From: an uncultured Dehalococcoidia bacterium
GTDB taxonomy: Bacteria > Chloroflexota > Dehalococcoidia > DSTF01 > JACRBR01
Length of the DNA: 64,000 bases
Reading direction: 5' to 3'
Assembly (NCBI GenBank): GCA_964371355.1
Contig: CAYJMG010000003.1
Coordinates: 89,351 to 153,350 of the forward strand
Part shown: positions 1 through 64,000 of the stretch, in pieces
How the letters are laid out: the number at the start of each line of letters is the position of its first letter
Numbering within the stretch: the stretch's first letter is position 1
Notes under the pieces: model-generated
Seen by the model: only the letters and a program-made list of their open reading frames with translations
The model's database searches: none
Told to the model about the DNA's origin: nothing
Translations under genes and position numbers: made by a program

Positions 1-90
1 GCGTCGCTGCTGATCTGCTGGGCCTTCGCCGGCGTCTTTACGACGATGTTCGTGCGCAGTCGGCGCGCCCCGGCCGGCGGCTCCGCCTGA
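1..90 (+). CDS. 3' end of a hypothetical membrane protein (partial; C-terminal 29 codons)
   Basis: Frame 1 reads ASLLICWAFAGVFTTMFVRSRRAPAGGSA and ends at a TGA at 88-90. The hydrophobic stretch followed by basic residues looks like a transmembrane helix end. The gene starts upstream of the window. Confidence 0.3.
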   Translation, partial: ASLLICWAFAGVFTTMFVRSRRAPAGGSA

Positions 91-98
91 TCCCCGGC

Positions 99-593
99 TT
101 ACGGCTCATTCATCACCAGCTCGATCGCGCGGAGGCCGATGACACGCACGTCCTCGGGCGCGGGTACCTCGACGCCGCACGCCGCGAGCTTCAGCGGCTC
201 GTTCCGGCGCAGCTCTTCCGCGGAGACCCACATGAACCCGTGGTCGGCGTCGGGCTCGGAATGCGGGACGCCCGGCACGGGGCGCAGCGCGTAGCTCATG
301 TCGATGTGCTGGTGCGCCGGTTGTGTCTCGGTCGCACCGACGTCGGCAACGATGATCTTCAGCGGCGCCGGTAGCTGGGGGATGTTCGAGAACGGCAGCG
401 GCGGCTCGTGGGGCACGACTTCGCAGGTGATACCCGTCTCCTCGCGCGCCTCCCGCAGCGCCGCCTGCACCATGTCCTCGTCGGGGTCGATGTGACCGCC
501 GGGCGGTAGCCAGAGTTGCAGCTTCTTGTGCCAGTGTAGGAGGGTGCGGCCGTCTTCGACGACGAAGCCGGTGACGGTGAAGTGGCGCTCCAT
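99..593 (-). CDS. NUDIX hydrolase
   Basis: 164-aa ORF with the Nudix box GGHIDPDEDMVQAALREAREETG (GX5EX7REUXEEXGU). Confidence 0.85.
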   Translation of the reverse strand: MERHFTVTGFVVEDGRTLLHWHKKLQLWLPPGGHIDPDEDMVQAALREAREETGITCEVVPHEPPLPFSNIPQLPAPLKIIVADVGATETQPAHQHIDMSYALRPVPGVPHSEPDADHGFMWVSAEELRRNEPLKLAACGVEVPAPEDVRVIGLRAIELVMNEP

Positions 594-683
594 GTGGGGG
601 AGCGTAGCGGGAGACGTGGGAGGTGGGAAGTGAGAGGTGGGACGAGTTCGTAGTGCGTAGTTCGTGGTAGGTAGACTCGTTGG

Positions 684-1109
684 GTGGAGATGTTGATCGT
701 TGTCCTCGCGGCGGCGGTGGGAGTCGTACTGCTCCTTAGCCTGGCGACGTGGGTGTTGTGGCGGCGGGCGACGCCGGAGGAGCGGCGGGTGATCAAGCGG
801 ATCACGCGGCTGCGGTTTGTGTCGAAGGTGCGGCTAGCGGGGCGGCTAGCCATGGACTCGCGCATCCCGCTGTTCGTGCGGGCGATACCGCCGCTGCTGG
901 TGCTGTACCTTGCGATGCCCGTCGACATCGTCCCGGACTTTATTCCCGTGCTGGGCCAGCTCGACGATGCGGTGGTGGTACTTGTGGGCGTGGCGCTGCT
1001 GTTGCGGTTCGCGCCGCGCGCGGCCATCGAGGAGCAGGTAGCTGCCCTGGAGGCCGCTGATGGCGCGGCGAGGGTGGCGCGTGCGAGTCAAGGAGCGGAC
1101 AGACGATGA
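684..1109 (+). CDS. DUF1232 (YkvA-like) membrane protein
   Basis: N-terminal transmembrane helix and the conserved PVDIVPDFIPVLGQLDD segment typical of DUF1232. Its stop overlaps the next start (ATGA). Confidence 0.65.
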   Translation: MEMLIVVLAAAVGVVLLLSLATWVLWRRATPEERRVIKRITRLRFVSKVRLAGRLAMDSRIPLFVRAIPPLLVLYLAMPVDIVPDFIPVLGQLDDAVVVLVGVALLLRFAPRAAIEEQVAALEAADGAARVARASQGADRR

Positions 1110-1810
1110 GGACGTACGACCTGTACCTGGAGTCGGGGCCCAAGCGTATGACCACGATGGTGCACGTGCCGGAGCTGCTGGGCTGCATCGCCGTGGGGCC
1201 GACCAGCGACGAAGCGGTCGCGGCGACGCCGGACGCGATCCGCGCGTTCCTGCGCTTCATGCGCGACTACGGGGAGAAGGCCGACCCTGACGCGAAGTTC
1301 GGCGTGCGCGTGGTCGAGCACCTCGCCGAAGCGGGGAAGTGGCTGGGGAACGGGTCGCCGTACGCGACGTACGGGCCGGATCTGGAGCCCGTGAGCACGA
1401 AGGAGATCGAAACGCTGGTGGGCCGCTTGCGCGGGATGCGCGAAGCGCTGGCATCGTGGGCGGAGTCGCGGACGGCGAAGCAGCTCGATGCGCCGCCGAA
1501 GCGCGGCAGCCGGACCGCGCGGCGGATCCTCCAGCATGTCGTGGGCGGGCCCGGTGGCTATCTGTCGCCGGTGGTCGGCGGCGTAAAAGGATTCTCGGCG
1601 CTGCACTCCGCAGCCGGGCGCGGCGAGATCGCGGTCCCGGATGCGCTGCGGCGCGTCTACGTGATGACGGCGGAGGTTTTACGCAACACGACGCCGGAGC
1701 AGCGGTCGGCGGTGATCCAGCGGTCGAAGGACGTGCGCACGCTCCGCAAGGCGCTGCGCCGGATGCTGGAGCACGATTGGGAGCACCTTGCGGAGCTGTC
1801 GAGGCTTTAG
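1106..1810 (+). CDS. Hypothetical protein: HicB-like (UPF0150) N-terminal region fused to a DinB_2/DUF664-like C-terminal region
   Basis: 234-aa ORF translationally coupled to the upstream gene. The N-terminus MTTMVHVPELLGCIAVGPTSDEA resembles HicB-type antitoxin folds. The C-terminus has DinB-like histidine-containing motifs (RILQHVVGG ... EHDWEHL). Confidence 0.5.
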   Translation: MRTYDLYLESGPKRMTTMVHVPELLGCIAVGPTSDEAVAATPDAIRAFLRFMRDYGEKADPDAKFGVRVVEHLAEAGKWLGNGSPYATYGPDLEPVSTKEIETLVGRLRGMREALASWAESRTAKQLDAPPKRGSRTARRILQHVVGGPGGYLSPVVGGVKGFSALHSAAGRGEIAVPDALRRVYVMTAEVLRNTTPEQRSAVIQRSKDVRTLRKALRRMLEHDWEHLAELSRL

Positions 1811-2910
1811 GTTCTCGGCTCTTGTTGCTTGCTCTCGCGGTCCAACAGCTTCTTCTTGCGGTCGAGGCCGTAGGCGTAGCCGCCAAGGGTGCCGTCCTCG
1901 CGCACGACGCGGTGGCAGGGGATGACGACGGCGACCGGGTTCGTCGCGCAAGCGTTGCCCACGGCGCGGGCTGCCTTCGGCGCGCCGATCTGCTTCGCGA
2001 TCTGTAAATACGTGCGGGTCTCGCCGCGGGGGATCGTCAGCAGCGCGTCCCACACCCGGCGCCGGAACGAGGTGGCGCGGATATCGATGGGAAGCTGCTC
2101 GTGGCTGGCGCCCTGCAGCGCGGGCAGGATGCGCTCGACCCAGCGACGGCTGGCGCCTTCGTCGCGCAGGATGTCGGCCGCGGGATACTCATCGCGCAGC
2201 GACTCTTCCAGCCGGCCGTCATCCTCGCCGAAGCTGACGGCCGAGACACCGCGCTCGGTGGCAGCGACGAGCATGCGGCCTAACTCCGTCGTGACGATCG
2301 TATAGACGATGCTCATGCCGGCGCCCCCGCGCCCGTACGCGGCCGGCGTCATGCCCAGCCGCGTGGGAGCCTGCTCGTACGCGCGGCTGCTGGAACCGTA
2401 GCCGGCGTTGTAGACGGCGGAGGCGACGCCGTTGCCGTTGCGCAGGCCGTGCTTCAGGCGCTCGGTGCGCCGCACCTCGGCGTAGGCGCGTGGCGATAAG
2501 CCGGTGATGCGCTTGAAGGTGCGCTGGAGGTGGAACTGGCTGACGCCGAACTCGCGTGAGAGATCGGCGAGGGTGGGGACGTCTTCGCGGGCGTCGATGT
2601 AGCGGCAGATGCGCTTCACCAGCGCCGCCGTGCTGTCGAGGGCGGACTCGCGCGGGTGGCAGCGCTTGCAGGCGCGGAAGTCGGCGGCCTCGGCTTCATC
2701 GGGTGTGGCGAAGAAGCGGACGTTCTCGGGCCGAGGCCGGCGGGAGGGGCAGGAGGGGCGGCAGTAGACCTTCGTCGATGTGACGGCGAAAAAGAACGCC
2801 CTGTCGGAGACCTCGCGGCGCTGGAGCACCGCCTGCCAGCAGGCGTCCGGGTCGAGGGCCGGCCGCGGATCGGCGGCAGGCGCAGGGGCTGTGGCGACGG
2901 CGACGGTCAT
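1807..2910 (-). CDS. ada: Bifunctional Ada: methylphosphotriester-DNA methyltransferase/AraC-type regulator fused to O6-methylguanine-DNA methyltransferase
   Basis: N-terminal Ada Zn-binding Cys cluster (CRPSCPSRRP...CKRC), AraC HTH (LSREFGVSQFHLQRTFKRITGLSP) and C-terminal MGMT with the PCHRV active site. The ATG at 2910 is preceded by GGAGGTG. The 366-nt in-frame upstream extension in the ORF track has no Ada homology. Confidence 0.85.
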   Translation of the reverse strand: MTVAVATAPAPAADPRPALDPDACWQAVLQRREVSDRAFFFAVTSTKVYCRPSCPSRRPRPENVRFFATPDEAEAADFRACKRCHPRESALDSTAALVKRICRYIDAREDVPTLADLSREFGVSQFHLQRTFKRITGLSPRAYAEVRRTERLKHGLRNGNGVASAVYNAGYGSSSRAYEQAPTRLGMTPAAYGRGGAGMSIVYTIVTTELGRMLVAATERGVSAVSFGEDDGRLEESLRDEYPAADILRDEGASRRWVERILPALQGASHEQLPIDIRATSFRRRVWDALLTIPRGETRTYLQIAKQIGAPKAARAVGNACATNPVAVVIPCHRVVREDGTLGGYAYGLDRKKKLLDRESKQQEPRT

Positions 2911-3288
2911 GTGGCACCTCCAGGGAGATGGTACGCTCGCCAGCCCCAGAGCATCTATCCGGATCTTGCGGTCGGAGTGGCGTAGTCGTCGGCCGCTGGG
3001 GCCCATCATGGGGAATGAGAGCCCTGAGCCCCTGCCCCAGCTCCCCTGCCCCTTCCCCCTTGCTCTTTTCCCGAAAGTGATCTGCCGCGCTTGGAGATCC
3101 GCACCTGGCTTCCCTACCGTGGCCACGCCGGTTGCCTCCCCCAGGCCGCCGGCACCGCCCGGTCCAGCGGCCGAGCGGCCCAAACACGAAAAGTGCCGAG
3201 CAATCTCGGGGGGTGAACGATGGCGGCCGCGCAAAACCCAAAACTGCCGAGCAATGTAACGAGGAGCGACTGACACGCTGACCGGCTC

Positions 3289-4566
3289 TTAGGCAGCGTC
3301 CAGGATGGACTGCAGGCGGGCCGGGTCGCCGCCCGGGCCGACCACGGCCATGCTGAAGCCGCCGGGGCGGAAGAGCCGGCCAGCGACGCGCTGGACATCG
3401 GCCGCGGTGACCGCGCGCAGAGACTCGACGACTGCGTCGACGGGCTCGATCTCGCCCGTCGTCAGGAGCGACTCGCCTCCGCGCTGGGCAAGCGCCATCG
3501 TCGACTCGAGGCCGAGGCGGAAGTTGCCCGTGGAGAAGTCGCGCGCCTTCACCATCTCGTCGTCGCCGACGGGCTCGTCGCGCAGGCGGAGCAGCTCGTC
3601 GCGGATGACCTTCGTCGCCTCCTCGAGGTTATCCAGCGTGACGCCGGCGCTGACGCTCATGGTGCCGGTGTCGTTGTAGCGCGAGACGCCGGAGCCGACG
3701 GAGTACGCGAGCCCGCGTCGTTCGCGTACCTCCTTGAAGAGACGGGAACTCATGCCGCGGCCCAGCACGGTGTTCAGGATCTGCAGCGGGTAGCGGTCCG
3801 GATCCTTGCGAGGCAAAGCGTAAAGCGCGATGCCCATGTTGCACTGCGCGATCTCACGCTTCTCGACGACAACCCGGGCCTCGGCGAACTGCTCGCTCGC
3901 GGCGGGGGTCGCGGGGAAGGGGCGGTCCGGCATGTCGCCGAAAAGCCGCTCGGCCAGCGCGTGGACCTCGGTGTCGGTGGTGTTGCCAGCTACGCTGAGC
4001 ACGCTATTCGAGGGCACGTAGTACGTGGCGACGTGCTCGACGAAGTCGTCGCGCTGCATACCCTCCACCGTCTCCAGCGTGCCGGCGATGGGCCAGCCGA
4101 TGGGTTGGTCGCCGAAGGTGGCGCGGGAGAGCAGCTCGGACGCCCAGGCGCCGGGCTGGTCGAACGCGCGGCGGATCTCCTGCTGGACGACGGTGCGCTC
4201 GCGGTCGATCTCCTCGGCGCTGAGGACCGAGTTGCGGTACATGTCGGCGAGGACGTCCATGGCCGGCTCGAGCTTGTCGAAGGGGACCTGGTTCCAGAAG
4301 CAGGTCAGCTCCTTCGAGGTGTAGGCGTTCAGGACGCCCCCCGCGCCCTCGATGGCCTCGGCGATGGTGATGGCATCCGGGCGGCGCGTCGTGCCTTTGA
4401 AGAGCATGTGCTCCATGTAGTGGGAGACCCCGTTGGTGCGGCGGGTCTCGCCGCGTGAGCCAATGCCGACGAAGAGGTTGACGCTGACGGATTGGGCGGT
4501 GGGGACTTCGGTGGTAACGACGCGGAGGCCGTTGGAGAGCGTGGAAATCTGCGGCTCGATGGCCAA
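3289..4566 (-). CDS. M16 family zinc peptidase (insulinase/pitrilysin-like)
   Basis: Inverted zinc-binding motif HYMEHMLFKGT (HxxEH) near the N-terminus. 426 aa from the TTG at 4566, which has an upstream GGAAAGGA. The ORF track extends to 4740, but that region is Arg-rich and non-conserved. Confidence 0.75.
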   Translation of the reverse strand: MAIEPQISTLSNGLRVVTTEVPTAQSVSVNLFVGIGSRGETRRTNGVSHYMEHMLFKGTTRRPDAITIAEAIEGAGGVLNAYTSKELTCFWNQVPFDKLEPAMDVLADMYRNSVLSAEEIDRERTVVQQEIRRAFDQPGAWASELLSRATFGDQPIGWPIAGTLETVEGMQRDDFVEHVATYYVPSNSVLSVAGNTTDTEVHALAERLFGDMPDRPFPATPAASEQFAEARVVVEKREIAQCNMGIALYALPRKDPDRYPLQILNTVLGRGMSSRLFKEVRERRGLAYSVGSGVSRYNDTGTMSVSAGVTLDNLEEATKVIRDELLRLRDEPVGDDEMVKARDFSTGNFRLGLESTMALAQRGGESLLTTGEIEPVDAVVESLRAVTAADVQRVAGRLFRPGGFSMAVVGPGGDPARLQSILDAA

Positions 4567-4708
4567 GCTGGTGGTCCTTTCCGGGGATAGCGCGGTCTTT
4601 CCCAGTATAGACAGAGGGTTGGGCGACTGACGGCTCTGGAGGTCGCAGCCGGCGGTCTCCCCATGGCGACGCCGCGCGCGCCCCCGCCGCGCGCGGTACC
4701 CTTCGAGG

Positions 4709-4975
4709 ATGAGCGTCACCTCACAGAACGGCCGCGTCATCGAGAACGAAGCGCTAGTGCTGGACCTGGTCGAGTGGATCGCAGAGACGCCGCGGCGCTA
4801 TGCCGACGTGATGGAGGCGTGGCGCACGTCGTGCCCGCGGTTGCCGATCTGGGAGGACGCGGTCGACCTGGGGTTGGTGGCTTGCCGGGTCGAACCCGGC
4901 GTGGGGTCGGTGGTGGAAGCGACGCCCGCCGGACGGGCGTTGCTGGCTGCCGAGCGGCCCACGGGGCGCGGTTAG
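4709..4975 (+). CDS. Hypothetical small protein (88 aa)
   Basis: ORF with non-repetitive, protein-like composition (MSVTSQNGRVIENEALVLDLVEWIAETPRRYADVMEAWRT...). It sits in the gap between the peptidase and the ABC permease. No recognisable family. Confidence 0.35.
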   Translation: MSVTSQNGRVIENEALVLDLVEWIAETPRRYADVMEAWRTSCPRLPIWEDAVDLGLVACRVEPGVGSVVEATPAGRALLAAERPTGRG

Positions 4976-5234
4976 CAACGCTGACTTGCCGCCTTGAGCC
5001 CAACGCGGAGCGCGTGAGGGCGCCAGCGCTCGATGACCGATGTCAACGGTGGCTTGCCCGCGCTGTAATGCGCGTCAAGTAACCGTGTTATCATCTTGGA
5101 CACTCGAAGATCTCGCCGAAGCTGTCGCCGGGTTGCGCGAAGCCGGACACCGCCGGACGCGCCGCCAACGCGAGCCCCCCGCCGCCCGCACGGCCACGAG
5201 AAGAGGTTCAGCGCACGTGGCAACGACGACCGCC

Positions 5235-6023
5235 ATGCCGGGCCGCTTCGCCGCATCGGCAGCGCCGGCGTCCTCCTTCTGGGACCTGCTGCTGGCCATC
5301 ACGCTGCGGGACCTGCGCGTCAAGTATCACGGCACCTTCCTGAGCTACTTCTGGTGGATCGCGCGGCCACTGACGCTGGGCCTGGTGATGTACTTCGCAC
5401 TGGGGCGGGTGCTGAAGGTCGATATCGAGAACCACGCGGCGTTTCTGCTGGCGGCGCTGTTCCCCTGGTTCTGGTTCCAGAACGGGCTACACTCGGCGGC
5501 CAACGTGTTCGTGGCAAATGCGGGGCTGGTGAAGAAGGTGCAGTTCCCGAGGATCATCCTGCCGCTCTCCGTGGTACTGGGCTCGACCTTCGAGTTCCTC
5601 ATCAGCCTGCCCGTGCTGCTGCTGCTGCTGCTGCTGACGGGCGTGGACCCGGACCCTGTGTGGCTGGTGGGCGCGCCCGCGCTGCTGGCGCTGGAGTTCG
5701 CGCTCCTGTGCGGGCTGGGGGTGCTGGTGGCGTCCCTCAACGTGTATTTCCGCGACATCGGGCCGGGCCTGGATTCGGCGCTGTTGTTGTTGTTCTATGT
5801 CACGCCCATCTTCTACCCGCTCGACCGCGTGCCGAACGGCTACCGCCAGGTGCTGCAAGTGAACCCACTGACGCCGCTGATCGAGGAGTGGCGGGAGCTT
5901 TTCCTGTTCGGCGACCTGCCGGGGCTGGACCTGTGGCCGGCGGTGTTGTTCAGCATCGGGGCGGTGGCGGCGGGGTGGCTCGCGCTGCGGATCATGGGGA
6001 GGACGATGGCCGATGCACTCTAA
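5235..6023 (+). CDS. ABC-2 type polysaccharide/glycolipid export permease (Wzm/TagG/KpsM-like)
   Basis: Six predicted transmembrane helices and ABC-2 signatures (LRDLRVKYHGTFLSYFWWIARPL). ATG at 5235; an in-frame GTG at 5217 is an alternative start. Its stop overlaps the ATPase start. Confidence 0.85.
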   Translation: MPGRFAASAAPASSFWDLLLAITLRDLRVKYHGTFLSYFWWIARPLTLGLVMYFALGRVLKVDIENHAAFLLAALFPWFWFQNGLHSAANVFVANAGLVKKVQFPRIILPLSVVLGSTFEFLISLPVLLLLLLLTGVDPDPVWLVGAPALLALEFALLCGLGVLVASLNVYFRDIGPGLDSALLLLFYVTPIFYPLDRVPNGYRQVLQVNPLTPLIEEWRELFLFGDLPGLDLWPAVLFSIGAVAAGWLALRIMGRTMADAL

Positions 6024-6903
6024 TGGCACCTCGCCCCATGCCGTGCGGCTGGAGGGCGTCGCCAAGCGGTACCTGCTGGATCCCCAGCGGCCGTGGCGGC
6101 TGAAAGACGTGATCGCGCGGCCCAAGTCTCTTGTGTCGCAGCTCACGACGAAGGAGCCGTTCTGGGCACTGCGCGACATCTCCCTGACAGTGAAGCACGG
6201 CGAGATCCTGGGCATCATCGGCCACAACGGGTCGGGCAAGAGCACGCTGCTGCGTATCCTCGCCGGCATTTCGCCGCCGACCCAGGGCAGCGTCGAAATC
6301 GACGGCCGGTATGGAGCGTTGCTGGAGCTGGGCGCCGGGTTTCACCCGAACGCGACCGGCCGCGAGAACGCCTACGTCAACGCGTTGTTCATGGGCCTCT
6401 CGAAGGCAGAGGCGAAGGCCGCGCTGCCCAGCATCATCGAGTTCTCGGAGTTGGGCGCGTTCATCGACCAGCCGATGCGGACGTACTCCAGCGGGATGCA
6501 GCTCCGGCTGGGGTTCTCCGTGGCGATTCACGTGCAGCCAGACATCCTGCTTGTCGACGAGGTGCTGGCGGTTGGTGATGCCGACTTTCAGGAGAAGTGC
6601 TTCGAGCACTTCCGGACGCTGCGGACGCGCAACACCACGATCATCATCGTGACGCACAATGTCGACACGCTGGTCGACTTTGCCGATCGCGCGATCTCGC
6701 TGGAGCGGGGACGGATCAAGCGCCAGGGGAAGCCGATCGAGGTGGTGCAGGAGTACATGAACGACCTGCGGCGGGAGTCGCCCGCGATGGAGCGCGCGTT
6801 CCAGCGAGCGCTAGCCGGACACATGGCGCAGGAGGCGATCAAGTCGGGCGCGCTCACCTCGGAGGAGCTGACAGCGATGGGCACGCAGCAACGAAAGGAC
6901 TGA
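6013..6903 (+). CDS. ABC transporter ATP-binding protein (Wzt/TagH-like, short form)
   Basis: Walker A GHNGSGKST, signature YSSGMQLRLGFS, Walker B LLVDEVLAVGD. Translationally coupled to the permease. Lacks the long C-terminal carbohydrate-binding extension seen in some Wzt proteins. Confidence 0.9.
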   Translation: MHSNGTSPHAVRLEGVAKRYLLDPQRPWRLKDVIARPKSLVSQLTTKEPFWALRDISLTVKHGEILGIIGHNGSGKSTLLRILAGISPPTQGSVEIDGRYGALLELGAGFHPNATGRENAYVNALFMGLSKAEAKAALPSIIEFSELGAFIDQPMRTYSSGMQLRLGFSVAIHVQPDILLVDEVLAVGDADFQEKCFEHFRTLRTRNTTIIIVTHNVDTLVDFADRAISLERGRIKRQGKPIEVVQEYMNDLRRESPAMERAFQRALAGHMAQEAIKSGALTSEELTAMGTQQRKD

Positions 6904-6907
6904 GGAG

Positions 6908-7540
6908 ATGCAGGCGCAATCCTCGGCCGAGCTGACACCGGCTGCGGTGCTGGAGATGGCGCAGGAGAACGCGCGGCGCCGTCCGGGGTTGGCCCGCGCC
7001 GTGCGCGAGGACGCGCGGCGGGCCACGAGGCTGCGGGGCGAGCGCACACCGTCGTCGCGGCCGGGCACGGTGGCCACCGTTATCCGGCTGATGTGGGGCG
7101 GGGACGACTTTGCGGGCGTGGTGCTGTACCGGTTGCGCACGTCGCTGCGGGCGGCCCACGTGCCGCTGCTGCCGCGCCTGCTGGACCGCACCTGCGCGGT
7201 GCTGTTCGGCCTCCGTATCGGCGACCGCGTTGCGATCGGTGAAGGGCTGTACATCCCGCATGGCAACGTCGTCATCGACGGCGTTACCGTCATCGGCAAG
7301 CGGGCGTTCATCGGGCCGTGGGTGTGTATCGGCCTGAAGCAGGGCGTTTTCGTGGGCCCGCGCATCGGCGATGGGGTCTTCATCGGCACCGGCGCCTCGG
7401 TGCTGGGGCCGATCCACGTTGGCGACGGGGCGCGCATCGCCGCGGGTTCGGTCGTCGTTTCGGACGTGCCGGCCGGGGCATCGGTCGCGGGCGTGCCGGC
7501 ACGCGTCGTCGACGGCTTCGGCGGCGAAGGGGAGCCATAG
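6908..7540 (+). CDS. Hexapeptide-repeat acetyltransferase (serine O-acetyltransferase-like, left-handed beta-helix)
   Basis: Repeated [LIV]G.....G hexapeptides (IGDRVAIGEGLYIPHGNVVIDGVTVIGKRAFIGPWVCIG...). Begins 5 nt after the ABC ATPase. Confidence 0.75.
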   Translation: MQAQSSAELTPAAVLEMAQENARRRPGLARAVREDARRATRLRGERTPSSRPGTVATVIRLMWGGDDFAGVVLYRLRTSLRAAHVPLLPRLLDRTCAVLFGLRIGDRVAIGEGLYIPHGNVVIDGVTVIGKRAFIGPWVCIGLKQGVFVGPRIGDGVFIGTGASVLGPIHVGDGARIAAGSVVVSDVPAGASVAGVPARVVDGFGGEGEP

Positions 7541-7543
7541 GCG

Positions 7544-8815
7544 ATGGGAGAGACGGGGCCGGCGACCGCCACGGACGGGCAGAGCGAGAACCGCCTGCCG
7601 GCGCTGGACGGCGTGCGCGGCATCGCGATCCTGATGGTGATGCAGTTCCACTTCTGGGGGCTGGCGTTCGGCCTGACGGGGCGACAGCCGGAGGAGCGCC
7701 TCGACATCTGGGCGAAGCGGGTCGTAGGCGTGGGGTGGTCGGGGGTGGACCTGTTCTTTGTGCTGTCGGGCTTCCTGATCACGGGGATCCTGTACGACGC
7801 GAAGACATCGAACACCTACTTCCGCAGCTTCTACGCTCGCCGCTTCCTGCGGCTGGCGCCGGTGTTCTACCTGTTCCTGCTGTTCGTGCTGTTCGTCGCG
7901 CCGCTGATCCACGATGTCGATGCGGTGGCAGAGGTACCGGAACTGCGGTCGATCCAGGCGTGGATGTGGCTGTATGCGGTCAACATCGGCAACGCGGTGA
8001 AGCCATTCGACGTGGATGTCCCACTGGCGTACGTGCCCTTCTGGTCGCTTGCCGTCGAAGAGCAGTTCTACCTCGTGTGGCCGCTGGTGGTCCTCTCAAT
8101 ACCACGGCGGCCGCTGATGGCGCTCTGCGCGCTGCTCGTCGCGAGTGCGCTCGCGATCAGGCTGGCCCTGCTTGGCGGGGTCGCTGACAGCGTCTTCGCC
8201 AACAACGCTCCGCACATCCTGATGCCGGCGCGGATGGATACGCTGGCGCTGGGCGCGCTGATCGCGCTTGCGGCCCGCGGGGGCGAACTGCGGATCCTCT
8301 CGCGCCTGGCGCCGGTCGCGGTCGCGGCGTCGCTGGCGATTCTCGGCACCCTGTTCGTGAAGAACGACGGGTTGTCGGTGTTCGACCGGGAGGTCGAGGG
8401 CGTAGGATTCACGGCGTTCGCGTTGGTCTTTGCAGCGTTGCTGCTGGCCTCGTTGCAGGCCAGGACTTCATCGCCGCTCCACCGCGCGCTCGCGCACCCG
8501 ATCCTCCGCCAGTCCGGGAAGTATTCCTACGCGATGTACGTGGTCCACGTGCTCGTCGCGCTGGTGCTGGCGCGCCTCGCGATCCTCCACGAGCTGACGC
8601 CGACACTCGCCAGTCACCATCTCCCGCTCAACGTCGCGTTCTCGGCCGTGGCTACGGCGACCACGTTCGGGATCGCGTGGTTGAGCTGGCAGCTCATCGA
8701 ACAGCCGCTGCTTCGATTGAAGGCGTTCTTCCCGTATCAGGACCGCGGCCCCGCGCCCGCGCCCGCGCCCGCCGTCGCCGGCGAGGCGGAGCCCGCGTCC
8801 GCATCGGCGCAATGA
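7544..8815 (+). CDS. Acyltransferase family 3 membrane O-acyltransferase (OafA/YrhL-like)
   Basis: The LPALDGVRGIAILMVMQFHF start motif, about 10 transmembrane helices, and a Pro/Ala-rich C-terminal tail. Confidence 0.85.
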   Translation: MGETGPATATDGQSENRLPALDGVRGIAILMVMQFHFWGLAFGLTGRQPEERLDIWAKRVVGVGWSGVDLFFVLSGFLITGILYDAKTSNTYFRSFYARRFLRLAPVFYLFLLFVLFVAPLIHDVDAVAEVPELRSIQAWMWLYAVNIGNAVKPFDVDVPLAYVPFWSLAVEEQFYLVWPLVVLSIPRRPLMALCALLVASALAIRLALLGGVADSVFANNAPHILMPARMDTLALGALIALAARGGELRILSRLAPVAVAASLAILGTLFVKNDGLSVFDREVEGVGFTAFALVFAALLLASLQARTSSPLHRALAHPILRQSGKYSYAMYVVHVLVALVLARLAILHELTPTLASHHLPLNVAFSAVATATTFGIAWLSWQLIEQPLLRLKAFFPYQDRGPAPAPAPAVAGEAEPASASAQ

Positions 8816-9813
8816 CCACGGGCCCGCTGACGCACGTCGAGCGCGGGGACGCAGAGTACGAGCGGTTGGCCGGGCTCGAGGCGGAGTTCTGGCGCGCAGC
8901 ACGCGGCGAGTTCGGCGTCGTGGCGGGCGAGCGAGCGGGCATCGACAGCCCGATCGAGCGGTACACGAATCGGCGCTTCACGGGAGAGCCGCGCACGCAG
9001 TGGTTCGAGACGATCTCACGCCACGGGCAGTTCGAGCGCGGCCTGATCCTGGGCACGAGCGGGCTGGGACAGGACTCGCGAATTCTGGAGACGAATCCTC
9101 GGCTGCACGTTACGTTCTGCGACATCTCCGAGGGGAGTCTGACGCGCTGGGCTGAGGTGCTGGGACGGCGGTTCCCGGGGCGGGTCGACACGCGCGTTGC
9201 GGACCTGAACTTCGTGGAGCTTCCAGAGTCCTCCTACGACGTGATCTCGTCATCGAGCACGCTGCACCACGTGATCAACCTCGAGGACCTGGCGCGGCAG
9301 ATCAACCGGGCGCTGACGCCGGGGGGATTCTTCTTCCTCCAGGACTACGTCGGCGAGTCGTCGTTCCGCTTCGCGGAGAGCAAAAAGCGCCTGTTCGAGG
9401 AGCTGTACCAGCGCGACATCCGGCGCCAGCCCGGCAGGACGGGTGGCCTCGTCTGGCGGAATGAGGACCGCTCGCTGTTCAGCCCGTTCTGCGGTGTCCG
9501 GAGCGCCGACGTCCTGGGCGCGATGGCGGGAGCACTGAATCCGATCACCGTGCGGACGGCCGGGGCGATGACTTCGCTGCTGCTGTACGTGCGGCCGGCG
9601 GACGTGGAGACGATGCCTCGCCCCTCGAGAGCGCAGCGGGCCGAGACATGGCTGCGCCGCCGCGTGCCACTCCTGCGCCGGCGGACGACGCCGCTGGCCA
9701 TCGGCGAGTCATACCTGCTGGAGCTGCTGCTGTTGGACGAGCTGGTGTGCGACACGGGGCTGTGCGTGCCGTACAACGCGTTCGGGGTCTACCGGAAGCG
9801 CCCGGAGGCCTGA
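8812..9813 (+). CDS. Class I SAM-dependent methyltransferase
   Basis: ATGA overlap with the acyltransferase stop (ATG 8812, TGA 8813-8815). Methyltransferase fold motifs (ILGTSGLGQDS, LTPGGFFFLQDY). The track's longer N-terminus is an Arg-rich read-through. Confidence 0.7.
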   Translation: MTTGPLTHVERGDAEYERLAGLEAEFWRAARGEFGVVAGERAGIDSPIERYTNRRFTGEPRTQWFETISRHGQFERGLILGTSGLGQDSRILETNPRLHVTFCDISEGSLTRWAEVLGRRFPGRVDTRVADLNFVELPESSYDVISSSSTLHHVINLEDLARQINRALTPGGFFFLQDYVGESSFRFAESKKRLFEELYQRDIRRQPGRTGGLVWRNEDRSLFSPFCGVRSADVLGAMAGALNPITVRTAGAMTSLLLYVRPADVETMPRPSRAQRAETWLRRRVPLLRRRTTPLAIGESYLLELLLLDELVCDTGLCVPYNAFGVYRKRPEA

Positions 9814-9962
9814 GACGGCTGACGCCGACACTGCGCGCCGGCATACGGCGCGCCGCCTACCATTTCCAGTTGCGCGTCGTGCGGGAGGCGCGCCGGAACC
9901 CCCGGCAGTTCCATGCGCGCTGTCTCCATCGGCGGCTGCATCGCCTCCGGGACCCGGCCTTC

Positions 9963-11129
9963 CTACGGATATACGAGTTCGCGTTCGAGGAGGGCGCGGG
10001 CTATGACCACGCGCTGCACCTGCGACGTGCCCTCGACGATCATGAGCTGGCGGGCGTCGCGGTAGTGGCGCTCCAGCGGGTGGTCCATCATGTACCCCTG
10101 CGCGCCCAGCACTTGCAGGGCGTCGGACGACACCTTCACCGCGGTCTCCGTGGCGAACGCCTTCGCGATCGACAGGTAGGCGGCGTGCTCGCGACCGTAG
10201 AGGCCCTGGTCGACGCGCCACGCACCCTGGTACACGAGCAGGCGGGCGGCCTCGATGGCGATGGCCATCTCGGCGAACATGAACTGGATGGCCTGCAGGT
10301 CGGCGATCGGCTTGCCGAAGGCCTCGCGCTGGCGAGCGAACTCGAGCGCGTAGGTCATCGCGCCCTCGGCGAGGCCGACGCCGCGCGCGCCCACCACGGG
10401 CCGGCAGGAGTTCAGCGTGAGCATCGCGTGGTTGAAGCCCTGCCCCTCGGCGCCACCGACGAGGTTCTCGCGCGGTACACGCACATCCTCCAGCACGATA
10501 TCGGCGGTGGGGACGCCGCGGACGCCCATCTTGCGGTCCTGGCCTGCGACCTTGAAGCCGGGCGATGTCGTCTCGACGATGAAGGCGCTGATGCCCTTGG
10601 GCCCGGGCGTGCCGTTGGTGCGGGCGAAGCAGACGATGTAGTCCGCGACGGTGCCACCGGAGATGTACATCTTCTCGCCGTTGATGACGTAGTCGTCGCC
10701 GTCCTTCTTGGCTGTCGTCTCGAGATTGGCGGCATCGGAACCGTGGTTGGGCTCCGTGAGGCAGAACGCGCCCTTAATCTCACCAGAGGCGATGCCCTTG
10801 CCGACCCACTGCTTCTGCCGCTCGTCGCCGCCGATTATCACGGGCTGCGAGGGAAGGGCGGACAGCAGCAGCATGAGGCCGGAGGCGCAGCAGTACTTCG
10901 CGGCCTCCTCGACAGCGAGGGCGAGGGCGAGCATGCCCGCGCCGGAGCCGCCGTACTGCGCCGGGATGGTGAGGCCGGTGAGGCCGGTGTCCTTGAAGGC
11001 CTTGAAGATGTCATGTGGGTATTCGCCGGTGATGTCCATCTCGGCCGCGCGCGGTGCGATAACGTCCTTGGCGACGCGGCGCGCGGTCTGCTGGATCAGG
11101 CGATGTTCTTCGGAGAGCTGGAAGTCCAT
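9963..11129 (-). CDS. Acyl-CoA dehydrogenase
   Basis: 388 aa, full-length ACAD signatures (CLTEPNHGSDAANLET, YISGG, QVLGAQGYMMDHPLERHYRDAR). Confidence 0.9.
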   Translation of the reverse strand: MDFQLSEEHRLIQQTARRVAKDVIAPRAAEMDITGEYPHDIFKAFKDTGLTGLTIPAQYGGSGAGMLALALAVEEAAKYCCASGLMLLLSALPSQPVIIGGDERQKQWVGKGIASGEIKGAFCLTEPNHGSDAANLETTAKKDGDDYVINGEKMYISGGTVADYIVCFARTNGTPGPKGISAFIVETTSPGFKVAGQDRKMGVRGVPTADIVLEDVRVPRENLVGGAEGQGFNHAMLTLNSCRPVVGARGVGLAEGAMTYALEFARQREAFGKPIADLQAIQFMFAEMAIAIEAARLLVYQGAWRVDQGLYGREHAAYLSIAKAFATETAVKVSSDALQVLGAQGYMMDHPLERHYRDARQLMIVEGTSQVQRVVIARALLERELVYP

Positions 11130-11270
11130 GGGGGTGCCTCTGTTGCTGGTTGGATTCGGTTTGGGGCAGGGTACTTGCGTGGGGAATCTGGCGCGAGATG
11201 TGGGCGATGTTGGATGTTGGATGCCAGACCCAACCGCACCCGCGGCCGGGCGGATAGCGATGGTCCAGTG

Positions 11271-11705
11271 CTAAGCGGTCGCCTTGGACAACAGTGTCTC
11301 GATTGCCTTGACGTGGATGGTGAGGTGATAGAGGTTGCGTTCGAGCGCCGTTCCGACATCGCCGTCCGCTGATCGGACGGCCCTGCGGACGGACCTGTGC
11401 ACCTCGTCCCAGGCTTCGAAGACCTGTTCGACGTTCTTCGTCGGCCTTGTACCCACGCTCGCGTACGCCCGCCCGGTCCTGTCGGTCAGCCCCAAGGGGC
11501 TCCACGCGAAGCCGTCGGGCAGGAAGCCGCCGAGGTGCAGCTGTTCGGCGAACAGCAGATGCCGCACGTTTTCGACGATCGACCAGTCTCCGAAGGGTGG
11601 CCGCTTCGCGAGCGTCGTGCTGCTCTGTGAACGCAGCAGCCGGCGGAGCCGTGCTCGCTCCCGGTCGATTTCTCTTACCAGGTCGGCGACGTTGCCTGCG
11701 GCCAT
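11271..11705 (-). CDS. DinB/DUF664 family protein
   Basis: 145 aa from the ATG at 11705, with a conserved DinB_2-like His/Trp pattern (FGDWSIVENVRHLL...). The longer track ORF is a 5' extension. Confidence 0.6.
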   Translation of the reverse strand: MAAGNVADLVREIDRERARLRRLLRSQSSTTLAKRPPFGDWSIVENVRHLLFAEQLHLGGFLPDGFAWSPLGLTDRTGRAYASVGTRPTKNVEQVFEAWDEVHRSVRRAVRSADGDVGTALERNLYHLTIHVKAIETLLSKATA

Positions 11706-11766
11706 GGTGCTGCTCCTCGCTGGGCTGCGCGCCGGTGGTTGTCCTACGGCCCCCAACATCCAACAT

Positions 11767-12528
11767 CTAACTTCTAACTTCTAGCCCCTGCCATCCAGCC
11801 TCGTGCTCGTAGACGGAGACGATGTTGCGGCTGTGGGCGGTGTAGAGGCTGCGGTCCCAGTCGCCGAAGCGCTCGCGTAGACGCAGCCCGGCGATGCGGG
11901 CCATGAGGTCCATCTCGGCCGGCCAGATGTGGCGCGTGACGATGGGGAACAGTCTCACACCCTTGTCGGTCAGCGACACGTGGCTCTCCTCGAGGAGCTG
12001 CGTCACCGGGTCGTAGCGCGCGACGTCGAGCCAGACCTGCTTGACCTCGACGGACTGCGCGTGCACGTACTGGTTGTCGGTCAGGTAGAGGGCGCTGTGC
12101 GGACCTGCTTCAACCACGAACACACCATCGTCTGCCAGGTGCTTCGCGACGTTCTGGAAGCAGCGCACCTGGTCGTCCTGGGTGAGCAGGTTGTGGATGG
12201 TGTTGTAGACGATATAGATGAGGCGATACGTGCCCGTCACCGGGACATCGGCGAAGTTGCCCATCGTGACCGCGATGGCGTCTCCGCCGGGCTGCGTACG
12301 TAGCACGTCGACCATCGCCTGCGAGATGTCGATGCCGTCGACACGGAGACCCGTCGCGGCGAGCGGACGCGCGATGCGTCCCGTGCCGATCGCCAGCTCG
12401 AGGGCGGGTCCATCGCCTGCGAGATCGCGCAGGAAGGCAACCGTCGCCTCCTCGTCGCCCCGGAGCCGGTGCGGGTCGCCGGCCGCGACCTCGGGACCAA
12501 AACTCATTGCCGGATCGTAGTTCTTCAC
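11767..12528 (-). CDS. Class I SAM-dependent methyltransferase
   Basis: Motif I LELAIGTGRIARPLA and motif post-I GIDISQAMV. ATGA-coupled to the upstream APH-like gene. Confidence 0.8.
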   Translation of the reverse strand: MKNYDPAMSFGPEVAAGDPHRLRGDEEATVAFLRDLAGDGPALELAIGTGRIARPLAATGLRVDGIDISQAMVDVLRTQPGGDAIAVTMGNFADVPVTGTYRLIYIVYNTIHNLLTQDDQVRCFQNVAKHLADDGVFVVEAGPHSALYLTDNQYVHAQSVEVKQVWLDVARYDPVTQLLEESHVSLTDKGVRLFPIVTRHIWPAEMDLMARIAGLRLRERFGDWDRSLYTAHSRNIVSVYEHEAGWQGLEVRS

Positions 12529-13472
12529 CTGGCGCCTCCTGTTTGCGCCGACTCGCGGTCGGCAAGCACCTCATTGATGGAACGGCGGGCCTTCTCGACC
12601 TGGGCCGGGTTGGTGTGCTGGTAGTAGGGAAGCGCGCCCACCCCCATTAACGCCCAGCCGCGCGCTCGCGCCCAGGTCGCGTCATCGACGGCCACAGTCT
12701 CACGAAAGAGGCGGCGGTTCTCGCCGGACAGGAGAGTCCACGCGACGCTCAGATCGCACGCGGGATCGCCGACGCCCAGACATCCGAAGTCGATGACGGC
12801 GCTCAGGCGGCTTCCATCGACCAGCACGTTGCCGGAGGAAAGATCCCCGTGCAGCCACACGGGCGGCCCCTCCCATGCCGGGGCACCGAGAGCCTCCTCC
12901 CACGCCGCCGTGATCGCGGCGGTGTCGATGATGCCGTTCCAGGCCGGGATCGCGGTGCGAACGCCGGGATCCCGCACGGCGAGCGGCACACCGCGGAGGA
13001 AGTTATGCCGGCCCGGGCTCGGCCCGCCCGCGGGGTCGATGCGCTGCAGCGCGAGGATGAACCGCGCCAGGTCGAGGGCGGCCTGCTGATCGCTCATGCG
13101 CTCGCGGGTGGCGTCCTCGCCCCGCATCCATGGCGAAATGATCCACCGATACGGGAAGTCCTCGCCGGGCTCGCCCCCCGCGACGGGCACGGGAATTGGC
13201 GCCGGAAGCTCGGGCGCCAATCGCGGCAGCCACGTCTCCTCCTTGTCGGGCTGGCCGGCCGCCCAGTGGATGCGCGGCAGCCGCACCGACAGGTCGTCGC
13301 CCAGACGGTAGATGGCATGATCCGTCCCCGTGTGCTCGACGCGCCTTAGCGGAAGCTCAGCCCACCGGGGGTATTGCTGTACCAGGAGCCGGCGGACGAG
13401 CGCCTCATCGGTGTCGATCTCGTCGGCGTGCATTCGAACGGTTCCCACGAACTTCTCCTCATCGGCGTACAC
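12525..13472 (-). CDS. Aminoglycoside/phosphotransferase (APH) family kinase
   Basis: Brenner motif HGDLSSGNVLV and DFG triad. The N-terminus may start at the internal Met (13433). Confidence 0.75.
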   Translation of the reverse strand: MYADEEKFVGTVRMHADEIDTDEALVRRLLVQQYPRWAELPLRRVEHTGTDHAIYRLGDDLSVRLPRIHWAAGQPDKEETWLPRLAPELPAPIPVPVAGGEPGEDFPYRWIISPWMRGEDATRERMSDQQAALDLARFILALQRIDPAGGPSPGRHNFLRGVPLAVRDPGVRTAIPAWNGIIDTAAITAAWEEALGAPAWEGPPVWLHGDLSSGNVLVDGSRLSAVIDFGCLGVGDPACDLSVAWTLLSGENRRLFRETVAVDDATWARARGWALMGVGALPYYQHTNPAQVEKARRSINEVLADRESAQTGGAR

Positions 13473-13755
13473 GTGAATATGCCCCGCGGCGCAAGCCGCG
13501 AGGTGAGACGAATGCGCGTGTCCGGAGAGGAATCCGTGTTGTGGGCGTCACCGCCCCTGATGAGGGGAGGCTAACCGGCGAACGAGAGACACATCCGGCA
13601 TGCGCGGGAGGAAGTCGTGATGGCCATGCTCGTGCCTCCGTTCGGAATGCGTCTCGTGGTGGTGCTGCACTGTACGGGACTGGGCGGGGCGATCGCAACG
13701 CGTCGCCGGAGGCCGGATGTGGATTCAGGATGTCGGAGGTCGGAGGCCAAACGGG

Positions 13756-14073
13756 TCAGTCGCCGATGATCGCCTCGGCTTCGTCGGCGTCGGCGCGGCG
13801 GACGAGGACCTCCCAGCCGAGGAGGATGGGCGGGACGCCGCCGGGAAAGGTGCGGCCCAGCCGGTTGCGCGTGAAGGCGCGCAGGCCCATGGCCTCGAGC
13901 TTCGAGCGCAGGACCTCGGCTGCCATCTCGTTGGGCGGCGAGGCAATGACGACGGGATCGTCGGGGTCGCCGGGTTCGGAGCGGGAGCGGGTAAGGACGC
14001 CGCGCACTAGCCACGCACCACCGAGCGCGAGGGCGGCAACGAGGAGGAGCGCGAAGAAGGCGAACTCGGACAT
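13756..14073 (-). CDS. DUF2007-like small membrane-anchored protein
   Basis: 106 aa from the ATG at 14073, with an N-terminal transmembrane helix and a C-terminal DUF2007-type alpha/beta domain. The ORF track fuses it to a 190-codon Arg-rich upstream read-through. Confidence 0.55.
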   Translation of the reverse strand: MSEFAFFALLLVAALALGGAWLVRGVLTRSRSEPGDPDDPVVIASPPNEMAAEVLRSKLEAMGLRAFTRNRLGRTFPGGVPPILLGWEVLVRRADADEAEAIIGD

Positions 14074-14183
14074 GCGCGATCTTAGCCTGTTATGCGGGTG
14101 AACCGCACAGCCGAGGACGGCGTGCCACAACGTTGGAACCGGCACACAGCCGAGGGCGGCTGTACCACACCGGCCGCGCCCCA

Positions 14184-14951
14184 TCAGGCGGCCGGCTGGC
14201 GAGTTGTCCACATCTCGCTGGTGAAGACGCGGGCGAAGCCCTGGCGGGCGTAGAGGCGCTCGGCGTAGCCGTTGGCTTCGCAGCCGAGACCAATGACGTC
14301 GCAGCCGGCGGCGCGGGCGTCGGTGAGGGCGCAGGCCATGACGGTGGAAGACACGCCCTGGCGGCGATGGGCGCGCAGCGTGTTCACCGCGTAGATGCCG
14401 GCGGTGGCGCCGTCGATGAGCATGTGCAGCGTGGAAACCGGTACGCCATCGAGGCAGCCGAGATAGTACATGTTGCCCCGCTCTTGCATGGCGTTGACGG
14501 CGGAGGCCGTGCACAGCCGCCGCGCCCACCGCGCGCTCCCGGCGACAATCGCCGCGAAGGCGCGGATGTCGTCGGGGCCGGCGACGCGCACCTCGACAAC
14601 CGGGTTGCGGGTGATCGGCGGCGCGGCGGGATCGTGCGCCATCCACGCACCCACGTCCGCACGCGCCAGACCACGCGAAGCGAGATGCCGCCGCAGGGTG
14701 CGCGGACGGTCGAGCGGCGTGACCTCGACGGCGGGGTCGCGGTCGAAGGCCCTCAGGAGCGCGAAGCCCACGTCGAGCAGCGCCTCGAGGTCGCGCTCAC
14801 GGACGTCGAACGCGCGAAGCGAGTTCAGTCCGGCGATCGGCGCGTCGGAGGTGACGGCCAGCGCACCCTGCAAGTTGCGGATCTCGCCCCAGCCCTGCGC
14901 CGTGCGGAGGTCGCGATTGAGCAACAGGCGGCGGGCGATCTCGGGATCCAT
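14184..14951 (-). CDS. GNAT family N-acetyltransferase (tandem GNAT-like halves)
   Basis: C-terminal acetyl-CoA-binding motif RRQGVSSTVMACALTDARAAGCDVIGL ... GYAERLYARQGF. Confidence 0.7.
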   Translation of the reverse strand: MDPEIARRLLLNRDLRTAQGWGEIRNLQGALAVTSDAPIAGLNSLRAFDVRERDLEALLDVGFALLRAFDRDPAVEVTPLDRPRTLRRHLASRGLARADVGAWMAHDPAAPPITRNPVVEVRVAGPDDIRAFAAIVAGSARWARRLCTASAVNAMQERGNMYYLGCLDGVPVSTLHMLIDGATAGIYAVNTLRAHRRQGVSSTVMACALTDARAAGCDVIGLGCEANGYAERLYARQGFARVFTSEMWTTRQPAA

Positions 14952-14996
14952 TGCTGGAGTGTAGAGGGTGGAGCTGCACGTTCGCGGCTACGGAGC

Positions 14997-15833
14997 CTAA
15001 GGAGTGAGGAGTTCATGGATCGTCTCGAAGTCGTAGCCGTCGGCTCGGAGGGCGCTGATGATGGCGCGAAGGGCGAGCGCGTCCTGGGAGACGCTGCCGA
15101 CGTGCATGACGTAGATGGCGCCGGGCTCCGCCAGTTCGACCGCACGCTGGAGGATCTGCTCGGCGGTGGCGCCGTCCCAGCCCAGCGTGTCGACCGTCCA
15201 CATGACGACGGTGTCGTAGCGGTTCGCGGCGGCATCGCGCAGGACGCTGTCGTCGATGTCGCCGTAGGGTGGGCGGAAGTAAGGCTTCGTGCTGCGCGAG
15301 GTGTATCTGTAGACGGTGACCTCCGCGCGTGAGAGCTCGAGCGCGCGCTCCTCGGGCGTGAGGGGCGGCTCGCCGGTCGAAGCGCCGGTGAAGGACCTGT
15401 GGTCGTAGGTGTGGTTGATGATCTGGTGGCCGTCGGCGGCGATGGCAAACAGCAGATCGCGGTTCTGCTCGGCCCAGATGCCGGTGACGCCGAAGGTCGC
15501 GCGCACGCCGTTCTCGCGCAGAGTGCGGAGGATGTCGGCCGTGTACCTCACGTCGGCGCCGGCGTCGAACGTGAGGGCGACGGCACGGCGCGTGGCCGGC
15601 CCGCGGTAGATTACGCGCGCCTCCACGACTGGAGCAGCGTTCGGTGAGGGCTCGGACGTGGCGAACGCCGTTCTCGGCGGCTGAGTGGTCGCGGCCGGTA
15701 CTGCGGGCGTAGCTGACGGCGGAACCACGGTGCCAGCTGTATTCGGGGTGTCGGGGGGCCGCGAATCGCCGGCGCAGGCGAGTGCGACGAGCGTCAGCGG
15801 CGCGAGCATGAATGCGGCGGCAAGTCGGAGCAC
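14997..15833 (-). CDS. Polysaccharide deacetylase (CE4/NodB-homology) lipoprotein
   Basis: NodB motifs (TFDAG, INHTYDH, YFRPPYG). A GTG at 15833 gives a lipoprotein-type signal peptide MLRLAAAFMLAPLTLVALAC. The longer track ORF would overlap the divergent mgtE start. Confidence 0.75.
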   Translation of the reverse strand: MLRLAAAFMLAPLTLVALACAGDSRPPDTPNTAGTVVPPSATPAVPAATTQPPRTAFATSEPSPNAAPVVEARVIYRGPATRRAVALTFDAGADVRYTADILRTLRENGVRATFGVTGIWAEQNRDLLFAIAADGHQIINHTYDHRSFTGASTGEPPLTPEERALELSRAEVTVYRYTSRSTKPYFRPPYGDIDDSVLRDAAANRYDTVVMWTVDTLGWDGATAEQILQRAVELAEPGAIYVMHVGSVSQDALALRAIISALRADGYDFETIHELLTP

Positions 15834-15910
15834 GCGGCCACCATACCAGCGCGGTGCGGCGTGGACGTGCGTGCGGATAGGCTGTGGCGGAGCTACGCAG
15901 GAGGACGGCG

Positions 15911-16897
15911 ATGGCCCGGCAGATCCCACCACTCGAAGAGCTGACACTGGAGACAGCGGGCGCGCTGCTGACACGCGAGGTGCCGGTCACGCGCCCCGAG
16001 ACGACGGCGAGCGACGTGCGCGGCATGTTGATCGGCACGCACCACGACGTCGTGAGTCACATCGCCGTGTGCGACGAGGCCGGCATGCTGCGGGGGATCG
16101 CGCGGATCGAGGACGTGCTGGCCGCGCCGGACGACGCAGCGATGGCAAGCGTGATGGACGCCGACCCGCCGGTGGTATCCGCGGGGATGGACCAGGAGCG
16201 CGTCGCGTGGAAGGCGGTGCAGCACGGCGAGAGCGCACTGGCCGTCGTCGACGAGGCGGGCATGTTTCGCGGGATCGTGCCGCCGGCGAGGCTGCTGGGC
16301 GTGTTGCTGCGGGAACACGACGAAGACCTGGCGCGCCTGGCCGGCGTGCTGCGCCAGGGCTCGGCAGCGCGTGCTGCGACCGAGGAGTCGGTGCCGATGC
16401 GGCTATGGCACCGGCTGCCGTGGCTGTTCATCGGACTGGCGGGCGCGCTGTTCGCGGCGGACATCGTGGGCGCATTCGAGGGCCGGCTTGAGGAAGAGGT
16501 GCTGCTGGCGTTCTTCATTCCGGGCATCGTGTACATGGCGGACGCGGTGGGCACGCAGACGGAGACGCTGGTGATCCGTGGCCTGTCCCTGGGCGTGGGG
16601 CTGCGGCACGTGGTGCTGCGCGAGCTGCTGACGGGTGCGGTGGCGGGCATGCTGCTGGGCGCCGCGTTTTTCCCGCTGGTCTGGTGGCGTTGGGGTGATG
16701 CGGAGGTGGCGCTCGCCGTCTCCATCGCGCTGGTGGGCGCGTGCTCCACGGCGACGCTGGTCGCGATGGCGCTGCCGTGGGCGTTCGACCTCGCGGGCCG
16801 GGACCCGGCATACGGCAGCGGGCCGCTGGCGACGGTAGTGCAGGACCTGCTGTCCATCGTGATCTACTTCGCCGTGGTGACCGCGATCGTGGCGTGA
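15911..16897 (+). CDS. mgtE: Magnesium transporter MgtE (short form: CBS pair plus MgtE membrane domain)
   Basis: ATG at 15911 with AGGAGGA 8 nt upstream. Two CBS domains followed by five transmembrane helices carrying MgtE signatures (PWLFIGLAGALFAADIVGAFE, VQDLLSIVIYF). Confidence 0.8.
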   Translation: MARQIPPLEELTLETAGALLTREVPVTRPETTASDVRGMLIGTHHDVVSHIAVCDEAGMLRGIARIEDVLAAPDDAAMASVMDADPPVVSAGMDQERVAWKAVQHGESALAVVDEAGMFRGIVPPARLLGVLLREHDEDLARLAGVLRQGSAARAATEESVPMRLWHRLPWLFIGLAGALFAADIVGAFEGRLEEEVLLAFFIPGIVYMADAVGTQTETLVIRGLSLGVGLRHVVLRELLTGAVAGMLLGAAFFPLVWWRWGDAEVALAVSIALVGACSTATLVAMALPWAFDLAGRDPAYGSGPLATVVQDLLSIVIYFAVVTAIVA

Positions 16898-17039
16898 GGC
16901 GTGAGGGCCTTCGTCAGCCGCCGTGGTCGTTGCGGCGAGCGCGAATGGACGATCGGCACCCGCAGCTTCCGCCGGACGGCTGTGCCACTCGGGCGGTATG
17001 GTGAGAGCCGAGTCTGAGCGCGAGCGCAAAGGAATCTGC

Positions 17040-18323
17040 ATGAGCGTGCGATACGTGGCGGCGGGTTTGGCGGGGGCGGCGGTTGTCGCGTTCGCGCTTG
17101 GGTTCGCGTGCACGCGGGCGCTGGACGACGACGGCGGCACTGCTACAACGCCGACGGCCATGGCGATCGAGTCGCCGACGGCGGAGCCGGCCGCAACGCC
17201 GACCTTGGCGAGCGGGGTCGCGCTCGAAGTGAAGATCGGCCAGCTCATCATGGCCGGCCTGGACGGCACAACGCCTGAGGAAGCGGCCGAGCTGGTACGC
17301 ACCCATCACATCGGCAACGCCGTGCTGCTGGGGGACAACGCCGTGTCGCCGGAGCAGGTGCTTGCGCTGACGTCCGGGCTGCAGGCGATGGCGCGCGACG
17401 CGAACGGCCTGGGCATGCTGATCGCCGTCGACCAAGAGGGCGGGCGCGTGATCCGTCTCGACCCCCCGTTCACGCAGATGCCGGCGGCCGCCGTGATCGG
17501 CTGCATAGGGGAGACGGATCTGGCGCGGCTGGCGGCGCTCATCATGGGGCGCGAGATGCTGGCCGCGGGCATCAACGTCGACCTGGCGCCGGACGCCGAC
17601 GTACTCACGAACCCGGAAAACAACGTCATCGGCGACCGCGCGTACGGTACGACGCCCGACGCAGTGACGCCGATGGTGCTGGCGGCGATCGAGGGACTGC
17701 ACCAGGCGGGTGTGCTGGCGGTGGCGAAGCACTTCCCCGGCCACGGCTCCACCGGCGGCGACTCGCACGATGGGCGCGTCGTCGTCGAGAGGACGCTGCA
17801 GGAGCTGGAGGAGACGGACCTGCCACCGTTCCGCGCCGCCGCCGAGGTCACCGACATGATGATGACGTCGAACGTCGACTACGCGGCCCTCGACCCGGCG
17901 GCCCTCGAGCCGGCGGCCCTCGACCCAGCGGGGCTGCCGGCGTCGCTGTCGGGACTGACCATCGGCTACCTGCGCGAAGGGCTGGGATTCGACGGCGTGG
18001 TGATCACCGACTCGCTGGAGATGGGCGCGGTGTCGAATCGCTGGGACACGGGCGAGGCCGCCGTGCGCGCGATCGAGGCGGGCGCGGACATGGTGCTGTA
18101 CGCCGATCCAGAGGGCGGGATCGCGGCCGCGCAGGCGTTGCTCGTGGCGGTGCGTGCTGGCCGGATCAGCGAGTCCCGCATCGACGAGTCTCTGGCGCGC
18201 GTGAGCACGCTGAAAGAGCGCGCGCTGGCGCAGCCTCTGCCGGGGCTGGAGGTCGTGGGCGCAGCCGACCACGCCGCGTTCGCCGCGGTGCTTGCACAGG
18301 CGCAAACGGACGCTGGGTGTTGA
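17040..18323 (+). CDS. Glycoside hydrolase family 3 beta-N-acetylhexosaminidase (NagZ-like) lipoprotein
   Basis: GH3 motifs KHFPGHG, IGQLIMAG and LIAVDQEGG. Signal peptide with a lipobox-like LGFAC. ATG at 17040 with an AAAGGA RBS. Confidence 0.85.
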   Translation: MSVRYVAAGLAGAAVVAFALGFACTRALDDDGGTATTPTAMAIESPTAEPAATPTLASGVALEVKIGQLIMAGLDGTTPEEAAELVRTHHIGNAVLLGDNAVSPEQVLALTSGLQAMARDANGLGMLIAVDQEGGRVIRLDPPFTQMPAAAVIGCIGETDLARLAALIMGREMLAAGINVDLAPDADVLTNPENNVIGDRAYGTTPDAVTPMVLAAIEGLHQAGVLAVAKHFPGHGSTGGDSHDGRVVVERTLQELEETDLPPFRAAAEVTDMMMTSNVDYAALDPAALEPAALDPAGLPASLSGLTIGYLREGLGFDGVVITDSLEMGAVSNRWDTGEAAVRAIEAGADMVLYADPEGGIAAAQALLVAVRAGRISESRIDESLARVSTLKERALAQPLPGLEVVGAADHAAFAAVLAQAQTDAGC

Positions 18324-18340
18324 TGGGGTCGCGCGCGGAA

Positions 18341-18368
18341 ACAGAACACGCACCTGTTCTCAGGTGCG
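18341..18368. terminator. Perfect 12-bp stem / 4-nt loop hairpin between convergent GH3 gene and tRNA-Thr (candidate bidirectional terminator)
   Basis: AACACGCACCTG-ttct-CAGGTGCGTGTT lies 18 nt after the GH3 stop and 15 nt after the tRNA 3' end. The U-tract is weak on both strands. Confidence 0.45.
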
Positions 18369-18382
18369 TGTTGTAGGCTCGA

Positions 18383-18457
18383 TGGAGCCGGCGATGGGAT
18401 TCGAACCCGTGACCTGCTGTTTACGAAACAGCTGCTCTACCGCTGAGCTACGCCGGC
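18383..18457 (-). tRNA. tRNA-Thr (anticodon CGU), CCA encoded
   Basis: Hand-folded cloverleaf: 7-bp acceptor stem GCCGGCG/CGCCGGC, D-arm GCTC/GAGC, anticodon stem GCTGT/ACAGC with loop TTCGTAA (CGT), T-loop TTCGAAT, discriminator T, then CCA. There is one C-A mismatch in the T-stem. Confidence 0.85.
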
Positions 18458-18654
18458 CTGATCGCTGTCGCCCCGCCACGGTCTCCCGCGGCAGCCCTTC
18501 GACCCGCAGGGCGACGGAAAACGCCCGCTCGCCGGGCGCGGCGGCAGTATAGCGCATCGCATACCGCCCGGCTCGCGGGCGCGGCGGCTGGCGCGTCCGC
18601 TGCGCAGTTAAGATCATTGCGCCACCGAGGAGCAGCCGAGATCGGAGGAGCGGG

Positions 18655-19539
18655 ATGACGGCGACGGTGACAATGATCACGGGGACAAGTACGGGGCTGG
18701 GGCGCGCGGCAGCGCTGCACCTGGCGCGGAAGGGCCACCGCGTCTTCGCGACCATGCGGTCGCCCGAACGTGGGTCCGAACCGCTTCTGGCGGCGGCCAA
18801 GGCGGAGGGACTGGCGCTGACCGTCTCGCGCATGGACGTGACGGACAGGGCGTCGGTGCAGGCGGTGGTCGAAGCGGCGCTGGCGGATGCCGGCCGCATC
18901 GACGCCGTTGTGAACAACGCCGGCCTGGGCGATCTCGGCGCGCTGGAGCTGGCAACCGACGAGCAGATGCGGGCGATGTTCGAGACCAACGTCTTCGGCC
19001 CGGTCCGCGTGGCACGCGTCGTGCTTCCGTCGATGCGGGCGCGCGGCGGCGGGACGATCGTGAACATCAGCTCGGTGGCAGGGCTGATCGTCGGGCCGGG
19101 CGACGGGCTGTACGCGGGCACAAAGCATGCGCTTGAGGCGATCAGCGAGGCGCTGGCGATGGAGGTCTTGCAGTACGGCATCCGCGTCGCCATCATCGAG
19201 CCCGGCTTCTTCGCGACGCCCATCATCGACAAGGCGATGGGGTCGGTGACGGCAGCGGGCGAGGCGCCATACGCGAACATCGAGCGGCGGATCGCGGGGA
19301 TCTACGCCGGCGGGAAGGCGGTGGCGCAGGACCCGCAGCTCGTGGCCGAGGCGATCGAGCACGCGATCGCGACGGACGCGCCGAAACTGCGGTACCTGGT
19401 GGGGGTGGACGCGCACGTGTTCGCGGAGAAGCGGCCGCTGATGAGCGACGAAGAGTACGTGGACGGTTTCGGGCGGGTGCAGACCGACGAGGAGTTCTTC
19501 GCGGAGTTCGTCCGCCGCTTCCCCATGCCGACGGGGTAG
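18655..19539 (+). CDS. SDR family oxidoreductase
   Basis: TGTSTGLGR cofactor motif, NNAG, and a YxxxK catalytic pair (YAGTKHA). GGAGGAG RBS. Confidence 0.85.
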   Translation: MTATVTMITGTSTGLGRAAALHLARKGHRVFATMRSPERGSEPLLAAAKAEGLALTVSRMDVTDRASVQAVVEAALADAGRIDAVVNNAGLGDLGALELATDEQMRAMFETNVFGPVRVARVVLPSMRARGGGTIVNISSVAGLIVGPGDGLYAGTKHALEAISEALAMEVLQYGIRVAIIEPGFFATPIIDKAMGSVTAAGEAPYANIERRIAGIYAGGKAVAQDPQLVAEAIEHAIATDAPKLRYLVGVDAHVFAEKRPLMSDEEYVDGFGRVQTDEEFFAEFVRRFPMPTG

Positions 19540-19628
19540 GACTTGGTCGTTAGGCGTTAGGCGTAAGGCGTTGGGGCCCAGCGCGCCGGGCGCGGTTCCG
19601 TAGCTGACCCTTGACTACTCCTGACTGA

Positions 19629-20291
19629 GTGGCCTATTATTCGACCGTGCGGTCGAAGAGCGAACCGAGTGTTCTAGAGAAAGTCTCGGCTGGCGAGGAA
19701 CAGTCGTTCATCGAAGCTGCCCGGCGGGCGCAGATCGTGCGCTGCGCGATCGACACGATCGCCGAACTGGGGTACGCGCGCGCTTCGCTGGTCGAGATCG
19801 CGAAACGCGCGAAGGTCAGCAAGAGCGTCATCTCGTACTACTTCGCCGGCAAGGACGAGCTGATTCTGCAGGTCGTCGAACACGTCTACACGGCCGGAGC
19901 GGAGTTCATGCTGCCACGGATCGTGGCGCATACCCCATCCCGCGCCCAACTCCGGGCGTACATCCTGGCCAACGTCGCCTACATGATGGAATACCCGAAG
20001 AACGTGCAGGCGATGGTCGAGATCGTGTGGGGCTTCCGTGACGAGCGGGGCCAATCGCGGCTGGACGAGCATGGGCACGACCCGATCCAGGCGGCGGTGG
20101 AGGAGATGCTTCGGGCAGGACAGGAGGCGGGCGAGTTTCGCGCGTTTTCCCAGGACAGCATGGCCTTCGCGATCAGGGCGGCCATCGACATGCTGCCGCC
20201 GTTGGCCTCCGCGCACCCGGAGACGGACCTGGCGCGCTACGGCGAAGAGTTGGCGGATCTGTTCGACATCGCGACGCGAAGCGGGATCTAG
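19629..20291 (+). CDS. TetR/AcrR family transcriptional regulator
   Basis: N-terminal HTH (IAELGYARASLVEIAKRAKVSKSVISYYFAGKDEL). GTG start at 19629; the exact start is uncertain. Confidence 0.8.
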   Translation: MAYYSTVRSKSEPSVLEKVSAGEEQSFIEAARRAQIVRCAIDTIAELGYARASLVEIAKRAKVSKSVISYYFAGKDELILQVVEHVYTAGAEFMLPRIVAHTPSRAQLRAYILANVAYMMEYPKNVQAMVEIVWGFRDERGQSRLDEHGHDPIQAAVEEMLRAGQEAGEFRAFSQDSMAFAIRAAIDMLPPLASAHPETDLARYGEELADLFDIATRSGI

Positions 20292-20309
20292 CAAACAAGG
20301 AGCACGGAA

Positions 20310-21164
20310 ATGCGAGAGTTCAAGGGCAAGGTAGCCGTCGTCACCGGCGCGGCGAGCGGCATCGGGCGAGGGCTGGCGGAGAGGTTCGCCACCGAGGGCA
20401 TGCGCGTGGTTATGGCCGACGTCGAGCAGCCGGCCCTGGACGCCGCGGCACGCGAGCTGGCTGCGAGCGGCGCCGAAGTGCTGGCGGTGCGGACCGACGT
20501 CTCGAAGGAAGCCGATATGCAGGCGCTGGCCGCGAAGACGATGGAGCGGTTCGGCGCGGTGCACGTCGTGTGCAACAACGCGGGCGTGGGCGGCGGCGGG
20601 CCGCAAGCGTCGTGGGAGTGCCCTCTGGTCGACTGGGAGTGGACGCTGGGTGTGAATCTCTGGGGCGTGATTCACGGGGTGCGGGCATTCGTCCCGCTGA
20701 TGCTCAAGGGCGGCGACGAAGGGCACATCGTGAACACGGCGTCAGTCGCCGGGCTTATCGCCGGTGCGGGCGGGCCGGCGTACACGACGACCAAGTTCGG
20801 TGTGGTGGGGTATTCGGAGGCGCTGCACCACGAGCTGGCGTACGCCTCGAGCGGGAAGATCAACGTGTCGGTGCTGTGTCCGGCGCTGACGAACACGCGG
20901 ATCATCGAGTCGGGGCGCAACCACCCGGCGGGGCCGCAGCCCCAGCCCGCGCCGGGAACACCCGAGCACGCGATGCTGGACATGATCAAGGGCATCTTCG
21001 CGGGCGGGATGGCGCCGTCCGAGACCGCGGCGATCGTGCTGGACGCGATCTGCAACGAGCGCTTCTACGTACTCACACACCCCGAGCACAACCCGCGGCT
21101 CCAGGCGCGCGCCGAGGCGATCGTCGGCGGCGGGGAGCCGCCCTTGCTCACGCCGATGCCGTAG
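20310..21164 (+). CDS. SDR family oxidoreductase
   Basis: VTGAASGIGRGLA, NNAG, YTTTK. AAGGAG RBS. Confidence 0.85.
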   Translation: MREFKGKVAVVTGAASGIGRGLAERFATEGMRVVMADVEQPALDAAARELAASGAEVLAVRTDVSKEADMQALAAKTMERFGAVHVVCNNAGVGGGGPQASWECPLVDWEWTLGVNLWGVIHGVRAFVPLMLKGGDEGHIVNTASVAGLIAGAGGPAYTTTKFGVVGYSEALHHELAYASSGKINVSVLCPALTNTRIIESGRNHPAGPQPQPAPGTPEHAMLDMIKGIFAGGMAPSETAAIVLDAICNERFYVLTHPEHNPRLQARAEAIVGGGEPPLLTPMP

Positions 21165-21534
21165 CGAGCTTGGCGATGCGGCCGACGTCGGGGTGAAAGA
21201 GGACGAGCTGGCGCGCCTCCACCCAGGCGTTGCTCGGCACCGGGATGCGCGCAGCGTACGCCGCGGCTTCGGCCGCGTCCCTGCAATCGATGATGTAGTA
21301 GCCGCCGATCGCCTCTTTCGTTTCGGCGAAAGGGCCGTCGCTGCCTATGACTGCTCCTGCCTTCACGCGCAGCGGCCGTGCCATCTCGACCGGCATGAGC
21401 GCGCCGCCGGAGACGTACACACCCGTTTGGCGCAGATCCGCCTCGAGCGCCTCGTGCTCGGGCAGGAGGGACGGCTTGTCGGTGGGCGCAAGCGGCACGG
21501 CGGGGTCGTACTGGATGAGGAACATGTACAGCAT
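21148..21534 (-). CDS. YciI-like protein
   Basis: 129 aa from the ATG at 21534 (AGGAGA RBS), with a YCII-related fold signature. The track ORF carries an unsupported 75-codon N-terminal extension. Confidence 0.65.
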   Translation of the reverse strand: MLYMFLIQYDPAVPLAPTDKPSLLPEHEALEADLRQTGVYVSGGALMPVEMARPLRVKAGAVIGSDGPFAETKEAIGGYYIIDCRDAAEAAAYAARIPVPSNAWVEARQLVLFHPDVGRIAKLATASA

Positions 21535-21873
21535 GGTCGGTCTCCTGTGGGCAATGTCGCGAGCGTTCGCCCGCGCACTATAGCGACGGCGGCCGGAGCC
21601 GCGATCGACGGCGTTGCAGAAAACGCAGCCAGGGGGCACGCTGCCGATGCGATAACCCACGCCGGGGCGCGAAAGGTGGCCGACAGTTGGGTGCAAAACG
21701 CGCAGAGACTGCCCGGAAGGAGCGAGAGGCGCTTCACGCGCGGCTGGCGCTGGATCCAACGCTACCCGAGAAGATTGACCGGGCGCTCACCGGCTACGCG
21801 GAGGCGCGAGCACGAGGTGAGCTACACAAGGATCGAGCCGCGGACGCCAGCGGCCGGACCGCGACGACCAACT

Positions 21874-23163
21874 TTAGCGCATGGCCACCGGCACGTACTC
21901 GCGGCCGCGGTTGCCGGTGTAGACCTGGCGGGGGCGGGCGATCTTCTGCTCGCCGTCGGTGATCATCTCGCGCCACTGGGCCACCCAGCCGGCCGTCCGC
22001 GGGATGGCGAAGAGCACCGGGAACATCTCGACCGGGAAGCCCAACGCCTGGTAGATGATGCCGCTGTAGAAGTCGACGTTCGGGTACAGCTTCCGCGAGA
22101 TGAAGTACTCGTCCTCCAGGGCGATCTTCTCCAGCTCGAGCGCGATATCGAGCATGGGGTTGCGGCCGACGAGGTCGAACACCTCGTACGCCGTGCGCTT
22201 GATGATCTTCGCGCGCGGGTCATAGTTCTTGTACACCCGGTGGCCGAAGCCCATGAGCCGGCCCTCGCCTGCCTTCACGCGCTTGATGAAGTCGGGGATG
22301 TTCTTGATGTCCCCGATGTGGTCCAGCATGCGGAGCACCTCTTCGTTGGCGCCCCCGTGCAGCGGGCCGTAGAGAGCGGCACAGGCCGCGGCCGTGGCCG
22401 AGAACGGATCGGGGCGGCTGCTGCCGACGGCGCGCATGGCGTTGGTGCTGCAGTTCTGCTCGTGGTCGGCATGGAGGATGAAGAGGACGTCGATGGCACG
22501 CTCGAGGACAGGGTCGGGCTTGTAGTCCTTTTCGGCGACGTGACGCCAGAGCATGCTGCAAAAGTTAGCCGGGAAGGATAGATCGTTGTCCGGATAGATG
22601 ATCGGGAGACCACGGGTGCGCCTGTACGCGTACGCGGCGATCGTCGGCATCTTGGCGATGAGGCGCCAGGTCTGCAACTCGCGTGATGCAGGATCGTCCA
22701 CGTCCTTGCCGTCCTTGTAGTACGTGGAGAGTGCCGCGACCGTCCCGACGAGCATGCCCATCGGGTGAGAGTCGTAGTTGAAGCCGTCGACGAACTTCTT
22801 GGTGTTCTCGTGCACCATCGTGTGATAGGTGATGTTGTGCACCCACCCGGCAAGCTCCGTCGTGGTTGGCAGCTCCCCATACAGGAGCAGGTAGGCGGTC
22901 TCCAGGTAGGTGCTCTGCTCGGCGAGTTGCTCGATGGGGTAACCGCGATACTCCAGGATGCCCTGGTCGCCGTCGATGTAGGTGATGGCGCTACGGCAGG
23001 AGGCGGTGTTGGTGAAGGCCGGGTCGTAGGTCATCAACCCGAAATCGCCGTCGTCGACGCGGATCTGGCGGAAGTCCATCGCGCGGACGGTACCGTCGGT
23101 GATCGGGACCTCGTACTGCTTTCCGGTGCGGTTATCGGTGACGGTCAGCGTGTCCTTGGGCAT
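21874..23163 (-). CDS. gltA: Citrate synthase
   Basis: 429 aa with full-length citrate synthase signatures (GFGHRVYKNYDPRA, the catalytic His/Asp region). Confidence 0.95.
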   Translation of the reverse strand: MPKDTLTVTDNRTGKQYEVPITDGTVRAMDFRQIRVDDGDFGLMTYDPAFTNTASCRSAITYIDGDQGILEYRGYPIEQLAEQSTYLETAYLLLYGELPTTTELAGWVHNITYHTMVHENTKKFVDGFNYDSHPMGMLVGTVAALSTYYKDGKDVDDPASRELQTWRLIAKMPTIAAYAYRRTRGLPIIYPDNDLSFPANFCSMLWRHVAEKDYKPDPVLERAIDVLFILHADHEQNCSTNAMRAVGSSRPDPFSATAAACAALYGPLHGGANEEVLRMLDHIGDIKNIPDFIKRVKAGEGRLMGFGHRVYKNYDPRAKIIKRTAYEVFDLVGRNPMLDIALELEKIALEDEYFISRKLYPNVDFYSGIIYQALGFPVEMFPVLFAIPRTAGWVAQWREMITDGEQKIARPRQVYTGNRGREYVPVAMR

Positions 23164-23422
23164 GGTGGAGTCCTCCAGGCGGGCCGGGGGGCGCGCGTTG
23201 CTGCGTCTGGGGGTGGTAGCACCCGGGCGTCCCGCGGGGGCCGTCGCGGCTGCTGCTCCGGCGTGAGCATAGCAGGAACGCGCCGAACGCTCTCCCTAAT
23301 CAATGTCACGGATGCGCATAAGCGGCTGCCCGATGCAGGGGCAAACCCCCGGTTCCGATACTCACGTGGTTTCGCGCGCGGGCGGGCCGGATGGGGGAAA
23401 CCGCGCAAGCTTCGGGGGCCGG

Positions 23423-26400
23423 ATGAATCACCAGCAGACAGGCTCGCAGGGAATGCAGGGCCTGGCAGCCGATGCCGCTCTGCGCGCGGTCGTCGAGCGC
23501 GTGTCCGGATCTTCAGGCGGCGAGTTCTACCGGCGCCTGGCCGCCGAGCTGGGCCACGTGTTCCGCGCATCCTACGCGGGAGTTGGCGAACTGTCCCTCG
23601 ATGGCGAGCGGGTGTCGCTGCTGGGCGCGTGGTCGCGCGACCCGACGAGTACCCCCGGCGACTTCGCCGTCGCCGCGACGCCCGCCGAGCCCGTCGCACA
23701 GGGCGAGATACGGCTGCACCGCGAGCGCGTCCGGCGCGAGTTCCCCGCCGACCAGCGGCTACAGCGGCTCTTCGCCGAGAGCTACCTGGGTGTCCCCATC
23801 ACCGACGGGCGGGGCGACGTCCTGGGCCTGATCGAGTTGATCGCCGACACCCCGGTGCGCGATGCGGACGCGGCCACCGCGATCGTCATGGCAATGGCCG
23901 AGCGGACGGCGACCGAGATGGAGCGCGACCAGGCAGAGGCCGCGCTGCGCGACAGCGAGATGCGGTACCGGGCGCTCATCGAGGACTCGTTTCACCTGGT
24001 GGCCGAAGTCGTCGACGAGCGCTTCATCTACGCCAGCTCGGGCTACACCGATACGCTGGGCTACCCGCCGGAAGACCTGCTGGGCGGCAGCGTCTTCGAG
24101 CTGATCCACGAAGAGGATCGCAAGGCCGCAGCCGGCGAGCTGCGGGCGATGCTTTCGCAGCGGCGCGCGGCCCACTTCACCGTGCGTATGAGGCACGAGC
24201 AGGGTGCATGGCGATGGATCGAATGCACGGCGCGCGCGTTCCGCACAAGCGGCGGCGAGTTCCGGACGACGCTGTTCTCGCGCGACGTTACCGACCGCGT
24301 GAAGGCGGAAGCGGCGCTCCGTGAGAGCGAGGAGTTGTTCCGCTCGCTCATCAAGGACCTGCGCGTGGGCGTGGCGCTGCACGACGCCGACGCGCGTGTG
24401 TTGGTCTGCAACGACGCGGCGCTCGCGCTCCTTGGACTGACCGAGGAGGAGGTCCTGGGCAAGACGTCGTACGACGACTCGTGGCGGCCGACGCGCGAGG
24501 ACGGCACGATCATCCCCCCGAACGAGCGCCCGGTGCCGCTCGCCATTGCGACGGGCGCGCCGGTGCGCGACATCGTGTACGGCGTACATCGCCCAGCCAC
24601 GGGCGAGCAAGCCTGGGTGTTGGCGAGCGCGGAGCCGCAGTTTGATGCGGACGGCAGGGTGCACCGCGTCATCTGCTCGTTGAACGACATCACGGCGAGG
24701 CTCATGGCGGAGCAGGAGCTGCGGGCGAGCGAGGGGCGGTTCCGTTTCCTGGCTGAGAACAGCATGGACGTCATCTCCCGCTACGACGCGGACGGACGCT
24801 GTGTCTGGATGTCCCCGTCAGTCACGCCACTAACGGGCTACACGCCGGAGGAGGTCGTCGGGCACTCGCTGGCCGAGATCTTTGCGAACAACGACGACGG
24901 CCTGCTCGCCGGCGCGCTGGCCAACGTGCAGGAAGGCATCGAGTCGTTCCGCACGACCTTCCAGGTCCGGCACAAGGATGGGCACCAGGTCTGGATGGAG
25001 GCGACGAACAAAGTCGTGCGCGACCCCGAGACGGCGGACGTCATCGAGATCCAGACGTCGGCGCGTGACATCTCCGGCCGGAAGCGGGCGGAAGACGAGT
25101 TGCGGGAGAGCGAGGCTCGCTTCCGGCTGCTGGCCGAGAACTCGACCGACATCATCGCGCGATACACGCCCGGAGGCAGGTGCATCTGGGTCTCGCCGTC
25201 CATCAGGAGCGTCACGGGGCGCGACCCCGAGGCCGTCATCGGCCAGATCCCGGGCCACCAAATCCACCCGGATGACCGCGAAGGCGCCGTCGAGGCAATG
25301 CGCGCCCTGGCCGCGGGCGAGGATCAGCGGACGTACACCTTCCGGTTCCAGCACGTCGACGGCCACTACATCTGGCTGGAAGCGCACGCCCGCGCCATCC
25401 GCGACGCCGGCGGGGCCCTGACCGAAGTCCAGACGTCGTCACGCGATGTCACGGCGCGTATGAACGCGGAGGACGAGCTGCGGGAGAGCGAGACGCGCTT
25501 CCGCCTGCTGGCGGAGAACGCTACTGACATGATCTCCCGCTTCGCCCTGGACGGAACGCGTCTCTGGGTTTCGCCATCCGTGCAGGCGATCACCGGCTAC
25601 TCACAGGAAGAGACGATGCAATCGGGCCCCGTCGACAACGTCCACCCTGACGACGTTGCGGCTCTCCAGACGTCGTTCCGGGCGATGGTCGACGGTGAAG
25701 CCTCGCGACGCACGACCTTCCGCTTCCGGCACAGGGACGGGCGTTACCTCTGGCTCGAAGCCGACGGCCGGGCGATCCGCGACGAGGACGGACGGGTGAT
25801 CGAGATCCAGTCGTCCGCCCGCGACGTGACGGCACGCAAGCAGGCCGAAGAGGAACTGCGCGAGAGCGAGGGTCGCTTCCGGCTGCTGGCCCACAACTCC
25901 ACGGATATCATCGGGCGCTTCTCGCCGGACGGCAGGTGTGTCTGGATCTCACCCTCGGCACAGCCGATCACCGGATACACCCCCGAGGAGATCGTGGCGG
26001 CGGCGCCCGCGAAGTTCGTGCACCCCGACGACGCGCTCGAAGTGTGGAACGCGTTCAACGGGATGGTGGAAAGCGGGGCTACGCAGCGCGCCACATTCCG
26101 CTTCCGTCACAAGGACGGCCACTACATCTGGCTGGAGGCGAACGGCCGCGCGGTCCGCGACGACACAGGCCAGGTGGTCGAAATCCACTCCGCGACCCGC
26201 GACGTAACGGCGCGGATGGAGGCGGAGGACGACCTGCGCGAGAGCGAGGGGCGGTTCAGGCTGCTGGCGGAGAACGCGACCGACATGATCGGGCGGTTCA
26301 CGCCGGACGGCGTGTGCCTCTGGGTGTCGCCATCGGTCACCGCCGTCATGGGCTACGAGCCGGCGGAACTCATCGGCCAGAATCTCCGAGAGGGGATCCA

Positions 26401-29400
26401 CCCGGACGACCTGGCGGCGATCTCGCGTGGCCCGGACTGGGAACGGCCGGACTCGGTCACGTCCCTGATGCGCTATCGGCACAAGGCCGGGCACTACATC
26501 TGGATCGAATCGACCAGCAATGCGGTGCGCAACCCGCAGACCGGCGAGGTCATCGAGATCCACAACACGTCGCGCGACGTCACGGCCAGGAAGGCAGCGG
26601 AGGACGATCTGCGCGAGAGCGAGGCCCGCTTCCGCCTGCTCGCGGAAAACGCCACCGACGTCATCGGCCGCTACGCGATGGATGGCCGCTGCCTCTGGGT
26701 ATCGCCCTCGGTCACGCAGGTCCTGGGCTATGCGCCCGACGAAATCGTGGGGCAGGAACCATTCGGCCACATCCACCGCGACGACCTGCAGGACAACATG
26801 CCGTTCCGGCCGGGCGCGACGGATCTGCCGGACCAGTGGCGTACGACACTGCGCTACCGCCACAAGGACGGGCGCTGGGTGTGGCTGGAATCGACGAACC
26901 GCCCGGCCCGCGACCCGCAGACAGGCGCGATGCTCGAAGTGCACTCGACCTCGCGCGATGTCACCGCACGCATCGAGGCCGAGGAGCAGCTCCGCGCCAG
27001 CGAATCGCGGTATCGATCGCTCAGCGAATCCTCCCCGCTCGGCGTGTACGAAACAACAGCCGACGGCGACGCGACGTACTTCAACGAGCGCGCGATCCGG
27101 ATGGCCGGCATCGGCCTCGACGAGCTGAAAGGCTGGGGCTGGAGCCGTCACGTGCACCCCGACGACCGGCCGATCGTGGAAGCGGCGTGGCGTGCTGCGA
27201 CGCAGGACGGCCGTGAGTGCACCATCGAGTACCGCCTCCAGACGCCGCGCGGCATCATCTGGGTGTCCTCGCACGCCCTCCCCATCCGGCTCCCGGACGG
27301 CACTGTCGAGAAGTACGTCGGCACCATCGACAACATCACCGAACGGCGGGAGGCCCAGGAGGCAGTGCGGCGCAGCGAGCAGCTCTTCCGCGCCACGCTG
27401 GAATCGACCGCCGACGGCATCATCGTCACGCGGCCCCTTGGCGAGCTGATGTACTGGAACAACCGCGCGGCGGAGATGCTCGCGATCCCGCAGACGGTGC
27501 TGGACACCCACAGTGTGCAGGCCTTCGGGCGATACATCATCGAGAATGCCCGGGAGCCGGAGGCGCTGGTGATGGCGTTCTCCTCGCTTCCCTCCGACGA
27601 GCCCGTGCAAGCAGGCACCTGGACCGCGCGCGACGGCCGGATGTTCGAGGCCTTCGCGCACCCGCTGCACGACCCTTCGGGCGACCTACTGCGCGTGTGG
27701 AGCATCCGCGAGGTGACCGAGAAACACCAGTCGGAAATGGCGCTGCGCCAGAGCGAGGACCGGTTCCGCTCGCTGGCCGAGCACACGACGGACCTCGTCC
27801 TTGGTATCTGCGGGCCCGGCGTTATCGACTACGCGAGCCCGAACTGGTCCTCGGCAATGGGCTACAACCCCGAGGTCATGATCGGGCGGAACGCGCTCGA
27901 CTTCGTGCACCCTGACGACCTCCCGTACACCCTCGAAGAGTTCGAGCGCGCGGCGGAGGGCGACCGTGCCGTCTGCACGATGCTGCGGGCACGTCATGGG
28001 CAGACCGGCGAATGGCGCTGGTGCGAGCTGACGGCGAACTTCTACACCTCGGACATGGGCGAACAGCGCGCCGTCGTCACCGCCCGCGACGTCACCAGCC
28101 GAAAACAGGCCGAAGACGCGCTGCGGGAGAGCGAGGAGCGCCTGCGGACGGTCGTGAACAGCGTCCCCCTGGTGCTTGTCGCAGTCGACCGGGACGAGAC
28201 GGTCGTGCTCGCGGAGGGCCAGGGCCTTGGCCTGCTCGGCACTCCGACCCGGCCGCTGGTGGGCAGGTCGATCGCGGAGGAGCTGGAGAACCACCCGCAG
28301 GTGCTCGCCGACATGCGGCGCGCGCTCGCCGGTGACGAAGTCTCCACCACGACCGTGTTCGGACGCATCGTGTTCGAAGCGCACTTCCGCCCGATCTTCG
28401 ATGAACACGGCCAGCCCAACGGCATGATCGGCGTGGCATACGACATCTCGGCGCGCGTCGAGGCAGAGCGCATGTTGCGGGACAGCGAGGAGACGGCGCG
28501 CGCCCTGCTGAACGCGCCCACCGACGGCGCCGTGCTGGTCGACCGCGAGGGCACGATCCTGGCCATGAACGAGACGGCGGAACGGCGCTTCCGCGAGCAC
28601 GCCTCGAAGCAGGGTGTAGGGCCGCGCGACTTCATCGGCACGTGCGTCTTCGATATCTTCCCGCCCGACCTCCGCGCCCAGCGGCGGGCACGCAACGACG
28701 AGGTGTTCCGCAACGGCCAGCGCCGCCACTTCGAGGACGAGCGCGACGGCATCTGGACCGACGTGACCGTCGACCCAATCCGCGACGCTGACGGCAACAT
28801 CGTGCGCCTGGCGATCTTCTCCCGCGACGTCACCGACCGCAAGCGCGACGAGGCCGCCCTGCGCAAGCGCTCGCGCGAACTCGAGGCACTGAATGACTAT
28901 CTCGAGAAGACATCGGCCGAGCTTGAGCGCTCCCAGGACGAGCTGCGCGAGGCGAGCGAGCAGCTCGCGGAGCTGCTGGACGCAGAACAGGCGCGGTCGA
29001 AGACCGACACACTGACCGGAGCGCTGAACCATGGGACCATCTCCGAGGCCATCTCGGAGGCGATCGCGGCGGATGTTGCGCTCGCCGTAGCCATGGTCGA
29101 TGTGGACGGCATGAAGGCCGTCAACGACACCTACGGCCACCAGGCGGGCGACCAGGTCCTCCTCGCGGTCGTGCAGGCCATCACCCGCCCAGGCGCCATC
29201 ACCGGCCGCTACGGAGGCGACGAATTCCTGGTGGCGCTGCTGAACGCCGACCGCATCGAAGCCGAAGCCTACAGGGACGCTGTGGGGGCGGCGCTGCAAG
29301 GGGCCGGCGTGGTGGACCCCGAGAGCGGGGCCCGCGTCCCCGTCGTCGCCAGCGTGGGCATCGCCATGTACCCTGAGGACGCGGACACGCTAAAGGCGCT

Positions 29401-30664
29401 CATCGAGCGCGCGGACGAGCGCATGTACGAGGAGAAGAAGGCCCGCAAGGCCAACGGCACCGGCCTTTCGCCGTCGCGCACCATCGGCGACGAGCGCGCG
29501 GCCCGCATGGTGGGCGAGCTGGTGCCGCTGCTGACCTCCAGCGGCACGCTGGACGAGAAGCTGAGACTGGTGGCCCACCGGCTTTCCGTCGGCGCTGGCT
29601 ACGCCGGCGTGAACTTCGACGTGCTGGGCGAGCACGACGGCCGCACCACCACCGTCAACCAGAACGCCTTCACCAAGGCGCCCGACGAGGTGATCGAGGC
29701 ATGGAACCGCCACCAGCGCTCGGGCGTGAACGGTCGCATCAGCGACCTGCTGCGCCAGACGCGCCGGGCGGTGATCATCGATGACATCGCCGCCAGCCAG
29801 CTCGTGACGGAGGAGCAGAAGAAGCTGCTGCTGTCGATCGGCATCGTCTCGGGCATCGTGGTGCCGCTGTTCGACGGCGACGCGATGGTTGCCACCATGT
29901 CGGTCGGGAGCAAGGACGTATCAGGGTTCTCCCAGAGCGACATGCAGTTCCTGACGGCGGTCGCCGGCCAGGTATCGGCCATCATCCGCATGGCTCGCCT
30001 GGTGGAAGACCTGCGGCGGGCAACGGGCCGGCTGGAGGAGGCGCGCGACGAGACGGTCATGTTCCTGGCCGAAGCGGCCGAGGCCCACACACAGAGCGGC
30101 GGCCGGCACTTCCTGGCCACGCGCGCCATCGCCGAGGCGATCGCCACGGAAATGGGGTTCGACGAGGCGAGCGTGCGGGAGCTGGGCCAGGCGGCGGCTC
30201 TGCACGACATCGGCAAGATCCACCTGCCCGACGCCCTGCTGTCCAGCCCGGAGCCACTATCGCCACGGCTCGGCATCGATCCCGCCGGGCAGGCGTGGGA
30301 GACGCTGCAGCAGCACTGTGCGCGCGGGCGCGAGTTCCTGGCCCGCGGCAAGGGATTCGAGCTGGCGGCGATGGCGGCGTACATGCACCACGAACGCTGG
30401 GACGGCGCCGGATACCCGCAGGGCATCGCCGGCGACGCCATCCCCATCGAGGCGTCCATCATCGCGGTGGCCGACAGCCTCGACGCGATGATGACCGAGA
30501 GCCCCTACCAGCCCGGCCGGTCGCTGGACGAGGCGGTCGCCGAAATCCTCGCCTGTCGCGGGACGCAGTTCCGCCCGGACGTGGTCGACGCGTTGTCCCG
30601 CCTGTACGAGCGGCGCGCGCTGCACGGCGTCTGGGCTCAGGACGAGGGCGCGGAGGCGGCCTGA
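23423..30664 (+). CDS. Giant multi-PAS c-di-GMP signalling protein: GAF, 13 PAS, GGDEF, GAF, HD-GYP (about 2413 aa)
   Basis: A single uninterrupted ORF. 13 PAS units each begin with a (E/D)xLRxSE(x)RFRxL linker. Intact GGDEF (RYGGDEFLV) with upstream DVDGMKAVNDTYGHQAGD. HD-GYP (ALHDIGKI ... HHERWDGAGYP). The ATG at 23423 is taken as start; the track's 23303 start and an ATG at 23453 are alternatives. Confidence 0.85.
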   Translation: MNHQQTGSQGMQGLAADAALRAVVERVSGSSGGEFYRRLAAELGHVFRASYAGVGELSLDGERVSLLGAWSRDPTSTPGDFAVAATPAEPVAQGEIRLHRERVRREFPADQRLQRLFAESYLGVPITDGRGDVLGLIELIADTPVRDADAATAIVMAMAERTATEMERDQAEAALRDSEMRYRALIEDSFHLVAEVVDERFIYASSGYTDTLGYPPEDLLGGSVFELIHEEDRKAAAGELRAMLSQRRAAHFTVRMRHEQGAWRWIECTARAFRTSGGEFRTTLFSRDVTDRVKAEAALRESEELFRSLIKDLRVGVALHDADARVLVCNDAALALLGLTEEEVLGKTSYDDSWRPTREDGTIIPPNERPVPLAIATGAPVRDIVYGVHRPATGEQAWVLASAEPQFDADGRVHRVICSLNDITARLMAEQELRASEGRFRFLAENSMDVISRYDADGRCVWMSPSVTPLTGYTPEEVVGHSLAEIFANNDDGLLAGALANVQEGIESFRTTFQVRHKDGHQVWMEATNKVVRDPETADVIEIQTSARDISGRKRAEDELRESEARFRLLAENSTDIIARYTPGGRCIWVSPSIRSVTGRDPEAVIGQIPGHQIHPDDREGAVEAMRALAAGEDQRTYTFRFQHVDGHYIWLEAHARAIRDAGGALTEVQTSSRDVTARMNAEDELRESETRFRLLAENATDMISRFALDGTRLWVSPSVQAITGYSQEETMQSGPVDNVHPDDVAALQTSFRAMVDGEASRRTTFRFRHRDGRYLWLEADGRAIRDEDGRVIEIQSSARDVTARKQAEEELRESEGRFRLLAHNSTDIIGRFSPDGRCVWISPSAQPITGYTPEEIVAAAPAKFVHPDDALEVWNAFNGMVESGATQRATFRFRHKDGHYIWLEANGRAVRDDTGQVVEIHSATRDVTARMEAEDDLRESEGRFRLLAENATDMIGRFTPDGVCLWVSPSVTAVMGYEPAELIGQNLREGIHPDDLAAISRGPDWERPDSVTSLMRYRHKAGHYIWIESTSNAVRNPQTGEVIEIHNTSRDVTARKAAEDDLRESEARFRLLAENATDVIGRYAMDGRCLWVSPSVTQVLGYAPDEIVGQEPFGHIHRDDLQDNMPFRPGATDLPDQWRTTLRYRHKDGRWVWLESTNRPARDPQTGAMLEVHSTSRDVTARIEAEEQLRASESRYRSLSESSPLGVYETTADGDATYFNERAIRMAGIGLDELKGWGWSRHVHPDDRPIVEAAWRAATQDGRECTIEYRLQTPRGIIWVSSHALPIRLPDGTVEKYVGTIDNITERREAQEAVRRSEQLFRATLESTADGIIVTRPLGELMYWNNRAAEMLAIPQTVLDTHSVQAFGRYIIENAREPEALVMAFSSLPSDEPVQAGTWTARDGRMFEAFAHPLHDPSGDLLRVWSIREVTEKHQSEMALRQSEDRFRSLAEHTTDLVLGICGPGVIDYASPNWSSAMGYNPEVMIGRNALDFVHPDDLPYTLEEFERAAEGDRAVCTMLRARHGQTGEWRWCELTANFYTSDMGEQRAVVTARDVTSRKQAEDALRESEERLRTVVNSVPLVLVAVDRDETVVLAEGQGLGLLGTPTRPLVGRSIAEELENHPQVLADMRRALAGDEVSTTTVFGRIVFEAHFRPIFDEHGQPNGMIGVAYDISARVEAERMLRDSEETARALLNAPTDGAVLVDREGTILAMNETAERRFREHASKQGVGPRDFIGTCVFDIFPPDLRAQRRARNDEVFRNGQRRHFEDERDGIWTDVTVDPIRDADGNIVRLAIFSRDVTDRKRDEAALRKRSRELEALNDYLEKTSAELERSQDELREASEQLAELLDAEQARSKTDTLTGALNHGTISEAISEAIAADVALAVAMVDVDGMKAVNDTYGHQAGDQVLLAVVQAITRPGAITGRYGGDEFLVALLNADRIEAEAYRDAVGAALQGAGVVDPESGARVPVVASVGIAMYPEDADTLKALIERADERMYEEKKARKANGTGLSPSRTIGDERAARMVGELVPLLTSSGTLDEKLRLVAHRLSVGAGYAGVNFDVLGEHDGRTTTVNQNAFTKAPDEVIEAWNRHQRSGVNGRISDLLRQTRRAVIIDDIAASQLVTEEQKKLLLSIGIVSGIVVPLFDGDAMVATMSVGSKDVSGFSQSDMQFLTAVAGQVSAIIRMARLVEDLRRATGRLEEARDETVMFLAEAAEAHTQSGGRHFLATRAIAEAIATEMGFDEASVRELGQAAALHDIGKIHLPDALLSSPEPLSPRLGIDPAGQAWETLQQHCARGREFLARGKGFELAAMAAYMHHERWDGAGYPQGIAGDAIPIEASIIAVADSLDAMMTESPYQPGRSLDEAVAEILACRGTQFRPDVVDALSRLYERRALHGVWAQDEGAEAA
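24712..26985 (+). repeat. Six tandem 375-381-bp direct repeat units (PAS-domain-encoding) inside the giant signalling gene
   Basis: Unit boundaries at 24712, 25093, 25474, 25849, 26224 and 26605. They all begin ga(g/a)ga(c/g)ga..tgcg.gagagcgag...cg.ttc.g.ctgct.gc.ga.aac. The encoded PAS units share RFRHKDGHYIWLE-type cores. Confidence 0.75.
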
Positions 30665-31935
30665 CGGGCCTCGGCCGGCTCCGGCGCGTCACTGCCGTGG
30701 CGGGTGAGGTTCACGGCCGCCCACACGGCGAACGTGACCCAGCCCCACACGAAGAACCACCACCCGTTGTCGCGCAGCCACTCCGTACCGGGGCCATCGA
30801 TGCCCGGGAAGATCAGGCCACCGCCGAGGAAGGCGATGATGACGTAAGAGGCCGTGTGGGCGGCAACGAGAGACGCCACGAGGAGACGCTGTCCGCTGAG
30901 GAGACCGAAGGGGACGATCCAGAGATAGTGGTAGGGCGCGCCGTCGTTCACCATCACGAAGAGCACCGCCAACACGCCGGCGATGGACGAATACAGCGGA
31001 GCGCGGCGGTAGATGAGCCAGGCCGCCGCGGCCAGCGTCGCCGCATATGCGGGCCACTCGCCGTGGTCGATCTCGAAGCGCAGCACTGTCGCCGATCCCG
31101 GCACGAATCCGAGGAAGCGGTCGATGATCAGCGGCGGCCCACCCAGCGTCGGGAACGGTGAGTAGTAGCCCTCCACGCCGTCGTACACCCGCAGCGGCGT
31201 GCTGCCGAACGCGAGCACGTACGCCAGGACCGCGCCCCCGACGACGGCGCCGGCCACGATGAGGTACTCCACCCTGCGTTCCGCGCGCAGCCTCGCCAAC
31301 AGCAACGGAATCAGGAACGCGGGCCACAGCTTCTGCAGGATGCCGAGCGCCAGCAATCCGGCCGACTGCAGGCGACTGCCCCCGGCGTTCGCCTCGGACA
31401 GGACGAAGACCGCGGAGACGGCGAAAAAGACCGAGATGACGTCGAACTGACCGTGGTAGATGGTCGCGAGGACGGGGAACGGGCACACGGCGTAAAGCAG
31501 TCCCGTGCGCACGCCCTCGGCCCTCCCCCACAGACGCGACGCCGCATGCGCGAGCAGCAACGCCGTACCCGCGTCGGCCAACGCCTGCGGGACACGGACC
31601 GCCGTGAAGAACGGGATGGGTGTCGCGTCGGCTATGAGCTTGCACACCGCCAGGATGTACATCTGGAACGGCAGGTACGGGTGCGGGAAGGGGCCGAAGG
31701 CGTAGATGTCGCGCCCGTGCAGGACCTCGTTCGCGGTTTTCTCGTAGTTGTTGATGTCGGTCAGCCAGAGGCCTTCGGGCTCGCGGTACACCAGCAGCGG
31801 CACGAACCGCACGATCAACGCGACCGCGGCGACCACCGCGAACTCGCGGCCCGGCGGCACGTCCGGCCGCAAGAACAGCAGCCACACGAAGGCGATGCTC
31901 GCCATCACGATCCACATGAACATGAAGAGAATCAC
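30637..31935 (-). CDS. Polytopic membrane protein, GT87/DUF2029-like (candidate lipid-linked-sugar-dependent glycosyltransferase)
   Basis: 432 aa with about 11 transmembrane helices and a DUF2029-like arrangement. The 3' end overlaps the giant gene's 3' end by 28 bp (convergent). Confidence 0.5.
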   Translation of the reverse strand: MILFMFMWIVMASIAFVWLLFLRPDVPPGREFAVVAAVALIVRFVPLLVYREPEGLWLTDINNYEKTANEVLHGRDIYAFGPFPHPYLPFQMYILAVCKLIADATPIPFFTAVRVPQALADAGTALLLAHAASRLWGRAEGVRTGLLYAVCPFPVLATIYHGQFDVISVFFAVSAVFVLSEANAGGSRLQSAGLLALGILQKLWPAFLIPLLLARLRAERRVEYLIVAGAVVGGAVLAYVLAFGSTPLRVYDGVEGYYSPFPTLGGPPLIIDRFLGFVPGSATVLRFEIDHGEWPAYAATLAAAAWLIYRRAPLYSSIAGVLAVLFVMVNDGAPYHYLWIVPFGLLSGQRLLVASLVAAHTASYVIIAFLGGGLIFPGIDGPGTEWLRDNGWWFFVWGWVTFAVWAAVNLTRHGSDAPEPAEARQAASAPSS

Positions 31936-31983
31936 GGCGGCAGTGTAGGTGACCGAACGCCGGTGTCGGCCCGATGCTTGACG

Positions 31984-33354
31984 TCAGCGCGCCCTGCGGT
32001 GCGCGCGCTGCTTGCGCCAGATCGAGAATCTCCGGCGCAGGCCGAAGCGCGCCTCGTAGTACGAGCGCGAGACGAACCAGTCGAGCGAATGCAGCGCGAT
32101 CGGCAGGCGCTGCTCGTTGCGGCGCACGGGCGAGCTTGACGCGCCGGTGCAGTAGTCGATGAGCGGCGCCAGCGTGCGCTCCCACGTGTACTCCTCGCGG
32201 ACCGCTTCGACGTTGCGGCGGCAGGCCGCGCGGTAGCCCGCGTCGCCCGCCAGCCGGTCGAGCGCGACCGTGAGCGCATCGAGGTCGCCCTCGGGTACCG
32301 CCGCGCCGAGCCCGCGCGCCTCGACCATCTCAGCCACCATGTCGCCCTGCGTGCAGACCAGCGGCAGGCCGGCCCAGAAGCAGTCCAGGTAGCGCACGCG
32401 GAACGAGAACCGCGTCTCCAGGCTGTCGTAGTACGTACAGACGGCGACGTCCGACTCCAACAGGTACTGCTGGGTGTCCTCGTTGTTCGCCCACGTGAAG
32501 TTGAAGAAGACGTGCGTATCCAGGATTCCCAGCTCGCGGCAAAGGTCGAGCGCACGCTGGGTCGTGCCGCCGCCCAGGCCCTGCAGCGTCTTCGCGCCGT
32601 AACTGTCCGGGTGCTCGGTGCCCATGAAGAACAACCGCATGTTCGGATGCCGGTCCTTCAGGCGAGCGACGGCACGGAGCAGCAGGCCCATGTCGTACCA
32701 GTCGACGATGATGCCGTTCCAGATCATCACGAAGTCGCCGCGCCCGATGCCCGGCCACACGCCGCGCAGCAGCGGCACGCCCGCCACGGGCGGCGCCGGC
32801 CGGATGCCGATGGGCGCGATGCGGATCAGACCCTCCAGCGTGGGATCGCTGTCGAACGCGCGGGGCGTAATGAGCCCGGCCGTGCCCATGATGCCTGCAA
32901 TGAGGTCGCGCTGCCGCACGTTCGAGCAGAGGATTGTGTCGGACGCGGCGATCTGCGTGATGAGATCGCGGCGCTTCATGTCGATCCAGGCGCGGCGGTG
33001 CGACTCGCCAGGGTCGCGCTTCGTCATCTCCACCCACTCCGTGATGAATGGAGTGAACAGGTCGAGCACGAGGCGCGTGTTCCCCGCGAACGGCAGCATC
33101 TTCAGTGGGAAGCGCGTGCTGATGACGATGTCGTGCTCGCGCGTCAGCCGCCCGATGTTCGCGCCGTCGTGGCGGGTGAAGGCGAAGGGCACGGTCGCCG
33201 GGTCGAGGTCGGCCGGCGTCGTGCGCGGGATGGCGAGCGTCACCTGCGCGCCCGGGACACGCTCCTGCAGCACCCGCGCCATGTGGTAGCTGCGGATGCC
33301 GCCGCTGGCCATCGTGCCGCCCACCGTCGTGTGGCCCAGGACGAGGATCTTCAT
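31984..33354 (-). CDS. GT4-like (GT-B fold) glycosyltransferase, paralog 1 of 3
   Basis: 456 aa with a C-terminal GT4-type Rossmann layout (IWNGIIVDWYD..., ADVAVCTYYDSLETRFSFRVRYLDCFWAGLPLVCTQGD, final YTWERT). The EX7E motif is degenerate. ATGA overlap with paralog 2. Confidence 0.6.
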   Translation of the reverse strand: MKILVLGHTTVGGTMASGGIRSYHMARVLQERVPGAQVTLAIPRTTPADLDPATVPFAFTRHDGANIGRLTREHDIVISTRFPLKMLPFAGNTRLVLDLFTPFITEWVEMTKRDPGESHRRAWIDMKRRDLITQIAASDTILCSNVRQRDLIAGIMGTAGLITPRAFDSDPTLEGLIRIAPIGIRPAPPVAGVPLLRGVWPGIGRGDFVMIWNGIIVDWYDMGLLLRAVARLKDRHPNMRLFFMGTEHPDSYGAKTLQGLGGGTTQRALDLCRELGILDTHVFFNFTWANNEDTQQYLLESDVAVCTYYDSLETRFSFRVRYLDCFWAGLPLVCTQGDMVAEMVEARGLGAAVPEGDLDALTVALDRLAGDAGYRAACRRNVEAVREEYTWERTLAPLIDYCTGASSSPVRRNEQRLPIALHSLDWFVSRSYYEARFGLRRRFSIWRKQRAHRRAR

Positions 33355-34715
33355 TGCGCCGCCGAATGCCGCGGGGCCAGTCGCGCTCGCACCCGCTGAC
33401 GCAGGCGGAAGCGCAGGAAGTGGTACGACTCCGACAGCAGCCAGTCAGCGCCGAGGCGTGCGATCGGTAGCAGGCGCGCATTGTGCAGCGCGGCCCGCGG
33501 TGCGCCCTCCCGGCAGTAGTCGATCAGCGGCCTCAGCGTCTCCTCCCACGCGAACGACGGCCGCAGCGCCTCGACGTTGCGCCGGCACCCTGCGCGGAAG
33601 GCGTCATCGGAGGCCAGCCGTCGCACCGCGGACACGATCGCGTCCACGTCGCGTTCGGGGACGCTGACGCCAAGCCCCCGCTTGTCGACCATCTCGGACA
33701 CCACGTCGCCGCGCGTCGACACGATGGGCAGTCCTGCCCAGATCAGGTCGAGGAAGCGCACGCGGAACGAGAACCGCGTCTCCAGGTTGTCGAAGTACGT
33801 CGCGACACCGGCGTCCGCGTCGGCCAGATAGCGCTCCGCGGTCTCGTCATCGGCCCAGCCGAAGTTGAAGAACACGTGCGTGTCCAGGATGCCCAGCTCC
33901 TGCGCCAGCTCGTACGCCGCTCGCACCGCCCCCCCGCCCATCCCCCGGAAGCGGCCGGCATCGAAGCTGTGGGGGTGCTCCGTACCCAGGAACACCAGCT
34001 TTACGTCGTCGCGCTCGCGGCTGAGCCGATGGACAGCGTGGATGAGCGACGCGGCGTCGTACCACTCGATGATGGTGCCGTTCCAGAGCAGCAGCTTGTC
34101 GTCGGGGCGGATGCCGGGCACCGCGCCCTTCACGCCGCCACGCGCGGGCAGTGGCCGCGGCCGCACGCCGTACGGAGCGACGGCCAGCACGCTGCCCAGG
34201 CTGGTGTCGCAGTCGTACGTGTGGGCGCTGATGAGGCCCAGCGTACCCATGATGCCGGCGTACAGGTCGCGCTGGCGCTCGTTCGCACACAGGACGAGGT
34301 CGGCGAGGGCGAGCTGCAGCAGCGTGTTCTTGCGCCGCGGCTCCAGCCAGATGTTGCGATACGGCGGGTCTTGGGTGTTCTTCGAAAGTTCGAGCATCTC
34401 GGTGTAGCCCGGCGTGTACATGTCCAACACGATGCGCGTATCCGACGCCGCGGGCAGCAGCTTCAACGGAAACTTGGTCGTCACCACCACGTCCGAGGAC
34501 TTCGTGAGCGAGATCATGTCGCGCTCTGAAGGACGCACGATCTCGAAGCACTCCCGCGCGGGGTCGACATCGCACGGGGTGTGCGGCGAGATGGCCAGCG
34601 TGACGCGGGCATCGGGGAGCTGCTGTTGGAGCACGCGGGCGACGTGGTAGGCCCGGATGCCGGGGGCGGCCATCTTCGTGCCGATAACGGCGTTGGTGAG
34701 GATGGTGACGCGCAT
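33351..34715 (-). CDS. GT4-like (GT-B fold) glycosyltransferase, paralog 2 of 3
   Basis: 454 aa from the ATG at 34715, with the same architecture as paralog 1 (RVTILTNAVIGTKMAAPGIRAYHVARVL ... ETRFSFRVRFLDLIWAGLPIVSTRGD). The start overlaps paralog 3's stop (TAATG). Confidence 0.6.
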   Translation of the reverse strand: MRVTILTNAVIGTKMAAPGIRAYHVARVLQQQLPDARVTLAISPHTPCDVDPARECFEIVRPSERDMISLTKSSDVVVTTKFPLKLLPAASDTRIVLDMYTPGYTEMLELSKNTQDPPYRNIWLEPRRKNTLLQLALADLVLCANERQRDLYAGIMGTLGLISAHTYDCDTSLGSVLAVAPYGVRPRPLPARGGVKGAVPGIRPDDKLLLWNGTIIEWYDAASLIHAVHRLSRERDDVKLVFLGTEHPHSFDAGRFRGMGGGAVRAAYELAQELGILDTHVFFNFGWADDETAERYLADADAGVATYFDNLETRFSFRVRFLDLIWAGLPIVSTRGDVVSEMVDKRGLGVSVPERDVDAIVSAVRRLASDDAFRAGCRRNVEALRPSFAWEETLRPLIDYCREGAPRAALHNARLLPIARLGADWLLSESYHFLRFRLRQRVRARLAPRHSAAQ

Positions 34716-36058
34716 TACTGGCTCAGCACCACGCCGACCGCACGCTGGGCCGCCCACTGCGCCCACGCCCCGGCCAGCATCGCCGTGCGCTTCCACTTCG
34801 GGAGGGCGCTGGTGCGCGGGTCGCGGCAGAACTCCACGAGGTCGCGCAGGGCGACCGTCCAGCTCATCTCCTTGTTCGCCTCGCGGATGTTGCGGCGGCA
34901 CTCCTCGTAGTAGTCGGGGTCGCCCAGCAGGCGCAGGATCGCGCCCGCGACGGCGTCGACGTCCTGCTGCGGGACGGCTTCGCCCATCCGCTTCTCGCGC
35001 ACCATACCGGCCAGCACGTCACCCTCCGTGCAGATCAGCGGCACCTCGGCCCAGAACACGTCGACGAACCGCGTGCGCAGCGAGAAGTGCGTCTCCAGAT
35101 TGTTGAAGTAGGTGCAGACGGCAAGGTCCGCCTCGAGCATGTAATCCTTCATCCGCTCGTACGGCACCCAGGCCATATCGAAGAAGACGGTGTTGTTGTA
35201 GAGCCCCAGCTCGTTAGCCAGTTTCAGGGACTCCATATAGCGCAGGCCCAGGCCCATGCCCTGCAGCCCGGGGTAGGCGCCACCCACGAACACCAGCTTG
35301 ATGTCGTCGCGCTCCTCCCGCACCTTCGCCATCGCCTGCAGCAGCGTGATGGGGTCGTACCACTGCAGAATGCCGCCGTTCCACATGATGAGCCTGTCGG
35401 TCTCCTTGATGCCCGCGTATACGCCCTTCAGCGCCGGCTTCCCCTTCGGGCCCAGGGGGTCGGGGCGGATCCCATGCGGCGCCACGCCGATCATCCGCTT
35501 CAGCGAGGGGTCGTCGTCGTAGGCGATGGGGTCGATCAGGCCGAGCGCGATCAGCGCGCCGATGTAGTAGTCACGCTGGCGATCGTTGGCGACGCTGATG
35601 TAGTCGGCGGAGACAAGCTCGGCGCCGACGCGGCGGCGGGCGCCGGCCATGTACGTCTCACGGTAGCGCTTGTTCTTGCGCAGGTGGTCCCGCGACTGCT
35701 CCATCCACTCCAGGAAGTAAACGGTGTAGTAGTCGAGCACGAACGTCTTCCAGGGGAAGGCGGCGATGGCGTGGGGCGGGTAGTCGTTGGCGATGATGAT
35801 GTCGTGCTGCATCATCAGCGCCAGCAGTGAGCGCCAGTTGTAGTAGGCGACGCTGTAGGGCAGGCGAGAGGGGTCGTCAGGCGGGTCGCTGCCCTTCTGC
35901 AGCGCGAGCGTGATCTCGGCCTCGGGCAGCTCCTGGGCCAGCACCTCGACCATGTGGCGGGTGCGGATGCCCGGGCTCGACATCTGGGCGCCAAAGGCCG
36001 ACCGGCTGACGACGAGGATGCGCTTCCGCCCGCTGCCGTTGCTCTTCGCCATCAGCAC
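34715..36058 (-). CDS. GT4-like (GT-B fold) glycosyltransferase, paralog 3 of 3
   Basis: 447 aa, more divergent, with the same layout (KRILVVSRSAFGAQMSSPGIRTRHMVEVL ... ETHFSLRTRFVDVFWAEVPLICTEGD). Confidence 0.6.
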   Translation of the reverse strand: MLMAKSNGSGRKRILVVSRSAFGAQMSSPGIRTRHMVEVLAQELPEAEITLALQKGSDPPDDPSRLPYSVAYYNWRSLLALMMQHDIIIANDYPPHAIAAFPWKTFVLDYYTVYFLEWMEQSRDHLRKNKRYRETYMAGARRRVGAELVSADYISVANDRQRDYYIGALIALGLIDPIAYDDDPSLKRMIGVAPHGIRPDPLGPKGKPALKGVYAGIKETDRLIMWNGGILQWYDPITLLQAMAKVREERDDIKLVFVGGAYPGLQGMGLGLRYMESLKLANELGLYNNTVFFDMAWVPYERMKDYMLEADLAVCTYFNNLETHFSLRTRFVDVFWAEVPLICTEGDVLAGMVREKRMGEAVPQQDVDAVAGAILRLLGDPDYYEECRRNIREANKEMSWTVALRDLVEFCRDPRTSALPKWKRTAMLAGAWAQWAAQRAVGVVLSQ

Positions 36059-36094
36059 CGCCCTGCCACCGGTTCGCGCTCCGCGGCCTCAGCG

Positions 36095-37189
36095 TCAGCG
36101 CGCCGGCCACTCGATGCGGGAGACAATGTTCGCCCAACTATACATATCGAGGAACGGCGCGGGTACGTTACCGGACTTGACGTGGCGGGGCGCCGCCAGC
36201 GCGGCCGCGAAAGCATCCCAGCCGTCCTCGAAGGACAGCAGCTCCCCGCAAACCGCGCGGTCAATGCCCTCCGCACCCATGGTCGTCGAAACGACAGGCG
36301 TGGCGCAGGCGATGCTCTCCAGGATCTTCAGCCGCGTCCCGCCGCCGCTCACGACCGGCACGGCCACCGCGTCCGCCGCGTTCACGTAGGGCGCCATCGC
36401 CGGGACCGCGCCCGTGTACCGGAGCCGCGGGTGGGAGTACAGCCATGCGGCCTCCTCGTGGTTCTTGCCCGCGACCACGAACTGGTAGTCGAGGCCCGCA
36501 CGGTCCAGCCGCGGCAGCAGCTCCTGGTGGATGATGCGCAGGGCTTCCCCGTTGGGGGCATAGCCGAGCTGCCCGAAGAACAGCAACATCTTCGTGCCCT
36601 CGCCGATCGCGAGCTGCTCGCGGACGCGCGCCCCCGCCGCAGCGTCAGGATGCACGACCGCAGCGTCGACGCCGTTCGGCACCAGCTGTATCTTCGCCGC
36701 AGGCACGCCGCACCGTCGAAAACGCTCGCCGTCCTCCGCCGAGACGACGAAGATGCTCGACCCAAGCCGCGCGATCAGCCGCTCGTACAGGGCGACAAGC
36801 CGCCAGGCGCGCGATCCCGTGCTGCGGAAGCGGTCGCCCTCGACGTTCGGCGCGTCGAGCACCAGCGGCACGCCCAGCCGCCGGGCGAGGTACGCGGCGT
36901 GCAGCCCCGGCCACGGATACTCCGTCACAATCACATCCGGCCGCTGGTCCCGCGCGATGACGAGCGCGCGGCGCAGGAAACCGGCATCGAGCACCTGGTG
37001 GCGGCGGCCAGGTGGAGTCGTCTCGTAAAGGCGCACCCGCAGGTCGTTCGCGGCGTTCGCCGGAGAGCGCGGCGTGAAGAGCAACAGCTCGTGCACGGGT
37101 GCCAGGTGCTTCAGGAGGTTGTAGGCGCGGACGCGCCCGCCATCGTCGGGCGGAAAGATCGGGTACGGCACGATCATCGCGATGTTCAT
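36095..37189 (-). CDS. Glycosyltransferase family 4 (glycosyl transferases group 1)
   Basis: 364 aa from the ATG at 37189 (MNIAMIVPYPIFPPDDGGRVRAYNL...). C-terminal GT4 motifs. ATGA overlap with the upstream GT2. The track's 108-codon N-terminal extension is an Arg/Ala-rich artefact. Confidence 0.8.
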   Translation of the reverse strand: MNIAMIVPYPIFPPDDGGRVRAYNLLKHLAPVHELLLFTPRSPANAANDLRVRLYETTPPGRRHQVLDAGFLRRALVIARDQRPDVIVTEYPWPGLHAAYLARRLGVPLVLDAPNVEGDRFRSTGSRAWRLVALYERLIARLGSSIFVVSAEDGERFRRCGVPAAKIQLVPNGVDAAVVHPDAAAGARVREQLAIGEGTKMLLFFGQLGYAPNGEALRIIHQELLPRLDRAGLDYQFVVAGKNHEEAAWLYSHPRLRYTGAVPAMAPYVNAADAVAVPVVSGGGTRLKILESIACATPVVSTTMGAEGIDRAVCGELLSFEDGWDAFAAALAAPRHVKSGNVPAPFLDMYSWANIVSRIEWPAR

Positions 37190-38121
37190 CTGCGCGCCCT
37201 CGGCCCCGTGCGGCCCATTACCCCGGCTACAAGGCCCTCGACGCGACCCAGCGCCTCGGCCGGGTTCCCCTGCGCGAGCGCCTTCAGGCTCTCGTACGCG
37301 ACGAGCCCGGGCTGCGCGGCGAGCGCGGTGATGCGGCGGACGCCCCGGAGACCGCGCCGGACGAAGCGCAGCCGGTTGCGCGCGAAGTAGTACGCCTGCG
37401 CCCGTGTCAGCCGGTTCGAGCCGCGCACGCCAGCCGCGGCCGACACCATATGCCGCACCGCGGGCCCTGGCGCGAGCCAGCACTCGGATCCGGCGAGCCG
37501 CACGCGCTCGCACAGGTCAGCATCTTCAAAGTAGTGAAAGTACGCCTCATCGAGGCCGCCGAGCCGCTCGAAGGCTTCGCGGCGGATGGCGATGGCGGCG
37601 CCCGTGATGAAGTCAACGGCCGCCTCCGTGCGAGGCAGCTCACGCGCACGGAAGCCCATGTGCCGCGTGTAGCCCAGCCAGCGGTTCAAGCGCCCGCCGG
37701 CGAACCACACGCGGCCGGGGTCGTCCTCGTACACCACCGGCAGGCCGGCGACGGCCGCCCGTGGATGCGTCTCGAACAAGACGGCCACGGTCTCCAGCGT
37801 CCCCGGCTCGATGGCGACGTCGTTGTTCAGCAGCAGCACGGCCCCTGCCCCGGCCGCGAAGGCCCCGCGGGCGCCGGCGTTACACCCGGCGGCGTATCCG
37901 CCGTTTTCGGCCAGCCGCACGATGCGCACGCCCGGGCAGGCGGAACGCGCTGCGCCTTCGTCAAGGTCGCCCGGCCCGTTCTCCACGAGCACCACCGCAG
38001 CCGGCCCGCCCCCCGCGGCGGCGATGGAGCGCAGGCAGGCAAGCGTATCGGCGAAGCCGCGCCAGTGCACGACAACGATGCCGAAAGGACCTGGCACCCG
38101 GCCTGAGGCAGAATCGCTCAC
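37186..38121 (-). CDS. Glycosyltransferase family 2
   Basis: GT-A fold with GIVVVHWRG, LVENGPGD, a DxD-like NNDVAIEP, and FHYFEDADLC. Confidence 0.8.
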   Translation of the reverse strand: MSDSASGRVPGPFGIVVVHWRGFADTLACLRSIAAAGGGPAAVVLVENGPGDLDEGAARSACPGVRIVRLAENGGYAAGCNAGARGAFAAGAGAVLLLNNDVAIEPGTLETVAVLFETHPRAAVAGLPVVYEDDPGRVWFAGGRLNRWLGYTRHMGFRARELPRTEAAVDFITGAAIAIRREAFERLGGLDEAYFHYFEDADLCERVRLAGSECWLAPGPAVRHMVSAAAGVRGSNRLTRAQAYYFARNRLRFVRRGLRGVRRITALAAQPGLVAYESLKALAQGNPAEALGRVEGLVAGVMGRTGPRARR

Positions 38122-38179
38122 GCGGCGTTAGTATACGTGCGACCGACCTCGCCGCATCGTCGAAACGGGACGACAGGCC

Positions 38180-38977
38180 GTGGGCAGAGACTACACACGC
38201 TTCCTGGTGCTCGGCGAGGGGCGCACAGGGTCCAACCTCCTCGTCCAGGCGCTGAACTCTCACCCTAACGTCGTGTGCTATCGCGAAGTGTTCAATTGGA
38301 CGCACAAACGGATCGACTACAACGTCGAAGGCTATGAGGATCTGAGCCGCAAGGATGTCCGGTTTCGGGCCGATGACCCGTTGCGCCTACTGGACGAGCG
38401 CATCTTCCGTGACTACCCCGCGGATATCGCGGCCGTCGGCCTCAAACTCCACTACGGCCACGCGTTTGGCTTCGCGGGTGTTGAGGAGGCACTCATCGAG
38501 GATCAGGCGCTTCGCGTGGTGCACCTCAGACGGCAGAACATGCTCCGTACATTGGTCTCACTCCGCGTCGCCGAGCAAACCGGCGTGTGGGAGCATGACG
38601 AAGACGCCTCCTTGCGTGTCCGCCTACGGCGGCTGGCCGGACGAGTCTCCACCCGCGTGAAGTACGGTGACCCGGCGCGTGTGCGCCTGACCTACGAGCA
38701 GTGCAACCAGTTCTTCATCGTGCACGCTCTCCAGGGCCAGCGTTATGACGAGCTCTTCGCGGCACATCCGGTCCTGCAGGTCAGGTACGAAGACCTCGCG
38801 AAGAACCGGGACAGCGTCCTGGCCGGCGTGCAGCGCTTCCTTGGTGTCCCGTTCGTCGACCTGAAGGTAACGTTGCAGCGCCAGTCCCGGACGCCCTTGC
38901 GAGAAACGATCGTCAACTTCGACGAACTCCGGGCCGCCTTCGCCGGGACCAGTGCGGAGGCACTGTTCGATGAGTGA
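38180..38977 (+). CDS. Sulfotransferase (Stf0-like, PAPS-dependent), paralog 1
   Basis: N-terminal 5'-PSB-like P-loop FLVLGEGRTGSNLL and a 3'-PB-like region (VVHLRRQNMLRTLVS). Followed by a tandem paralog with an 8-nt overlap. Confidence 0.65.
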   Translation: MGRDYTRFLVLGEGRTGSNLLVQALNSHPNVVCYREVFNWTHKRIDYNVEGYEDLSRKDVRFRADDPLRLLDERIFRDYPADIAAVGLKLHYGHAFGFAGVEEALIEDQALRVVHLRRQNMLRTLVSLRVAEQTGVWEHDEDASLRVRLRRLAGRVSTRVKYGDPARVRLTYEQCNQFFIVHALQGQRYDELFAAHPVLQVRYEDLAKNRDSVLAGVQRFLGVPFVDLKVTLQRQSRTPLRETIVNFDELRAAFAGTSAEALFDE

Positions 38978-39815
38978 CGGCTACGTCCGCTTCATCATCA
39001 CGGGGGACGCGCGTACCGGGTCGACGATGCTGGCCCAGGCGCTCAACACAAATCCGGCCGTGCGGAGCCTTCGCGAGATCTTCCACCATTGGAAGGATTT
39101 CCTGGACTACGGGGTCGAAGGGTACGACCCGTTCGACACGGAAGCGCTGCGGCTTCGGAACGACGATCCCGTGCGCTTCCTGAGAGAACGGATCTTTTGC
39201 GGCTATCCCGAGCAGATCGGTGCGGTCGGCTTCAAGTACATCTACGGCCAGATGTGGGGATACGATGACTTGACGGACTTCCTCAAGAATGACGCCGAAC
39301 TCCACGTCATTCACCTGAAGCGCCGGAACTGGCTCCGCGCACTCGTATCCGTGCGGATCGCCGAGCTGTCAAGCCGCTGGCTGGATGACGAGAGCGCAAC
39401 GCCGCGGCGAAAGCGGCGCTTGCACGTGCGCGCGGCCTCCGCACTGCTGCATCCCCGGCGAGCGCTTGGTGACCTGAGGCGCCGGATCGCGCCGCCCCCA
39501 CCGGCGCCCAAACCCAGGCTCACGCTCACGCCCGAGGAGTGCGAACAGTGGTTCAAGCGGACTCAGTGGGAGGTCGGGCGGGTCGATGAGCTGTTCGCGC
39601 GCCAGCCCAGGCTCGATGTCTTCTTCGAGGACATGCTCGCCGACCGTGCCGGTGCGTTCTCGGCCGTGCAACGCTTTCTGGAGGTCGAACCAGTGGACCT
39701 GGCGGTGACTTCGCGGCGGCAGAATCCAGAGCCGCTGAGCGAACTCCTGACCAACCACGACGATCTGCGCGCGACGTTCACCGGCACCGATTTCGTCTCG
39801 TTCTTCGACGAATAG
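38970..39815 (+). CDS. Sulfotransferase (Stf0-like), paralog 2
   Basis: FIITGDARTGSTMLAQAL P-loop, VIHLKRRNWLRALVS, and a C-terminus (DELFARQP...FEDMLADR...VQRFLEV) co-linear with paralog 1. Confidence 0.65.
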   Translation: MSDGYVRFIITGDARTGSTMLAQALNTNPAVRSLREIFHHWKDFLDYGVEGYDPFDTEALRLRNDDPVRFLRERIFCGYPEQIGAVGFKYIYGQMWGYDDLTDFLKNDAELHVIHLKRRNWLRALVSVRIAELSSRWLDDESATPRRKRRLHVRAASALLHPRRALGDLRRRIAPPPPAPKPRLTLTPEECEQWFKRTQWEVGRVDELFARQPRLDVFFEDMLADRAGAFSAVQRFLEVEPVDLAVTSRRQNPEPLSELLTNHDDLRATFTGTDFVSFFDE

Positions 39816-39968
39816 CGCACCTCTGCTCGCGCTTAGCTCGCAAGTTGACGCCTTATCTGACTCGTCTCATTGACGAGGCACCGCGGGTGTGGTCTGATTG
39901 ACTCCCGCCCTGCTGTCGCGCCGCGTCCTGCTGCGCGCCGGCCGTCTGCGCTTTCAGGGGGAGTTCAC

Positions 39969-41747
39969 ATGGCAGGCCGGGTGGCGGCCCCGGCTCGGGA
40001 GCGAAGCACCGGCCCGGCGCCGCTCAACTGGGACGAGGCATCACCGTCCGCGATCGCGGACCTCGCGGCGCGCGCCCTCCGCTACTGGCCGCTCGCGCTC
40101 GTAGCCCTTGTGGCCGTGGCCAGCCGGCTGCGTTACATCGCGGGCTTCGACGGCGCGTACGGCTCCGGCGACGCGCACCTGCTGCTCACGAAGGCGCTCT
40201 TCATCGAGCGCGGCGACCTCCGCCCCGATGCGTCGCTGGGCGTGAGTTCCAACATCTTCGCCACGCCCCCGCTGGTCCCGATGCTGCTCGGCGGCTTCGC
40301 GCGCGTCACCACGGTCCCGGTCGATCACGCGCCTCTCATCCTGGGGCCGCTGGTCACCGTCGCCGGGCTGCTGGCGCTGTACGCCGTCGCAGCCCGCGCG
40401 TTCGATCGCACCGTGGCGATAGCGGGCGTGCTGCTGGTGGCACTGCTGCCGCGCTTCTCGTTCGACTCGACCGAGCCGGACAAGGTGGCATACGTCCTGA
40501 GCTTCTTCCTCATCGCGCTGTTCTTCCTGTACGAGGGGCAGCGACGGCCCGCACTGCTGCTGGCCGCGGGCGCGTTCATGGGGCTCAGCGTCTTCTCGCA
40601 CACGACGGCGTACCTGTTCCTGCCCGTGTACCTGCTGTCGCACGTGGCGCTCTCGCGCGGCCGCATGCGGAAGGTGCTCTCGCCGTACTTCCTGGCCTCC
40701 TGCGCGATCGTGCTGGCCTTCCTGGCCGCCTATTCCGCCCTCGACGCGCGCTTCGACCCGACGAGCGACACGACGGCGACCGGCGCGGCACTGGAGCCCG
40801 GCGCCGGCGCGGGCCGGCCGACAGAGGACGCCCGCCTCCCGGAGTCCACCCCTGCCGGGCGGACCCGCCGCTTCGTGCCCCAGGTCGTCGACGAGTACAT
40901 AGACAACGTGAGCAGGCTGGCGCGCGACGGCTTCCAGCGGAGCGCGGGCGACCTGTACCTCGACGGCATCCGCGCGCAGATCCTCGACCCCGTGTATGTG
41001 TTGGCGATCGGCGGATTCTGCGTCGCGGCGGCGCTGGCGCTGCTGCGGCGGCGGATGGAGGCGGTGCCGCTCCTGCTGTGGATGATGATCGTGACCGCCG
41101 GATTCGCCATGCAGTATCCCGCCGCCTCGCACACCAGCCGCTACCCCTCGTACGTCACGCCGGTGTTCCTGATCATGGCCACGTTCTTCGTGGTCTGGGC
41201 GGCTCGCCAGATCGCGGCGCGGGCCGGCGCGCGCGAGGCGATGGCACTGGCGCTGGCCGCGCCCTTCGTGGCCTACGCTGCCTTCTCGTACGTGACGGCG
41301 CCCGACCCGGGGCTGCGCAAGCTCTTCGCTGGCCACCACGAGCTAGCCGCCTACGTCTCCGACAACGATCTGCTAAGTGAGGATCGGCAGATCCTGTATC
41401 TGGGGTGGCCGTCGTTCACGTTCGGCCTCGCCAGGAGCGAGGCTGATGTCGATTGGCTGCACAGCTTCGGCTGGCGGCGCGTATCGCTGGCCGGGTACGA
41501 CGCCGACTATGTCGCCCAGAATAACGTCCGCTACTACGCCTACGACGACCTCACCGACGACTACTTCGGCTCGGCGAAGCAGGTGCTGGCAAACCTCCAG
41601 CGTGACTTCGAGATGCGTCCGGTGTTCACGTACTGCACCGCCGGCTCGGCGGCGTCGCACGCGGAGGCGGACGGCTGCGCCGGCCACGTCACGCTGTACG
41701 AAGTGGGCGCGCGGAAGGCGCAGCCGGCGGACGCCGTCACTCCTTGA
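39969..41747 (+). CDS. GT-C fold membrane glycosyltransferase (PMT/ArnT-like, polyprenyl-phosphate-sugar dependent)
   Basis: 593 aa from the ATG at 39969. About 11 transmembrane helices, with an early loop containing the DG/acidic motif (IAGFDGAYGSGDAHLL) typical of GT39/GT83-like enzymes, and a large C-terminal soluble domain. Confidence 0.6.
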   Translation: MAGRVAAPARERSTGPAPLNWDEASPSAIADLAARALRYWPLALVALVAVASRLRYIAGFDGAYGSGDAHLLLTKALFIERGDLRPDASLGVSSNIFATPPLVPMLLGGFARVTTVPVDHAPLILGPLVTVAGLLALYAVAARAFDRTVAIAGVLLVALLPRFSFDSTEPDKVAYVLSFFLIALFFLYEGQRRPALLLAAGAFMGLSVFSHTTAYLFLPVYLLSHVALSRGRMRKVLSPYFLASCAIVLAFLAAYSALDARFDPTSDTTATGAALEPGAGAGRPTEDARLPESTPAGRTRRFVPQVVDEYIDNVSRLARDGFQRSAGDLYLDGIRAQILDPVYVLAIGGFCVAAALALLRRRMEAVPLLLWMMIVTAGFAMQYPAASHTSRYPSYVTPVFLIMATFFVVWAARQIAARAGAREAMALALAAPFVAYAAFSYVTAPDPGLRKLFAGHHELAAYVSDNDLLSEDRQILYLGWPSFTFGLARSEADVDWLHSFGWRRVSLAGYDADYVAQNNVRYYAYDDLTDDYFGSAKQVLANLQRDFEMRPVFTYCTAGSAASHAEADGCAGHVTLYEVGARKAQPADAVTP

Positions 41748-42432
41748 TCGCCCGGAGCACGACGTAGACCTCCTCGACACCGACGAGCGGCCCCCAAAAG
41801 CGCTCGCAAGCGTACTGCCAGCCGCGGCCGCGGTTCGCCAGCGCGTGGAAGATGGGGTTCGCGCCGCGGCGCAGCACCCGGAACAGGTGGGGCTCGGGCG
41901 GCGGCAGGTCTTTCCGCGCCAACAACTCCGGCGGCAACGGCACGGGAGCGCCCTTCGCCGAGATACACAGCCGCGCGTGCTCTATCCGGAACCGCGCCGG
42001 GGAGTAGTACGAAAAGGCGACGCCGTCGAAGTAGGTGTCGTCGAAGTAAGTGAAGGTGGCGATCGAGAGGCCGCGCCGGTGCGTGGGGTCCTTCCAGGTG
42101 GTATACGGCGATGCGGCGTGCGGTCCCTTGATGTGCGCGACACCGCCGTGGCGCAGCACCCGCCAGATCTCGCCCACGGCGGCGAGGAAGTCGTCGACGT
42201 GCTCCAGCACGTGATACGCGTGCAGCACGTCGACACTGCCGTCGCGCAGCGGCAGGCCGCGTTCGAGATCACCAATGAGGTCGACACCGGGGATGCGGGC
42301 GGTATCGATGCCGATGGCGCCGGGAGTCTTGCGGCTGCCGCAGCCGACGTCGACGGTTACTGGCGGGCGGCCATCGCTGCGCGGTGACGGTGCGGGTGGG
42401 TGGCCGGGCGCCGGACGGGCGCGGGGGATCAT
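41737..42432 (-). CDS. Class I SAM-dependent methyltransferase (Methyltransf_11/23-like)
   Basis: VDVGCGSRK motif I, YHVLEHVDD, and RVLRHGGVAHI. Confidence 0.7.
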   Translation of the reverse strand: MIPRARPAPGHPPAPSPRSDGRPPVTVDVGCGSRKTPGAIGIDTARIPGVDLIGDLERGLPLRDGSVDVLHAYHVLEHVDDFLAAVGEIWRVLRHGGVAHIKGPHAASPYTTWKDPTHRRGLSIATFTYFDDTYFDGVAFSYYSPARFRIEHARLCISAKGAPVPLPPELLARKDLPPPEPHLFRVLRRGANPIFHALANRGRGWQYACERFWGPLVGVEEVYVVLRAIKE

Positions 42433-42435
42433 CGA

Positions 42436-43119
42436 CTAGTCCTTGATCGCCCGCAGTGTCAGCACCACCTCTTCGATACCTGCGAGCGGTCCCCAGAAGC
42501 GCTCGCAGGCGTACTGGTAGGAGCGGCTCTTGTTCGCCATCACGTCGAACACGCTGTTCAGCACACGCCGCGGAAGCCGGTACGAAGGCGCGTGCGCCTG
42601 GCGGTCGGTCAGCGTGAAGTTCAGCTTCGCCTTCTCGATGCGAAAGCGCGCGGGCGAGTAGTAATAGAAGGCAGCGCCGTCGAAGTACGTGTCGTCGAAG
42701 TACGCGAAGGTGGCGATCGAGAGCCCGCGCTTGTGCGTGGGGTCCTTCCAGGTGGTGAAGGTGGAGCACGCGTGCGGCGCCTTGATCCAGGCGCGGGCCC
42801 CGGGCTTCAGCACCCGCCAGATCTCACCCACGGCCGCCAGGAAGTCGTCGAGGTGCTCCAACACGTGGTAGGCGTAGATGCCGTCGAGGGAGCTGTCGCG
42901 GAACGGCAGACCGCGCGACATATCGGCGACGACGTCGACGCCCGGGACGGCGACGATGTCCATGCCGGTGGCGCCGCGCATCTTGCGGCTGCCGCACCCC
43001 AGGTCCACGACGTAACCCACGTACACCCCGCACAGGGCACCCGGGCGGCATGCCCCTTCTCTGTTCAACGCGCGCAGACCGCCAACGTTAAGGGAGCGCC
43101 CACGCTGGCTGAGCGCCAA
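42436..43119 (-). CDS. Class I SAM-dependent methyltransferase, tandem paralog of the previous gene
   Basis: VDLGCGSRK, YHVLEHLDD, and a C-terminus YQYACERFWGPLAGIEEV nearly identical to its neighbour. Confidence 0.7.
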   Translation of the reverse strand: MALSQRGRSLNVGGLRALNREGACRPGALCGVYVGYVVDLGCGSRKMRGATGMDIVAVPGVDVVADMSRGLPFRDSSLDGIYAYHVLEHLDDFLAAVGEIWRVLKPGARAWIKAPHACSTFTTWKDPTHKRGLSIATFAYFDDTYFDGAAFYYYSPARFRIEKAKLNFTLTDRQAHAPSYRLPRRVLNSVFDVMANKSRSYQYACERFWGPLAGIEEVVLTLRAIKD

Positions 43120-43292
43120 CCCTAACAGAGCGCCGCATTATACGGCCAGCGCGTCAAGAAGCTGCGCACCGCCCGCTGGGTCATCGGGCCGTTGACAGGC
43201 CGCCGGCCGGGGTGCGCGGCGGGCGCCCCGGGGGCGGTATCATCGGCCAACGGGCGGCGCCGATACTTATGCGTCCGGAACAAGGCGAAGGT

Positions 43293-44639
43293 ATGCGCCC
43301 GAACGTCAAGCAGTTCATCGAGTTACTGAGCCAGGCAACGGATCTGCCGCGGCCCATCGTCGATGTCGGCTCGATGTATGTCCTGGGCCAGGAGGCGTAC
43401 GCCAGCCTGCGCCCGTACTTCCCCGACTCACACTACGTGGGGCTCGACATGCGGCCCGGGCCGGGCGTCGACGCGCTGGGCAGCATCCACTACCTCCCGG
43501 TCCAGAGCGAAAGCGCGGGCACGCTGCTGGTGCTGGACACGCTGGAGCACGTCCTGGACCCGATCGCCTCTATGCAGGAGGTGTGCCGGGCCGTGCGACC
43601 GGGTGGCGTGGTCGTGATCTCGTCGCACATGAACTTCCCCGTACACACCCACCCCTCCGACTACTGGCGCTTCACGCCCATGGCCTTCGACTACCTGATG
43701 CGCCCGCTGGCCACCCGCTTCGTGTTCATGCAGGGCGACCCCGAGAACCCGCACAACGTGATGGCCGCCGGCATGAAGGCCTCGTCCGACGGCCACGCCG
43801 AAGCCGGCTTCCGCGCGGCGGTCCGCCAGGTTCAGGCGCGCTGGCCCGAGAACAGCTACGGCGGCCCGCTGGTGCAGAACGAGCCGCTCGTCATCGACCT
43901 GAGCCAGCGCGGCTGCGAGCGCGACCTGCCGGAGCTGGTGGCGGGCCGCACCATCGTGCAGCGCTTCACCTGCACGCGCGACGGACTCTCCCGCATCGAT
44001 GTGAAAATGGCGAACAAGATCGGCGAGAACTTCCGCCACGTCGTGTTCCGCCTGTTCGAGGCGGGGCACGTCGACCAACCGCTGACCTCGCACCGCGTGC
44101 TGGGCTGGCACGTGGAGGAAGACACGTGGCTCGCTGTGCCCGTGCCCGCGCAAGCGCGCTCGGCCGGCAAGACCTACGTCCTCACGGTGGAGTCGCCCGA
44201 CGGCGCCGCGGGCAACACCGTGAGTGCCAAGAGCAGTGCCCTCCCCGACGCGTACCCGGGCGGCGAGCTGCAGGTGGACGGCGCGACGATCCTCGGCGCG
44301 CTGGCCTTCCAGACCTACTGCTGGGGGCCCGAGGTCGCGGCCGGCGACGTGCAGACGGCCGAGGACATGCTCCAGCGCGCGCCCTCCGCCGCGGGCACGC
44401 TCGCGGCGATCGACGCGAAGCTGGCGGTACTGGCCGACGCTCAGTGGGCCCAGGTGCGCGCGCTGGCGGCCGAGCTACGCGCCGAGTTGGACGCGATGCG
44501 CGAGCAGATGCGACAGAACCATGCCTCGCTCATGGCGCTGGAAGAGCGGACGCTCGCTGCATCGACCGAGAAGCTGATTGCGCGCGCGGTGAAGGAAAAC
44601 CCGGTCGCACGGGCCCTGCGCCGCCCGCGCGGGCAATAG
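43293..44639 (+). CDS. Methyltransferase-domain protein with a C-terminal helical extension
   Basis: ATG at 43293 with an AAGGCGAAGG RBS. Methyltransf_11-like core (LVLDTLEHVLDP, VRPGGVVVISS). About 200 extra C-terminal residues end in a coiled-coil-like segment. Confidence 0.6.
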   Translation: MRPNVKQFIELLSQATDLPRPIVDVGSMYVLGQEAYASLRPYFPDSHYVGLDMRPGPGVDALGSIHYLPVQSESAGTLLVLDTLEHVLDPIASMQEVCRAVRPGGVVVISSHMNFPVHTHPSDYWRFTPMAFDYLMRPLATRFVFMQGDPENPHNVMAAGMKASSDGHAEAGFRAAVRQVQARWPENSYGGPLVQNEPLVIDLSQRGCERDLPELVAGRTIVQRFTCTRDGLSRIDVKMANKIGENFRHVVFRLFEAGHVDQPLTSHRVLGWHVEEDTWLAVPVPAQARSAGKTYVLTVESPDGAAGNTVSAKSSALPDAYPGGELQVDGATILGALAFQTYCWGPEVAAGDVQTAEDMLQRAPSAAGTLAAIDAKLAVLADAQWAQVRALAAELRAELDAMREQMRQNHASLMALEERTLAASTEKLIARAVKENPVARALRRPRGQ

Positions 44640-44664
44640 CCGGCGCCGCTCCCGGGCGAGCGGC

Positions 44665-45054
44665 TTACTTCTTCGACGGCTTCGATGCGTTCGACGCCTT
44701 CGACGGCACCGCCGTCCTCCGACGCCTGCCGGGCGTGGCGCCTTCCGCTCCCGCGATCCCCAACTCCACCCACCGGCGCAGCGAGGGCCCGCGGCTGACC
44801 CCGGCGGGCGATACGTACACCATGCCCGTCATCGGCCGCCCGGTGAAGTCCATCGGGCGAGCATGTCCTTCCTTCAACGCCACGGCGTAGCGCTCCGCGC
44901 CCGCACGCACGACAAGCTCGTCGTTCAACACGCCGACGCACATCTTGCCGTCAAGCAGAAACGCCAGCCCGCCGAACATCTTGCGCTCGGTGATGTTCCT
45001 CCGGCCGGCGAACAGCCCGCGCACGCGTTCCGCCAGCCGCTCGTTGTACGCCAT
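44665..45054 (-). CDS. TfoX N-terminal domain protein
   Basis: RKMFGGLAFLLDGKMCVGV motif characteristic of the TfoX/Sxy N-domain. Lys/Ser-rich tail. Confidence 0.7.
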   Translation of the reverse strand: MAYNERLAERVRGLFAGRRNITERKMFGGLAFLLDGKMCVGVLNDELVVRAGAERYAVALKEGHARPMDFTGRPMTGMVYVSPAGVSRGPSLRRWVELGIAGAEGATPGRRRRTAVPSKASNASKPSKK

Positions 45055-45084
45055 CGTTCCGTCCTCGCGCCGGTCTGCGCGGGC

Positions 45085-45603
45085 TTAGCGCGGGAAGCCG
45101 CGCCCGCCATGCAGGCCGTTCAGCGCACAGATCTCGCCCCAGTGTGATAACACGTGGCCCAGTACGCCCGCACCCAGCACCCACCCCAACGTCCGCTGAC
45201 CGAACCCCAGCGACGACAGGTCAACCGCTCGGTCGAGGTCGCCCGGCGTCAACGATGCCACGTACGCATCGGTGGCCTCGGCGACAGCCGCGGCGTACGC
45301 GCGCAGCGCCGGGAGGTTGACCCGGACCCGGCCCGCCCACTCGTGCCAGTCGCCCTCCGGCGGCGGCTCGCTCATACCCGTGCGACCCGCCCACGACGTC
45401 GCTAACATCGGCGCCCCACCGCGGATCAGGCCGTTCACGAACCCGTCCTCACCCATCACAAGGTGCGCGAACGTCGCCCCGATAGGATTCAGGACGCCGG
45501 GCGCGGCCGCGTGGGCCCGCTCCTCGCCCACCCCGGCCAGGGTGCCATCGAGGAACCCCCGGGCCTGCTGGATCTGCTCTCTCAAAAACTCGATCGTGTC
45601 CAT
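45085..45603 (-). CDS. DinB/DUF664 (DinB_2) family protein
   Basis: 173 aa from the ATG at 45603 (GGAGGTG RBS). His-rich DinB_2 pattern (FAHLVMGED ... LGHVLSHWGEI). Confidence 0.65.
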   Translation of the reverse strand: MDTIEFLREQIQQARGFLDGTLAGVGEERAHAAAPGVLNPIGATFAHLVMGEDGFVNGLIRGGAPMLATSWAGRTGMSEPPPEGDWHEWAGRVRVNLPALRAYAAAVAEATDAYVASLTPGDLDRAVDLSSLGFGQRTLGWVLGAGVLGHVLSHWGEICALNGLHGGRGFPR

Positions 45604-45796
45604 GACACCTCCTGTACTTCGACCGTAGCCCGCCGTGGCCGCGGCAGGGAACCAAACGAGGCCCGCGGGCGACTCACCTCCTGACACCGCTGTGGCAGCA
45701 TCGGCCGGCCTGGGCCTGGGGATTCCGGCCCTCCAGCTACCCCGCCGCAGCCGCTACCATGACGCCACAGGGCAGAAGCACCCCAGGAGTCGCACC

Positions 45797-47038
45797 GTGG
45801 AACGTCCCCGCGTCGTCATCACCGGCATCGGCGCTGTCACGCCCGTGGGCAACGATGCGGAGACGTTCTGGCGGTCACTCCTCGCCGGGAAGAACGGCAT
45901 CGGCCCCATCACCCTCTTTGACGCCTCGAAGCATTCGGTCCGCGTCGCGGGCGAGGTCAGGGACTTCGATCCGACGGCCTTCATGGACTACAAGATGGCC
46001 CGCCGTTCGCACCGCTTCTCGCAGTTGGGCGTCAAGGCCGCACGCGAGGCGCTGATCTCGGCGAAGATCGAGCTGAACGATTCGCTGGCGCGCGAGATGG
46101 GCTGCATCATGGGCTGCAGCGGGGGCGTGTTCTCGCAGGGCAACCAGGAACTCGTCCTGGAGACGCGCGGCCCCGGGCGCGTCGACCCGCTGATCGTCCC
46201 AAAGCTGGGGCAGCACATGGCATCCGGACGCGTGGGCCGCGAGCTGGGCCTGCGCGGGCCGAACACCGCGGTCAGCAGCGCCTGCGCCAGCGGCACCGAC
46301 GCCATCGGCCACGCCTGGATGATGATCCGCAATGGCGATGCCCAGATCATGCTGGCCGGGGGGACCGAAGCGATGATCCATCCCGTCGTCATCGCCACGA
46401 TGGCGCTGATGGGCGCGCTCTCGAAGGGCTACAACGACACACCGGAGAAGGCGTCGCGCCCGTTCGACCTGCACCGCGACGGGTTCGTGCTGGGCGAGGG
46501 CGCCGCCGTGCTGGTGCTGGAGTCGCAGGAGCACGCGGAGTCGCGTGGCGCGACGATCCTGGCCGAGTACATCGGCCACGGCTGGTCGTTCGATGCCGTC
46601 GACGACGCGGCACCCGACGCCGAGGGCCAGTCGCTGAGCATGATCCGTGCGCTCCGGTCCGCAGGCATCGCCCCCGGCGAGGTGTCCTGGATTAATGCCC
46701 ACGGCACCGGCACACCCTACAACGACAGGACCGAGACGAAGGCAATCAAGATGGCGTTCGGTGAAGATGTCGCCTACCGCCTCCCCATCAGCAGCATAAA
46801 GTCGATGACCGGCCACTCCGCCGCGGCCGCGGGCGCCATCGAGGCCGTGGCGTCCGTGATGGCAATCCGCGACCACAAGATCCCGCCCACGATAAATCTC
46901 GAAACGCCCGACCCTGAGTGCGACCTGGACTACGTGCCGAACAAGGCGCGCGACGCGAAGGTTGATACGGTGCTCAGCAACAGCTACGGCATGGGCGGCC
47001 AGAACAGCACGCTGGTCTTCCGCCGCTGGCAGCCCTGA
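45797..47038 (+). CDS. fabF: Beta-ketoacyl-ACP synthase II
   Basis: GTG at 45797 with a CCAGGAG RBS. KAS active-site Cys (AVSSACASG), both catalytic His motifs (INAHGTGT, MTGHSAAAAG) and the C-terminal GFGGQN-like SNSYGMGGQNS. Confidence 0.9.
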   Translation: MERPRVVITGIGAVTPVGNDAETFWRSLLAGKNGIGPITLFDASKHSVRVAGEVRDFDPTAFMDYKMARRSHRFSQLGVKAAREALISAKIELNDSLAREMGCIMGCSGGVFSQGNQELVLETRGPGRVDPLIVPKLGQHMASGRVGRELGLRGPNTAVSSACASGTDAIGHAWMMIRNGDAQIMLAGGTEAMIHPVVIATMALMGALSKGYNDTPEKASRPFDLHRDGFVLGEGAAVLVLESQEHAESRGATILAEYIGHGWSFDAVDDAAPDAEGQSLSMIRALRSAGIAPGEVSWINAHGTGTPYNDRTETKAIKMAFGEDVAYRLPISSIKSMTGHSAAAAGAIEAVASVMAIRDHKIPPTINLETPDPECDLDYVPNKARDAKVDTVLSNSYGMGGQNSTLVFRRWQP

Positions 47039-47121
47039 CGGGGCGCGCGTTCACCCGCGGATACGCGGACGGCTTCGCGGGATGAAGCGGCGGGCGCCTT
47101 CGCCCACGGTAACGCGGCCCC

Positions 47122-48978
47122 CTACGGGCACTGCCCCCCGGCTGAGATGATGACCGCCAGCGTGAGCTGGTCGCCCGCGTTCACGCCGCCGTCCTTGTTC
47201 ACATCGAAGCTCACCAGGCGCAAGCTCGGCGAGGGCTCGCGCAGGATCTCCTGCAGCATCAGGAGCTGGTCGCCGGCGTTCACAACGCGGTCGTTGTTCA
47301 GCGACGCCGCCTCGCACCCGTCCTTCGTCGGTCCCGGGTTGGGCGAGCCGTCCAGGTCGGCGTCCGTGTCGGCGTCGTTCGGGTCCGTGTTGTAGCCGCA
47401 GACCTCGGCGCGGTCAGGGATGTGGTCGCCGTCGCTGTCGGCGCTCGAGCCGCAGGCTGCGGCCGTCGGCTTGCTGGCCGCGCTGGCCGGGTTCGTGCCC
47501 AGGACGCACTCCGGGCCGTCCAGCACGCGGTCGCCGTCCGTGTCGCGATCCGTCGCGCCCAGCGGCCCGCTGCCGTTGCACCCCGCGGCCTCGTTCGCGT
47601 CCAGGATGCCGTCGTTGTCGTCGTCTGTATCGCAGGCGTCGCCGGCGGCGTCGCTGTTCGGCCACGAGCGGTCGTCCTGCGTCGAGGGAGGCGTCTGGTC
47701 GATGAAGTTCCGGTCCGCGTTCTCCTGGCCCGGGTTCGGGTCGGCCGGACAGTTGTCCACGCTGTCGACAACGCCGTCGCCATCGCTGTCCCCAACGGAG
47801 ACGATGCGCTGAATCGTCCCGCCGAAGTAGTCGGCGACGTACACCTCGCCCCCGCTGTCCTCGCCGAAGCTGCTGATCAGGAACGGAGCCGTCAGCTCCT
47901 CAGCATAGGACCACGTAGGACTGCCCGGCGTCGCGCTCCAGATCTTGCCCGAGCAGAAGTCGCCAAAGACGTACCTCCCCGCGATCGACGGTACCTGCGA
48001 GCCGCGGTACCGGAACCCGCCCGTAATCGAGCACTCCCCGGCGCCGTGCGCGTACTCGATGATGGGCGCCGTGAACGATGGGTCGCCGCAACCGGGTGGG
48101 TCGCCGGGCGTATAGCACGACGTGCCCTCCATGATCCGCCAGCCGTAGTTCGCCCCGCCCGCCGCGCCGGCCGCCTGGAAGTCGACTTCCTCGCGCGAGT
48201 ATTGCCCCACGTCGCCGATGAGCAGGTCGCCCGTCGTACGGTCGAAGCTGAACCTCCACGGGTTGCGCAGACCGTACGCCCAGATCTCGTCGCGCCCCGG
48301 AGTCGCCCCGGCGAAGGGGTTACCGGGCGGGATGCCGTGATAGGGCGGCTGGTTCACCTCCTGGTCCACATCGAGTCGCAGGATCTTGCCGAGCAGTACG
48401 TTCAAGTTCTGCGCGTTGTTCGCCGGATCACCCACACTCCCGCCATCGCCGACCGCGATGTACAGGTAGCCGTCCGGCCCGAATGCGAGCTGGCCACCGT
48501 AGTGGTTGTCGTTCGTCGGGTGCGGGATCGTCAGCAGCGGCACGCCCGATCCCGCGTCGGCGATATCCGGATTCGCGGACACGCTGTAGCGCCTGATCGC
48601 GATGTCGCCGGATGCATTCACGTAGTGGATGAAGAAGTACGGCGTCGCCGGATAGTCCGGATGGAACGCCAGCCCCAGCAACCCCTCCTCTTGCGCAGGC
48701 GACGACGGCAGCAGCGACGACACGTCGAGGAATGACGTCGCCAGGATCGCGCCCGCATCGTAGATCTTGATCCGCCCGCCCCTCTCGATGATGAACAGCC
48801 GCGTGTCACCCGCGTGCGCCAACCCCAGCGGAGAACTGAGGCCGGTGGCGCCCGCAAGCGGCTGCAGCGCGATGGTGCCTGCGGCGCTGACCGGCGCGGT
48901 TTCATGACGCCGCGCCTGCACTCCCAGTACGAGTGCGACGGCGCCAAGTGCGAGGCAAAGGGGGACCAGTCGTGTCAC
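47122..48978 (-). CDS. Secreted PQQ-dependent sugar dehydrogenase (GSDH/sorbosone-DH-like beta-propeller) with TSP3 repeats and a C-terminal dockerin-like domain
   Basis: Signal peptide after the GTG at 48978. GSDH motifs (GLLGLAFHPDY, YGLRNPWRFSFD). Ca-binding TSP3-type D.D.DG.xD repeats. Two 22-residue dockerin-type repeats (LNNDRVVNAGDQLLM; FDVNKDGGVNAGDQL). Start position is uncertain (the track's ATG at 49095 is the alternative). Confidence 0.8.
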   Translation of the reverse strand: MTRLVPLCLALGAVALVLGVQARRHETAPVSAAGTIALQPLAGATGLSSPLGLAHAGDTRLFIIERGGRIKIYDAGAILATSFLDVSSLLPSSPAQEEGLLGLAFHPDYPATPYFFIHYVNASGDIAIRRYSVSANPDIADAGSGVPLLTIPHPTNDNHYGGQLAFGPDGYLYIAVGDGGSVGDPANNAQNLNVLLGKILRLDVDQEVNQPPYHGIPPGNPFAGATPGRDEIWAYGLRNPWRFSFDRTTGDLLIGDVGQYSREEVDFQAAGAAGGANYGWRIMEGTSCYTPGDPPGCGDPSFTAPIIEYAHGAGECSITGGFRYRGSQVPSIAGRYVFGDFCSGKIWSATPGSPTWSYAEELTAPFLISSFGEDSGGEVYVADYFGGTIQRIVSVGDSDGDGVVDSVDNCPADPNPGQENADRNFIDQTPPSTQDDRSWPNSDAAGDACDTDDDNDGILDANEAAGCNGSGPLGATDRDTDGDRVLDGPECVLGTNPASAASKPTAAACGSSADSDGDHIPDRAEVCGYNTDPNDADTDADLDGSPNPGPTKDGCEAASLNNDRVVNAGDQLLMLQEILREPSPSLRLVSFDVNKDGGVNAGDQLTLAVIISAGGQCP

Positions 48979-49130
48979 GCGGAGGCCACTCCCATCATGC
49001 GGCGTGTGTCGTATGTGGCGGGGGAGGCCCGGAGGCCGCGGCCAGTATAGCCGGTCAATGATGACGGACACGTAAACATTTCCGTGGTCGCGCATGCGCC
49101 ACGAGTTAGATGCTGTGCAATTTCCAGCCC

Positions 49131-49235
49131 GGCACTCTTACGGACACTGCCCCGTGGGCGAGATGAACTGCGCGGGCAGCAGCTGGTCGCCGGCGTCCAC
49201 CGCCCCGTCCCTGTCCACGTCGAAGATCACCAGTC
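49131..49235 (-). pseudogene. Orphan 3' fragment of a dockerin-like module (third copy; gene remnant)
   Basis: The minus strand encodes ...RRLVIFDVDRDGAVDAGDQLLPAQFISPTGQCP* ending at the TAA (49131-49133). It is co-linear at DNA level with the 3' ends of the genes at 47122 and 50617. The upstream reading frame has no propeller or TSP3 similarity. Confidence 0.45.
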
Positions 49236-49310
49236 GCCGCGCTTCCGGCGCCGCTTCGAGGCCGCCGCCTTCGTGACCGTGCGCGTCTGCGCCTGCACGA
49301 CGGTCTCCGC

Positions 49311-49700
49311 CTACTCGATCGCATCGAGCCTGTCGAGCAGCCAGCCTGCGCCGTGCACCGCCGCGCCCAGCCTACCGGCGCGGTCCGCGAGCACACGGTC
49401 GGAAGTGACGACCTCGAGAGAGGCTGGCTCGGCGTGCGCGCGGACGTACTCGACGATGCGGTCGTCGGCTGCGTTCCGGCCAGGGCGCGCGGCGTAGTAC
49501 ACGCCCACGCCGCCGTGCTCGCCCTCGGGCACGTCATCCAGAGGCCGGCCGTCGACAAACAGGCTCACGTCGAGGTCGCCGTGCGCCGCCAGCCGTTGCA
49601 GTTTCGCCAGCAGCCCGCGCACCGCGCCGTCGCGGTCGCGCCACCACCCGGTCGGCCGCGATCCGATCACGTTCATCGCATCGACGACGATGTGTGCCAC
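49311..49700 (-). CDS. YacP-like NYN domain protein
   Basis: IVVDAMNVIGSRP, ADDRIVEY, and VVTSDRVLADRAGRLGA parallel the B. subtilis YacP/Rae1 NYN motifs. Confidence 0.7.
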   Translation of the reverse strand: MAHIVVDAMNVIGSRPTGWWRDRDGAVRGLLAKLQRLAAHGDLDVSLFVDGRPLDDVPEGEHGGVGVYYAARPGRNAADDRIVEYVRAHAEPASLEVVTSDRVLADRAGRLGAAVHGAGWLLDRLDAIE

Positions 49701-49733
49701 GTTGCAGGATACCGATGAGCAGCAGGGGGGTGG

Positions 49734-50405
49734 CTACCGCAGCTCGAAGTCGTCCGACACGCGGTCCAGCGCATCGAGCGAGTACAACCGGTCGTACATC
49801 ACGCTACGGGGGTCGGTCGACATCGCGAGACCGAGGTGGAGCACCCCGATGTTCTTGCCCACCATCTTCGCTGCACGCAGGAAGAGCAGGTCATCGTCCC
49901 GCCGCTCCCCGAAGTTCACCGGGTCCATCCGGGCGACAGATACGACCGCCGTGTTCGTCGAGATGTCCCGTAGAGAGAACACGAAGTTCCAGTCGGGCTT
50001 GTCCAGCATGTACATGTCGTGGTCGGTGACGGCGATGAGGACGTCGCCGGCATTCTCCGCCGGCCGGGCGGCCTCCATCACCTCCAGCACGCGGTCGGCC
50101 ACCAGTTGGCGCCGCTCCTCGTCGAACATCGACCGGTCGACGGGAAGCGCCGGCAACACGCCGACGTTGACTGCGTGCGTGTCGCGGAAGTAGGCCTGCA
50201 GCCCCTCCATCATGTCCTCGGAGATTTCGTCGACCGGCACCAGGTACACATCCGCGCTGCCCGTGAACGCGACCGCCTCGACCGGCGCCCGCGTCGCCGC
50301 GGGAGAAGGAGCCGCCGCCTCGCGCCCAGGCGACGCCTTGTCGCCGCCCAGGCACGCCGAGCCCAATAGCAGCGTCGCGAAGAGTGCCAGCCACAAAGAT
50401 CGCAT
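49734..50405 (-). CDS. Hypothetical secreted protein / lipoprotein
   Basis: ATG at 50405 gives the signal peptide MRSLWLALFATLLLGSACLGG. No recognisable catalytic motif. The track ORF extends 38 codons further upstream. Confidence 0.45.
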   Translation of the reverse strand: MRSLWLALFATLLLGSACLGGDKASPGREAAAPSPAATRAPVEAVAFTGSADVYLVPVDEISEDMMEGLQAYFRDTHAVNVGVLPALPVDRSMFDEERRQLVADRVLEVMEAARPAENAGDVLIAVTDHDMYMLDKPDWNFVFSLRDISTNTAVVSVARMDPVNFGERRDDDLLFLRAAKMVGKNIGVLHLGLAMSTDPRSVMYDRLYSLDALDRVSDDFELR

Positions 50406-50616
50406 CAGTCGAAGTATCGGCGACCGCCGAACGCGAGTGAAGGGGCGACGCGAAAGGGCCGTCAGGGATCGGTATGGAGCGCGGGCGCCCTCGCCCGCGG
50501 CCGCAGCGCATTGCTCCACCCCTGCGGGAGGTCACCCTGCCCCATCACTGCACGTCACCCTTGGGCCCTCCCCCACTGTCGGGAGAGAATCATCCGGCCA
50601 GGCGCTGGCGCTCCGA

Positions 50617-52617
50617 TCACGGACACTGCCCCGAGGGCGAGATGAACTGCGCGATCAGGAGCTGGTCGCCAGCGTTGACGGCGCCGTCCTTGTTGATGTC
50701 GTAGCTCACTAGCCGCATCGACGGTGTCAGCTCCCGCAGGATCTCCAGGACCATCAGCAGCTGATCGCCCGCATTCACCACGCGGTCACCGTTCAACGAC
50801 GCCGCCTCGCACCCGTCCTTCGCACCGTCCAGCGCCATGTCACCGTCGGTGTCGGCGATGTTCGGATTGGTGTTGTACCCGCAGAACTCGGTACGGGCGC
50901 TCAGGCGGTCGCCGTCGACATCCGTCGTCGGCCCGCACTGCGCGGGGGTGGGCTTGCTCGCGCTCGATGTGGGGTCCGTCGCCAACACACACTCCACACC
51001 GTCGAGGATGCGGTCGCCGTCGGAGTCACGCAGGAGCGGATCGGTGACCTTCCCGCCACAGAAGGCGCCGGTGCCTTCGTCGGCGTCGCTGATGCCGTCG
51101 TTGTCGTCGTCGGTGTCGCACTCGTCACCCAGCGCGTCCGACTTCGGCCACGTCTTGTCGTCCTGCGTCGTCGGCGGCGTGCTGTCGATGAAATTACCGT
51201 CGGTGTTCACCTGATCGGCGTTCGGGAGGCCAACGCAATTGTCGTAATCCAAGTTGGTATTTGAGGGACCTTCGTGGAGTGACGCAGTACAGTCACGCGT
51301 TGCATCTCCATCCAAGTCCCCGGCGTTAGACGTGCAGTAGCGGATTAAGGGGACATCCGCCCCAACATTGGCCCAAACGAATACATCACCTAAGCCATCC
51401 GCGCCGACCCACATCCCGCCGTCATGTAGCTCTTCAGCCCCCGGATGAGTCTGTTCCCACCGCATTGAGCCGTCTGGAGCGTAAGCTCTTGTCACAACCT
51501 CAGCGCCACTCTGTGCGATCAGAATCACTCCGTAGGGATCGGACGCCAGAAGGGTCGTATTGCCCTTGAGCGGACTCGCGATGGTCATGGGCGCAAGATC
51601 GTGACGCCATGACTGATTTCCAGCCGCATCGTATCGCAGCACTCCGATTGTTTGAGACGCTAAGCCAAGCGCCTCATACACCCCTCCGGCGCCGTCGTGG
51701 ACAATTTCGATCGGGCTGCCATCACCCGAAACACGATTCCAATCTTTTCCGCAGGATGAGTTGTACTTCACAGTTCGGTTGAGACCCCCCGGATGAACCA
51801 GTCCTGTCACAATTGCACCGCCACTGGGAAGGGCTATTAGGCGATCCGGGCCGCCACCCTCGTTGTTCGTGTTATTGTCGAAGCTATCGGTACAGATTGG
51901 GTTGCCGGCTGAGTCATAGATTGAAACGAACCAATCCGGGCCACTGGATGCAGCTGAACTGACGCCGACGTAGACACGACCAATCGCATCTACGCCGATG
52001 TCGGCCGGGTTGTCGTGGTCCGATGTGAGATCTAAATCGCGTTGCCACTGGAACGAACCGGACGCATCGTACTTGCGTATAACGCTGTACCTGTGTGACC
52101 CAGGCTGGGTGGTTCCGAGAACGTACACGTTGTCCGAACTATCGGTACTAATCGCTGACCCAAAGTCAGCCGCCGAGTTATTCCACATCTGGCTCCACAG
52201 TAGGTTCCCGTTGCTATCGTATTTGGAGACGTACCAGTCGGTTGGAGTGAAGGTATTCGGATCACCAGCTGTCCCGACAATCCAGAAGTATTGCTCGCTC
52301 ATGGCGAACTCGAAGTCAGTCATATACAGAGCAGCGCAAGGAGACGCACAAGGGTCGTTCAAACTCGTCCAAAGTAATGCACCATCTCGCGAGTACTTCC
52401 TTATGCCCTCGGACGGCATCTGATAGGCGGCGTAAGACGCCACGTAAACGTGTCCACTTGAATCCACCGCGCCAAACCCACCATTTGTCCACGGAGTGCC
52501 GGGGAGCATCCTTTGCCAGTCGAACGCAGCGACTTCGGCCTGTATCTGGCCCGGTGAGACGAACAAGAGAGTAGTGAGGATCACAAAGCTCGAGACGAGG
52601 CGAAGGTGGTTGCTCAT
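50617..52617 (-). CDS. Secreted beta-propeller-repeat protein with TSP3 repeats and a C-terminal dockerin-like domain (paralog of the 47122 gene in its C-terminal half)
   Basis: Signal peptide MSNHLRLVSSFVILTTLLFVSPGQIQA, repeated YV.G-type beta-propeller blades, TSP3 D.D.DG repeats, and a dockerin-like end (LNGDRVVNAGDQLLMV; YDINKDGAVNAGDQLL...GQCP). The N-terminal about 1.4 kb is markedly lower in GC than the surroundings. Confidence 0.75.
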   Translation of the reverse strand: MSNHLRLVSSFVILTTLLFVSPGQIQAEVAAFDWQRMLPGTPWTNGGFGAVDSSGHVYVASYAAYQMPSEGIRKYSRDGALLWTSLNDPCASPCAALYMTDFEFAMSEQYFWIVGTAGDPNTFTPTDWYVSKYDSNGNLLWSQMWNNSAADFGSAISTDSSDNVYVLGTTQPGSHRYSVIRKYDASGSFQWQRDLDLTSDHDNPADIGVDAIGRVYVGVSSAASSGPDWFVSIYDSAGNPICTDSFDNNTNNEGGGPDRLIALPSGGAIVTGLVHPGGLNRTVKYNSSCGKDWNRVSGDGSPIEIVHDGAGGVYEALGLASQTIGVLRYDAAGNQSWRHDLAPMTIASPLKGNTTLLASDPYGVILIAQSGAEVVTRAYAPDGSMRWEQTHPGAEELHDGGMWVGADGLGDVFVWANVGADVPLIRYCTSNAGDLDGDATRDCTASLHEGPSNTNLDYDNCVGLPNADQVNTDGNFIDSTPPTTQDDKTWPKSDALGDECDTDDDNDGISDADEGTGAFCGGKVTDPLLRDSDGDRILDGVECVLATDPTSSASKPTPAQCGPTTDVDGDRLSARTEFCGYNTNPNIADTDGDMALDGAKDGCEAASLNGDRVVNAGDQLLMVLEILRELTPSMRLVSYDINKDGAVNAGDQLLIAQFISPSGQCP

Positions 52618-52931
52618 TGGCCTACCTTAGAGGTCCATGCCGTGAGAGGTCCATCTCGTGCGGGGTCCGATTGACAGTCAGTATCATGCTCCCCTCCACG
52701 GTAACCGTCTAGTACCTACCTCGCTTGTCCTCGGCGCGGCTTCCAAGTTCCTTGGCCGGCGCCAGGGGCCATCCCGGATCGCGCGGCCCGCCAACCGCCT
52801 CTCCTCGGGGATTACCGCAATTGCAGGGCGTGCTAGACTCGATGAGAATCTGATCGCGTGGGCGAACAATTCCCCCGCGTCCATCCCGAAGCGGGCGCCG
52901 CCGCCCGCACCACCGACGAAGGAGAGCGGCC

Positions 52932-55358
52932 ATGCCCCGCCGGCGGTCGCCTGTAGACGACACCATGATCCTGCCGCTGCTCCCAAGGCGGCGCGGCCTC
53001 CTGTTCCCCAACACCGCGGGCGCCATCCTCATCGGCCGCCGCAGCAGCCTCCGCGCCGTCGAGGACAGCACCAACGCTGACGGCATGTGCGCCGTCGTCA
53101 CCCAGAAGGACCCCTCGCTCACCGAGATCACCCAGGCCGACATCTACCCCTATGCCACCGAGGCCAATATCCAGCGCGCGCTCCGCCTGCCCGACGGCAC
53201 CACACAGGTGTGGGTCCAGGGCTTCCGCCGTCTGCGCGTCGTCGAGATCGTCCGGGCGGAGCCCTACTACATGGCGCGCGTCGAGCCCATTGAGGACTTC
53301 GACGACAACACCGTCGCCTCCGAAGCGCTGCGGCGCGCGGTCCTCGCCCTGTTCGAGAAGGTCGCCCGCCTGGCGCCCAGCATCCCCGAAGACGCCTACG
53401 TGCTGGCGATGAACGTCGAGCAGCCGGGCCTGCTCGCCGATTTCGTCGCGTCGTCGCTGAACCTCGACGACGAGCAGGGCGCCGATATCCTCGCGACCAT
53501 CGACACGCGCCAGCGGCTGGAGAAGATCAGCATCCACCTGGCGAAGGAGCTCGACGTCCTCGAATTGCAGGGCAAGATCCACACCCGCGTGCAGGAGGAG
53601 CTGGACAAGTCGCAGCGCGAGTACTTCCTGCGCGAACAGATGAAGGCCATCCAGCGCGAGCTGGGCGAGACCGACCCCGCGGCAAAAGACGCCTACGACC
53701 TGCGCGAACGCATCGCCGCCGCCGGCATGCCCGAGGACGCGCGCAAGAAAGCCGAAGACGAGCTGCGCCGCATGGAAGGGATCCCCTCCGCCTCGCCCGA
53801 GGTCGGCGTCATCCGCAACTACCTCGACTGGCTCACCTCCGTGCCCTGGCTGAAGGCAACCGATGACAACCTCGACCTGGAGCACGCGGCGAAGATCCTC
53901 GACCAGCATCACTTCGGCCTGCAAAAGGTGAAGGAGCGCATCCTGGAGTTCATGGCCGTGCGCGCGCTGGCGAAGGAAAAGCACCGCAGCCCCATCCTCT
54001 GCTTCGTGGGCCCGCCCGGCGTCGGCAAGACCAGCCTGGGCCGCTCGATCGCCGAGGCGCTGGGCCGGAAGTTCGTGCGCGTTTCGCTGGGCGGCATACG
54101 CGACGAGGCGGAAATCCGTGGCCACCGCCGCACGTACGTCGGCGCGCTGCCCGGCCGCATCGTCCACGGCATGAAGCAGGCGGGCACCGTCAACCCGCTG
54201 TTCATGCTCGATGAGATCGACAAGCTCGGCACCGACTTCCGCGGTGACCCTTCGTCGGCGCTGCTGGAGGTCTTGGATCCGGAGCAGAACCACGCCTTCA
54301 GCGACCACTACCTCGACGTCGACTACGACCTCTCGAAGGTGATGTTCATCGCCACCGCGAACATCCTCGACCCCGTGATCCCCGCGCTGCGCGACCGCAT
54401 GGAAGTGATCGAGCTGCCCGGCTACATCGAGGACGAGAAGCTACACATCGCGCAGCAGTTCCTGGTGCCGAAACAGTTGCAGGAGCACGGCCTCAGCAAG
54501 TTGCAGCTCTCGTTCACCACCGGCGCCCTACGCAAGATCATCCGCGAGTACACGCGCGAGGCCGGCGTACGCAACCTGGAGCGCGAGATCGGCGGCATCT
54601 GCCGCAAGGTCGCCCGCCGCATGGCCGGTGCGCCGGTGCTGGTAGCGCGGCCGTCGCGGGCGGCTGCGGCGAAATCGCTGGCGAAGGCCCGGCTGAAGAC
54701 GGCGCCGGCCGTGCGCCCCGGCGTCAGCATCAGCAACGCCAACCTGGAGGAGTACCTGGGCCCGCCGAAGTTCTTCTGGGGTGCGGCCGAGGAGAAGGAT
54801 GAGGTCGGCGTGGCTACAGGCGTCGCGCGCACGGAGTTGGGCGGCGACGTGCTCGGCGTCGAGGTGACGCTGATGCCCGGCAAGGGCAACCTGACGCTCA
54901 CCGGCCAGCTCGGCGACGTGATGCGCGAGTCGGCGCAGGCCGCCCTGTCGTACGCGCGGTCGCGGTCGAAGGACCTGGGCATCCCGCCCGAGACGTTCGA
55001 GAAGACGGACATCCACGTCCACGTGCCGGCGGGCGCCGTCCCGAAGGAGGGCCCCAGCGCCGGCATCACCATCGCCACCGCGCTCATCTCCGCCCTGACC
55101 AAGCGCCCCATCAGCCGGCATGTGGCCATGACGGGCGAGATCACCCTGCGCGGCCGGGTGCTGCCGGTGGGCGGACTGAAGGAGAAGATCCTGGCCGCAC
55201 ACCGCGCTGGAATCAAGACATTTGTTCTACCCAAGCGCAACGAGAAGGACCTCAGCGATGTCCCCGCCCCGGTTTTGAGGGATCTGCGGTTCGTGTTCGC
55301 GGGCGATATGGCCGATGTTCTAAAGGTAGCGTTCGAACATCGGAGGCCGGGACCGTGA
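52932..55358 (+). CDS. lon: ATP-dependent Lon protease
   Basis: LON N-domain (ILPLLPRRRGLLFPNTAGAILIGR), AAA+ Walker A GPPGVGKTSLG, and the Ser-Lys protease domain (PKEGPSAGITIATALISAL). GAAGGAGAG RBS. Confidence 0.95.
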   Translation: MPRRRSPVDDTMILPLLPRRRGLLFPNTAGAILIGRRSSLRAVEDSTNADGMCAVVTQKDPSLTEITQADIYPYATEANIQRALRLPDGTTQVWVQGFRRLRVVEIVRAEPYYMARVEPIEDFDDNTVASEALRRAVLALFEKVARLAPSIPEDAYVLAMNVEQPGLLADFVASSLNLDDEQGADILATIDTRQRLEKISIHLAKELDVLELQGKIHTRVQEELDKSQREYFLREQMKAIQRELGETDPAAKDAYDLRERIAAAGMPEDARKKAEDELRRMEGIPSASPEVGVIRNYLDWLTSVPWLKATDDNLDLEHAAKILDQHHFGLQKVKERILEFMAVRALAKEKHRSPILCFVGPPGVGKTSLGRSIAEALGRKFVRVSLGGIRDEAEIRGHRRTYVGALPGRIVHGMKQAGTVNPLFMLDEIDKLGTDFRGDPSSALLEVLDPEQNHAFSDHYLDVDYDLSKVMFIATANILDPVIPALRDRMEVIELPGYIEDEKLHIAQQFLVPKQLQEHGLSKLQLSFTTGALRKIIREYTREAGVRNLEREIGGICRKVARRMAGAPVLVARPSRAAAAKSLAKARLKTAPAVRPGVSISNANLEEYLGPPKFFWGAAEEKDEVGVATGVARTELGGDVLGVEVTLMPGKGNLTLTGQLGDVMRESAQAALSYARSRSKDLGIPPETFEKTDIHVHVPAGAVPKEGPSAGITIATALISALTKRPISRHVAMTGEITLRGRVLPVGGLKEKILAAHRAGIKTFVLPKRNEKDLSDVPAPVLRDLRFVFAGDMADVLKVAFEHRRPGP

Positions 55359-55882
55359 CCTGGTTAGACGCAGCCATCGTCGTCATCATGCTGTTCTTCG
55401 TGGTGACGGCGTTCCAGGGTGGGCTAGTACGCGAGGTCATCGCCTTCGCCTCGACGCTGGCCGGCATCGTCGTCGCCGGCATCTTCTACGACGACCTGCG
55501 CGACTCGATGCTCACCAGCATCGACAACGAGACGGTAGCCAGCGCCGTGTCGTTCCTGGTGATCTTCGGGGCGATCACCGTCGCCGGCCAACTGCTGGCC
55601 ATGGTCGTCCACCCCATGATCCAGGTCCTGCAGCTCGGCATGGCCGACCAGTTCCTGGGCGCAGGCTTCGGCGCCGTGAAGGGCTTCATCCTCATCGAGG
55701 CGCTGCTCATCCTCATGGTGACGTACCCCTTCTGGGACATGGACCAGGAGATCGACCAGTCGGAGTTCGCCACGCGCCTCCTCAACGTCGCGACCCCAGT
55801 CACGAAAGTTCTGCCCGACATCTTCCAGAGCAAGGTCGACGCCTTCACCGACGGCGACACCGCCCCGATCCGGGACAGTTAG
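55355..55882 (+). CDS. cvpA: CvpA family membrane protein
   Basis: Four transmembrane helices with the CvpA pattern (LDAAIVVIMLFFVVTAF...). GTGA overlap with the lon stop. Confidence 0.75.
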   Translation: MTWLDAAIVVIMLFFVVTAFQGGLVREVIAFASTLAGIVVAGIFYDDLRDSMLTSIDNETVASAVSFLVIFGAITVAGQLLAMVVHPMIQVLQLGMADQFLGAGFGAVKGFILIEALLILMVTYPFWDMDQEIDQSEFATRLLNVATPVTKVLPDIFQSKVDAFTDGDTAPIRDS

Positions 55883-55933
55883 CGCTCAGCTCCTGGCTGC
55901 TGGCATCGTTAGCGGACGCGACAGCCCGCGCCC

Positions 55934-56773
55934 CTACACTGACTCACTCTCGACGACAGCCAGCCCCAGCATGCCCGGGCCACCGTGTACGCCCAGCGCC
56001 GGCCCGAAGCGCCCGATGTGCACCGGCACGCCCGGCCGCGCTTCCCGCACGCGCGCCGCGAGATCGTCGGCATCTTGTGGCGTGGTCGTGTGCATCACCG
56101 CCACGTCGTCGACGCGCTCCGCGCTCAAGGCCAGCGCCAGCAGCTCGTCGAGTGCCTTCCGGCGCGAGCGCACCCGCGCGACCGGGTGCGCCTCCCCGTC
56201 CTGCACGGTGAGGATCGGCTTCAGTTTCAGCAGCCCGCCCACGAAGGCCGACGCCCGGCCGATGCGCCCGCCCCGCCGCAGGTATTCCAGCGTCTCGAAC
56301 GTCACCAGCAGCTTCAGCCGCCGCGCGACGGACTCCGCCGCGGCCGCGCACTCCGCCCGCGCCGCGCCGGCCTGCGCCGCCCTCGCTGCCGCCAGCGCGC
56401 ACATGCCCAACGGCATCGACACGAACCCGGAATCGACGACGGTGATCTTCTCCGCGGCCACCTCGCGGGCGACCGAGCGCGCCGTCTCGACCGTGCCGCT
56501 GAACTTGTGCGAGAGATGCACCGAGACGACTTCGCCTCGCGTCACCAGGTGCTCGTAGGCGTGCTGGAACAGCGCGGGCGGCGGCTGCGACGTCGTCGGG
56601 AGCTGCTTCGATGACTGCAACCGCGCGTAGAACTCGTCCGCGCCCAGATCGACGCCGTCCCGGAACGACTCGTCGCCGAACGTCACGCTCAGCGGCACCA
56701 TCGTGATCCCGTACTGTTCCGCCAGCTCGCGCGGGATATCGCTGGTGCTGTCGGTGACAACGAAGACGGTCAT
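55934..56773 (-). CDS. DegV family fatty-acid-binding protein
   Basis: 280 aa from the ATG at 56773 (VFVVTDSTSDIP..., SHKFSGT). Two nt downstream of yloV. Confidence 0.85.
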   Translation of the reverse strand: MTVFVVTDSTSDIPRELAEQYGITMVPLSVTFGDESFRDGVDLGADEFYARLQSSKQLPTTSQPPPALFQHAYEHLVTRGEVVSVHLSHKFSGTVETARSVAREVAAEKITVVDSGFVSMPLGMCALAAARAAQAGAARAECAAAAESVARRLKLLVTFETLEYLRRGGRIGRASAFVGGLLKLKPILTVQDGEAHPVARVRSRRKALDELLALALSAERVDDVAVMHTTTPQDADDLAARVREARPGVPVHIGRFGPALGVHGGPGMLGLAVVESESV

Positions 56774-56775
56774 GC

Positions 56776-58422
56776 TCACTCCACCCCGATCAGGTACGGA
56801 TAGTGCGGCTGCCCGCCGTCCACCACCTCCACTTCGCATCCGAACGCATCACGCAGCCGCGCGGCCAGCGTCTCGGCTGCCTCCGCCGTCTCGCCCTCGC
56901 CGTAATACAGCGTGACGATCGCGCCCGAACGCCCTTCCAGCACGCGCGCCGCGCACGCGTACGCCGCCCCGGCCACGGTCTCCGACGCCAGCGCCAGGTC
57001 GCCGTCGATTAATGCGATCGGTTGCCCCCGGCGCACGTCGATGCCGTGAATCCTCGTCGCCCGCGCCGCCAGCGTCACCTCGCCGGTGCGCACGTCGGCG
57101 ATCGCCGCCTCCATCGCCGCGACGTTGTCGGCGGACGGCGCTTCGGCGTTGAACGCGACCATCGCCGCCACGCCCTGTGGGATGCTGCGCGTCCGCACCA
57201 CGTGCACGCGCTCGCCCAGCTCGCGCGCCGCCTGCTGCGCCGCCAGCACGATGTTCTTGTTGTTCGGCAGCACGATCGTGTCCGAGCCGCCGGCCGCCGC
57301 GATCGCATCGCGGATCTCGCCCGCGCTCGGGTTCATCGTCTGGCCCCCGTGCACGACAGCCGCCGCACCCAGCGACCGGAACAGCGCTTCCATTCCCGCG
57401 CCCGCCGCCACGGCGACGATCGCGACGCGCGCGCCCGCCGGAGCCGGAGCCGGAGCATGCGACGCCAGCATCTGGAACTGCGCCTCCATGTCCTCCGCCT
57501 TCTCGTTCGATACCGCGCCCAGCGTCCGGCCGTACGCGAACGCCTCCTCCGGCGCGGCCGTGTGTACGTGTACCCGCACCGCGCCGTCGCCCCCGACCAC
57601 CAGCACGCTGTCGCCTATCGATGACAGCCGGGCGCGGACCACCTCCGGGTCCAGCGCCGCCGCCGTGACCACGAACTCCGTGCAGAAGCCCGACCGGTCG
57701 CCGGCGTCGTGCACGGCGCGCGTCGCCGAAAGCCACGCCTCGTCGATGGCGCCGAAGTCACGCGGCGCCGCGACTTCCTCGCCCCGCAGGCTGCGCACCA
57801 TCGCGTCGAGGATGATGGCCAGCCCTTGCGCCCCCGCGTCGACGACGCCCGCCTCCTTCAGCACCGGCAGAAGCTCCGGCGTCCGGTCGGTCGCCTCCTG
57901 CGCCGCCGCTGCCGCCGACGCGAGCACCGCGACCGGCGCCTCACCCGCATGCTGGCCCGCCGCGCTCGCGGCCGCGGTGATCGCCGTCAGGATCGTGCCT
58001 TCCCGCGGGTTTGAGATCACGCGGTATGCCGCAGACCGGCCGCGTTCGAGTGCCGCCGCGAGTACCGGCCCTTCGAGTACGGCCGCCGTACCCTCGAAGG
58101 CCGCCATGCCCGTAAGGATCTGCGACAGGATGACGCCCGAGTTCCCGCGCGCCCCCATCAGCGCCGCTCGCGCCGCCGCCGCCACCACTTCGGAGGCCAC
58201 CGGCTCGCCCGCCAGGCCGCGCACGGCGTCGCAAGCCGCGCGCATCGTCATGAACATGTTCGTGCCAGTGTCGCCGTCGGGCACCGGGAACACGTTGATC
58301 GCGTTCAGCGCCTCCCGCTGCAGCTCCAGCGCGCGCTCGGCGCCAAGCAGCGCGCGGGCCAGCGCCGGGCCGTCGATGTCAGCCGGGTCCGCGGAGTCTG
58401 CGGGGGCGGGGGGTGGTGGCAT
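56776..58422 (-). CDS. yloV: DAK2-domain fusion protein YloV
   Basis: The LNVFPVPDGDTGTNM Dak2 motif plus the C-terminal DegV-like half. Conserved synteny with degV and rpmB. Confidence 0.85.
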   Translation of the reverse strand: MPPPPAPADSADPADIDGPALARALLGAERALELQREALNAINVFPVPDGDTGTNMFMTMRAACDAVRGLAGEPVASEVVAAAARAALMGARGNSGVILSQILTGMAAFEGTAAVLEGPVLAAALERGRSAAYRVISNPREGTILTAITAAASAAGQHAGEAPVAVLASAAAAAQEATDRTPELLPVLKEAGVVDAGAQGLAIILDAMVRSLRGEEVAAPRDFGAIDEAWLSATRAVHDAGDRSGFCTEFVVTAAALDPEVVRARLSSIGDSVLVVGGDGAVRVHVHTAAPEEAFAYGRTLGAVSNEKAEDMEAQFQMLASHAPAPAPAGARVAIVAVAAGAGMEALFRSLGAAAVVHGGQTMNPSAGEIRDAIAAAGGSDTIVLPNNKNIVLAAQQAARELGERVHVVRTRSIPQGVAAMVAFNAEAPSADNVAAMEAAIADVRTGEVTLAARATRIHGIDVRRGQPIALIDGDLALASETVAGAAYACAARVLEGRSGAIVTLYYGEGETAEAAETLAARLRDAFGCEVEVVDGGQPHYPYLIGVE

Positions 58423-58495
58423 CGGCAGTGGTTGCCCGGGGATCGGGCCAAATGTTAAGGTTACGGGTTCACGATTCTAACACGGAGAAAGCACG

Positions 58496-58705
58496 ATGCC
58501 TGCGATTTGCGCAGTCTGCGGCAAGGGCACGACGTTCGGCCGCAATATCCGCCACCGCCACTCGGGCCGCTGGGAGCGGGAGGCGCACAAGACCAACCGC
58601 GCATTCCGCCCCAACCTCCACCAGCAGGTCATCCACGTCGCCGGCCAGTCCGTCCGCGTGAAGATCTGCACCCGCTGCCTGAGGACCCAGACCAAGACGC
58701 GATGA
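58496..58705 (+). CDS. rpmB: 50S ribosomal protein L28
   Basis: MPAICAVCGKGTTFGRNIRHRHSGRWEREAHKTNRAFRPNL matches bL28 across its length. Confidence 0.9.
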   Translation: MPAICAVCGKGTTFGRNIRHRHSGRWEREAHKTNRAFRPNLHQQVIHVAGQSVRVKICTRCLRTQTKTR

Positions 58706-59016
58706 ACGCCATCCCGACCTCCCACGGCCGCATGCCAGGCTTCCAGCCTGTATCGCCGCAGGACGACGAGCGCTACGGCCGCATCTTCGACGTCACGCGC
58801 GGCGCCAACGAGTACCTCATCGCACACAACGCCGAACTCGCCGAGCAATACCCAGGCGAGTGGGTTGGGATGGACGCGAGCGGAGTCGTGGCTCACCACA
58901 CCGACTCGGCTGAGTTCCAGCACCTGCTCCAGGTGGCGGGCAAGGCCAGCGAGACGACCATCCGCTTCTACTTCCTGCCGCGAGACCGCAGGTACATCTT
59001 CTCGACGTGCGCATAG
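58702..59016 (+). CDS. DUF5678-like small protein
   Basis: ATGA overlap with the rpmB stop. 104 aa with the YPGEWVGMDASGVVAHHTDSAEF core resembling DUF5678. The track's longer ORF would be antisense to rpmB. Confidence 0.5.
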   Translation: MNAIPTSHGRMPGFQPVSPQDDERYGRIFDVTRGANEYLIAHNAELAEQYPGEWVGMDASGVVAHHTDSAEFQHLLQVAGKASETTIRFYFLPRDRRYIFSTCA

Positions 59017-59477
59017 AAGGCCGCTTCCTGCAGGGAGCGCCACGGCTTCCGGGACGTCTGCTGTTTCAGGGGATCGCCCGCGCCACCGGCCAGGTCTGGT
59101 TCCTCGTTGACACTGGCGCCGAGCTCTCGGTGTACGTCCCCGACCCCGACAACCCAAATACACCCCAGTTCGGGGACTTCAGCACGTTTCCCGGAGGTGT
59201 GATCGGAGGTTTCGGCGGCAGCCATCCGGTGCGCATCGCGCCTGCTACGATCTTCTTCGACAGCCAGCCTGAGGGCCGAATCCAGATCCAGCGCACGATC
59301 GCGGTCGTGGATCCTCTCACCGCGACGGGATTTCCGAGCATCCTGGGCCGTGACATCCTCGACTACGCCTGCGTGACCATCGACCGCTCAGCCGGGCTCG
59401 TCCGGCTGACGGACCCCGAAGGCGACCTCGAGGCCCCCCGCTGGCCCGATGGCGAGGCCGGGACCCGGCAGCGCTGA
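59007..59477 (+). CDS. Retropepsin-like (clan AA) aspartic protease
   Basis: Active-site LVDTGAE, a flap Gly-rich segment, and a C-terminal GRDIL motif. Overlaps the preceding small gene by 10 nt. Confidence 0.7.
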   Translation: MRIEGRFLQGAPRLPGRLLFQGIARATGQVWFLVDTGAELSVYVPDPDNPNTPQFGDFSTFPGGVIGGFGGSHPVRIAPATIFFDSQPEGRIQIQRTIAVVDPLTATGFPSILGRDILDYACVTIDRSAGLVRLTDPEGDLEAPRWPDGEAGTRQR

Positions 59478-59573
59478 GCGCATCAGCCCATTTCGACGTT
59501 GTTCGCGATCCCCATTCCCTCCGCCCCGGCATTACGTTCGGTTTGCACAGTAGGAAATTGTCAACCAACCAGC

Positions 59574-59602
59574 TTGACACCCTATGGGCCCGGTGTTACG
59601 TT
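59574..59602 (+). promoter_or_regulatory. Candidate sigma70-type promoter (TTGACA-N17-TACGTT) in the flp upstream region, flanked by a repeated TTACGTTC motif
   Basis: TTGACA at 59574-59579, a 17-nt spacer, then TACGTT at 59597-59602. The 8-mer TTACGTTC occurs at 59532-59539 and 59595-59602. About 330 nt upstream of flp. Confidence 0.3.
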
Positions 59603-59933
59603 CCGATCGCCTTCCCGCAGGCGCACGGGCATCGTGGGTGGCGCGGCCCGGGCATATCCGATTGAAGCTAACGACAGATTCGCAGGCAGCCGCGACCCGG
59701 CTGTCTGGTCGACGGTCTGCGCCGCACCTGGCGACGGTCGCTGGGTGCGCGTTCTGTCAAGGAGCGGAGCCGCAACAGTGCGCGTCAGGCGCGCGTTGTA
59801 GGTGACAGCGACGGCAGGCCCGCGGGCCGCCCCGGCGGCGCCCACCGCGTCCGCCCCCGAACAAGGACATCTCCCCGCGGGTGGCGGGGTATGTAAGTTC
59901 ACACGACCTGTTGGTCAAGTGCAGGAGGGTTCA

Positions 59934-60185
59934 GTGATTAACACAGTCATGCTTTCAGCGATGACGTGGGTGACCAGCACGGTCGGCTCCCTCGTCGCCC
60001 GAATCAAGGAAGAGCGCGGCCAGGACATCATGGAGTACGCCGTCCTCGCCGGCGCGATTGCGCTGGTGGCTGGTTTCGTCCTCATCGGCGGAACAGTGGC
60101 TGGAATCGACATTGCCGGTGCCGTCGAGGATTTCGGAGTAGAGGTCACTGAATGCATCGGCATTCAGGATGGCTGCGGAAGCTAG
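59934..60185 (+). CDS. flp: Flp family type IVb pilin precursor
   Basis: Prepilin peptidase motif G/QDIMEY followed by a hydrophobic helix AVLAGAIALVAGFVLIGG. A GTG at 59934 has AGGAGG 5 nt upstream; the ATG at 59949 is an alternative (24-aa leader). The mature C-terminus has two Cys (ECIGIQDGCGS). Confidence 0.75.
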   Translation: MINTVMLSAMTWVTSTVGSLVARIKEERGQDIMEYAVLAGAIALVAGFVLIGGTVAGIDIAGAVEDFGVEVTECIGIQDGCGS

Positions 60186-60215
60186 GTCACCAGACAGATA
60201 GGCCACAGGGCCGCC

Positions 60216-60683
60216 ATGCGTAAGAAGCAAGAGCGAGGCGAACTCGGCCAGGGACTGGTCGAGTTCGCCATCGTTTTCCCTCTGCTGGTCTTCTTCCTGT
60301 TCGCGATCGTCGAAGCCGGTCTCGGCTTTCAGCGCCAGGCTACGCTCCAGCACGCCGTCCGCGAGGGCGCGAGGTATGGCGCCCTCCGCGACAACGCCGA
60401 CGTAGGGGCGTATGTGCAACAGCGGACCAGCGATCAGTCGCACGGACTAGTCGAACTCAACGACGTTGTGATCTGCTTTACCGACATGGACGGTGACACC
60501 CAGATCGGAGCGGGGGACGCCATCGATGTGCAGGTGATCTACGCGTACCAGCCCAGCTTCCTGAAGAGCGCCGCGGGCCTTTTCGGGGCCATCGTCCCAA
60601 GCTCGTTCACCATCGACGTAACCGGCAGCGCGCGTCTTGAGGTAGCGCTGGACGACCCCAACCCCGGGAACATTTGCTCATGA
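60216..60683 (+). CDS. tadE: TadE/TadG-like pilus assembly protein (pseudopilin)
   Basis: N-terminal GQGLVEFAIVFPLLVFFLFAIVEAG TadE-like helix (PF07811 pattern). Confidence 0.75.
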   Translation: MRKKQERGELGQGLVEFAIVFPLLVFFLFAIVEAGLGFQRQATLQHAVREGARYGALRDNADVGAYVQQRTSDQSHGLVELNDVVICFTDMDGDTQIGAGDAIDVQVIYAYQPSFLKSAAGLFGAIVPSSFTIDVTGSARLEVALDDPNPGNICS

Positions 60684-62134
60684 ATGGGTCGGCCTCCGTT
60701 CGTCATCTCACGAAACTTGTGCACGCGGACGAGCGCGGGCAGGTGTTCATCATCTTCACGGCGGTGATCACGGTCATCATGGCCGCCGCTGTGATCGGCA
60801 TCGACTACAGCATGTGGCTCAGCGAGCGTCGCGGCATCGCCCGGGCCGCCGATCTGGCAGCGCTCGCTGCAATCAGGGACCTCCCCGCCGATCCAGTGGT
60901 CGATACCGTGTACACCGAAGGAGCCTGCGACACCGATGCTTGCACGGCGGTCTACGACTGGGCTGGCCGCAACGGGTACGGTGAGCTGGACAACGCAGAC
61001 GTCCGCGTTGCCTACTTCTGCAGCAACACCATCGCCTTTCCGCCGGATGGGTTCTGCAAGAACGAGCAGCGCAGTGACCCCGTGCTCCCGATCAGTCCTT
61101 GTCCATCCGAAGCCGGTGAGGTCGGTTGCGATTCCGTCCGCGTTTCGATTCAGAAGGAGGCGGTCAACCTGTTCGGCGCCTTCTTCGGCGGCATCAACTT
61201 CGACGTAGGGTACACGTCCTTCGCCCGCGTCTCGTTCCGCATCGCCCCGTTGGACACGGTGATGTCCATCGACGCCAGCGGCAGCATGGACAATGGGTGC
61301 AGCCCGGCGCAAGATAACGTCGGTTGTCCGATCCGTGAAGCGCGGAAAGCGGCGAATGACTTCGTTACGATCCTGCTGGGAGACGATCCCGATGAAGGGA
61401 ACGTGCAGGTCGGGTATGCGCCCTACCGCGCGTGCTACAACCCGCCAAGCGGGGCGGGCTCCTGCGTGCCATCTTTAGGCATAGACGCAACCGATTGCGG
61501 TAACCCACCATCGTCGTCTTGGGTGCTCTGCCTCGGCAAAGACCCAGACTTGCTCCGCAACAGATTCGCCGCGACGATGCCGGGCTCATCCACGAACGTG
61601 TGCCTGGGGATGTTTGAATCCGGCGAGATCCTGGCCGGGCCCGGGATGAATCAGAATCCTGAGGCTCAACGCTTCCTGGTCCTACTGACGGACGGGGAGA
61701 ACTACTACCCGGTCGACCCGGATGCCCAGGCTGAGCTCCAACTGCCTCCGGACTGCATCCCAAACAACCAGAACAGCAACAACAACTTCGACTGCGACGA
61801 TGCACCCAGCCCGGCTGAACGCGGTCTCGACACCAAGACGATGGAGATGGCGGACGACCTGAAGGCTCAGGGCGTCGAGATCTACGTCGTGGGCCTTAAC
61901 GTCTGTGATATCGAGGACGGGACGATATGGGACGTCAATCCCGGCTTCTGCAATGCCATCGGGAACGGTCAGGATGACGATGTCGCGAACCGGCGACTGC
62001 TAAAGTGCATCGCGTCCTCGAATCCGGGTACCAACGACCACTACAACGAAGCGAACGCCATAGACCTCGGCGACATCTTCCAGGGTGTGGCGTATGAAAT
62101 CGCCGGGCGCGGCCTTTCGACGGAACCTCCCTGA
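60674..62134 (+). CDS. tadG: TadG-like pilus assembly protein with vWA domain
   Basis: N-terminal Tad_N-like helix (ERGQVFIIFTAVITVIMAAAVIGIDYSMW). vWA MIDAS residues (MSIDASGSM ... LLTDGENY). Confidence 0.75.
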   Translation: MLMNGSASVRHLTKLVHADERGQVFIIFTAVITVIMAAAVIGIDYSMWLSERRGIARAADLAALAAIRDLPADPVVDTVYTEGACDTDACTAVYDWAGRNGYGELDNADVRVAYFCSNTIAFPPDGFCKNEQRSDPVLPISPCPSEAGEVGCDSVRVSIQKEAVNLFGAFFGGINFDVGYTSFARVSFRIAPLDTVMSIDASGSMDNGCSPAQDNVGCPIREARKAANDFVTILLGDDPDEGNVQVGYAPYRACYNPPSGAGSCVPSLGIDATDCGNPPSSSWVLCLGKDPDLLRNRFAATMPGSSTNVCLGMFESGEILAGPGMNQNPEAQRFLVLLTDGENYYPVDPDAQAELQLPPDCIPNNQNSNNNFDCDDAPSPAERGLDTKTMEMADDLKAQGVEIYVVGLNVCDIEDGTIWDVNPGFCNAIGNGQDDDVANRRLLKCIASSNPGTNDHYNEANAIDLGDIFQGVAYEIAGRGLSTEPP

Positions 62135-62227
62135 GGCGGCGGCTCCGGCTTCGGCCGCAGGCCGGCCTGATACGGAGGGGCGGCGCGCCTCGTTGACAGT
62201 AGAGACGGGATAGTAAGGACAGGATCA

Positions 62228-63052
62228 ATGGCACGGACCATCGCTTCCGCCAACCCGGAACGCCAGAACCGGCTCATCTTCATGGGGGCCATCGCCTTCG
62301 CCGTGCTGGCCGCCGTGCTGGTCTTCGCCGCCCTCAGTGGCCTGGGCGAGGACAACGGCGGTGGCGGCAGCGCTGGCTTCAGCGACACGATCGACGTCGT
62401 CGTCGCCTCGCAGGAGATCTCCGCCGGCACCCGCATCTCTGGCGATATGCTGCAGCTCGCCACCCTGCCCGCCAACGGCATCGTGGAGGGCGCGCTCACC
62501 ACGCGCGACGGCCTCGATGGCCTCGTCGTGCGCCAGAACATGGCCAGGGGCGAGCAGTTCACCGCCACCAAGCTGGGCCAGACCGAGGCTGACGGCGACA
62601 GCACGCTCAGCGCCATCGTGCCCCCGGGCATGCGTGCCGCCGCGCTGGAGGTCGATGAGAACACCATCGTCGGCGGCCTCGTCGTCGCCGGCGACCGCGT
62701 CGATATCATCGTCATCATGGAGGACCAGGACGGCGACGGCCCGCCGCGCGCCGTGACCCTGCTGCAGGACATCGAGGTGCTGGCCGTCGCCCAGACCACC
62801 CAGAAGCCGGTCACCCGGCTCGACAAGGACGGCAACCCCATCGAGACCGACACCGCATCGGGCGAGCTTTCGACACGGCCCGACGACACCAGCGCCAACG
62901 AGAAGGCGAAGACCGTGACGCTGGCCGTGGAGCCGGGCGACGCGCCGCTGCTGGCGCTGGCCCAGGACCAGGGCGCCGTGTACCTGGTGCTGCGCGGCCA
63001 GGGCGACGACGAGGTGCTGCCCGTCGGGCCCGTCACGCTGCCGACGGAGTAA
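62228..63052 (+). CDS. cpaB: Flp pilus assembly protein CpaB/RcpC
   Basis: N-terminal transmembrane anchor, SAF-like domain (VVVASQEISAGTRISGDML), and a CpaB C-terminal beta domain. Confidence 0.8.
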   Translation: MARTIASANPERQNRLIFMGAIAFAVLAAVLVFAALSGLGEDNGGGGSAGFSDTIDVVVASQEISAGTRISGDMLQLATLPANGIVEGALTTRDGLDGLVVRQNMARGEQFTATKLGQTEADGDSTLSAIVPPGMRAAALEVDENTIVGGLVVAGDRVDIIVIMEDQDGDGPPRAVTLLQDIEVLAVAQTTQKPVTRLDKDGNPIETDTASGELSTRPDDTSANEKAKTVTLAVEPGDAPLLALAQDQGAVYLVLRGQGDDEVLPVGPVTLPTE

Positions 63053-63101
63053 GAACAGAGAGACGGCAAGAGCAGGGCTTGAACGGACCGCGGGGAACCA
63101 A

Positions 63102-64000
63102 GTGGCAAAAAACCCATCGGCGCTCATCATCGATACGGATATCCAGGCGCGCTTCGAGGCGAAACAGATCGTGAAGGCCAGCGGCCTCACCATCGCCGGC
63201 GAGTGCGGCTTCGGCATGGAGGCGGTCTCCTCCGCCCAGGAAGTGCGCCCCGACGTCGTCTTCCTCGGCGTCACCGAGCCCATCGAGCGCCCGCTGCAGA
63301 CCGTCGAGGCCCTCCAGAGCCTCATGCCCGATATGCCCATCCTGGTCTACAGCGAGACCAAGGACCTCGAGGTCGTCCGCAAGGCGATGATGGCCGGCGC
63401 CCGCGACTACCTGGCCAAGCCCATCAAGCCCGAGACCCTGCGCCAGAGCGTCATGATGGCGCTGGAGGCCGAGGAGAAGCGCAAGCTGCGCCAGCTTGGC
63501 CAGCTCCCCGGCGCCGCCACCGCCGGCACCATCATCACCGTCTTCGGCGCGAAGGGCGGCATCGGCAAGTCCACCATCAGCACCAACCTCGCCGTCGCCA
63601 TGGCCCGCATGGACCGCGCGTCCGTTATCATCGTCGATCTCGACAACGGCTTCGGCGATATCGCCGGCATGCTGGACGTGCGGCCCGAACGCACCCTGTT
63701 CGACATGGTGCGCGACCTCGACATGATCGAGCGCGACGACATCGAGCGCTATGTCGTGAAGCACGAGCTGACCGACCTCGACGTCATGGCCGGCCCCACC
63801 GTGCTGGAGTGGCGCAAGATCTCGCCCGACCAGGTGCGCCGCTCGGTCGAGTTCCTCGCCAGCAACTACGACACCGTCATCCTCGACACCTCCGGCATGC
63901 TCAACGAGCTGGCGGAGATGGCCGTCGAGATCGCCACCATCGTCCTCTGGGTCACCACCACGGAGTACGCCAGCGTGAAGGACTCGCTGGAGGCCATGCA
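63102..64000 (+). CDS. cpaE: Pilus assembly protein CpaE/TadZ (receiver-like domain plus MinD/ParA-type ATPase), 5' partial in window
   Basis: GTG at 63102. Receiver-like N-domain (ALIIDTDIQARFEAKQIV...). Deviant Walker A GAKGGIGKSTISTNLA. Continues past the window end. Confidence 0.75.
   Translation, partial: MAKNPSALIIDTDIQARFEAKQIVKASGLTIAGECGFGMEAVSSAQEVRPDVVFLGVTEPIERPLQTVEALQSLMPDMPILVYSETKDLEVVRKAMMAGARDYLAKPIKPETLRQSVMMALEAEEKRKLRQLGQLPGAATAGTIITVFGAKGGIGKSTISTNLAVAMARMDRASVIIVDLDNGFGDIAGMLDVRPERTLFDMVRDLDMIERDDIERYVVKHELTDLDVMAGPTVLEWRKISPDQVRRSVEFLASNYDTVILDTSGMLNELAEMAVEIATIVLWVTTTEYASVKDSLEAM

Follow-up and report, generated by a model that had tools for sequence, protein, structure and literature searches.

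Tandem paralogues of a distinct GT4-like glycosyltransferase subfamily in a predicted Dehalococcoidia glycan cluster

Three consecutive minus-strand genes in a 64-kb window of Dehalococcoidia DNA (the window being the whole stretch analysed) encode members of a distinct GT4-like subfamily that is large and uncharacterised. Their products, paralogues A, B and C, are predicted to be three active, peripherally membrane-bound GT-B enzymes that build a lipid-linked, exported glycan by means of a rebuilt donor pocket, a reading that we regard as moderately probable. A preliminary description had viewed the genes as serial GT4-like duplicates with a degenerate EX7E motif, and as a whole that interpretation was supported in part.

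Gene structure and fold of the three paralogues

Paralogue A (31984..33354, minus strand; 456 aa, ATG start) belongs to the second clade of the family, and paralogue B (33351..34715, minus strand; 454 aa from ATG) arose as a duplicate of the second-clade member and evolves fast. Paralogue C (34715..36058, minus strand) is of the C-type clade and has 447 aa from a GTG start, or 445 aa from an ATG at 36052. The longest ORF for B extends to 34901, and B is identical to the family protein P0032. The three ORFs exist with the gene lengths first proposed and have a strong coding signal (GC3 0.86-0.95), and the junctions confirmed the proposed overlaps of 1-4 nt. As read from the sequence, the B stop overlaps the A start by 4 nt (ATGA, GCGCAATGAAG), and the C stop overlaps the B start by 1 nt (TAATG, CAGTAATGCGC).

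Pairwise alignment revealed significant mutual similarity over the full length of the proteins, with 49% identity between A and B and 36-37% between A and C (BLASTP E = 9e-102 for the latter pair), compared with E = 1.3 for A against the adjoining ordinary GT4. The common N-terminal motif of the preliminary description fits all three paralogues; the C-terminal one is exact in A and B and matches C only loosely (ETHFSLRTRFVDVFWAEVPLICTEGD).

The paralogues have a GT-B fold with two Rossmann-like domains, as had been supposed. Their C-terminal domains scored 41-47 bits against PF00534 (gathering cut-off 26.4) and 39-44 bits against PF13692 (gathering cut-off 27). Over residues 1-200 the three paralogues had no Pfam match, neither to Glyco_transf_4 nor to Glyco_trans_4_4; both of these domains are present in the adjacent GT4. 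All NCBIfam GT4-type models scored far below their own cut-offs on the paralogues. Comparison with the PDB was based on a profile search, as a single sequence was too weak a query and gave only a marginal match (E = 0.5). Identity to the retaining GT-B enzymes of CAZy GT4 (BshA, MshA, PimA, WaaG, PglA and HepE) was 12-18%. Unlike CAZy GT4 members, the paralogues have an N-terminal domain that lacks any Pfam match, and they carry an extra basic helix of about 45 residues at the C-terminus, which in A spans residues 412-455 and has a net charge of +11.

Donor pocket and conserved signature

The EX7E motif, two Glu eight positions apart, is replaced in the paralogues by E313-x10-D324, in which the second acid is Asp and 2-3 residues are inserted between the acids; the register of Glu313 on the first Glu of EX7E is uncertain by one residue. 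The stretch E-TRFSFRV-R, where the preliminary description had placed the loss of the second acid, is present as described, but the acid is not lost and is kept farther on as Asp324. The predicted ribose-binding acid is Asp324 instead of Glu, with 10 rather than 7 residues between it and Glu313. Such departures are tolerated in GT4, because WsaF, a GT4 rhamnosyltransferase of S-layer glycan synthesis in Geobacillus stearothermophilus, also departs from the motif: it has P-x7-E instead of EX7E and a relocated basic pair, R249/K302 (PMC3898925).

The Arg/Lys pair that follows strand C-beta-1 and binds the donor diphosphate in canonical enzymes (G-R-x4-K-G) is likewise missing from the paralogues. 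At the aligned clamp positions 215 (G/S/T/I/A) and 220 (Y/F/N/L/Q), none of 281 sequences had a basic residue; where PimA has R196/K202 and MshA R231/K236, the family has G/S and Y/F/L, within a WNGGxxxW[YF]D loop. Relative to CAZy GT4, the family adds two invariant Arg between the acids, Arg319 and Arg321, which sit in a turn inserted where the Asp324-bearing helix begins. We infer from their position in the sequence that the two arginines may have taken over diphosphate binding. Alignment by hhalign with the GT4 group neighbouring the paralogues in the window put R319/R321 on R/K, but with a probability of only 6% this match is at most suggestive. Strict GR..KG and EX7E regular expressions returned zero matches when used to find a canonical GT4 reference in the loci, and the reference used instead was six clean EGFGxxxxEAxxxGxP genes, all that the loci contained.

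Loss of the diphosphate clamp at positions 215 and 220 could also mean that the pocket accepts a non-standard donor or reaction, with a sugar-1-phosphate (as in a phosphorylase) or a lipid-phosphate sugar in place of an NDP-sugar. Phosphorylase-like chemistry occurs within GT4, and the two PMT_2/GT-C proteins of the cluster use lipid-phosphate sugars. We nevertheless think such a donor unlikely.

Thirteen signature residues, including E313, R319, R321 and D324, were identical in 134 of 134 copies across all loci. This bears on a further model, in the spirit of the degenerate-motif idea, of one catalytic enzyme accompanied by inactive, chaperone-like paralogues. GtfA/GtfB is such a pairing of a catalytic enzyme with an inactive, chaperone-like paralogue, and tandem diverged GT-B paralogues with an apparently non-canonical EX7E would suit it. 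In our family, however, no paralogue has lost catalytic or donor-binding residues, the second acid is kept as Asp, and the signature is fully conserved in each copy; on that ground we rejected the model, which we consider very improbable.

Copy number, pairing and fusions

The family comprises 1,754 clusters; a word-indexed homologue search returned only 95, a gross underestimate. Scanning of the genome collection was performed with a 17-sequence alignment. Loci carried 2 to 5 copies, and none of the 43 with adequate flanks was single-copy. In most Chloroflexota there is one C-type copy per locus, and in same-strand Chloroflexota pairs it is mostly the upstream (5') one. The ancestral, apparently obligatory layout is a pair of diverged paralogues, one C-type and one of the second type, and the triplet of the window arose when the second member was duplicated into A and B. 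Serial duplication with divergence, as suggested previously, holds for A and B, but the conserved unit is the pair, and we rejected the triplet as an ancient unit. The deeper part of the family tree consists of short branches, so that the tree resolves the age of the pair within Chloroflexota only.

Family members also occur as modules fused to other GT domains. The fusions found were GT2-family, methyltransferase-GT2-family, family-GT2-WsaF-like and family-family; P0096 and P0097 have two family domains per chain, and P0120 joins a WsaF-like module to a family module. Clostridium amylolyticum has a GT2-family fusion together with a partner protein. In the ABC-transporter-dependent O-antigen synthesis of Klebsiella O4/O7 (WbdA type), polymerase activities are variably spread over single- and multi-module proteins (PMC11231755). 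Family modules, which stand alone, are doubled or are fused to GT2 and methyltransferase, resemble that arrangement; the window differs in that neither a coiled-coil terminator nor a Wzt carbohydrate-binding domain was seen in it.

The copy-number rule raises the question of whether the paralogues are subunits of an obligate hetero-oligomeric polymerase whose members are not equivalent in function and might, for instance, take turns in transfer to make a disaccharide repeat. The lack of single-copy loci, the translational coupling of A, B and C, the joined domains of P0096/P0097 and the multiprotein complexes that ABC-dependent polymerases form from single- and multi-module proteins (PMC11231755) are all consistent with this. 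A copy number of 2 to 5 suits modular sequential use equally well, however, and the idea overlaps with the sequential-enzyme explanation more than it excludes it; we hold it to be possible, with a minority share of our confidence. Similarly tentative is a broader proposal, that the WNGGxxxW[YF]D / ETxxxxRxRxxD proteins are a separate GT family or a deep GT4 subfamily whose clamp moved to two Arg in an expanded EX7E helix, and that in Chloroflexota, Clostridia and Actinomycetota they function only as a heteromeric paralogue pair, which would be a two-subunit polymerase of glycans with alternating linkages.

Gene neighbourhood and predicted pathway

Directly upstream of C in the same operon lies the ordinary GT4 (Glyco_transf_4 + Glyco_trans_1_4; 36095..37189, minus strand, about 364 aa), which has GGGTRLKILE where EX7E is expected. 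The operon opens with a GT2 glycosyltransferase gene (37186..38070, minus strand, about 294 aa), whose stop and the start of the ordinary GT4 overlap. Downstream of A is a PMT_2-like polytopic membrane protein of GT-C type (30637..31935, minus strand); this gene is strain-variable and is absent at that position in loci L001 and L005. Divergent from the operon are two tandem sulfotransferase genes (38180..39815, plus strand), followed by a second PMT_2 family (GT-C) membrane protein (39870..41747, plus strand). Three methyltransferase-domain genes come next, two of them small (41737-42432 and 42436-43119, both minus strand) and one at 43212-44639 (plus strand). The two small genes belong to a methyltransferase cluster that neighbours the family in 15 loci.

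A mini-locus (5040..9813, plus strand) contains Wzm (5040-6023) and Wzt (6013-6903), which lie about 25 kb away from the triplet, and also encodes a hexapeptide acetyltransferase, an Acyl_transf_3 protein and a methyltransferase. Its Wzt has 296 aa and lacks Wzt_C. Wzm/Wzt genes are next to the family in 13-15 of 57 loci, including those of the close relatives L008 and L010; the window's own Wzm/Wzt share 65-71% identity with the L008 genes, which directly adjoin the pair there. A compact Clostridium locus brings together rmlB/C, wzm, wzt, methyltransferase and GT genes. No priming phosphoglycosyltransferase was found in the 64-kb window, nor any sugar-nucleotide genes; tblastn with Rml proteins gave no match. 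In the cultured Tepidiforma flava, the pair lies among unannotated genes without an exporter nearby, and a search of the literature on Tepidiforma glycosyltransferases found nothing relevant.

In the common polysaccharide antigen locus of Pseudomonas aeruginosa, three contiguous genes encode the glycosyltransferases WbpX/WbpY/WbpZ, for which assembly of a trisaccharide repeat has been proposed; the system has a Wzm/Wzt exporter, and its accessory methyl- and acetyltransferases are encoded in another cluster close by (PMC3560663). The window has the same gene layout, in that its GT operon stands apart from a mini-locus with Wzm/Wzt, acyltransferase and methyltransferase genes. P. aeruginosa differs in being a Gram-negative host with an LPS-linked product and in having GDP-D-rhamnose genes, which are absent from the window. 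With WsaF the likeness extends to the GT4 fold, the departure from EX7E, an ABC-transporter-dependent pathway for a methyl-capped glycan, and several GT genes.

Under the preferred reading of three active enzymes, each paralogue, acting together with the GT2 and the ordinary GT4 of its operon, would most likely add one sugar, from an NDP-sugar donor, to a lipid-linked glycan that grows on the cytoplasmic side of the membrane. The glycan may then be decorated with methyl, sulfate and acyl groups, and the finished product would leave through the Wzm/Wzt ABC transporter.

This is incremental enzymology and does not overturn current understanding. If confirmed, the signature would let annotators and CAZy curators cleanly pick out a subfamily of about 1,750 clusters that is now merged in the broad pool of 'group 1 glycosyltransferases', and the pocket would be the second documented way, after WsaF, for the GT4 fold to bind the donor diphosphate. 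The rule of at least two neighbouring paralogues would, if confirmed, hint at heteromeric polymerases. For the Chloroflexota of class Dehalococcoidia, the cluster would be an entry point to cell-surface glycans that are almost unknown, and its genes suggest that these glycans are methylated and sulfated.

The three paralogues and their operon

The three minus-strand genes, A (31984-33354, 456 aa), B (33351-34715, 454 aa from the ATG at 34715) and C (34715-36058, 447 aa from a GTG, or 445 aa from the next ATG), are open reading frames with a strong third-position GC bias (0.86-0.95) in a window of about 68% G+C, and an independent gene caller predicted the same genes on contigs of the same organism. 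The junctions were read from the sequence as ATGA between B and A (4-nt overlap) and TAATG between C and B (1-nt overlap). Pairwise alignment gave 49% identity for A and B and 36-37% over 411 residues for A and C (E = 9e-102), compared to E = 1.3 when A is aligned with the product of the ordinary GT4 gene directly upstream. These data bear out the preliminary description of tandem, overlapping, mutually similar paralogues, and its broad reading of them as GT4-like enzymes of glycan synthesis is also right. The C-terminal consensus it proposed for all three is exact in A and B and only loose in C.

In transcription order, the operon comprises a GT2 (37186-38070, minus), the ordinary GT4 (36095-37189, minus), C, B, A and a PMT_2-like membrane protein (30637-31935, minus). 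The flanking genes encode two sulfotransferases, three methyltransferases and another PMT_2 protein. The sulfotransferase genes (Sulfotransfer_3/Stf0-like) are tandem and overlapping (38180-38977 and 38952-39815, plus), and a pair also lies beside the GT operon at comparison loci L001 and L004. This conserved pair suggests that a Chloroflexota of the class Dehalococcoidia makes a sulfated glycan. At L005, from another assembly of the same species (A-C 100% identical), genes of 64 and 279 aa at 9186-10426 replace the PMT_2-like gene, so that the operon end varies between strains.

Convergent with the PMT_2-like gene, and overlapping it by 28 nt, is a gene for a giant sensor of 2,453 aa (23303-30664, plus). 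The protein carries over ten PAS repeats and, towards its C-terminus, regions of the GGDEF, GAF and HD types; an orthologue of 2,312 aa adjoins the triplet in L001. Elsewhere in the window, a 657-aa protein (47122-49095, minus) unusually combines a glucose/sorbosone dehydrogenase, a thrombospondin type 3 repeat and a dockerin, and G+C is 0.62-0.64 at 50000-54000 and 60000-62000 against a background of about 0.68-0.70.

Extent and donor pocket of the subfamily

A word-indexed search for the subfamily recovered 95 clusters, nearly all metagenomic. An exhaustive profile search recovered 1,754 representatives (50% identity) at E <= 1e-30, 3,678 at E <= 1e-10 and 19,521 at E <= 1e-3; beyond E <= 1e-10 the matches are a long series of weak hits to generic GT4 proteins. 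Most genome matches were to Chloroflexota of the class Dehalococcoidia, among them Tepidiformales and Tepidiforma flava, which is in culture; more distant members come from the actinomycete Mycetocola, from Alloiococcus and from Clostridium species. The window's host is a Dehalococcoidia-like Chloroflexota known from metagenome assemblies only; its B protein is identical to P0032, a fetched homologue, and the nearest genome is a groundwater Chloroflexi MAG (90% identity).

The two acids of the EX7E motif of GT4 enzymes contact different parts of the donor: the first Glu touches the sugar, and the second forms hydrogen bonds to the hydroxyls of the ribose (PMC8760489). WsaF, with P-x7-E, is a documented departure (PMC3898925). 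The second acid had been described as replaced in the paralogues, in a register where the residue eight on from Glu313 is Arg321. This proved to be a register error. Three independent alignments were made: A to 2r60 by phmmer, the family profile to PimA, and, by hhalign, 134 aligned family sequences to six canonical GT4 genes from the fetched loci (96-97% probability in local and global modes). In each of them Asp324 (LDCFWAGLP) takes the place of the second Glu (LEAMAxGxP), and the first Glu aligns within one residue of Glu313, with an insertion of 2-3 residues between the two acids of the subfamily. The subfamily motif is therefore E-x10-D.

A larger departure, missed in the earlier description, is the loss of the two basic residues with which GT4 enzymes clamp the diphosphate (R196/K202 in PimA, R231/K236 in MshA and R208/K209 in WaaG). 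This pair aligns with positions 215 (G/S/T/I/A) and 220 (Y/F/N/L/Q) of the loop W212-N-G-x-I-x-x-W219-Y-D221, and no basic residue was found at either position in the 134 locus-derived copies or in 147 further representatives. Arg319 and Arg321 were invariant in 281/281 sequences and occupy the inserted turn with which the Asp324 helix begins. From their position in the sequence, we infer that they may have taken over diphosphate binding. The E-x10-D motif, the lost Arg/Lys clamp and the two gained arginines, along with the constant occurrence as at least two neighbouring paralogues, sharply define this large GT4-like subfamily of uncharacterised proteins, a modestly new finding.

The ordinary upstream GT4 (36095-37189) carries GGGTRLKILE at the expected EX7E, with Gly for the first Glu; the R and K of this segment align loosely with family residues R319 and R321.

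Copy number and relationships of the paralogues

Copies were counted by tblastn of A, B and C against all fetched loci, 75 of which were kept. At least two copies were present in 58/75 (53 with two, three with three, one with four and one with five) and a single copy in 17/75. Where at least 3 kb of flank was available on both sides, no single-copy locus was found, and all 43 loci had at least two copies (40 pairs, two triplets and one quadruplet). In loci with adequate flanks, the family always occurs as two or more neighbouring paralogues. Neighbouring copies were on the same strand in 62 of 66 pairs, and a median of 190 nt separated them.

Clustering and a neighbour-joining tree assigned the Chloroflexota copies to two main clades. 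The C-type clade contributes one copy in most loci, usually the upstream member of the pair, and A and B both belong to the second. A has clear orthologues (68-90% identity); B reaches only 47-54% identity to anything, including the lone second-type gene of L007 and L008. Together these observations point to a recent A/B duplication with one fast-evolving copy. The complete C-B-A order recurred only in the closest sequenced relative with a long enough contig (L001/L009), which also keeps the GT2, GT4, sulfotransferase, PMT_2 and giant PAS-sensor neighbours. The usual arrangement is the pair, not the triplet. Clostridial and Mycetocola pairs formed their own clades, and the short deep branches of the tree place the pair neither before nor after the phylum split. 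All signature residues are kept by every copy, which rules out a GtfA/GtfB-like set of active and inactive paralogues.

Genomic context and proposed role

Neighbours were compared across 57 loci. GT2 genes were the most frequent (18/57), followed by Wzt and small methyltransferases (15/57 each), Wzm (13/57), RmlD (12/57) and RmlB (11/57). A textbook ABC-transporter-dependent pathway is encoded at the Clostridium amylolyticum locus, with rmlB, rmlC, wzm, wzt with Wzt_C, a methyltransferase, a stand-alone family gene, two GT2 genes and a 1,026-aa GT2-family fusion. In the window, Wzm and a Wzt without Wzt_C (5040-6903) begin a mini-locus (5040-9813, plus) about 25 kb from the GT operon, and are followed by a hexapeptide acetyltransferase, an Acyl_transf_3 membrane acyltransferase and a methyltransferase. 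Both exporter genes are 65-71% identical to those of L008, which directly adjoin that locus's pair.

Fusions of family modules were also found, in which the partner is a GT2, a methyltransferase together with a GT2, a WsaF-like GT4 or another family module. ABC-dependent O-antigen polymerases show the same variable single-module and multi-module organisation (PMC11231755). The C-terminal 45-50 residues form a long, strongly basic helix (+11 for A, +8 for B, +4 for C), with a charge of at least +3 in 87% of members, and no transmembrane segment was found in the family proteins. These predicted features are consistent with peripheral membrane binding.

A role in chain extension is weakened by the 64-kb window, where no rml genes, priming transferase or adjacent exporter were found, and by Tepidiforma flava, whose pair lies among unannotated genes. 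Directly upstream of the latter pair (L031, 111-6618; CP115149), three large ORFs (857, 656 and 502 aa) had no Pfam match; this species was the only cultured Chloroflexota representative examined. Taken together, the neighbour census, exporter genes, fusions and basic helix without a transmembrane segment support a chain-extension role, in which A, B and C would act on a lipid-linked glycan at the cytoplasmic face of the membrane, as functional analogues of WbpX/Y/Z of P. aeruginosa (PMC3560663) and WsaC-F of G. stearothermophilus.

Follow-up and report, generated by a model that had tools for sequence, protein, structure and literature searches.

ST1 and ST2, two adjacent genes in the 64-kb window (the whole stretch of DNA analysed here), probably encode active PAPS-dependent carbohydrate O-sulfotransferases that are translationally coupled, belong to a conserved glycan cluster of the Dehalococcoidia type and sulfate different positions. 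This reading, to which a probability of about 60 % is given as a whole, rests on homology, fold, residue conservation, gene overlap and synteny. As enzymes they represent a familiar type; the polymer of the cluster is undescribed.

A tandem pair with an 8-nt overlap

Both open reading frames were recovered at the coordinates given in Table 1. BLASTP aligned their products end to end with 43 % identity over 282 columns (E 5e-70), far beyond chance, which agrees with the tandem paralogy and the co-linearity up to the C-terminus described in the sequence-only reading. ST1 ends in GAT GAG TGA, and the overlap is indeed 8 nt long because the ST1 stop codon occupies 38975-38977 and the ST2 ATG 38970-38972. 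The longest possible ST2 frame opens at GTG 38952 and would give a 26-nt overlap and a 287-aa protein. This start was rejected in favour of ATG 38970, because a GGAGG lies 9 nt upstream of the latter, the 281-aa form is present in public collections, from which the 287-aa form is absent, and the gene calls on identical metagenome contigs place the start there.

The sequence GAAGAGG, which derives from the conserved C-terminal ...EEAFFD codons, was seen at the equivalent spot in relatives. All four of their sequence-checked tandem junctions (L004, L010 twice, L013) have the 8-nt ATGNNTGA/TAG junction, and gene-call coordinates give an 8-nt overlap for the tandem genes of L016 too. As a component of the overall reading, ST1 and ST2 are probably translationally coupled through this overlap and through the ribosome-binding site of ST2 inside the end of ST1. 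The downstream GT-C gene, with GGGGGAG preceding its ATG, is probably co-transcribed with the pair. A promoter/terminator consensus scan of positions 37800-40200 gave no promoter-like site and no terminator-like site between ST2 and the GT-C gene; because it gave no promoter, the operon structure is one that we infer. The scanned interval has one terminator-like site, on the minus strand inside ST1 (38925-38910), a number that does not exceed the 1.2 expected from shuffled sequence.

Table 1 Features of the sulfotransferase locus and its surroundings in the window
Feature	Position	Strand	Remarks
ST1	38180..38977	+	265-aa sulfotransferase, GTG start
ST2	38970..39815	+	281-aa sulfotransferase, paralogue of ST1, ATG start
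8-nt overlap ATGAGTGA	38970..38977	+	ST2 start and ST1 stop; putative translational-coupling junction; sequence
GGAGG	38956..38960	+	Candidate Shine-Dalgarno sequence of ST2, within ST1 3' end, 9 nt 5' of ATG
ST1 R15-T16-G17-S18	38222..38233	+	Predicted 5'-phosphosulfate-binding (PSB) loop; conservation, alignment with Stam10 R13/S16
ST1 E36	38285..38287	+	Candidate catalytic base; conservation, aligns with Stam10 E34
ST1 R118...S127	38531..38560	+	Predicted 3'-phosphate-binding (3'-PB) element; conservation, aligns with Stam10 R108/S117
ST2 R15-T-G-S18	39012..39023	+	Predicted 5'-PSB loop
ST2 E36	39075..39077	+	Candidate base; H39 after it matches Stam10 H37
ST2 R118...S127	39321..39350	+	Predicted 3'-PB element
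ST2 residues 147-173	39408..39488	+	ST2-specific Arg-rich helical hairpin, much shorter in ST1
GT-C (PMT_2) membrane glycosyltransferase	39969..41747	+	Downstream, co-directional; Pfam PMT_2 1.8e-10
Divergent glycosyltransferase operon	30637..38121	-	GT-C (PMT_2), three GT1-type paralogues, GT4, GT2; Pfam
Methyltransferase 1 of 3	41737-42432	-	Pfam Methyltransf_11
Methyltransferase 2 of 3	42436-43119	-	Pfam Methyltransf_11
Methyltransferase 3 of 3	43212-44639	+	Pfam Methyltransf_11
Detached module	5040..9813	+	ABC-2 permease, ABC ATPase, hexapeptide acyltransferase, Acyl_transf_3, methyltransferase; Pfam
Ketosynthase	45635-47038		Lone, FabF-type, beyond TfoX and DinB genes

Motifs, fold and family membership

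The P-loop-like motifs noticed earlier, EGRTGSNLL in ST1 and DARTGSTML in ST2, each occupy residues 13-21. In both models, R15-T-G-S18 lies between strand E6-12 and helix H18-26, forming a strand-loop-helix PSB motif that would hold the 5'-phosphosulfate. The second basic motif (HLRRQNMLRTLVS and HLKRRNWLRALVS, residues 115-127) had been read as the 3'-phosphate-binding element, and this assignment fits: it contains R118 and S127, which are placed at the junction of strand E112-117 and helix H121-134, as in a 3'-phosphate-binding strand-turn-helix, and which would hold the 3'-phosphate. Among 47 homologues, no variation occurs at R15, G17, R118, N120 or S127, and conservation of at least 90 % is seen at T16, S18, E36 and K89; E36 is conserved to at least 90 % in alignment A1 and invariant in alignment A2. 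The 47-homologue alignment also gave a conserved C-terminal motif of the Chloroflexi ST family, LRRQNPxPLxxLIxNYDELRxAFAGT. The conserved cofactor and catalytic residues are retained in every tandem copy examined. Neither ST1 nor ST2 looks like a pseudoenzyme, because both keep every invariant residue of this kind; both are apparently intact and active. AF2 secondary structure gives helices H147-160 and H162-173 in ST2 and only H145-153 in ST1, and residues 138-187 of ST2 include 13 K/R.

Both proteins have the sulfotransferase alpha/beta fold, and each has Stf0 as one of its three closest structural neighbours (16-21 % identity in the structural alignments). Overall, the interpretation given in the sequence-only reading is supported. 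The HMM searches that it had proposed placed ST1 (39.9 bits) and ST2 (28.5 bits) above the 27-bit gathering threshold of Pfam PF13469, Sulfotransfer_3. The Pfam Stf0 domain (PF09037, threshold 22 bits) matched ST1 partially, over residues 111-235 (25.8 bits), and did not match ST2 at E<=1. The label Stf0-like stood at the level of the superfamily only: with the NCBIfam Stf0 equivalog model NF047724 (cut-off 400 bits), ST1 scored 21.3 bits and ST2 gave no match. The genes associated with the sulfolipid-1 pathway of Stf0 are pks2, papA1/2 and mmpL8, families that are absent from the 64-kb window. Orthology with Stf0, the mycobacterial trehalose 2-O-sulfotransferase (PDB 1TEX), was rejected on these two grounds, the score of 21 against 400 bits and the missing sulfolipid gene context. 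A profile of the ST family matched Stf0 with E 3e-6, in two fragments. A literature search gave no confirmation of the catalytic base of Stf0.

The closest characterised relative is Stam10/Sam10, a NodH-like oligosaccharide fucose-2-O-sulfotransferase of saccharomicin biosynthesis (PMC13291958), the structure of which (PDB 9VKI, deposited as 'LPS sulfotransferase NodH') was the sole solved structure found for the pair by sequence. The family profile matched it with E 3.8e-29 (profile positions 6-238 against chain residues 20-235); the single-sequence matches (ST1 2.6e-7, ST2 4.8e-5) are limited to the N-terminal half, outside which similarity is low. Stam10 is similar in size (a chain of 264 aa, about 20 tag residues included) and shares with the pair the Arg-type PSB loop (R-S/T-G-S), the spacing of 9 residues between R and S of the 3'-PB element and a Glu that follows strand 2 (E34, corresponding to E36 of ST1 and ST2). 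Its residues R13, S16, S17, E34, H37, Q87, R108, S117 and H155 are essential, those to which the conserved catalytic residues of the pair map being inactive as alanine mutants, and E34 touches the acceptor 2-OH in a docked model (PMC13291958). The equivalents of R13, S16, E34, R108 and S117 are conserved in both ST1 and ST2, and S17 corresponds to N in ST1 and to T in ST2. Only ST2 retains H37 and Q87 (as H39 and Q94), ST1 having N39 and H94, and the substrate-specific H155 is replaced by F178 in ST1 and by W in ST2. To judge from these alignments, the pair appears to share the catalytic machinery of Stam10, but not its acceptor site, because the cofactor-side residues and E34 are kept and the acceptor-side residues differ. 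Within the overall reading, both proteins would be members of the sulfotransferase superfamily from its NodH/Sam10/Stf0-like branch, which is of the Arg type (RxGS).

The gene cluster and its conservation

An NCBIfam scan of ten neighbours in the cluster returned no equivalog-level names, the GT4-type enzymes being weakly similar to GlcNAc-phosphatidylglycerol synthase and MshA. A PDB sequence search found no relatives of the GT-C enzyme (39969-41747) or of the 475-aa methyltransferase. Genes for PAPS synthesis (sat/cysDN, cysC) were not found in the 64-kb window. The exporter module lies about 21 kb from the rest of the cluster in the window. A 2453-aa PAS-GGDEF-GAF-HD protein adjoins the cluster.

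Clusters with three GT1 genes, GT4, GT2, ST, GT-C, methyltransferase and acyltransferase genes and an ABC-2 exporter are conserved in Dehalococcoidia-type MAGs and lie near housekeeping genes, citrate synthase among them, in several lineages. A scan of genome contigs, using a 19-sequence alignment and one narrow peptide pattern, yielded only 7 loci, to which the genome of the window itself did not belong; the closest syntenic MAGs are Dehalococcoidia. Synteny of the ST/GT arrangement was seen in L004, L013 and L016, and synteny of the divergent glycosyltransferase operon in L001, L004, L011-L013 and L016. An orthologue of the downstream GT-C gene follows the ST genes in L004, L010, L013 and L016. 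Orthologues of the methyltransferases occur in L004, L006, L008 and L013, and L016 has Pfam-annotated methyltransferases at the same place. In L011/L012, the exporter module lies immediately next to the GT/ST cluster, and the permease, ATPase, hexapeptide acyltransferase and methyltransferase of the window are 58, 75, 54 and 45 % identical to the proteins of that module; the Acyl_transf_3 protein of the window matches three genes in L013. In L016, the cluster is fully contiguous over about 18 kb and has a module with matching Pfam families beside it.

Relatives carry one to three ST copies (a single one in L006, L008 and L011). In unbootstrapped NJ trees, their tandem arrays mix at least four apparent paralogue groups, ST1 and ST2 falling in different ones. 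Single polypeptides in which a GT2 domain is fused to two or three ST domains of the ST1/ST2 family were also found. The ST2 lineage is most likely the more widespread and the ST1 lineage the more variable. The family is not confined to glycan clusters, since some members are orphans among unrelated genes (loci L014 and L017, proteins P0028 and P0038). No description of the cluster was found in the literature on Dehalococcoidia sulfotransferases, and a Shark Bay mat study reports no PF13469 hits in its Chloroflexi MAGs.

Proposed role and alternative explanations

At the inner face of the cytoplasmic membrane, cytoplasmic GT4, GT2 and GT1 enzymes would build a glycan attached to a lipid carrier, and there the glycan would be O-methylated, acylated and sulfated; an ABC-2 (Wzm/Wzt-like) transporter would then export it, and the GT-C enzymes would further glycosylate or attach it outside. 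ST1 and ST2, as presumed cytoplasmic, PAPS-dependent enzymes, would act before export, with E36 deprotonating the acceptor hydroxyl for in-line sulfuryl transfer. A glycan acceptor is favoured because of the flanking glycosyltransferases and methyltransferases, the synteny, the adjoining exporter in relatives and the GT2-ST fusions. Distinct specificities are favoured because of the different tree groups, the mixed arrays, the contrast of N39/H94 with H39/Q94 and the 147-173 hairpin of ST2. Most likely, then, each enzyme adds sulfate at a position or residue of its own in a lipid-linked surface glycan.

Stf0 acts on trehalose on the way to SL-1 and NodH on a lipochitooligosaccharide, and the acceptor might likewise be a membrane glycolipid instead of a lipid-linked polysaccharide destined for export. 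The structural proximity of both proteins to Stf0 would fit, as would the lack of an initiating phosphoglycosyltransferase in the cluster and the GT4-type enzymes, which often make glycolipids and show the weak similarities given above; a review classes NodH and Stf0 with the glycolipid sulfotransferases (PMC11625862). Five cytoplasmic glycosyltransferases and two GT-C enzymes suggest a longer glycan, however, and the orthologous, polysaccharide-type exporter and acyltransferases next to the cluster in L011/L012, with the matching module of L016, also speak for export. With the Stf0 equivalog model failing and the lipid-tailoring genes of the Stf0 pathway absent, a glycolipid acceptor is considered unlikely. 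The two copies could also be redundant isozymes that raise gene dosage, or one could be the non-catalytic partner in a heterodimer. Tight coupling would give roughly equimolar synthesis, Stf0 is reportedly a dimer with its substrate at the interface, and polypeptides with two or three ST domains exist. Yet the identity of only 43 %, the different paralogue groups, the intact set of invariant residues in both proteins, the differing acceptor-side residues and insertion, and the relatives in which one copy suffices make this improbable.

That the pair tailors a secreted oligosaccharide natural product, as its closest characterised homologue does, instead of a cell-envelope glycan is very improbable. 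The cluster holds no PKS, NRPS, deoxysugar or aglycone genes, the sole ketosynthase being the lone FabF-type one; its GT-C enzymes and ABC-2 exporter are typical of envelope glycans; it is syntenic near housekeeping genes across MAG lineages; and the H155 of Stam10 is not kept. Sulfation of tyrosines in a secreted protein, in the manner of TPST or RaxST, appears the least plausible option, since matches to TPST are limited to the PSB loop (profile positions 14-43), the full-length homology is to a carbohydrate sulfotransferase, and both the neighbouring glycosyltransferases and the fusions with GT2 suggest sugar acceptors.

Some wall and O-polysaccharide pathways depend on ABC transporters and include extracytoplasmic GT-C decoration, those of the streptococcal Rgp/GAC polysaccharides for example, and the cluster resembles them in combining GT4/GT2 assembly in the cytoplasm with an ABC-2 exporter and GT-C enzymes; sulfation is not known from such pathways. 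NodH of Sinorhizobium meliloti (a Nod-factor GlcNAc-6-O-sulfotransferase, taken together with the COG4424 'LPS sulfotransferase NodH' group), compared here by name and description, sulfates a lipid-linked oligosaccharide in the cytoplasm; no nod genes lie near ST1 and ST2, and the acceptor is presumably different. The review places NodH in PF13469 because of its RxG PSB motif (PMC11625862). To judge from the accessible parts of the respective reports, sulfotransferase genes also lie among glycosyltransferase and export genes in sulfated-polysaccharide clusters, such as the synechan xss cluster of Synechocystis, with several sulfotransferases (PMC8205485), and those for the sulfated capsules of Vibrio sp. 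KMM 8419 and Cobetia marina (PMC11641403, PMC11766843); KpsS of Mesorhizobium loti, cited in the review (PMC11625862), is counted with them. The present cluster differs in coming from another phylum (Chloroflexota MAGs), in its ABC-2 exporter accompanied by GT-C enzymes and several methyltransferases, and in its arrays, which are overlapping tandems of one ST family. Unlike Stam10, which belongs to an antibiotic gene cluster, ST1 and ST2 lie in one of the envelope-glycan type.

More tentatively, and with somewhat less than even confidence, the locus may represent an undescribed conserved envelope-glycan system of Chloroflexota (Dehalococcoidia type), in which variously combined, coupled arrays of one to three ST genes, or GT2-ST-ST-ST fusions, would provide lineage-specific sulfation of a methylated, acylated, ABC-2-exported glycan. 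Sulfate esters would give the wall or surface polymer its anionic charge, as phosphate does in teichoic acids, and c-di-GMP may control the system via the adjacent PAS-GGDEF-GAF-HD protein.

Significance

Bacteria rarely carry sulfated glycans on their surface, such glycans are little understood, and the acceptor has been established for very few of the carbohydrate sulfotransferases of bacteria. The locus offers a compact case, with two intact paralogues that differ in acceptor-side residues and a cluster conserved across uncultured Chloroflexota; the contiguous cluster of L016 is suited to heterologous expression. Were the regiospecificities distinct, the ST family would supply new catalysts for the sulfation of glycans, and sulfate could, besides phosphate or uronic acids, charge the envelope polymers of Chloroflexota. 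Annotation by a standard pipeline would equally read "sulfotransferase", and 13 homologues of ST1 at JGI carry the name 'LPS sulfotransferase NodH'. The family comprises about 2,500 cluster representatives at E<=1e-30.

The sulfotransferase gene pair

ST1 and ST2, the two neighbouring predicted sulfotransferase genes, were found where the sequence-only reading had placed them, as two open reading frames overlapping by 8 nt. The 3' end of ST1 reads GAT GAG TGA and the ATG of ST2 occupies 38970-38972, which gives the overlap ATGAGTGA. A longer ST2 frame (287 aa) from GTG 38952 was rejected: ATG 38970 is preferred because GGAGG (38956-38960) lies 9 nt 5' of it, because the 281-aa form occurs in public protein collections and the 287-aa form is absent from them, and because this start was also chosen in independent gene calling on identical metagenome contigs. 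A GC3 of coding type (0.80-0.82) was seen only in the two + strand frames of the locus; the numerous antisense ORFs in the window (68% GC) are compositional artefacts. The paralogy suggested earlier was borne out by BLASTP (43% identity from end to end, E 5e-70), and the P-loop-like and second basic motifs quoted at that stage are present at residues 13-21 and 115-127 of both proteins.

Features of the window and of three related loci (L; other positions refer to the window)
Feature	Position	Strand	Remarks
Ada-type methyltransferase/AraC regulator	1807-3276
ABC-2 permease, ABC ATPase, hexapeptide acyltransferase, Acyl_transf_3, methyltransferase (MT)	5040-9813	+
Signalling protein, 2453 aa	23303-30664	+	~10-12 PAS, then GGDEF, GAF, HD (HD_5); directly upstream of glycan cluster
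Divergent operon facing ST pair	30637-38121	-	PMT_2-type GT-C, three paralogous GT1-type, GT4 and GT2 glycosyltransferases (GTs)
GT1-type trio	31984-36058	-	~450 aa each
ST1	38180-38977	+	GTG start, 265 aa
ST2	38970-39815	+	ATG start, 281 aa
PMT_2 GT-C	39969-41747	+	592 aa; 3' of ST2, own Shine-Dalgarno sequence
Three Methyltransf_11 MTs	41737-44639		after GT-C gene
Methyltransf_11 pair	41737-43119	-	~230 aa each
Dockerin proteins	47122-49095; 50617-52617	-	large; C-terminal dockerin type I
Tad/Flp pilus genes	60216-63052	+	TadE-like, TadG-like, RcpC/CpaB; window end
Polytopic membrane protein, ~485-492 aa	L013 8467-9924; L011 8340-9818; L016 8418-9878	-	between GT2 and STs

Family assignment and active-site residues

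Both proteins exceed the gathering score of 27 for Pfam Sulfotransfer_3 (PF13469; ST1 39.9 bits, ST2 28.5 bits), and ST1 also passes PF00685. The sulfotransferase part of the earlier Stf0-like assignment stood; as to the Stf0 part, ST1 matches the Stf0 domain PF09037 (25.8 vs 22 bits, residues 111-235 only). Orthology to Stf0 was rejected because ST1 reached 21 bits against the cut-off of 400 of the NCBIfam equivalog for Stf0 trehalose 2-sulfotransferase and ST2 did not match it. A search of 5.8 billion proteins yielded 50 relatives, 13 of them named "LPS sulfotransferase NodH" by JGI, and the pair belongs to PF13469 and to the NodH-like (COG4424-named) group. When 1.84 billion representatives were searched exhaustively with a profile, 2,503 proteins matched at E<=1e-30, a number that rose to 10,438 at E<=1e-10.

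Of the solved structures, sequence searches detected 9VKI alone (ST1 2.6e-7, ST2 4.8e-5). A profile of 47 family members matched it with an E value of 3.8e-29 over profile positions 6-238; Stf0 (1TEX) matched the same profile at only 3e-6, in two fragments. 9VKI is the structure of Stam10, which is 84% identical to Sam10 and served in its place. Sam10 sulfates a fucose of saccharomicin, an antibiotic of 17 sugars, at O-2 and requires at least a heptasaccharide (PMC13291958).

Across 47 homologues, F8, R15, G17, G87, R118, N120, and S127 are invariant and T16, S18, E36, K89, Y203, E204, Q235, N246, and E249 at least 90% conserved. Arg instead of Lys in the 5'-phosphosulfate-binding loop is a hallmark common to Stf0 and NodH (PMC11625862). 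In HMMER alignments to 9VKI, R15/S18/N19 of ST1 correspond to R13/S16/S17 of Stam10 and R118/S127 to R108/S117; E36, N39, H94, and F178 correspond to E34, H37, Q87, and H155. Activity of Stam10 is abolished by alanine at R108 or S117, abolished or markedly reduced by substitution of R13, S16, or S17, and abolished by each of the alanine substitutions of E34, H37, Q87, and H155; E34 touches the acceptor 2-OH in a docked model (PMC13291958). On this mapping, ST1 and ST2 retain all of the cofactor-side machinery together with the putative base. They were thus shown to be homologous sulfotransferases with intact predicted cofactor-binding and catalytic residues, and their assignment as such enzymes is very probably correct.

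The two paralogues differ in their acceptor-side residues: ST1 carries N39/H94, as do most family members, and ST2 carries H39/Q94, as does Stam10; H155 is kept in neither. Residues 147-173 of ST2, which come after the 3'-phosphate-binding helix in the region where the family alignment varies most in length, were modelled as an Arg-rich helical hairpin (pLDDT about 85-92), the place of which is taken in ST1 by a single short helix of low confidence. The pair shares with Sam10/Stam10, NodH, and Stf0 the character of small, soluble, Arg-type carbohydrate O-sulfotransferases, but falls outside the Stf0 equivalog and does not share the acceptor site of Stam10.

Tandem arrays and clusters in relatives

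Two metagenome contigs (L001, L002) carry identical copies of the locus; the nearest named genomes with relatives are Dehalococcoidia/Chloroflexi MAGs.

Sulfotransferase loci compared, with paralogue groups from the NJ tree
Locus	STs	Group	Neighbours
Window	2, tandem	A (ST1), B (ST2)
L004	2, tandem	B, D	PAS-GGDEF, GT1x3, GT4, GT2, GT-C, MT; fully syntenic
L013	2, tandem	C, B	GT-C, GT1x3, GT4, GT2, 485-aa membrane protein, GT-C, four MTs, three Acyl_transf_3
L016	2, tandem		PAS protein, GT1x3, GT4, GT2, 486-aa membrane protein, GT-C, MTx3, Acyl_transf_3, hexapeptide x2, ABC ATPase, ABC-2 permease, MT; all contiguous
L010	3, tandem	D', A, D	then GT-C
L011/L012	1	A (L011)	joined to GT2, GT4, GT1x2, ABC-2 exporter module
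L006, L008	1	B	GT1s, MTs
L003, L005	1	B
L015	1, distant member		GT1, two PMT_2 genes, other sulfotransferases, amino-sugar genes
L014, L017	1		orphans among unrelated genes

All sequence-checked tandem junctions (window, L013, L010 twice, L004) are 8-nt ATGNNTGA/TAG overlaps, and gene-call coordinates give the same for L016. The cause of the overlap is that the ATG of the next copy lies within the conserved C-terminal end ...FFD(E/A/D)-stop; the Shine-Dalgarno sequence of that next copy (GGAGG or GAAGAGG) is formed by conserved (E/A)EA codons just upstream. The start and Shine-Dalgarno sequence of ST2 are thus placed inside ST1. At least four paralogue groups were separated, provisionally, since the NJ tree carries no support values; the ST1/ST2 separation was found again in a larger tree, and every copy placed in the paralogue tree retains the catalytic residues.

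Among the best profile matches are single polypeptides, up to 1219 aa long, with several ST domains: GT2 plus three (P0054) or two (P0058), three plus Glyco_tranf_2_4 (P0059, P0079), and two (P0055, P0056). These resemble the overlapping arrays in fused form; the GT fusions link the domain with glycan synthesis, and the multi-ST proteins show that joint action of several copies is a recurrent design. The ST genes (window 38001-40000) have a GC content of 0.646 at their GC3 of 0.80-0.82, and their neighbours are higher (0.70-0.715; GC3 0.86-0.94). This and the mixed arrays of relatives may reflect exchange of the ST module between lineages.

Gene neighbourhood and proposed function

The pair is embedded in a conserved cluster of GT, MT, acyltransferase, ABC-2, and GT-C genes. 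No terminator-like site was found between ST2 and the GT-C gene at 39969. The module at 5040-9813 is separated from the glycan cluster by ~21 kb of unrelated genes; since four of its genes are orthologous to the L011/L012 exporter module (permease 58%, ATPase 75%, hexapeptide acyltransferase 54%, MT 45% identity), the window contains one conserved system in two separate parts. A module of the same Pfam families adjoins the L016 cluster. No PAPS-synthesis gene occurs within the 64-kb window.

PAPS is cytoplasmic, and ABC-2 systems export finished lipid-linked glycans (Wzm/Wzt pathways), from which action on a lipid-carried glycan before export would follow. In the reading preferred here, ST1 and ST2 would use PAPS in the cytoplasm, with E36 as the base, to sulfate different positions of a glycan built on a lipid carrier, and the GT-C enzymes would act once it has been exported. 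A probability of about 0.6 is given to this model in full, with the lipid-linked surface glycan and the distinct regiospecificities as parts of it. That the acceptor is instead a glycolipid seems unlikely, and less likely still is that the two proteins are redundant or form a heterodimer with one silent partner. Natural-product tailoring by the pair is very improbable, and protein tyrosine sulfation even more so.

The annotation of the pair is sound and was read correctly. It comes with a useful comparative story and contains nothing that would surprise a specialist. The more interesting possibility, put forward as a tentative hypothesis, is a modular sulfation array acting on an undescribed Chloroflexota envelope glycan; no description of this cluster was found in the literature searched.

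The PAS-GGDEF-GAF-HD protein is syntenic in L001, L004, and L016, and its C-terminal 740 residues show 72% identity in L004; L011/L012 are also flanked by a GGDEF gene, and in L013 the cluster borders directly on citrate synthase, where no PAS-GGDEF gene intervenes. This neighbour hints at c-di-GMP control of glycan production.

The polytopic membrane protein of several relatives has no Pfam match and no homologue in the window (tblastn), and L004 lacks a counterpart between its GT2 gene and the STs. The protein could represent an additional component of GT-C-like or polymerase type. The GT1-type proteins, without a Pfam match in their N-terminal half, match each other's orthologues (36-50% identity), and the Methyltransf_11 pair cross-matches at 55-60%; both sets are additional tandem paralogues in the cluster. 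One dockerin protein combines a glucose/sorbosone dehydrogenase with thrombospondin-3 repeats and the other has a PQQ-like beta-propeller, and their dockerin domains suggest secretion. The 50-54 kb region has a lower GC content (0.63). Genes of the DinB family occur at several places in the window.

Follow-up and report, generated by a model that had tools for sequence, protein, structure and literature searches.

What does a constant, calcium-binding C-terminal region that ends in a dockerin do on secreted β-propellers of a Chloroflexota bacterium, and are its copies still being moved between genes? The question is raised by two minus-strand genes, A and B, found in the window, i.e. the whole 64-kb stretch of DNA that was analysed. 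A profile HMM of the region detects exactly three copies there, namely the tails of the two genes and an orphan remnant (table 1).

Table 1. Positions of the genes, modules and related features in the window.
Feature	Position	Strand	Details
Gene A, secreted GSDH-family six-bladed propeller with C-terminal TSP3-dockerin module	47122-48978	(-)	618 aa from the likely GTG start at 48978; ORF and public gene calls
Gene A passenger, GSDH (glucose/sorbosone dehydrogenase; HHIP-like/PQQ-sugar-dehydrogenase-type) β-propeller	47926-48840	(-)	PF07995, residues 86-390 of the 657-aa frame
Gene A C-terminal module (~222 aa), Cys-containing TSP3-type calcium-binding repeats, then dockerin and GQCP end	47125-47790	(-)	Module HMM, 271 bits; Pfam TSP_3 and Dockerin_1
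Dockerin itself in gene A, the final 65 residues	47125-47319	(-)	Pfam Dockerin_1, residues 599-646 of the 657-aa frame
Orphan pseudogene relic of a third module, its final 32 codons (second dockerin repeat) and stop	49138-49237	(-)	Translation RLVIFDVDRDGAVDAGDQLLPAQFISPTGQCP, then stop
Gene B, secreted SBBP-repeat β-propeller with the same C-terminal module as gene A	50617-52617	(-)	ORF, 666 aa
Gene B passenger, SBBP-type β-propeller repeats	51286-52536	(-)	Low-GC DNA; homologues with PF06739
Gene B C-terminal module (222 aa), TSP3-type repeats and dockerin	50620-51285	(-)	GC3 0.86, genome-typical
Dockerin itself in gene B, the final 65 residues (DGCEA...GQCP), a pair of 22-residue EF-hand loop-plus-helix repeats with a conserved Cys on either side	50620-50814	(-)	
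Approximate composition junction in gene B	51150-51290	(-)	GC3 change-point and 50-codon GC3 blocks

The two genes and their passengers

Both open reading frames proposed in the sequence-only reading are present, and the difference that it noted between their N-terminal domains was confirmed. The frame of gene A, if read from the first in-frame ATG, spans 47122-49095 (657 aa), the internal GTG being the likely start of the product found in public gene calls. The N-terminus is hydrophobic and signal-like (MTRLVPLCLALGAVALVLGVQA), and the passenger is a GSDH propeller (Pfam E-value, 6.5e-39), with sequence matches in the PDB to HHIP (5e-35) and to the bacterial PQQ sugar dehydrogenases 2ISM, 3A9G and 2G8S (1e-16 to 2e-22). 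An orthologue with 77% DNA identity is found in the relative L003, and the combination of GSDH domain and module is also kept in two more distant Dehalococcoidia MAGs (L007 and L008).

Gene B is mostly cut to 323 aa in public annotation; its open frame is unbroken in two independent contigs (L001 and L002) and in the variant P0201, and begins with a signal-peptide-like segment (MSNHLRLVSSFVILTTLLFVSPGQIQA). The SBBP assignment of its passenger was obtained through 96 homologues (best identity, approx. 35%), nearly all of which carry PF06739, the Pfam matches of the gene B repeats themselves being below cut-off, as is that to the NCBIfam LipL53-type SBBP model (E-value, 2.3e-11). The DNA encoding the passenger has an atypically low GC content (approx. 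0.55; GC3, 0.61) with respect to that of the module (GC3, 0.86-0.90). The GC3 step from 0.61 to 0.90 is sharp and close to the module boundary: the maximum-likelihood change-point is at codon 475 (approx. 51192 of the window), the module starts near codon 445-458, and the likelihood-ratio statistic of 59.1 is the highest among the 20 long genes of the window. From this mosaic composition, a past fusion is suggested for gene B.

The constant TSP3-dockerin module

The tails of genes A and B are 57% identical over approximately 270 aligned positions (BLASTP E-value, 8e-75). D-rich TSP3-type repeats are followed by a pair of EF-hand-like segments of 22 residues each (SLNGDRVVNAGD... and DINKDGAVNAGD...) and by the terminal GQCP, as had been read from the DNA; the strict DxNxDG pattern also claimed does not extend to the first dockerin loop, which departs from it by starting with Ser and by having an Arg as its sixth residue. 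Pfam scores exceed the gathering cut-offs for TSP_3 (32.6 bits in gene A; cut-off, 25) and for Dockerin_1 (29.9 bits in gene A and 30.9 in gene B; cut-off, 22.9). The family profile of the tail matches the T3 repeats of COMP (E-value, 1.8e-20) and thrombospondin-2 (1e-13), the bacterial OmpA-family protein chain 5wtl (7.5e-9) and many dockerins (1ohz_B, 1.8e-9; 2y3n_B; 2ccl_B). In the predicted fold (pTM, 0.85), all 220 residues pack together as a single compact unit instead of separating into linker and dockerin, and a Foldseek search of the PDB with this model returned weak E-values (>0.1). The identification of the constant tail as a TSP3 plus dockerin module is supported by HMM, PDB profile and predicted fold.

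The Ca2+-ligand positions 1, 3, 5, 9 and 12 of the loop are conserved in both dockerin repeats, with an invariant D12, and the two repeats are nearly identical in profile at positions 9-17 (N-S/A-G-D-Q-L-L-x-A), a stretch that includes the cohesin-contacting positions of type I dockerins. Eight Cys residues are conserved in the tail family, and C119 and C137 co-occur (42 cases with both, 15 with neither and 1 with a single one). TSP3 repeats contain little regular secondary structure, being held together by Ca2+ and disulfides; Ca2+ binding that depends on intra-repeat disulfides is reported by Dai et al. 2017 (cited in 10.1101/2023.11.21.568195). By taking into account the sequence and an ion-free model, the tail would be locked by about four disulfides, probably 19-58, 78-101, 119-137 and 161-223 (module numbering), the last of which would fasten both dockerin ends to each other. 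Once exported, the tail would take up Ca2+ in at least five TSP3 sites as well as in the two EF-hand loops, and the TSP3 stretch may act as a rigid calcium-dependent spacer.

Distribution and relation to known systems

The module defines a large, unnamed family of 617 clusters (50% identity; match threshold, E<=1e-30), complete members of which were recovered only from Chloroflexota/Dehalococcoidia genomes. All but one of 94 fetched members (93/94) end no more than 17 residues past the module, 56 of them precisely at ...CP; in a minority of family members the module is internal or N-terminal, so that it cannot be called a C-terminal anchor in the strict sense. The passengers include GSDH, SBBP, NHL, FG-GAP, subtilase, M23 peptidase, penicillin amidase, β-lactamase-fold, β-helix/NosD, CARDB and cohesin domains, and those borne by the closest relatives of the gene B module differ from that of gene B. 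The earlier proposal of a modular anchor set on different propellers agrees with the finding of the same tail after many unrelated passengers and with the GC3 step of gene B, and the behaviour of the tail as a portable module is supported. Only three cohesin-bearing proteins were recovered, as opposed to hundreds with the dockerin tail: P0076 and P0079 each have a Pfam-significant cohesin together with this tail, while in P0104 a cohesin is accompanied by a short Cys-flanked dockerin. No description of the fixed 220-residue TSP3-dockerin unit and of its Chloroflexota distribution was found in the literature. Dockerin- and cohesin-like modules were reportedly surveyed over the three domains of life by Peer et al. 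in 2009.

With respect to type I cellulosomal dockerins (Clostridium thermocellum Xyn10B, 1OHZ/2CCL; C. cellulolyticum Cel5A, 2VN5), the tail is not found on glycoside hydrolases, the host is a member of the Chloroflexota rather than a cellulolytic Firmicute, and a nearby scaffoldin or cohesin was not found. The dockerin is also set between conserved Cys residues (DGCE... and ...QCP) and permanently fused to the TSP3 region, it has A/S-G instead of S-T at positions 10/11, and its first loop starts with Ser. For the non-cellulosomal NagH/NagJ of C. perfringens (2OZN), the 'planctosome' proposed for freshwater Planctomycetes (PMC6461901) and the dockerin-like ORFs of Saccharophagus degradans (PMC2386152), there is a candidate or proven cohesin partner, whereas none was found here in the available sequence.

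The motif DxDxDGxxDxxDNCPxxxNxxQxNxD...GDxCDxDDDNDG, including its Cys residues, is common to the tail, to the type 3 repeats of thrombospondin/COMP (1UX6, 1YO8, 3FBY) and to OmpA-type TSP3 (5WTL). However, the tail contains only about five repeats, one of which is broken by the conserved insert FIDxxPPxxxDDKTWPNSD, and they precede a dockerin instead of the lectin-like C-terminal domain of thrombospondin/COMP or the OmpA domain of the OmpA-type proteins. The dockerin-type giant proteins of Omnitrophota (10.1101/2023.11.21.568195), predicted to be extracellular, likewise bring together dockerin/EF-hand and bacterial TSP3 repeats, but exceed 30,000 aa with very many repeats, as opposed to a single compact tail on ordinary-sized enzymes and propellers. 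For the dockerin of Ruminococcus flavefaciens ScaA, what is described in PMC3821032 is an intramolecular clasp holding the N- and C-terminal ends together for stability; the tail is likewise flanked by Cys at DGC and QCP, its disulfide clasp being predicted from conservation only.

Divergence of the copies and the third module

The 3' ends of the three copies do align at the DNA level, as expected from the sequence-only reading, which had however described those of genes A and B as near-identical: identity is only 79% across 204 nt, with 71-75% in the remainder, with dS of 0.48-0.55 for this pair (overall, 0.40-0.55; dN/dS, 0.32-0.45). On the basis of divergence, the three copies are old paralogues. 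The third, read as having no catalytic domain upstream, had been placed at 49131-49235 rather than 49138-49237. It is 83% identical to gene B (blastn E-value, 1.6e-22) and 76% to gene A (7.5e-14) over 98 nt, and corresponds to HMM positions 170-207 of 207 (E-value, 2e-8), upstream of which homology ends abruptly. Its own ORF has only 30 aa, from a GTG, with no signal peptide, and a helix-breaking Pro replaces the Ile/Leu of genes B and A in the last dockerin helix. The remnant lies 73 nt downstream of the stop of a NYN gene and approximately 160 nt upstream of the gene A start, and synteny with L003 breaks at this point. Judged from its sequence, it is a dead, decaying leftover, probably the 3' end of a third module-bearing gene that a rearrangement immediately upstream of gene A would have destroyed.

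The truncated copy had also been taken as a sign of ongoing cassette shuffling, with dockerin tails now recombining onto different propellers and the fragment being a donor or an intermediate. Such an active system would fit with the three copies inside 5.5 kb, the position of the GC3 step in gene B, the other passengers on the closest relatives of its module and a stretch in which the fragment matches the gene B 3' end at 33 of 34 nt, but it is highly unlikely. Ongoing shuffling is disfavoured by the synonymous divergence, the copies being only 71-83% identical in DNA, and by the gene A architecture conserved in three relatives; neither flanking recombination repeats nor mobile-element genes were found around the copies in the window, and the fragment is single and decaying. 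Furthermore, the region is 99.99% identical in the independently assembled contig L001, so that it is not an assembly artefact, and, with the similar gene neighbourhoods of 21 further contigs containing gene B, population-level variation was not seen.

Proposed function of the module

Genes A and B encode predicted Sec-exported proteins made of a variable passenger and the constant tail, the dockerin of which would bind a cohesin-type partner from another part of the genome; the passengers would thereby be kept at the cell surface or within a multi-protein complex that has nothing to do with cellulose breakdown. We estimate at roughly 55% the probability of this reading as a whole, i.e. exported passengers, a Ca2+-loaded tail docking to a distant cohesin and a remnant left by a third gene. 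Neither Pfam scans of some 50 ORFs nor a cohesin HMM built here detected a cohesin in the window, and the HMM found none in 34 fetched related loci. As no such partner was found, docking, and with it the 'display system' previously suggested, is an inference rather than a finding. Nothing cellulolytic is found near the two genes, in line with the early remark on the lack of an obvious cellulosome. When the domain content, not the placement, of SBBP homologues elsewhere is compared, PEP-CTERM, T9SS CTD, PG-binding or dockerin domains are found, all of them known surface-anchoring or sorting modules, and the pairing of a passenger with an anchoring or sorting tail may be regarded as a positional analogy for docking.

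It is possible, though doubtful, that the tail is instead a cohesin-independent, calcium-dependent adhesion module binding the cell's own envelope (S-layer, glycan, possibly sulfated polysaccharide), extracellular matrix or minerals, or that it merely rigidifies and protects secreted proteins. Precedents would be the TSP3-bearing Myxococcus MtsC, annotated for cell-cell cohesion, and CglD, a lipoprotein of gliding motility and adhesion, which are the best NCBIfam TSP3 matches, far below cut-offs. The lack of cohesin in the window and related loci, the excess of dockerin-tail proteins over the cohesin-bearing ones, the prediction of one compact unit, its internal placement in some proteins and a large glycosyltransferase, sulfotransferase and PMT_2 envelope-glycan cluster at 30.6-44.6 kb are consistent with such a role. 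However, the dockerin part keeps its full two-repeat architecture with helix positions 10-17 symmetrically conserved, as is typical of a protein-binding face and hardly explained by calcium binding alone; proteins with both cohesin and tail exist in the family, and a carbohydrate-binding signature was not detected. That the tail is a secretion or sorting signal, recognized and removed by dedicated machinery like a T9SS C-terminal domain or a PEP-CTERM tag, is scarcely credible in spite of its nearly constant location at the extreme C-terminus, the conserved terminal C-P and the presence of such normally C-terminal tags on SBBP homologues of other phyla. Neither a transmembrane helix nor a sortase-type motif follows the conserved Cys, 220 residues with many calcium sites far exceed known sorting tags, the tail is internal or N-terminal in some proteins, both proteins already have Sec-type signal-like N-termini, and the predicted fold is that of a dockerin. 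In the preferred docking reading, since the tail is common in Chloroflexota, the locus would be a rather ordinary case of a docking module outside cellulosomes.

Genes A and B share a C-terminal module

The products of genes A and B, which carry different N-terminal domains (hereafter passengers), are alike only across the approximately 220 C-terminal residues that form the tail (57% identity, E 8e-75 by BLASTP). The corresponding DNA is 79% identical over the last 204 nt and 71–75% identical in three blocks further upstream, and as judged from these alignments the two tails are clearly homologous. When all six frames of the window are searched with a profile HMM of the module, exactly three copies come up, the third being an orphan fragment located between the two genes. 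The two ORFs, the shared tail and the third copy, as flagged by the sequence-only reading, are real by HMM search, by alignment and by comparison with the independently assembled contig L001, which is 99.992% identical over 13 kb.

Coordinates of the features discussed in the text (window positions)
Feature	Position	Strand	Remarks
Large PAS-domain protein	23303-30664	plus	2,453-aa ORF
Glycosyltransferase cluster	30637-44639		sulfotransferase-like genes at 38180-39815
Gene A, long ORF	47122-49095	minus	from first ATG
Gene A, public gene calls	start at 48978	minus	GTG start; 618-aa product; N-terminus MTRLVPLCLALGAVALVLGVQA
Third copy of the tail	49138-49237	minus	last 32 codons and stop; translation RLVIFDVDRDGAVDAGDQLLPAQFISPTGQCP then stop
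YacP-type NYN-domain protein	49311-49700		between A and B
Archaemetzincin-like protein	49734-50519	minus	261 aa; lipobox-like signal (LLLGSAC); between A and B
Gene B	50617-52617	minus	666 aa; N-terminus MSNHLRLVSSFVILTTLLFVSPGQIQA
Tad/Flp pilus genes	60216-63052		near window end; present in L001 too

The passenger of gene A is, from its sequence matches, a six-bladed propeller of the GSDH family (PF07995, 134.6 bits; cut-off 25; E 6.5e-39) and a putative user of PQQ. Among PDB sequences it matches HHIP (5e-35) and the bacterial PQQ sugar dehydrogenases 2ISM (1.8e-22), 3A9G (6e-21) and 2G8S (1e-16), and it falls outside the TIGR03606 subfamily, since its score of 57 bits stays far below the cut-off of 434. 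Taken alone, the N-terminal 445 residues of gene B do not reach the Pfam cut-offs (SBBP PF06739, 17.4 versus 20.5; PQQ_2, 21.9 versus 27.6). PF06739 is present in nearly all of their 96 homologues (E down to 1e-33, identity at most approximately 35%), and the NCBIfam LipL53-type SBBP model is matched at E 2.3e-11, below its cut-off. By taking into account the domain content of the homologues and the LipL53 match, the earlier assignment of two different propellers stands for the PQQ-sugar-dehydrogenase type in A and is probable for the SBBP-like one in B. The full-length AlphaFold2 model of B, obtained from a mixed alignment, has too low a confidence for its fold to be assessed (pLDDT 53).

The genes flanking the A/B region are of the housekeeping type (FabF-like KAS, DinB, TfoX, Lon, CvpA), and a promoter and terminator scan of 46.9–53 kb returned nothing exceeding the expectation from shuffling. 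The archaemetzincin-like product matches NF033823 with E 8e-20 and 71.5 bits, below the cut-off of 145, has no match in Pfam, and is perhaps a metzincin-like protein that is either secreted or held by a lipid anchor. Elsewhere in the window, the large PAS-domain ORF (at least 10 PAS domains, then GGDEF, GAF and an HD-GYP-type HD_5) encodes an unusually large cyclic-di-GMP signalling protein. In the adjacent cluster, four GT1/GT4 glycosyltransferases and two PMT_2 mannosyltransferase-like membrane proteins are accompanied by two sulfotransferase-like genes and several methyltransferases; it has the appearance of a locus for envelope glycans or protein glycosylation, whose product is possibly sulfated. 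The pilus genes include TadE, TadG-like and RcpC/CpaB.

Domain identity and predicted structure of the tail

The TSP3-plus-dockerin interpretation of the tail is borne out by HMM scores above the gathering cut-offs for Dockerin_1 (PF00404) in both proteins (A, 29.9 bits; B, 30.9 bits; cut-off 22.9) and for TSP_3 (PF02412) in A (32.6 bits; cut-off 25). Gene B alone gives no TSP_3 match in Pfam at E<=1, and many family members exceed the cut-off. A family profile built from 73 sequences, including B, and searched against all PDB sequences matches COMP (E 1.8e-20) and thrombospondin-2 (1e-13) in their type-3 repeats, the bacterial OmpA-family protein chain 5wtl (E 7.5e-9), and solved dockerins at E 1.8e-9 to 1e-6 (1ohz_B, 1.8e-9; 2y3n_B, 2ccl_B, 4fl4_A and others).

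The consensus of the family begins with DxDxDGxxDxxDNCPxxxNPxQxNxDxNFIDxxPPxxxDDxTxPNSDxxGDACDxDDDNDGLxDxxE...C..., continues with DTDGDRxLDGAECxLGTDPxxxxSKP...C...DxDGDxxxDxxExCxYNTxPxxxDTDGD... and closes with the dockerin end, DGCExASLNGDRxVNSxDQ...DxNKDGxxNSxDQ...GxCP. The Asp-rich TSP3 motif with paired Cys residues (DNCP...GDxCD) is found as DNCPxxxNxxQxNxD...GDACDxDDDNDG, and calcium binding is predicted. The dockerin portion consists of two tandem segments of approximately 22 residues, SLNGDRVVNAGD plus helix and DINKDGAVNAGD plus helix, each formed by a 12-residue EF-hand-like Ca2+ loop and the helix that follows it. Across the 73 sequences the residues that ligate calcium, at loop positions 1, 3, 5, 9 and 12, are retained in each repeat, with D12 invariant, and positions 9–17 are nearly alike in the two repeats (N-S/A-G-D-Q-L-L-x-A). 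In characterized type I dockerins this stretch includes cohesin-contacting residues, and the internal symmetry underlies a dual binding mode.

The AlphaFold2 model of the tail of B, computed from the 73-sequence alignment, has a pLDDT of 88.7 and a pTM of 0.85, and suggests that the tail is a single compact body and not a string of separate beads. Module residues 174–186 and 207–217 are predicted to be helical, and the end of the modelled tail is predicted to adopt the three-dimensional fold of a dockerin; Foldseek matches for the model are weak. Eight Cys residues are conserved in the family, with C19, C58 and C78 invariant or nearly so. C119 and C137 occur together in 42 sequences, are both missing in 15 and are found singly in one, and such joint gain or loss fits the sequential disulfide pattern that we infer, 19-58, 78-101, 119-137 and 161-223.

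The third copy and the age of the duplications

The third copy is 83% identical to B (blastn E 1.6e-22) and 76% identical to A (7.5e-14) over 98 nt, so that the nucleotide similarity expected among the three 3' ends is indeed present, and in a three-way alignment it stops abruptly approximately 100 nt from the stop codon. The sole ORF that contains the fragment spans 30 aa from a GTG and lacks a signal peptide, and the fragment has a Pro where the last helix of B and A has Ile/Leu. Both chance and an assembly artefact are excluded as the source of the copies by the blastn E-values and the L001 identity. In L003, a related locus that shares the GSDH-plus-tail gene with 77% DNA identity, the synteny (A, FabF, DinB, TfoX) ends just upstream of the gene A coding region, which is the place of the fragment, and a GGDEF-EAL gene is found there instead. 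The fragment is most simply explained as the last 32 codons of a third tail-bearing gene, left behind when a rearrangement truncated it. A public 36-aa protein that belongs to the cluster of B (P0200) was considered as a gene call for the fragment and is unrelated to it. The fragment and gene A share a reading frame (47125-49137 and 49141-49371, minus strand), being separated only by the TAA of the fragment at 49138-49140, which is probably a coincidence with a one-in-three chance.

The three copies do not appear to have diverged recently. In the dockerin codons A and B differ by a dS of 0.55 and a dN of 0.18 (Nei-Gojobori), and pairwise comparison of the three local copies yields dS values of 0.40–0.55 with dN/dS of 0.32–0.45. 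The GSDH-plus-tail architecture is common to A, L003 and more distant Dehalococcoidia MAGs, and neither mobile-element genes nor flanking repeats were seen around the copies. The sequence-only reading had spoken of near-identical 3' DNA, which the level of identity between A and B and their dS show to be an overstatement; the same holds for the ongoing shuffling of cassettes, by taking into account the dS range, the conserved architecture and the lack of mobile elements and flanking repeats.

Mosaic composition of gene B

GC3 in gene B is 0.61 over codons 1–444 versus 0.86 over the tail; the values for the corresponding parts of gene A are 0.84 and 0.94, and typical genes of the window, which has an overall GC content of approximately 68%, lie at 0.85–0.92. 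In a likelihood scan with two segments the break falls at codon 475 (approximately 51192), near the module boundary, with a likelihood-ratio test value of 59.1, the highest among 20 long genes, the other high values being artefacts of over-extended 5' ends. Such mosaic composition suggests a past fusion, and so do the tails nearest to that of B (76–78% identity), which sit behind other passengers.

The public call of gene B (P0001, found on 24 contigs) comprises only 323 aa from Met344, the stretch chiefly concerned being 51286-52617, and leaves the 5' 343 codons, with GC3 of approximately 0.6, unannotated. The frame is open in independent assemblies, and one ENA contig has the full 666-aa call with a single substitution (P0201). 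Rejection of compositionally foreign DNA by the gene caller likely accounts for the short call.

Size, distribution and architectures of the tail family

A word-indexed search retrieved 103 relatives of the tail of B, nearly all of them unnamed metagenomic or Chloroflexi-MAG proteins. An exhaustive profile search over 1.84 billion representatives of clusters at 50% identity gave 17,572 matches at E<=1e-3, 3,786 at E<=1e-10 and 617 at E<=1e-30. The relatives are labelled as Chloroflexi or Dehalococcoidia MAGs, several of groundwater origin. Within the GTDB set of representative genomes, only MAGs of Chloroflexota/Dehalococcoidia yielded the complete module; they often hold at least two copies, sometimes in tandem, and matches in other phyla are limited to the TSP3 part. 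The composite TSP3-dockerin unit is not covered by any Pfam or NCBIfam model, and family members are annotated as 'hypothetical protein'.

Most of the best 150 matches are proteins of 400–1,500 aa with one match that spans the entire module at the extreme C-terminus. Of the fetched members that reach the module end, 93/94 stop within 17 residues of it, 56/94 exactly at ...CP. In a minority the module is internal (CARDB-module-CARDB) or N-terminal (followed by FG-GAP and ASPIC/UnbV), as in P0291, P0218, P0242, P0270, P0284, P0288, P0312 and P0329, and therefore it is not strictly a C-terminal tag. The passengers include propellers and repeats (GSDH in A, L003 and the further loci L007 and L008; SBBP; NHL/teneurin-NHL; FG-GAP; a Vgb-lyase-like propeller), enzymes (subtilase, M23 peptidase, penicillin amidase, beta-lactamase fold, alpha/beta-hydrolase), beta-helix/NosD and CARDB.

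Tail-ending genes adjoin in other Dehalococcoidia MAGs (locus L006, 2-229 and 338-3355; locus L009, 3-1994 on the minus strand and 3768-6443), which suggests that they form local clusters, as in the window. In locus L004 (117-2273; MAG NC_groundwater_1625, JACRBR010000007.1) a 718-aa protein carries the tail behind long Pro/Thr linkers and two copies of a Cys-rich domain of approximately 200 aa. This duplicated domain has no match in Pfam or the PDB, and the idea that it is a cohesin, which rested on likeness by eye, was dropped as no signal was obtained in Pfam, in BLASTP against P0076 or among PDB sequences.

Possible roles of the tail

In other lineages, SBBP homologues are combined with PEP-CTERM, T9SS CTD, PG-binding or dockerin domains, a comparison that suggests that the tail may act as a surface-retention device. 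A sortase or PEP-CTERM-type sorting signal was discarded, as nothing hydrophobic follows the terminal Cys-Pro. A cellulosome was also rejected: the passengers of A and B are GSDH and SBBP propellers, no cellulase is found among the passengers seen in the family, and the only glycoside hydrolase of the window, a GH3, lacks a dockerin.

In the mechanism we favour, with a probability of roughly 0.55, A and B would be exported by Sec, calcium loading and disulfide formation would take place outside the cell, and the dockerin would bind a partner of the cohesin type, by which the passengers would be retained or assembled. The display system of the sequence-only reading is likewise putative. Cohesin PF00963 is fused with the tail in two relatives, P0076 (E 1.3e-11) and P0079 (7.8e-9). 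No cohesin was detected by Pfam among the approximately 50 ORFs of the window, the cohesin HMM being made from P0076, P0079 and P0104, and an HMM search of all 34 related loci as well as the window likewise gave no match. With the P0076 cohesin domain as the query, only one match came from a word-indexed search. It is because no cohesin was found in the window ORFs and the 34 loci that the value for docking is set no higher, and that a cohesin-independent, calcium-dependent adhesion or stabilizing role of the tail is taken into account as a less likely alternative.

Starting from cohesin docking, a broader proposal can be put forward, in which the tail is the docking half of an undescribed, phylum-wide cohesin-dockerin surface-assembly system of Chloroflexota from groundwater and soil, Dehalococcoidia included. 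Hundreds of secreted enzymes, propellers and peptidases would be plugged onto cohesin-bearing partners, those partners that combine cohesin and tail could form chains, and the tail would be the unit receiving horizontally acquired passengers, such as the low-GC SBBP propeller of B. Taken jointly, these elements make a speculative picture that is less likely than not.

Related combinations are on record: in Planctomycetes a 'planctosome' was put forward that comprises cohesin, dockerin and TSP3 repeats (PMC6461901), giant Omnitrophota proteins contain dockerin and bacterial TSP3 repeats (10.1101/2023.11.21.568195), and Saccharophagus degradans has TSP3 repeats on secreted glucanases as well as dockerin-like ORFs (PMC2386152). 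No description of this tail in Chloroflexota was found in the literature.

Concluding remarks

A and B belong to the non-cellulosomal dockerin-bearing secreted proteins, and the locus as it stands is just another case of them; what is most notable is how large the unnamed tail family of Chloroflexota is, along with the chimeric gene B. On the practical side, at least 617 clusters (50% identity) are without a Pfam or NCBIfam model of their own, and gene callers appear to drop compositionally foreign passengers, as with gene B, called as 323 aa instead of 666 aa. If the tail does dock onto cohesins, a calcium-dependent plug-in system that keeps redox enzymes, peptidases and binding propellers at the surface would be available to many Chloroflexota. 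It would affect the reading of the secretomes and of the substrate interactions of this phylum, which is abundant in soils, sediments and groundwater and is poorly understood.
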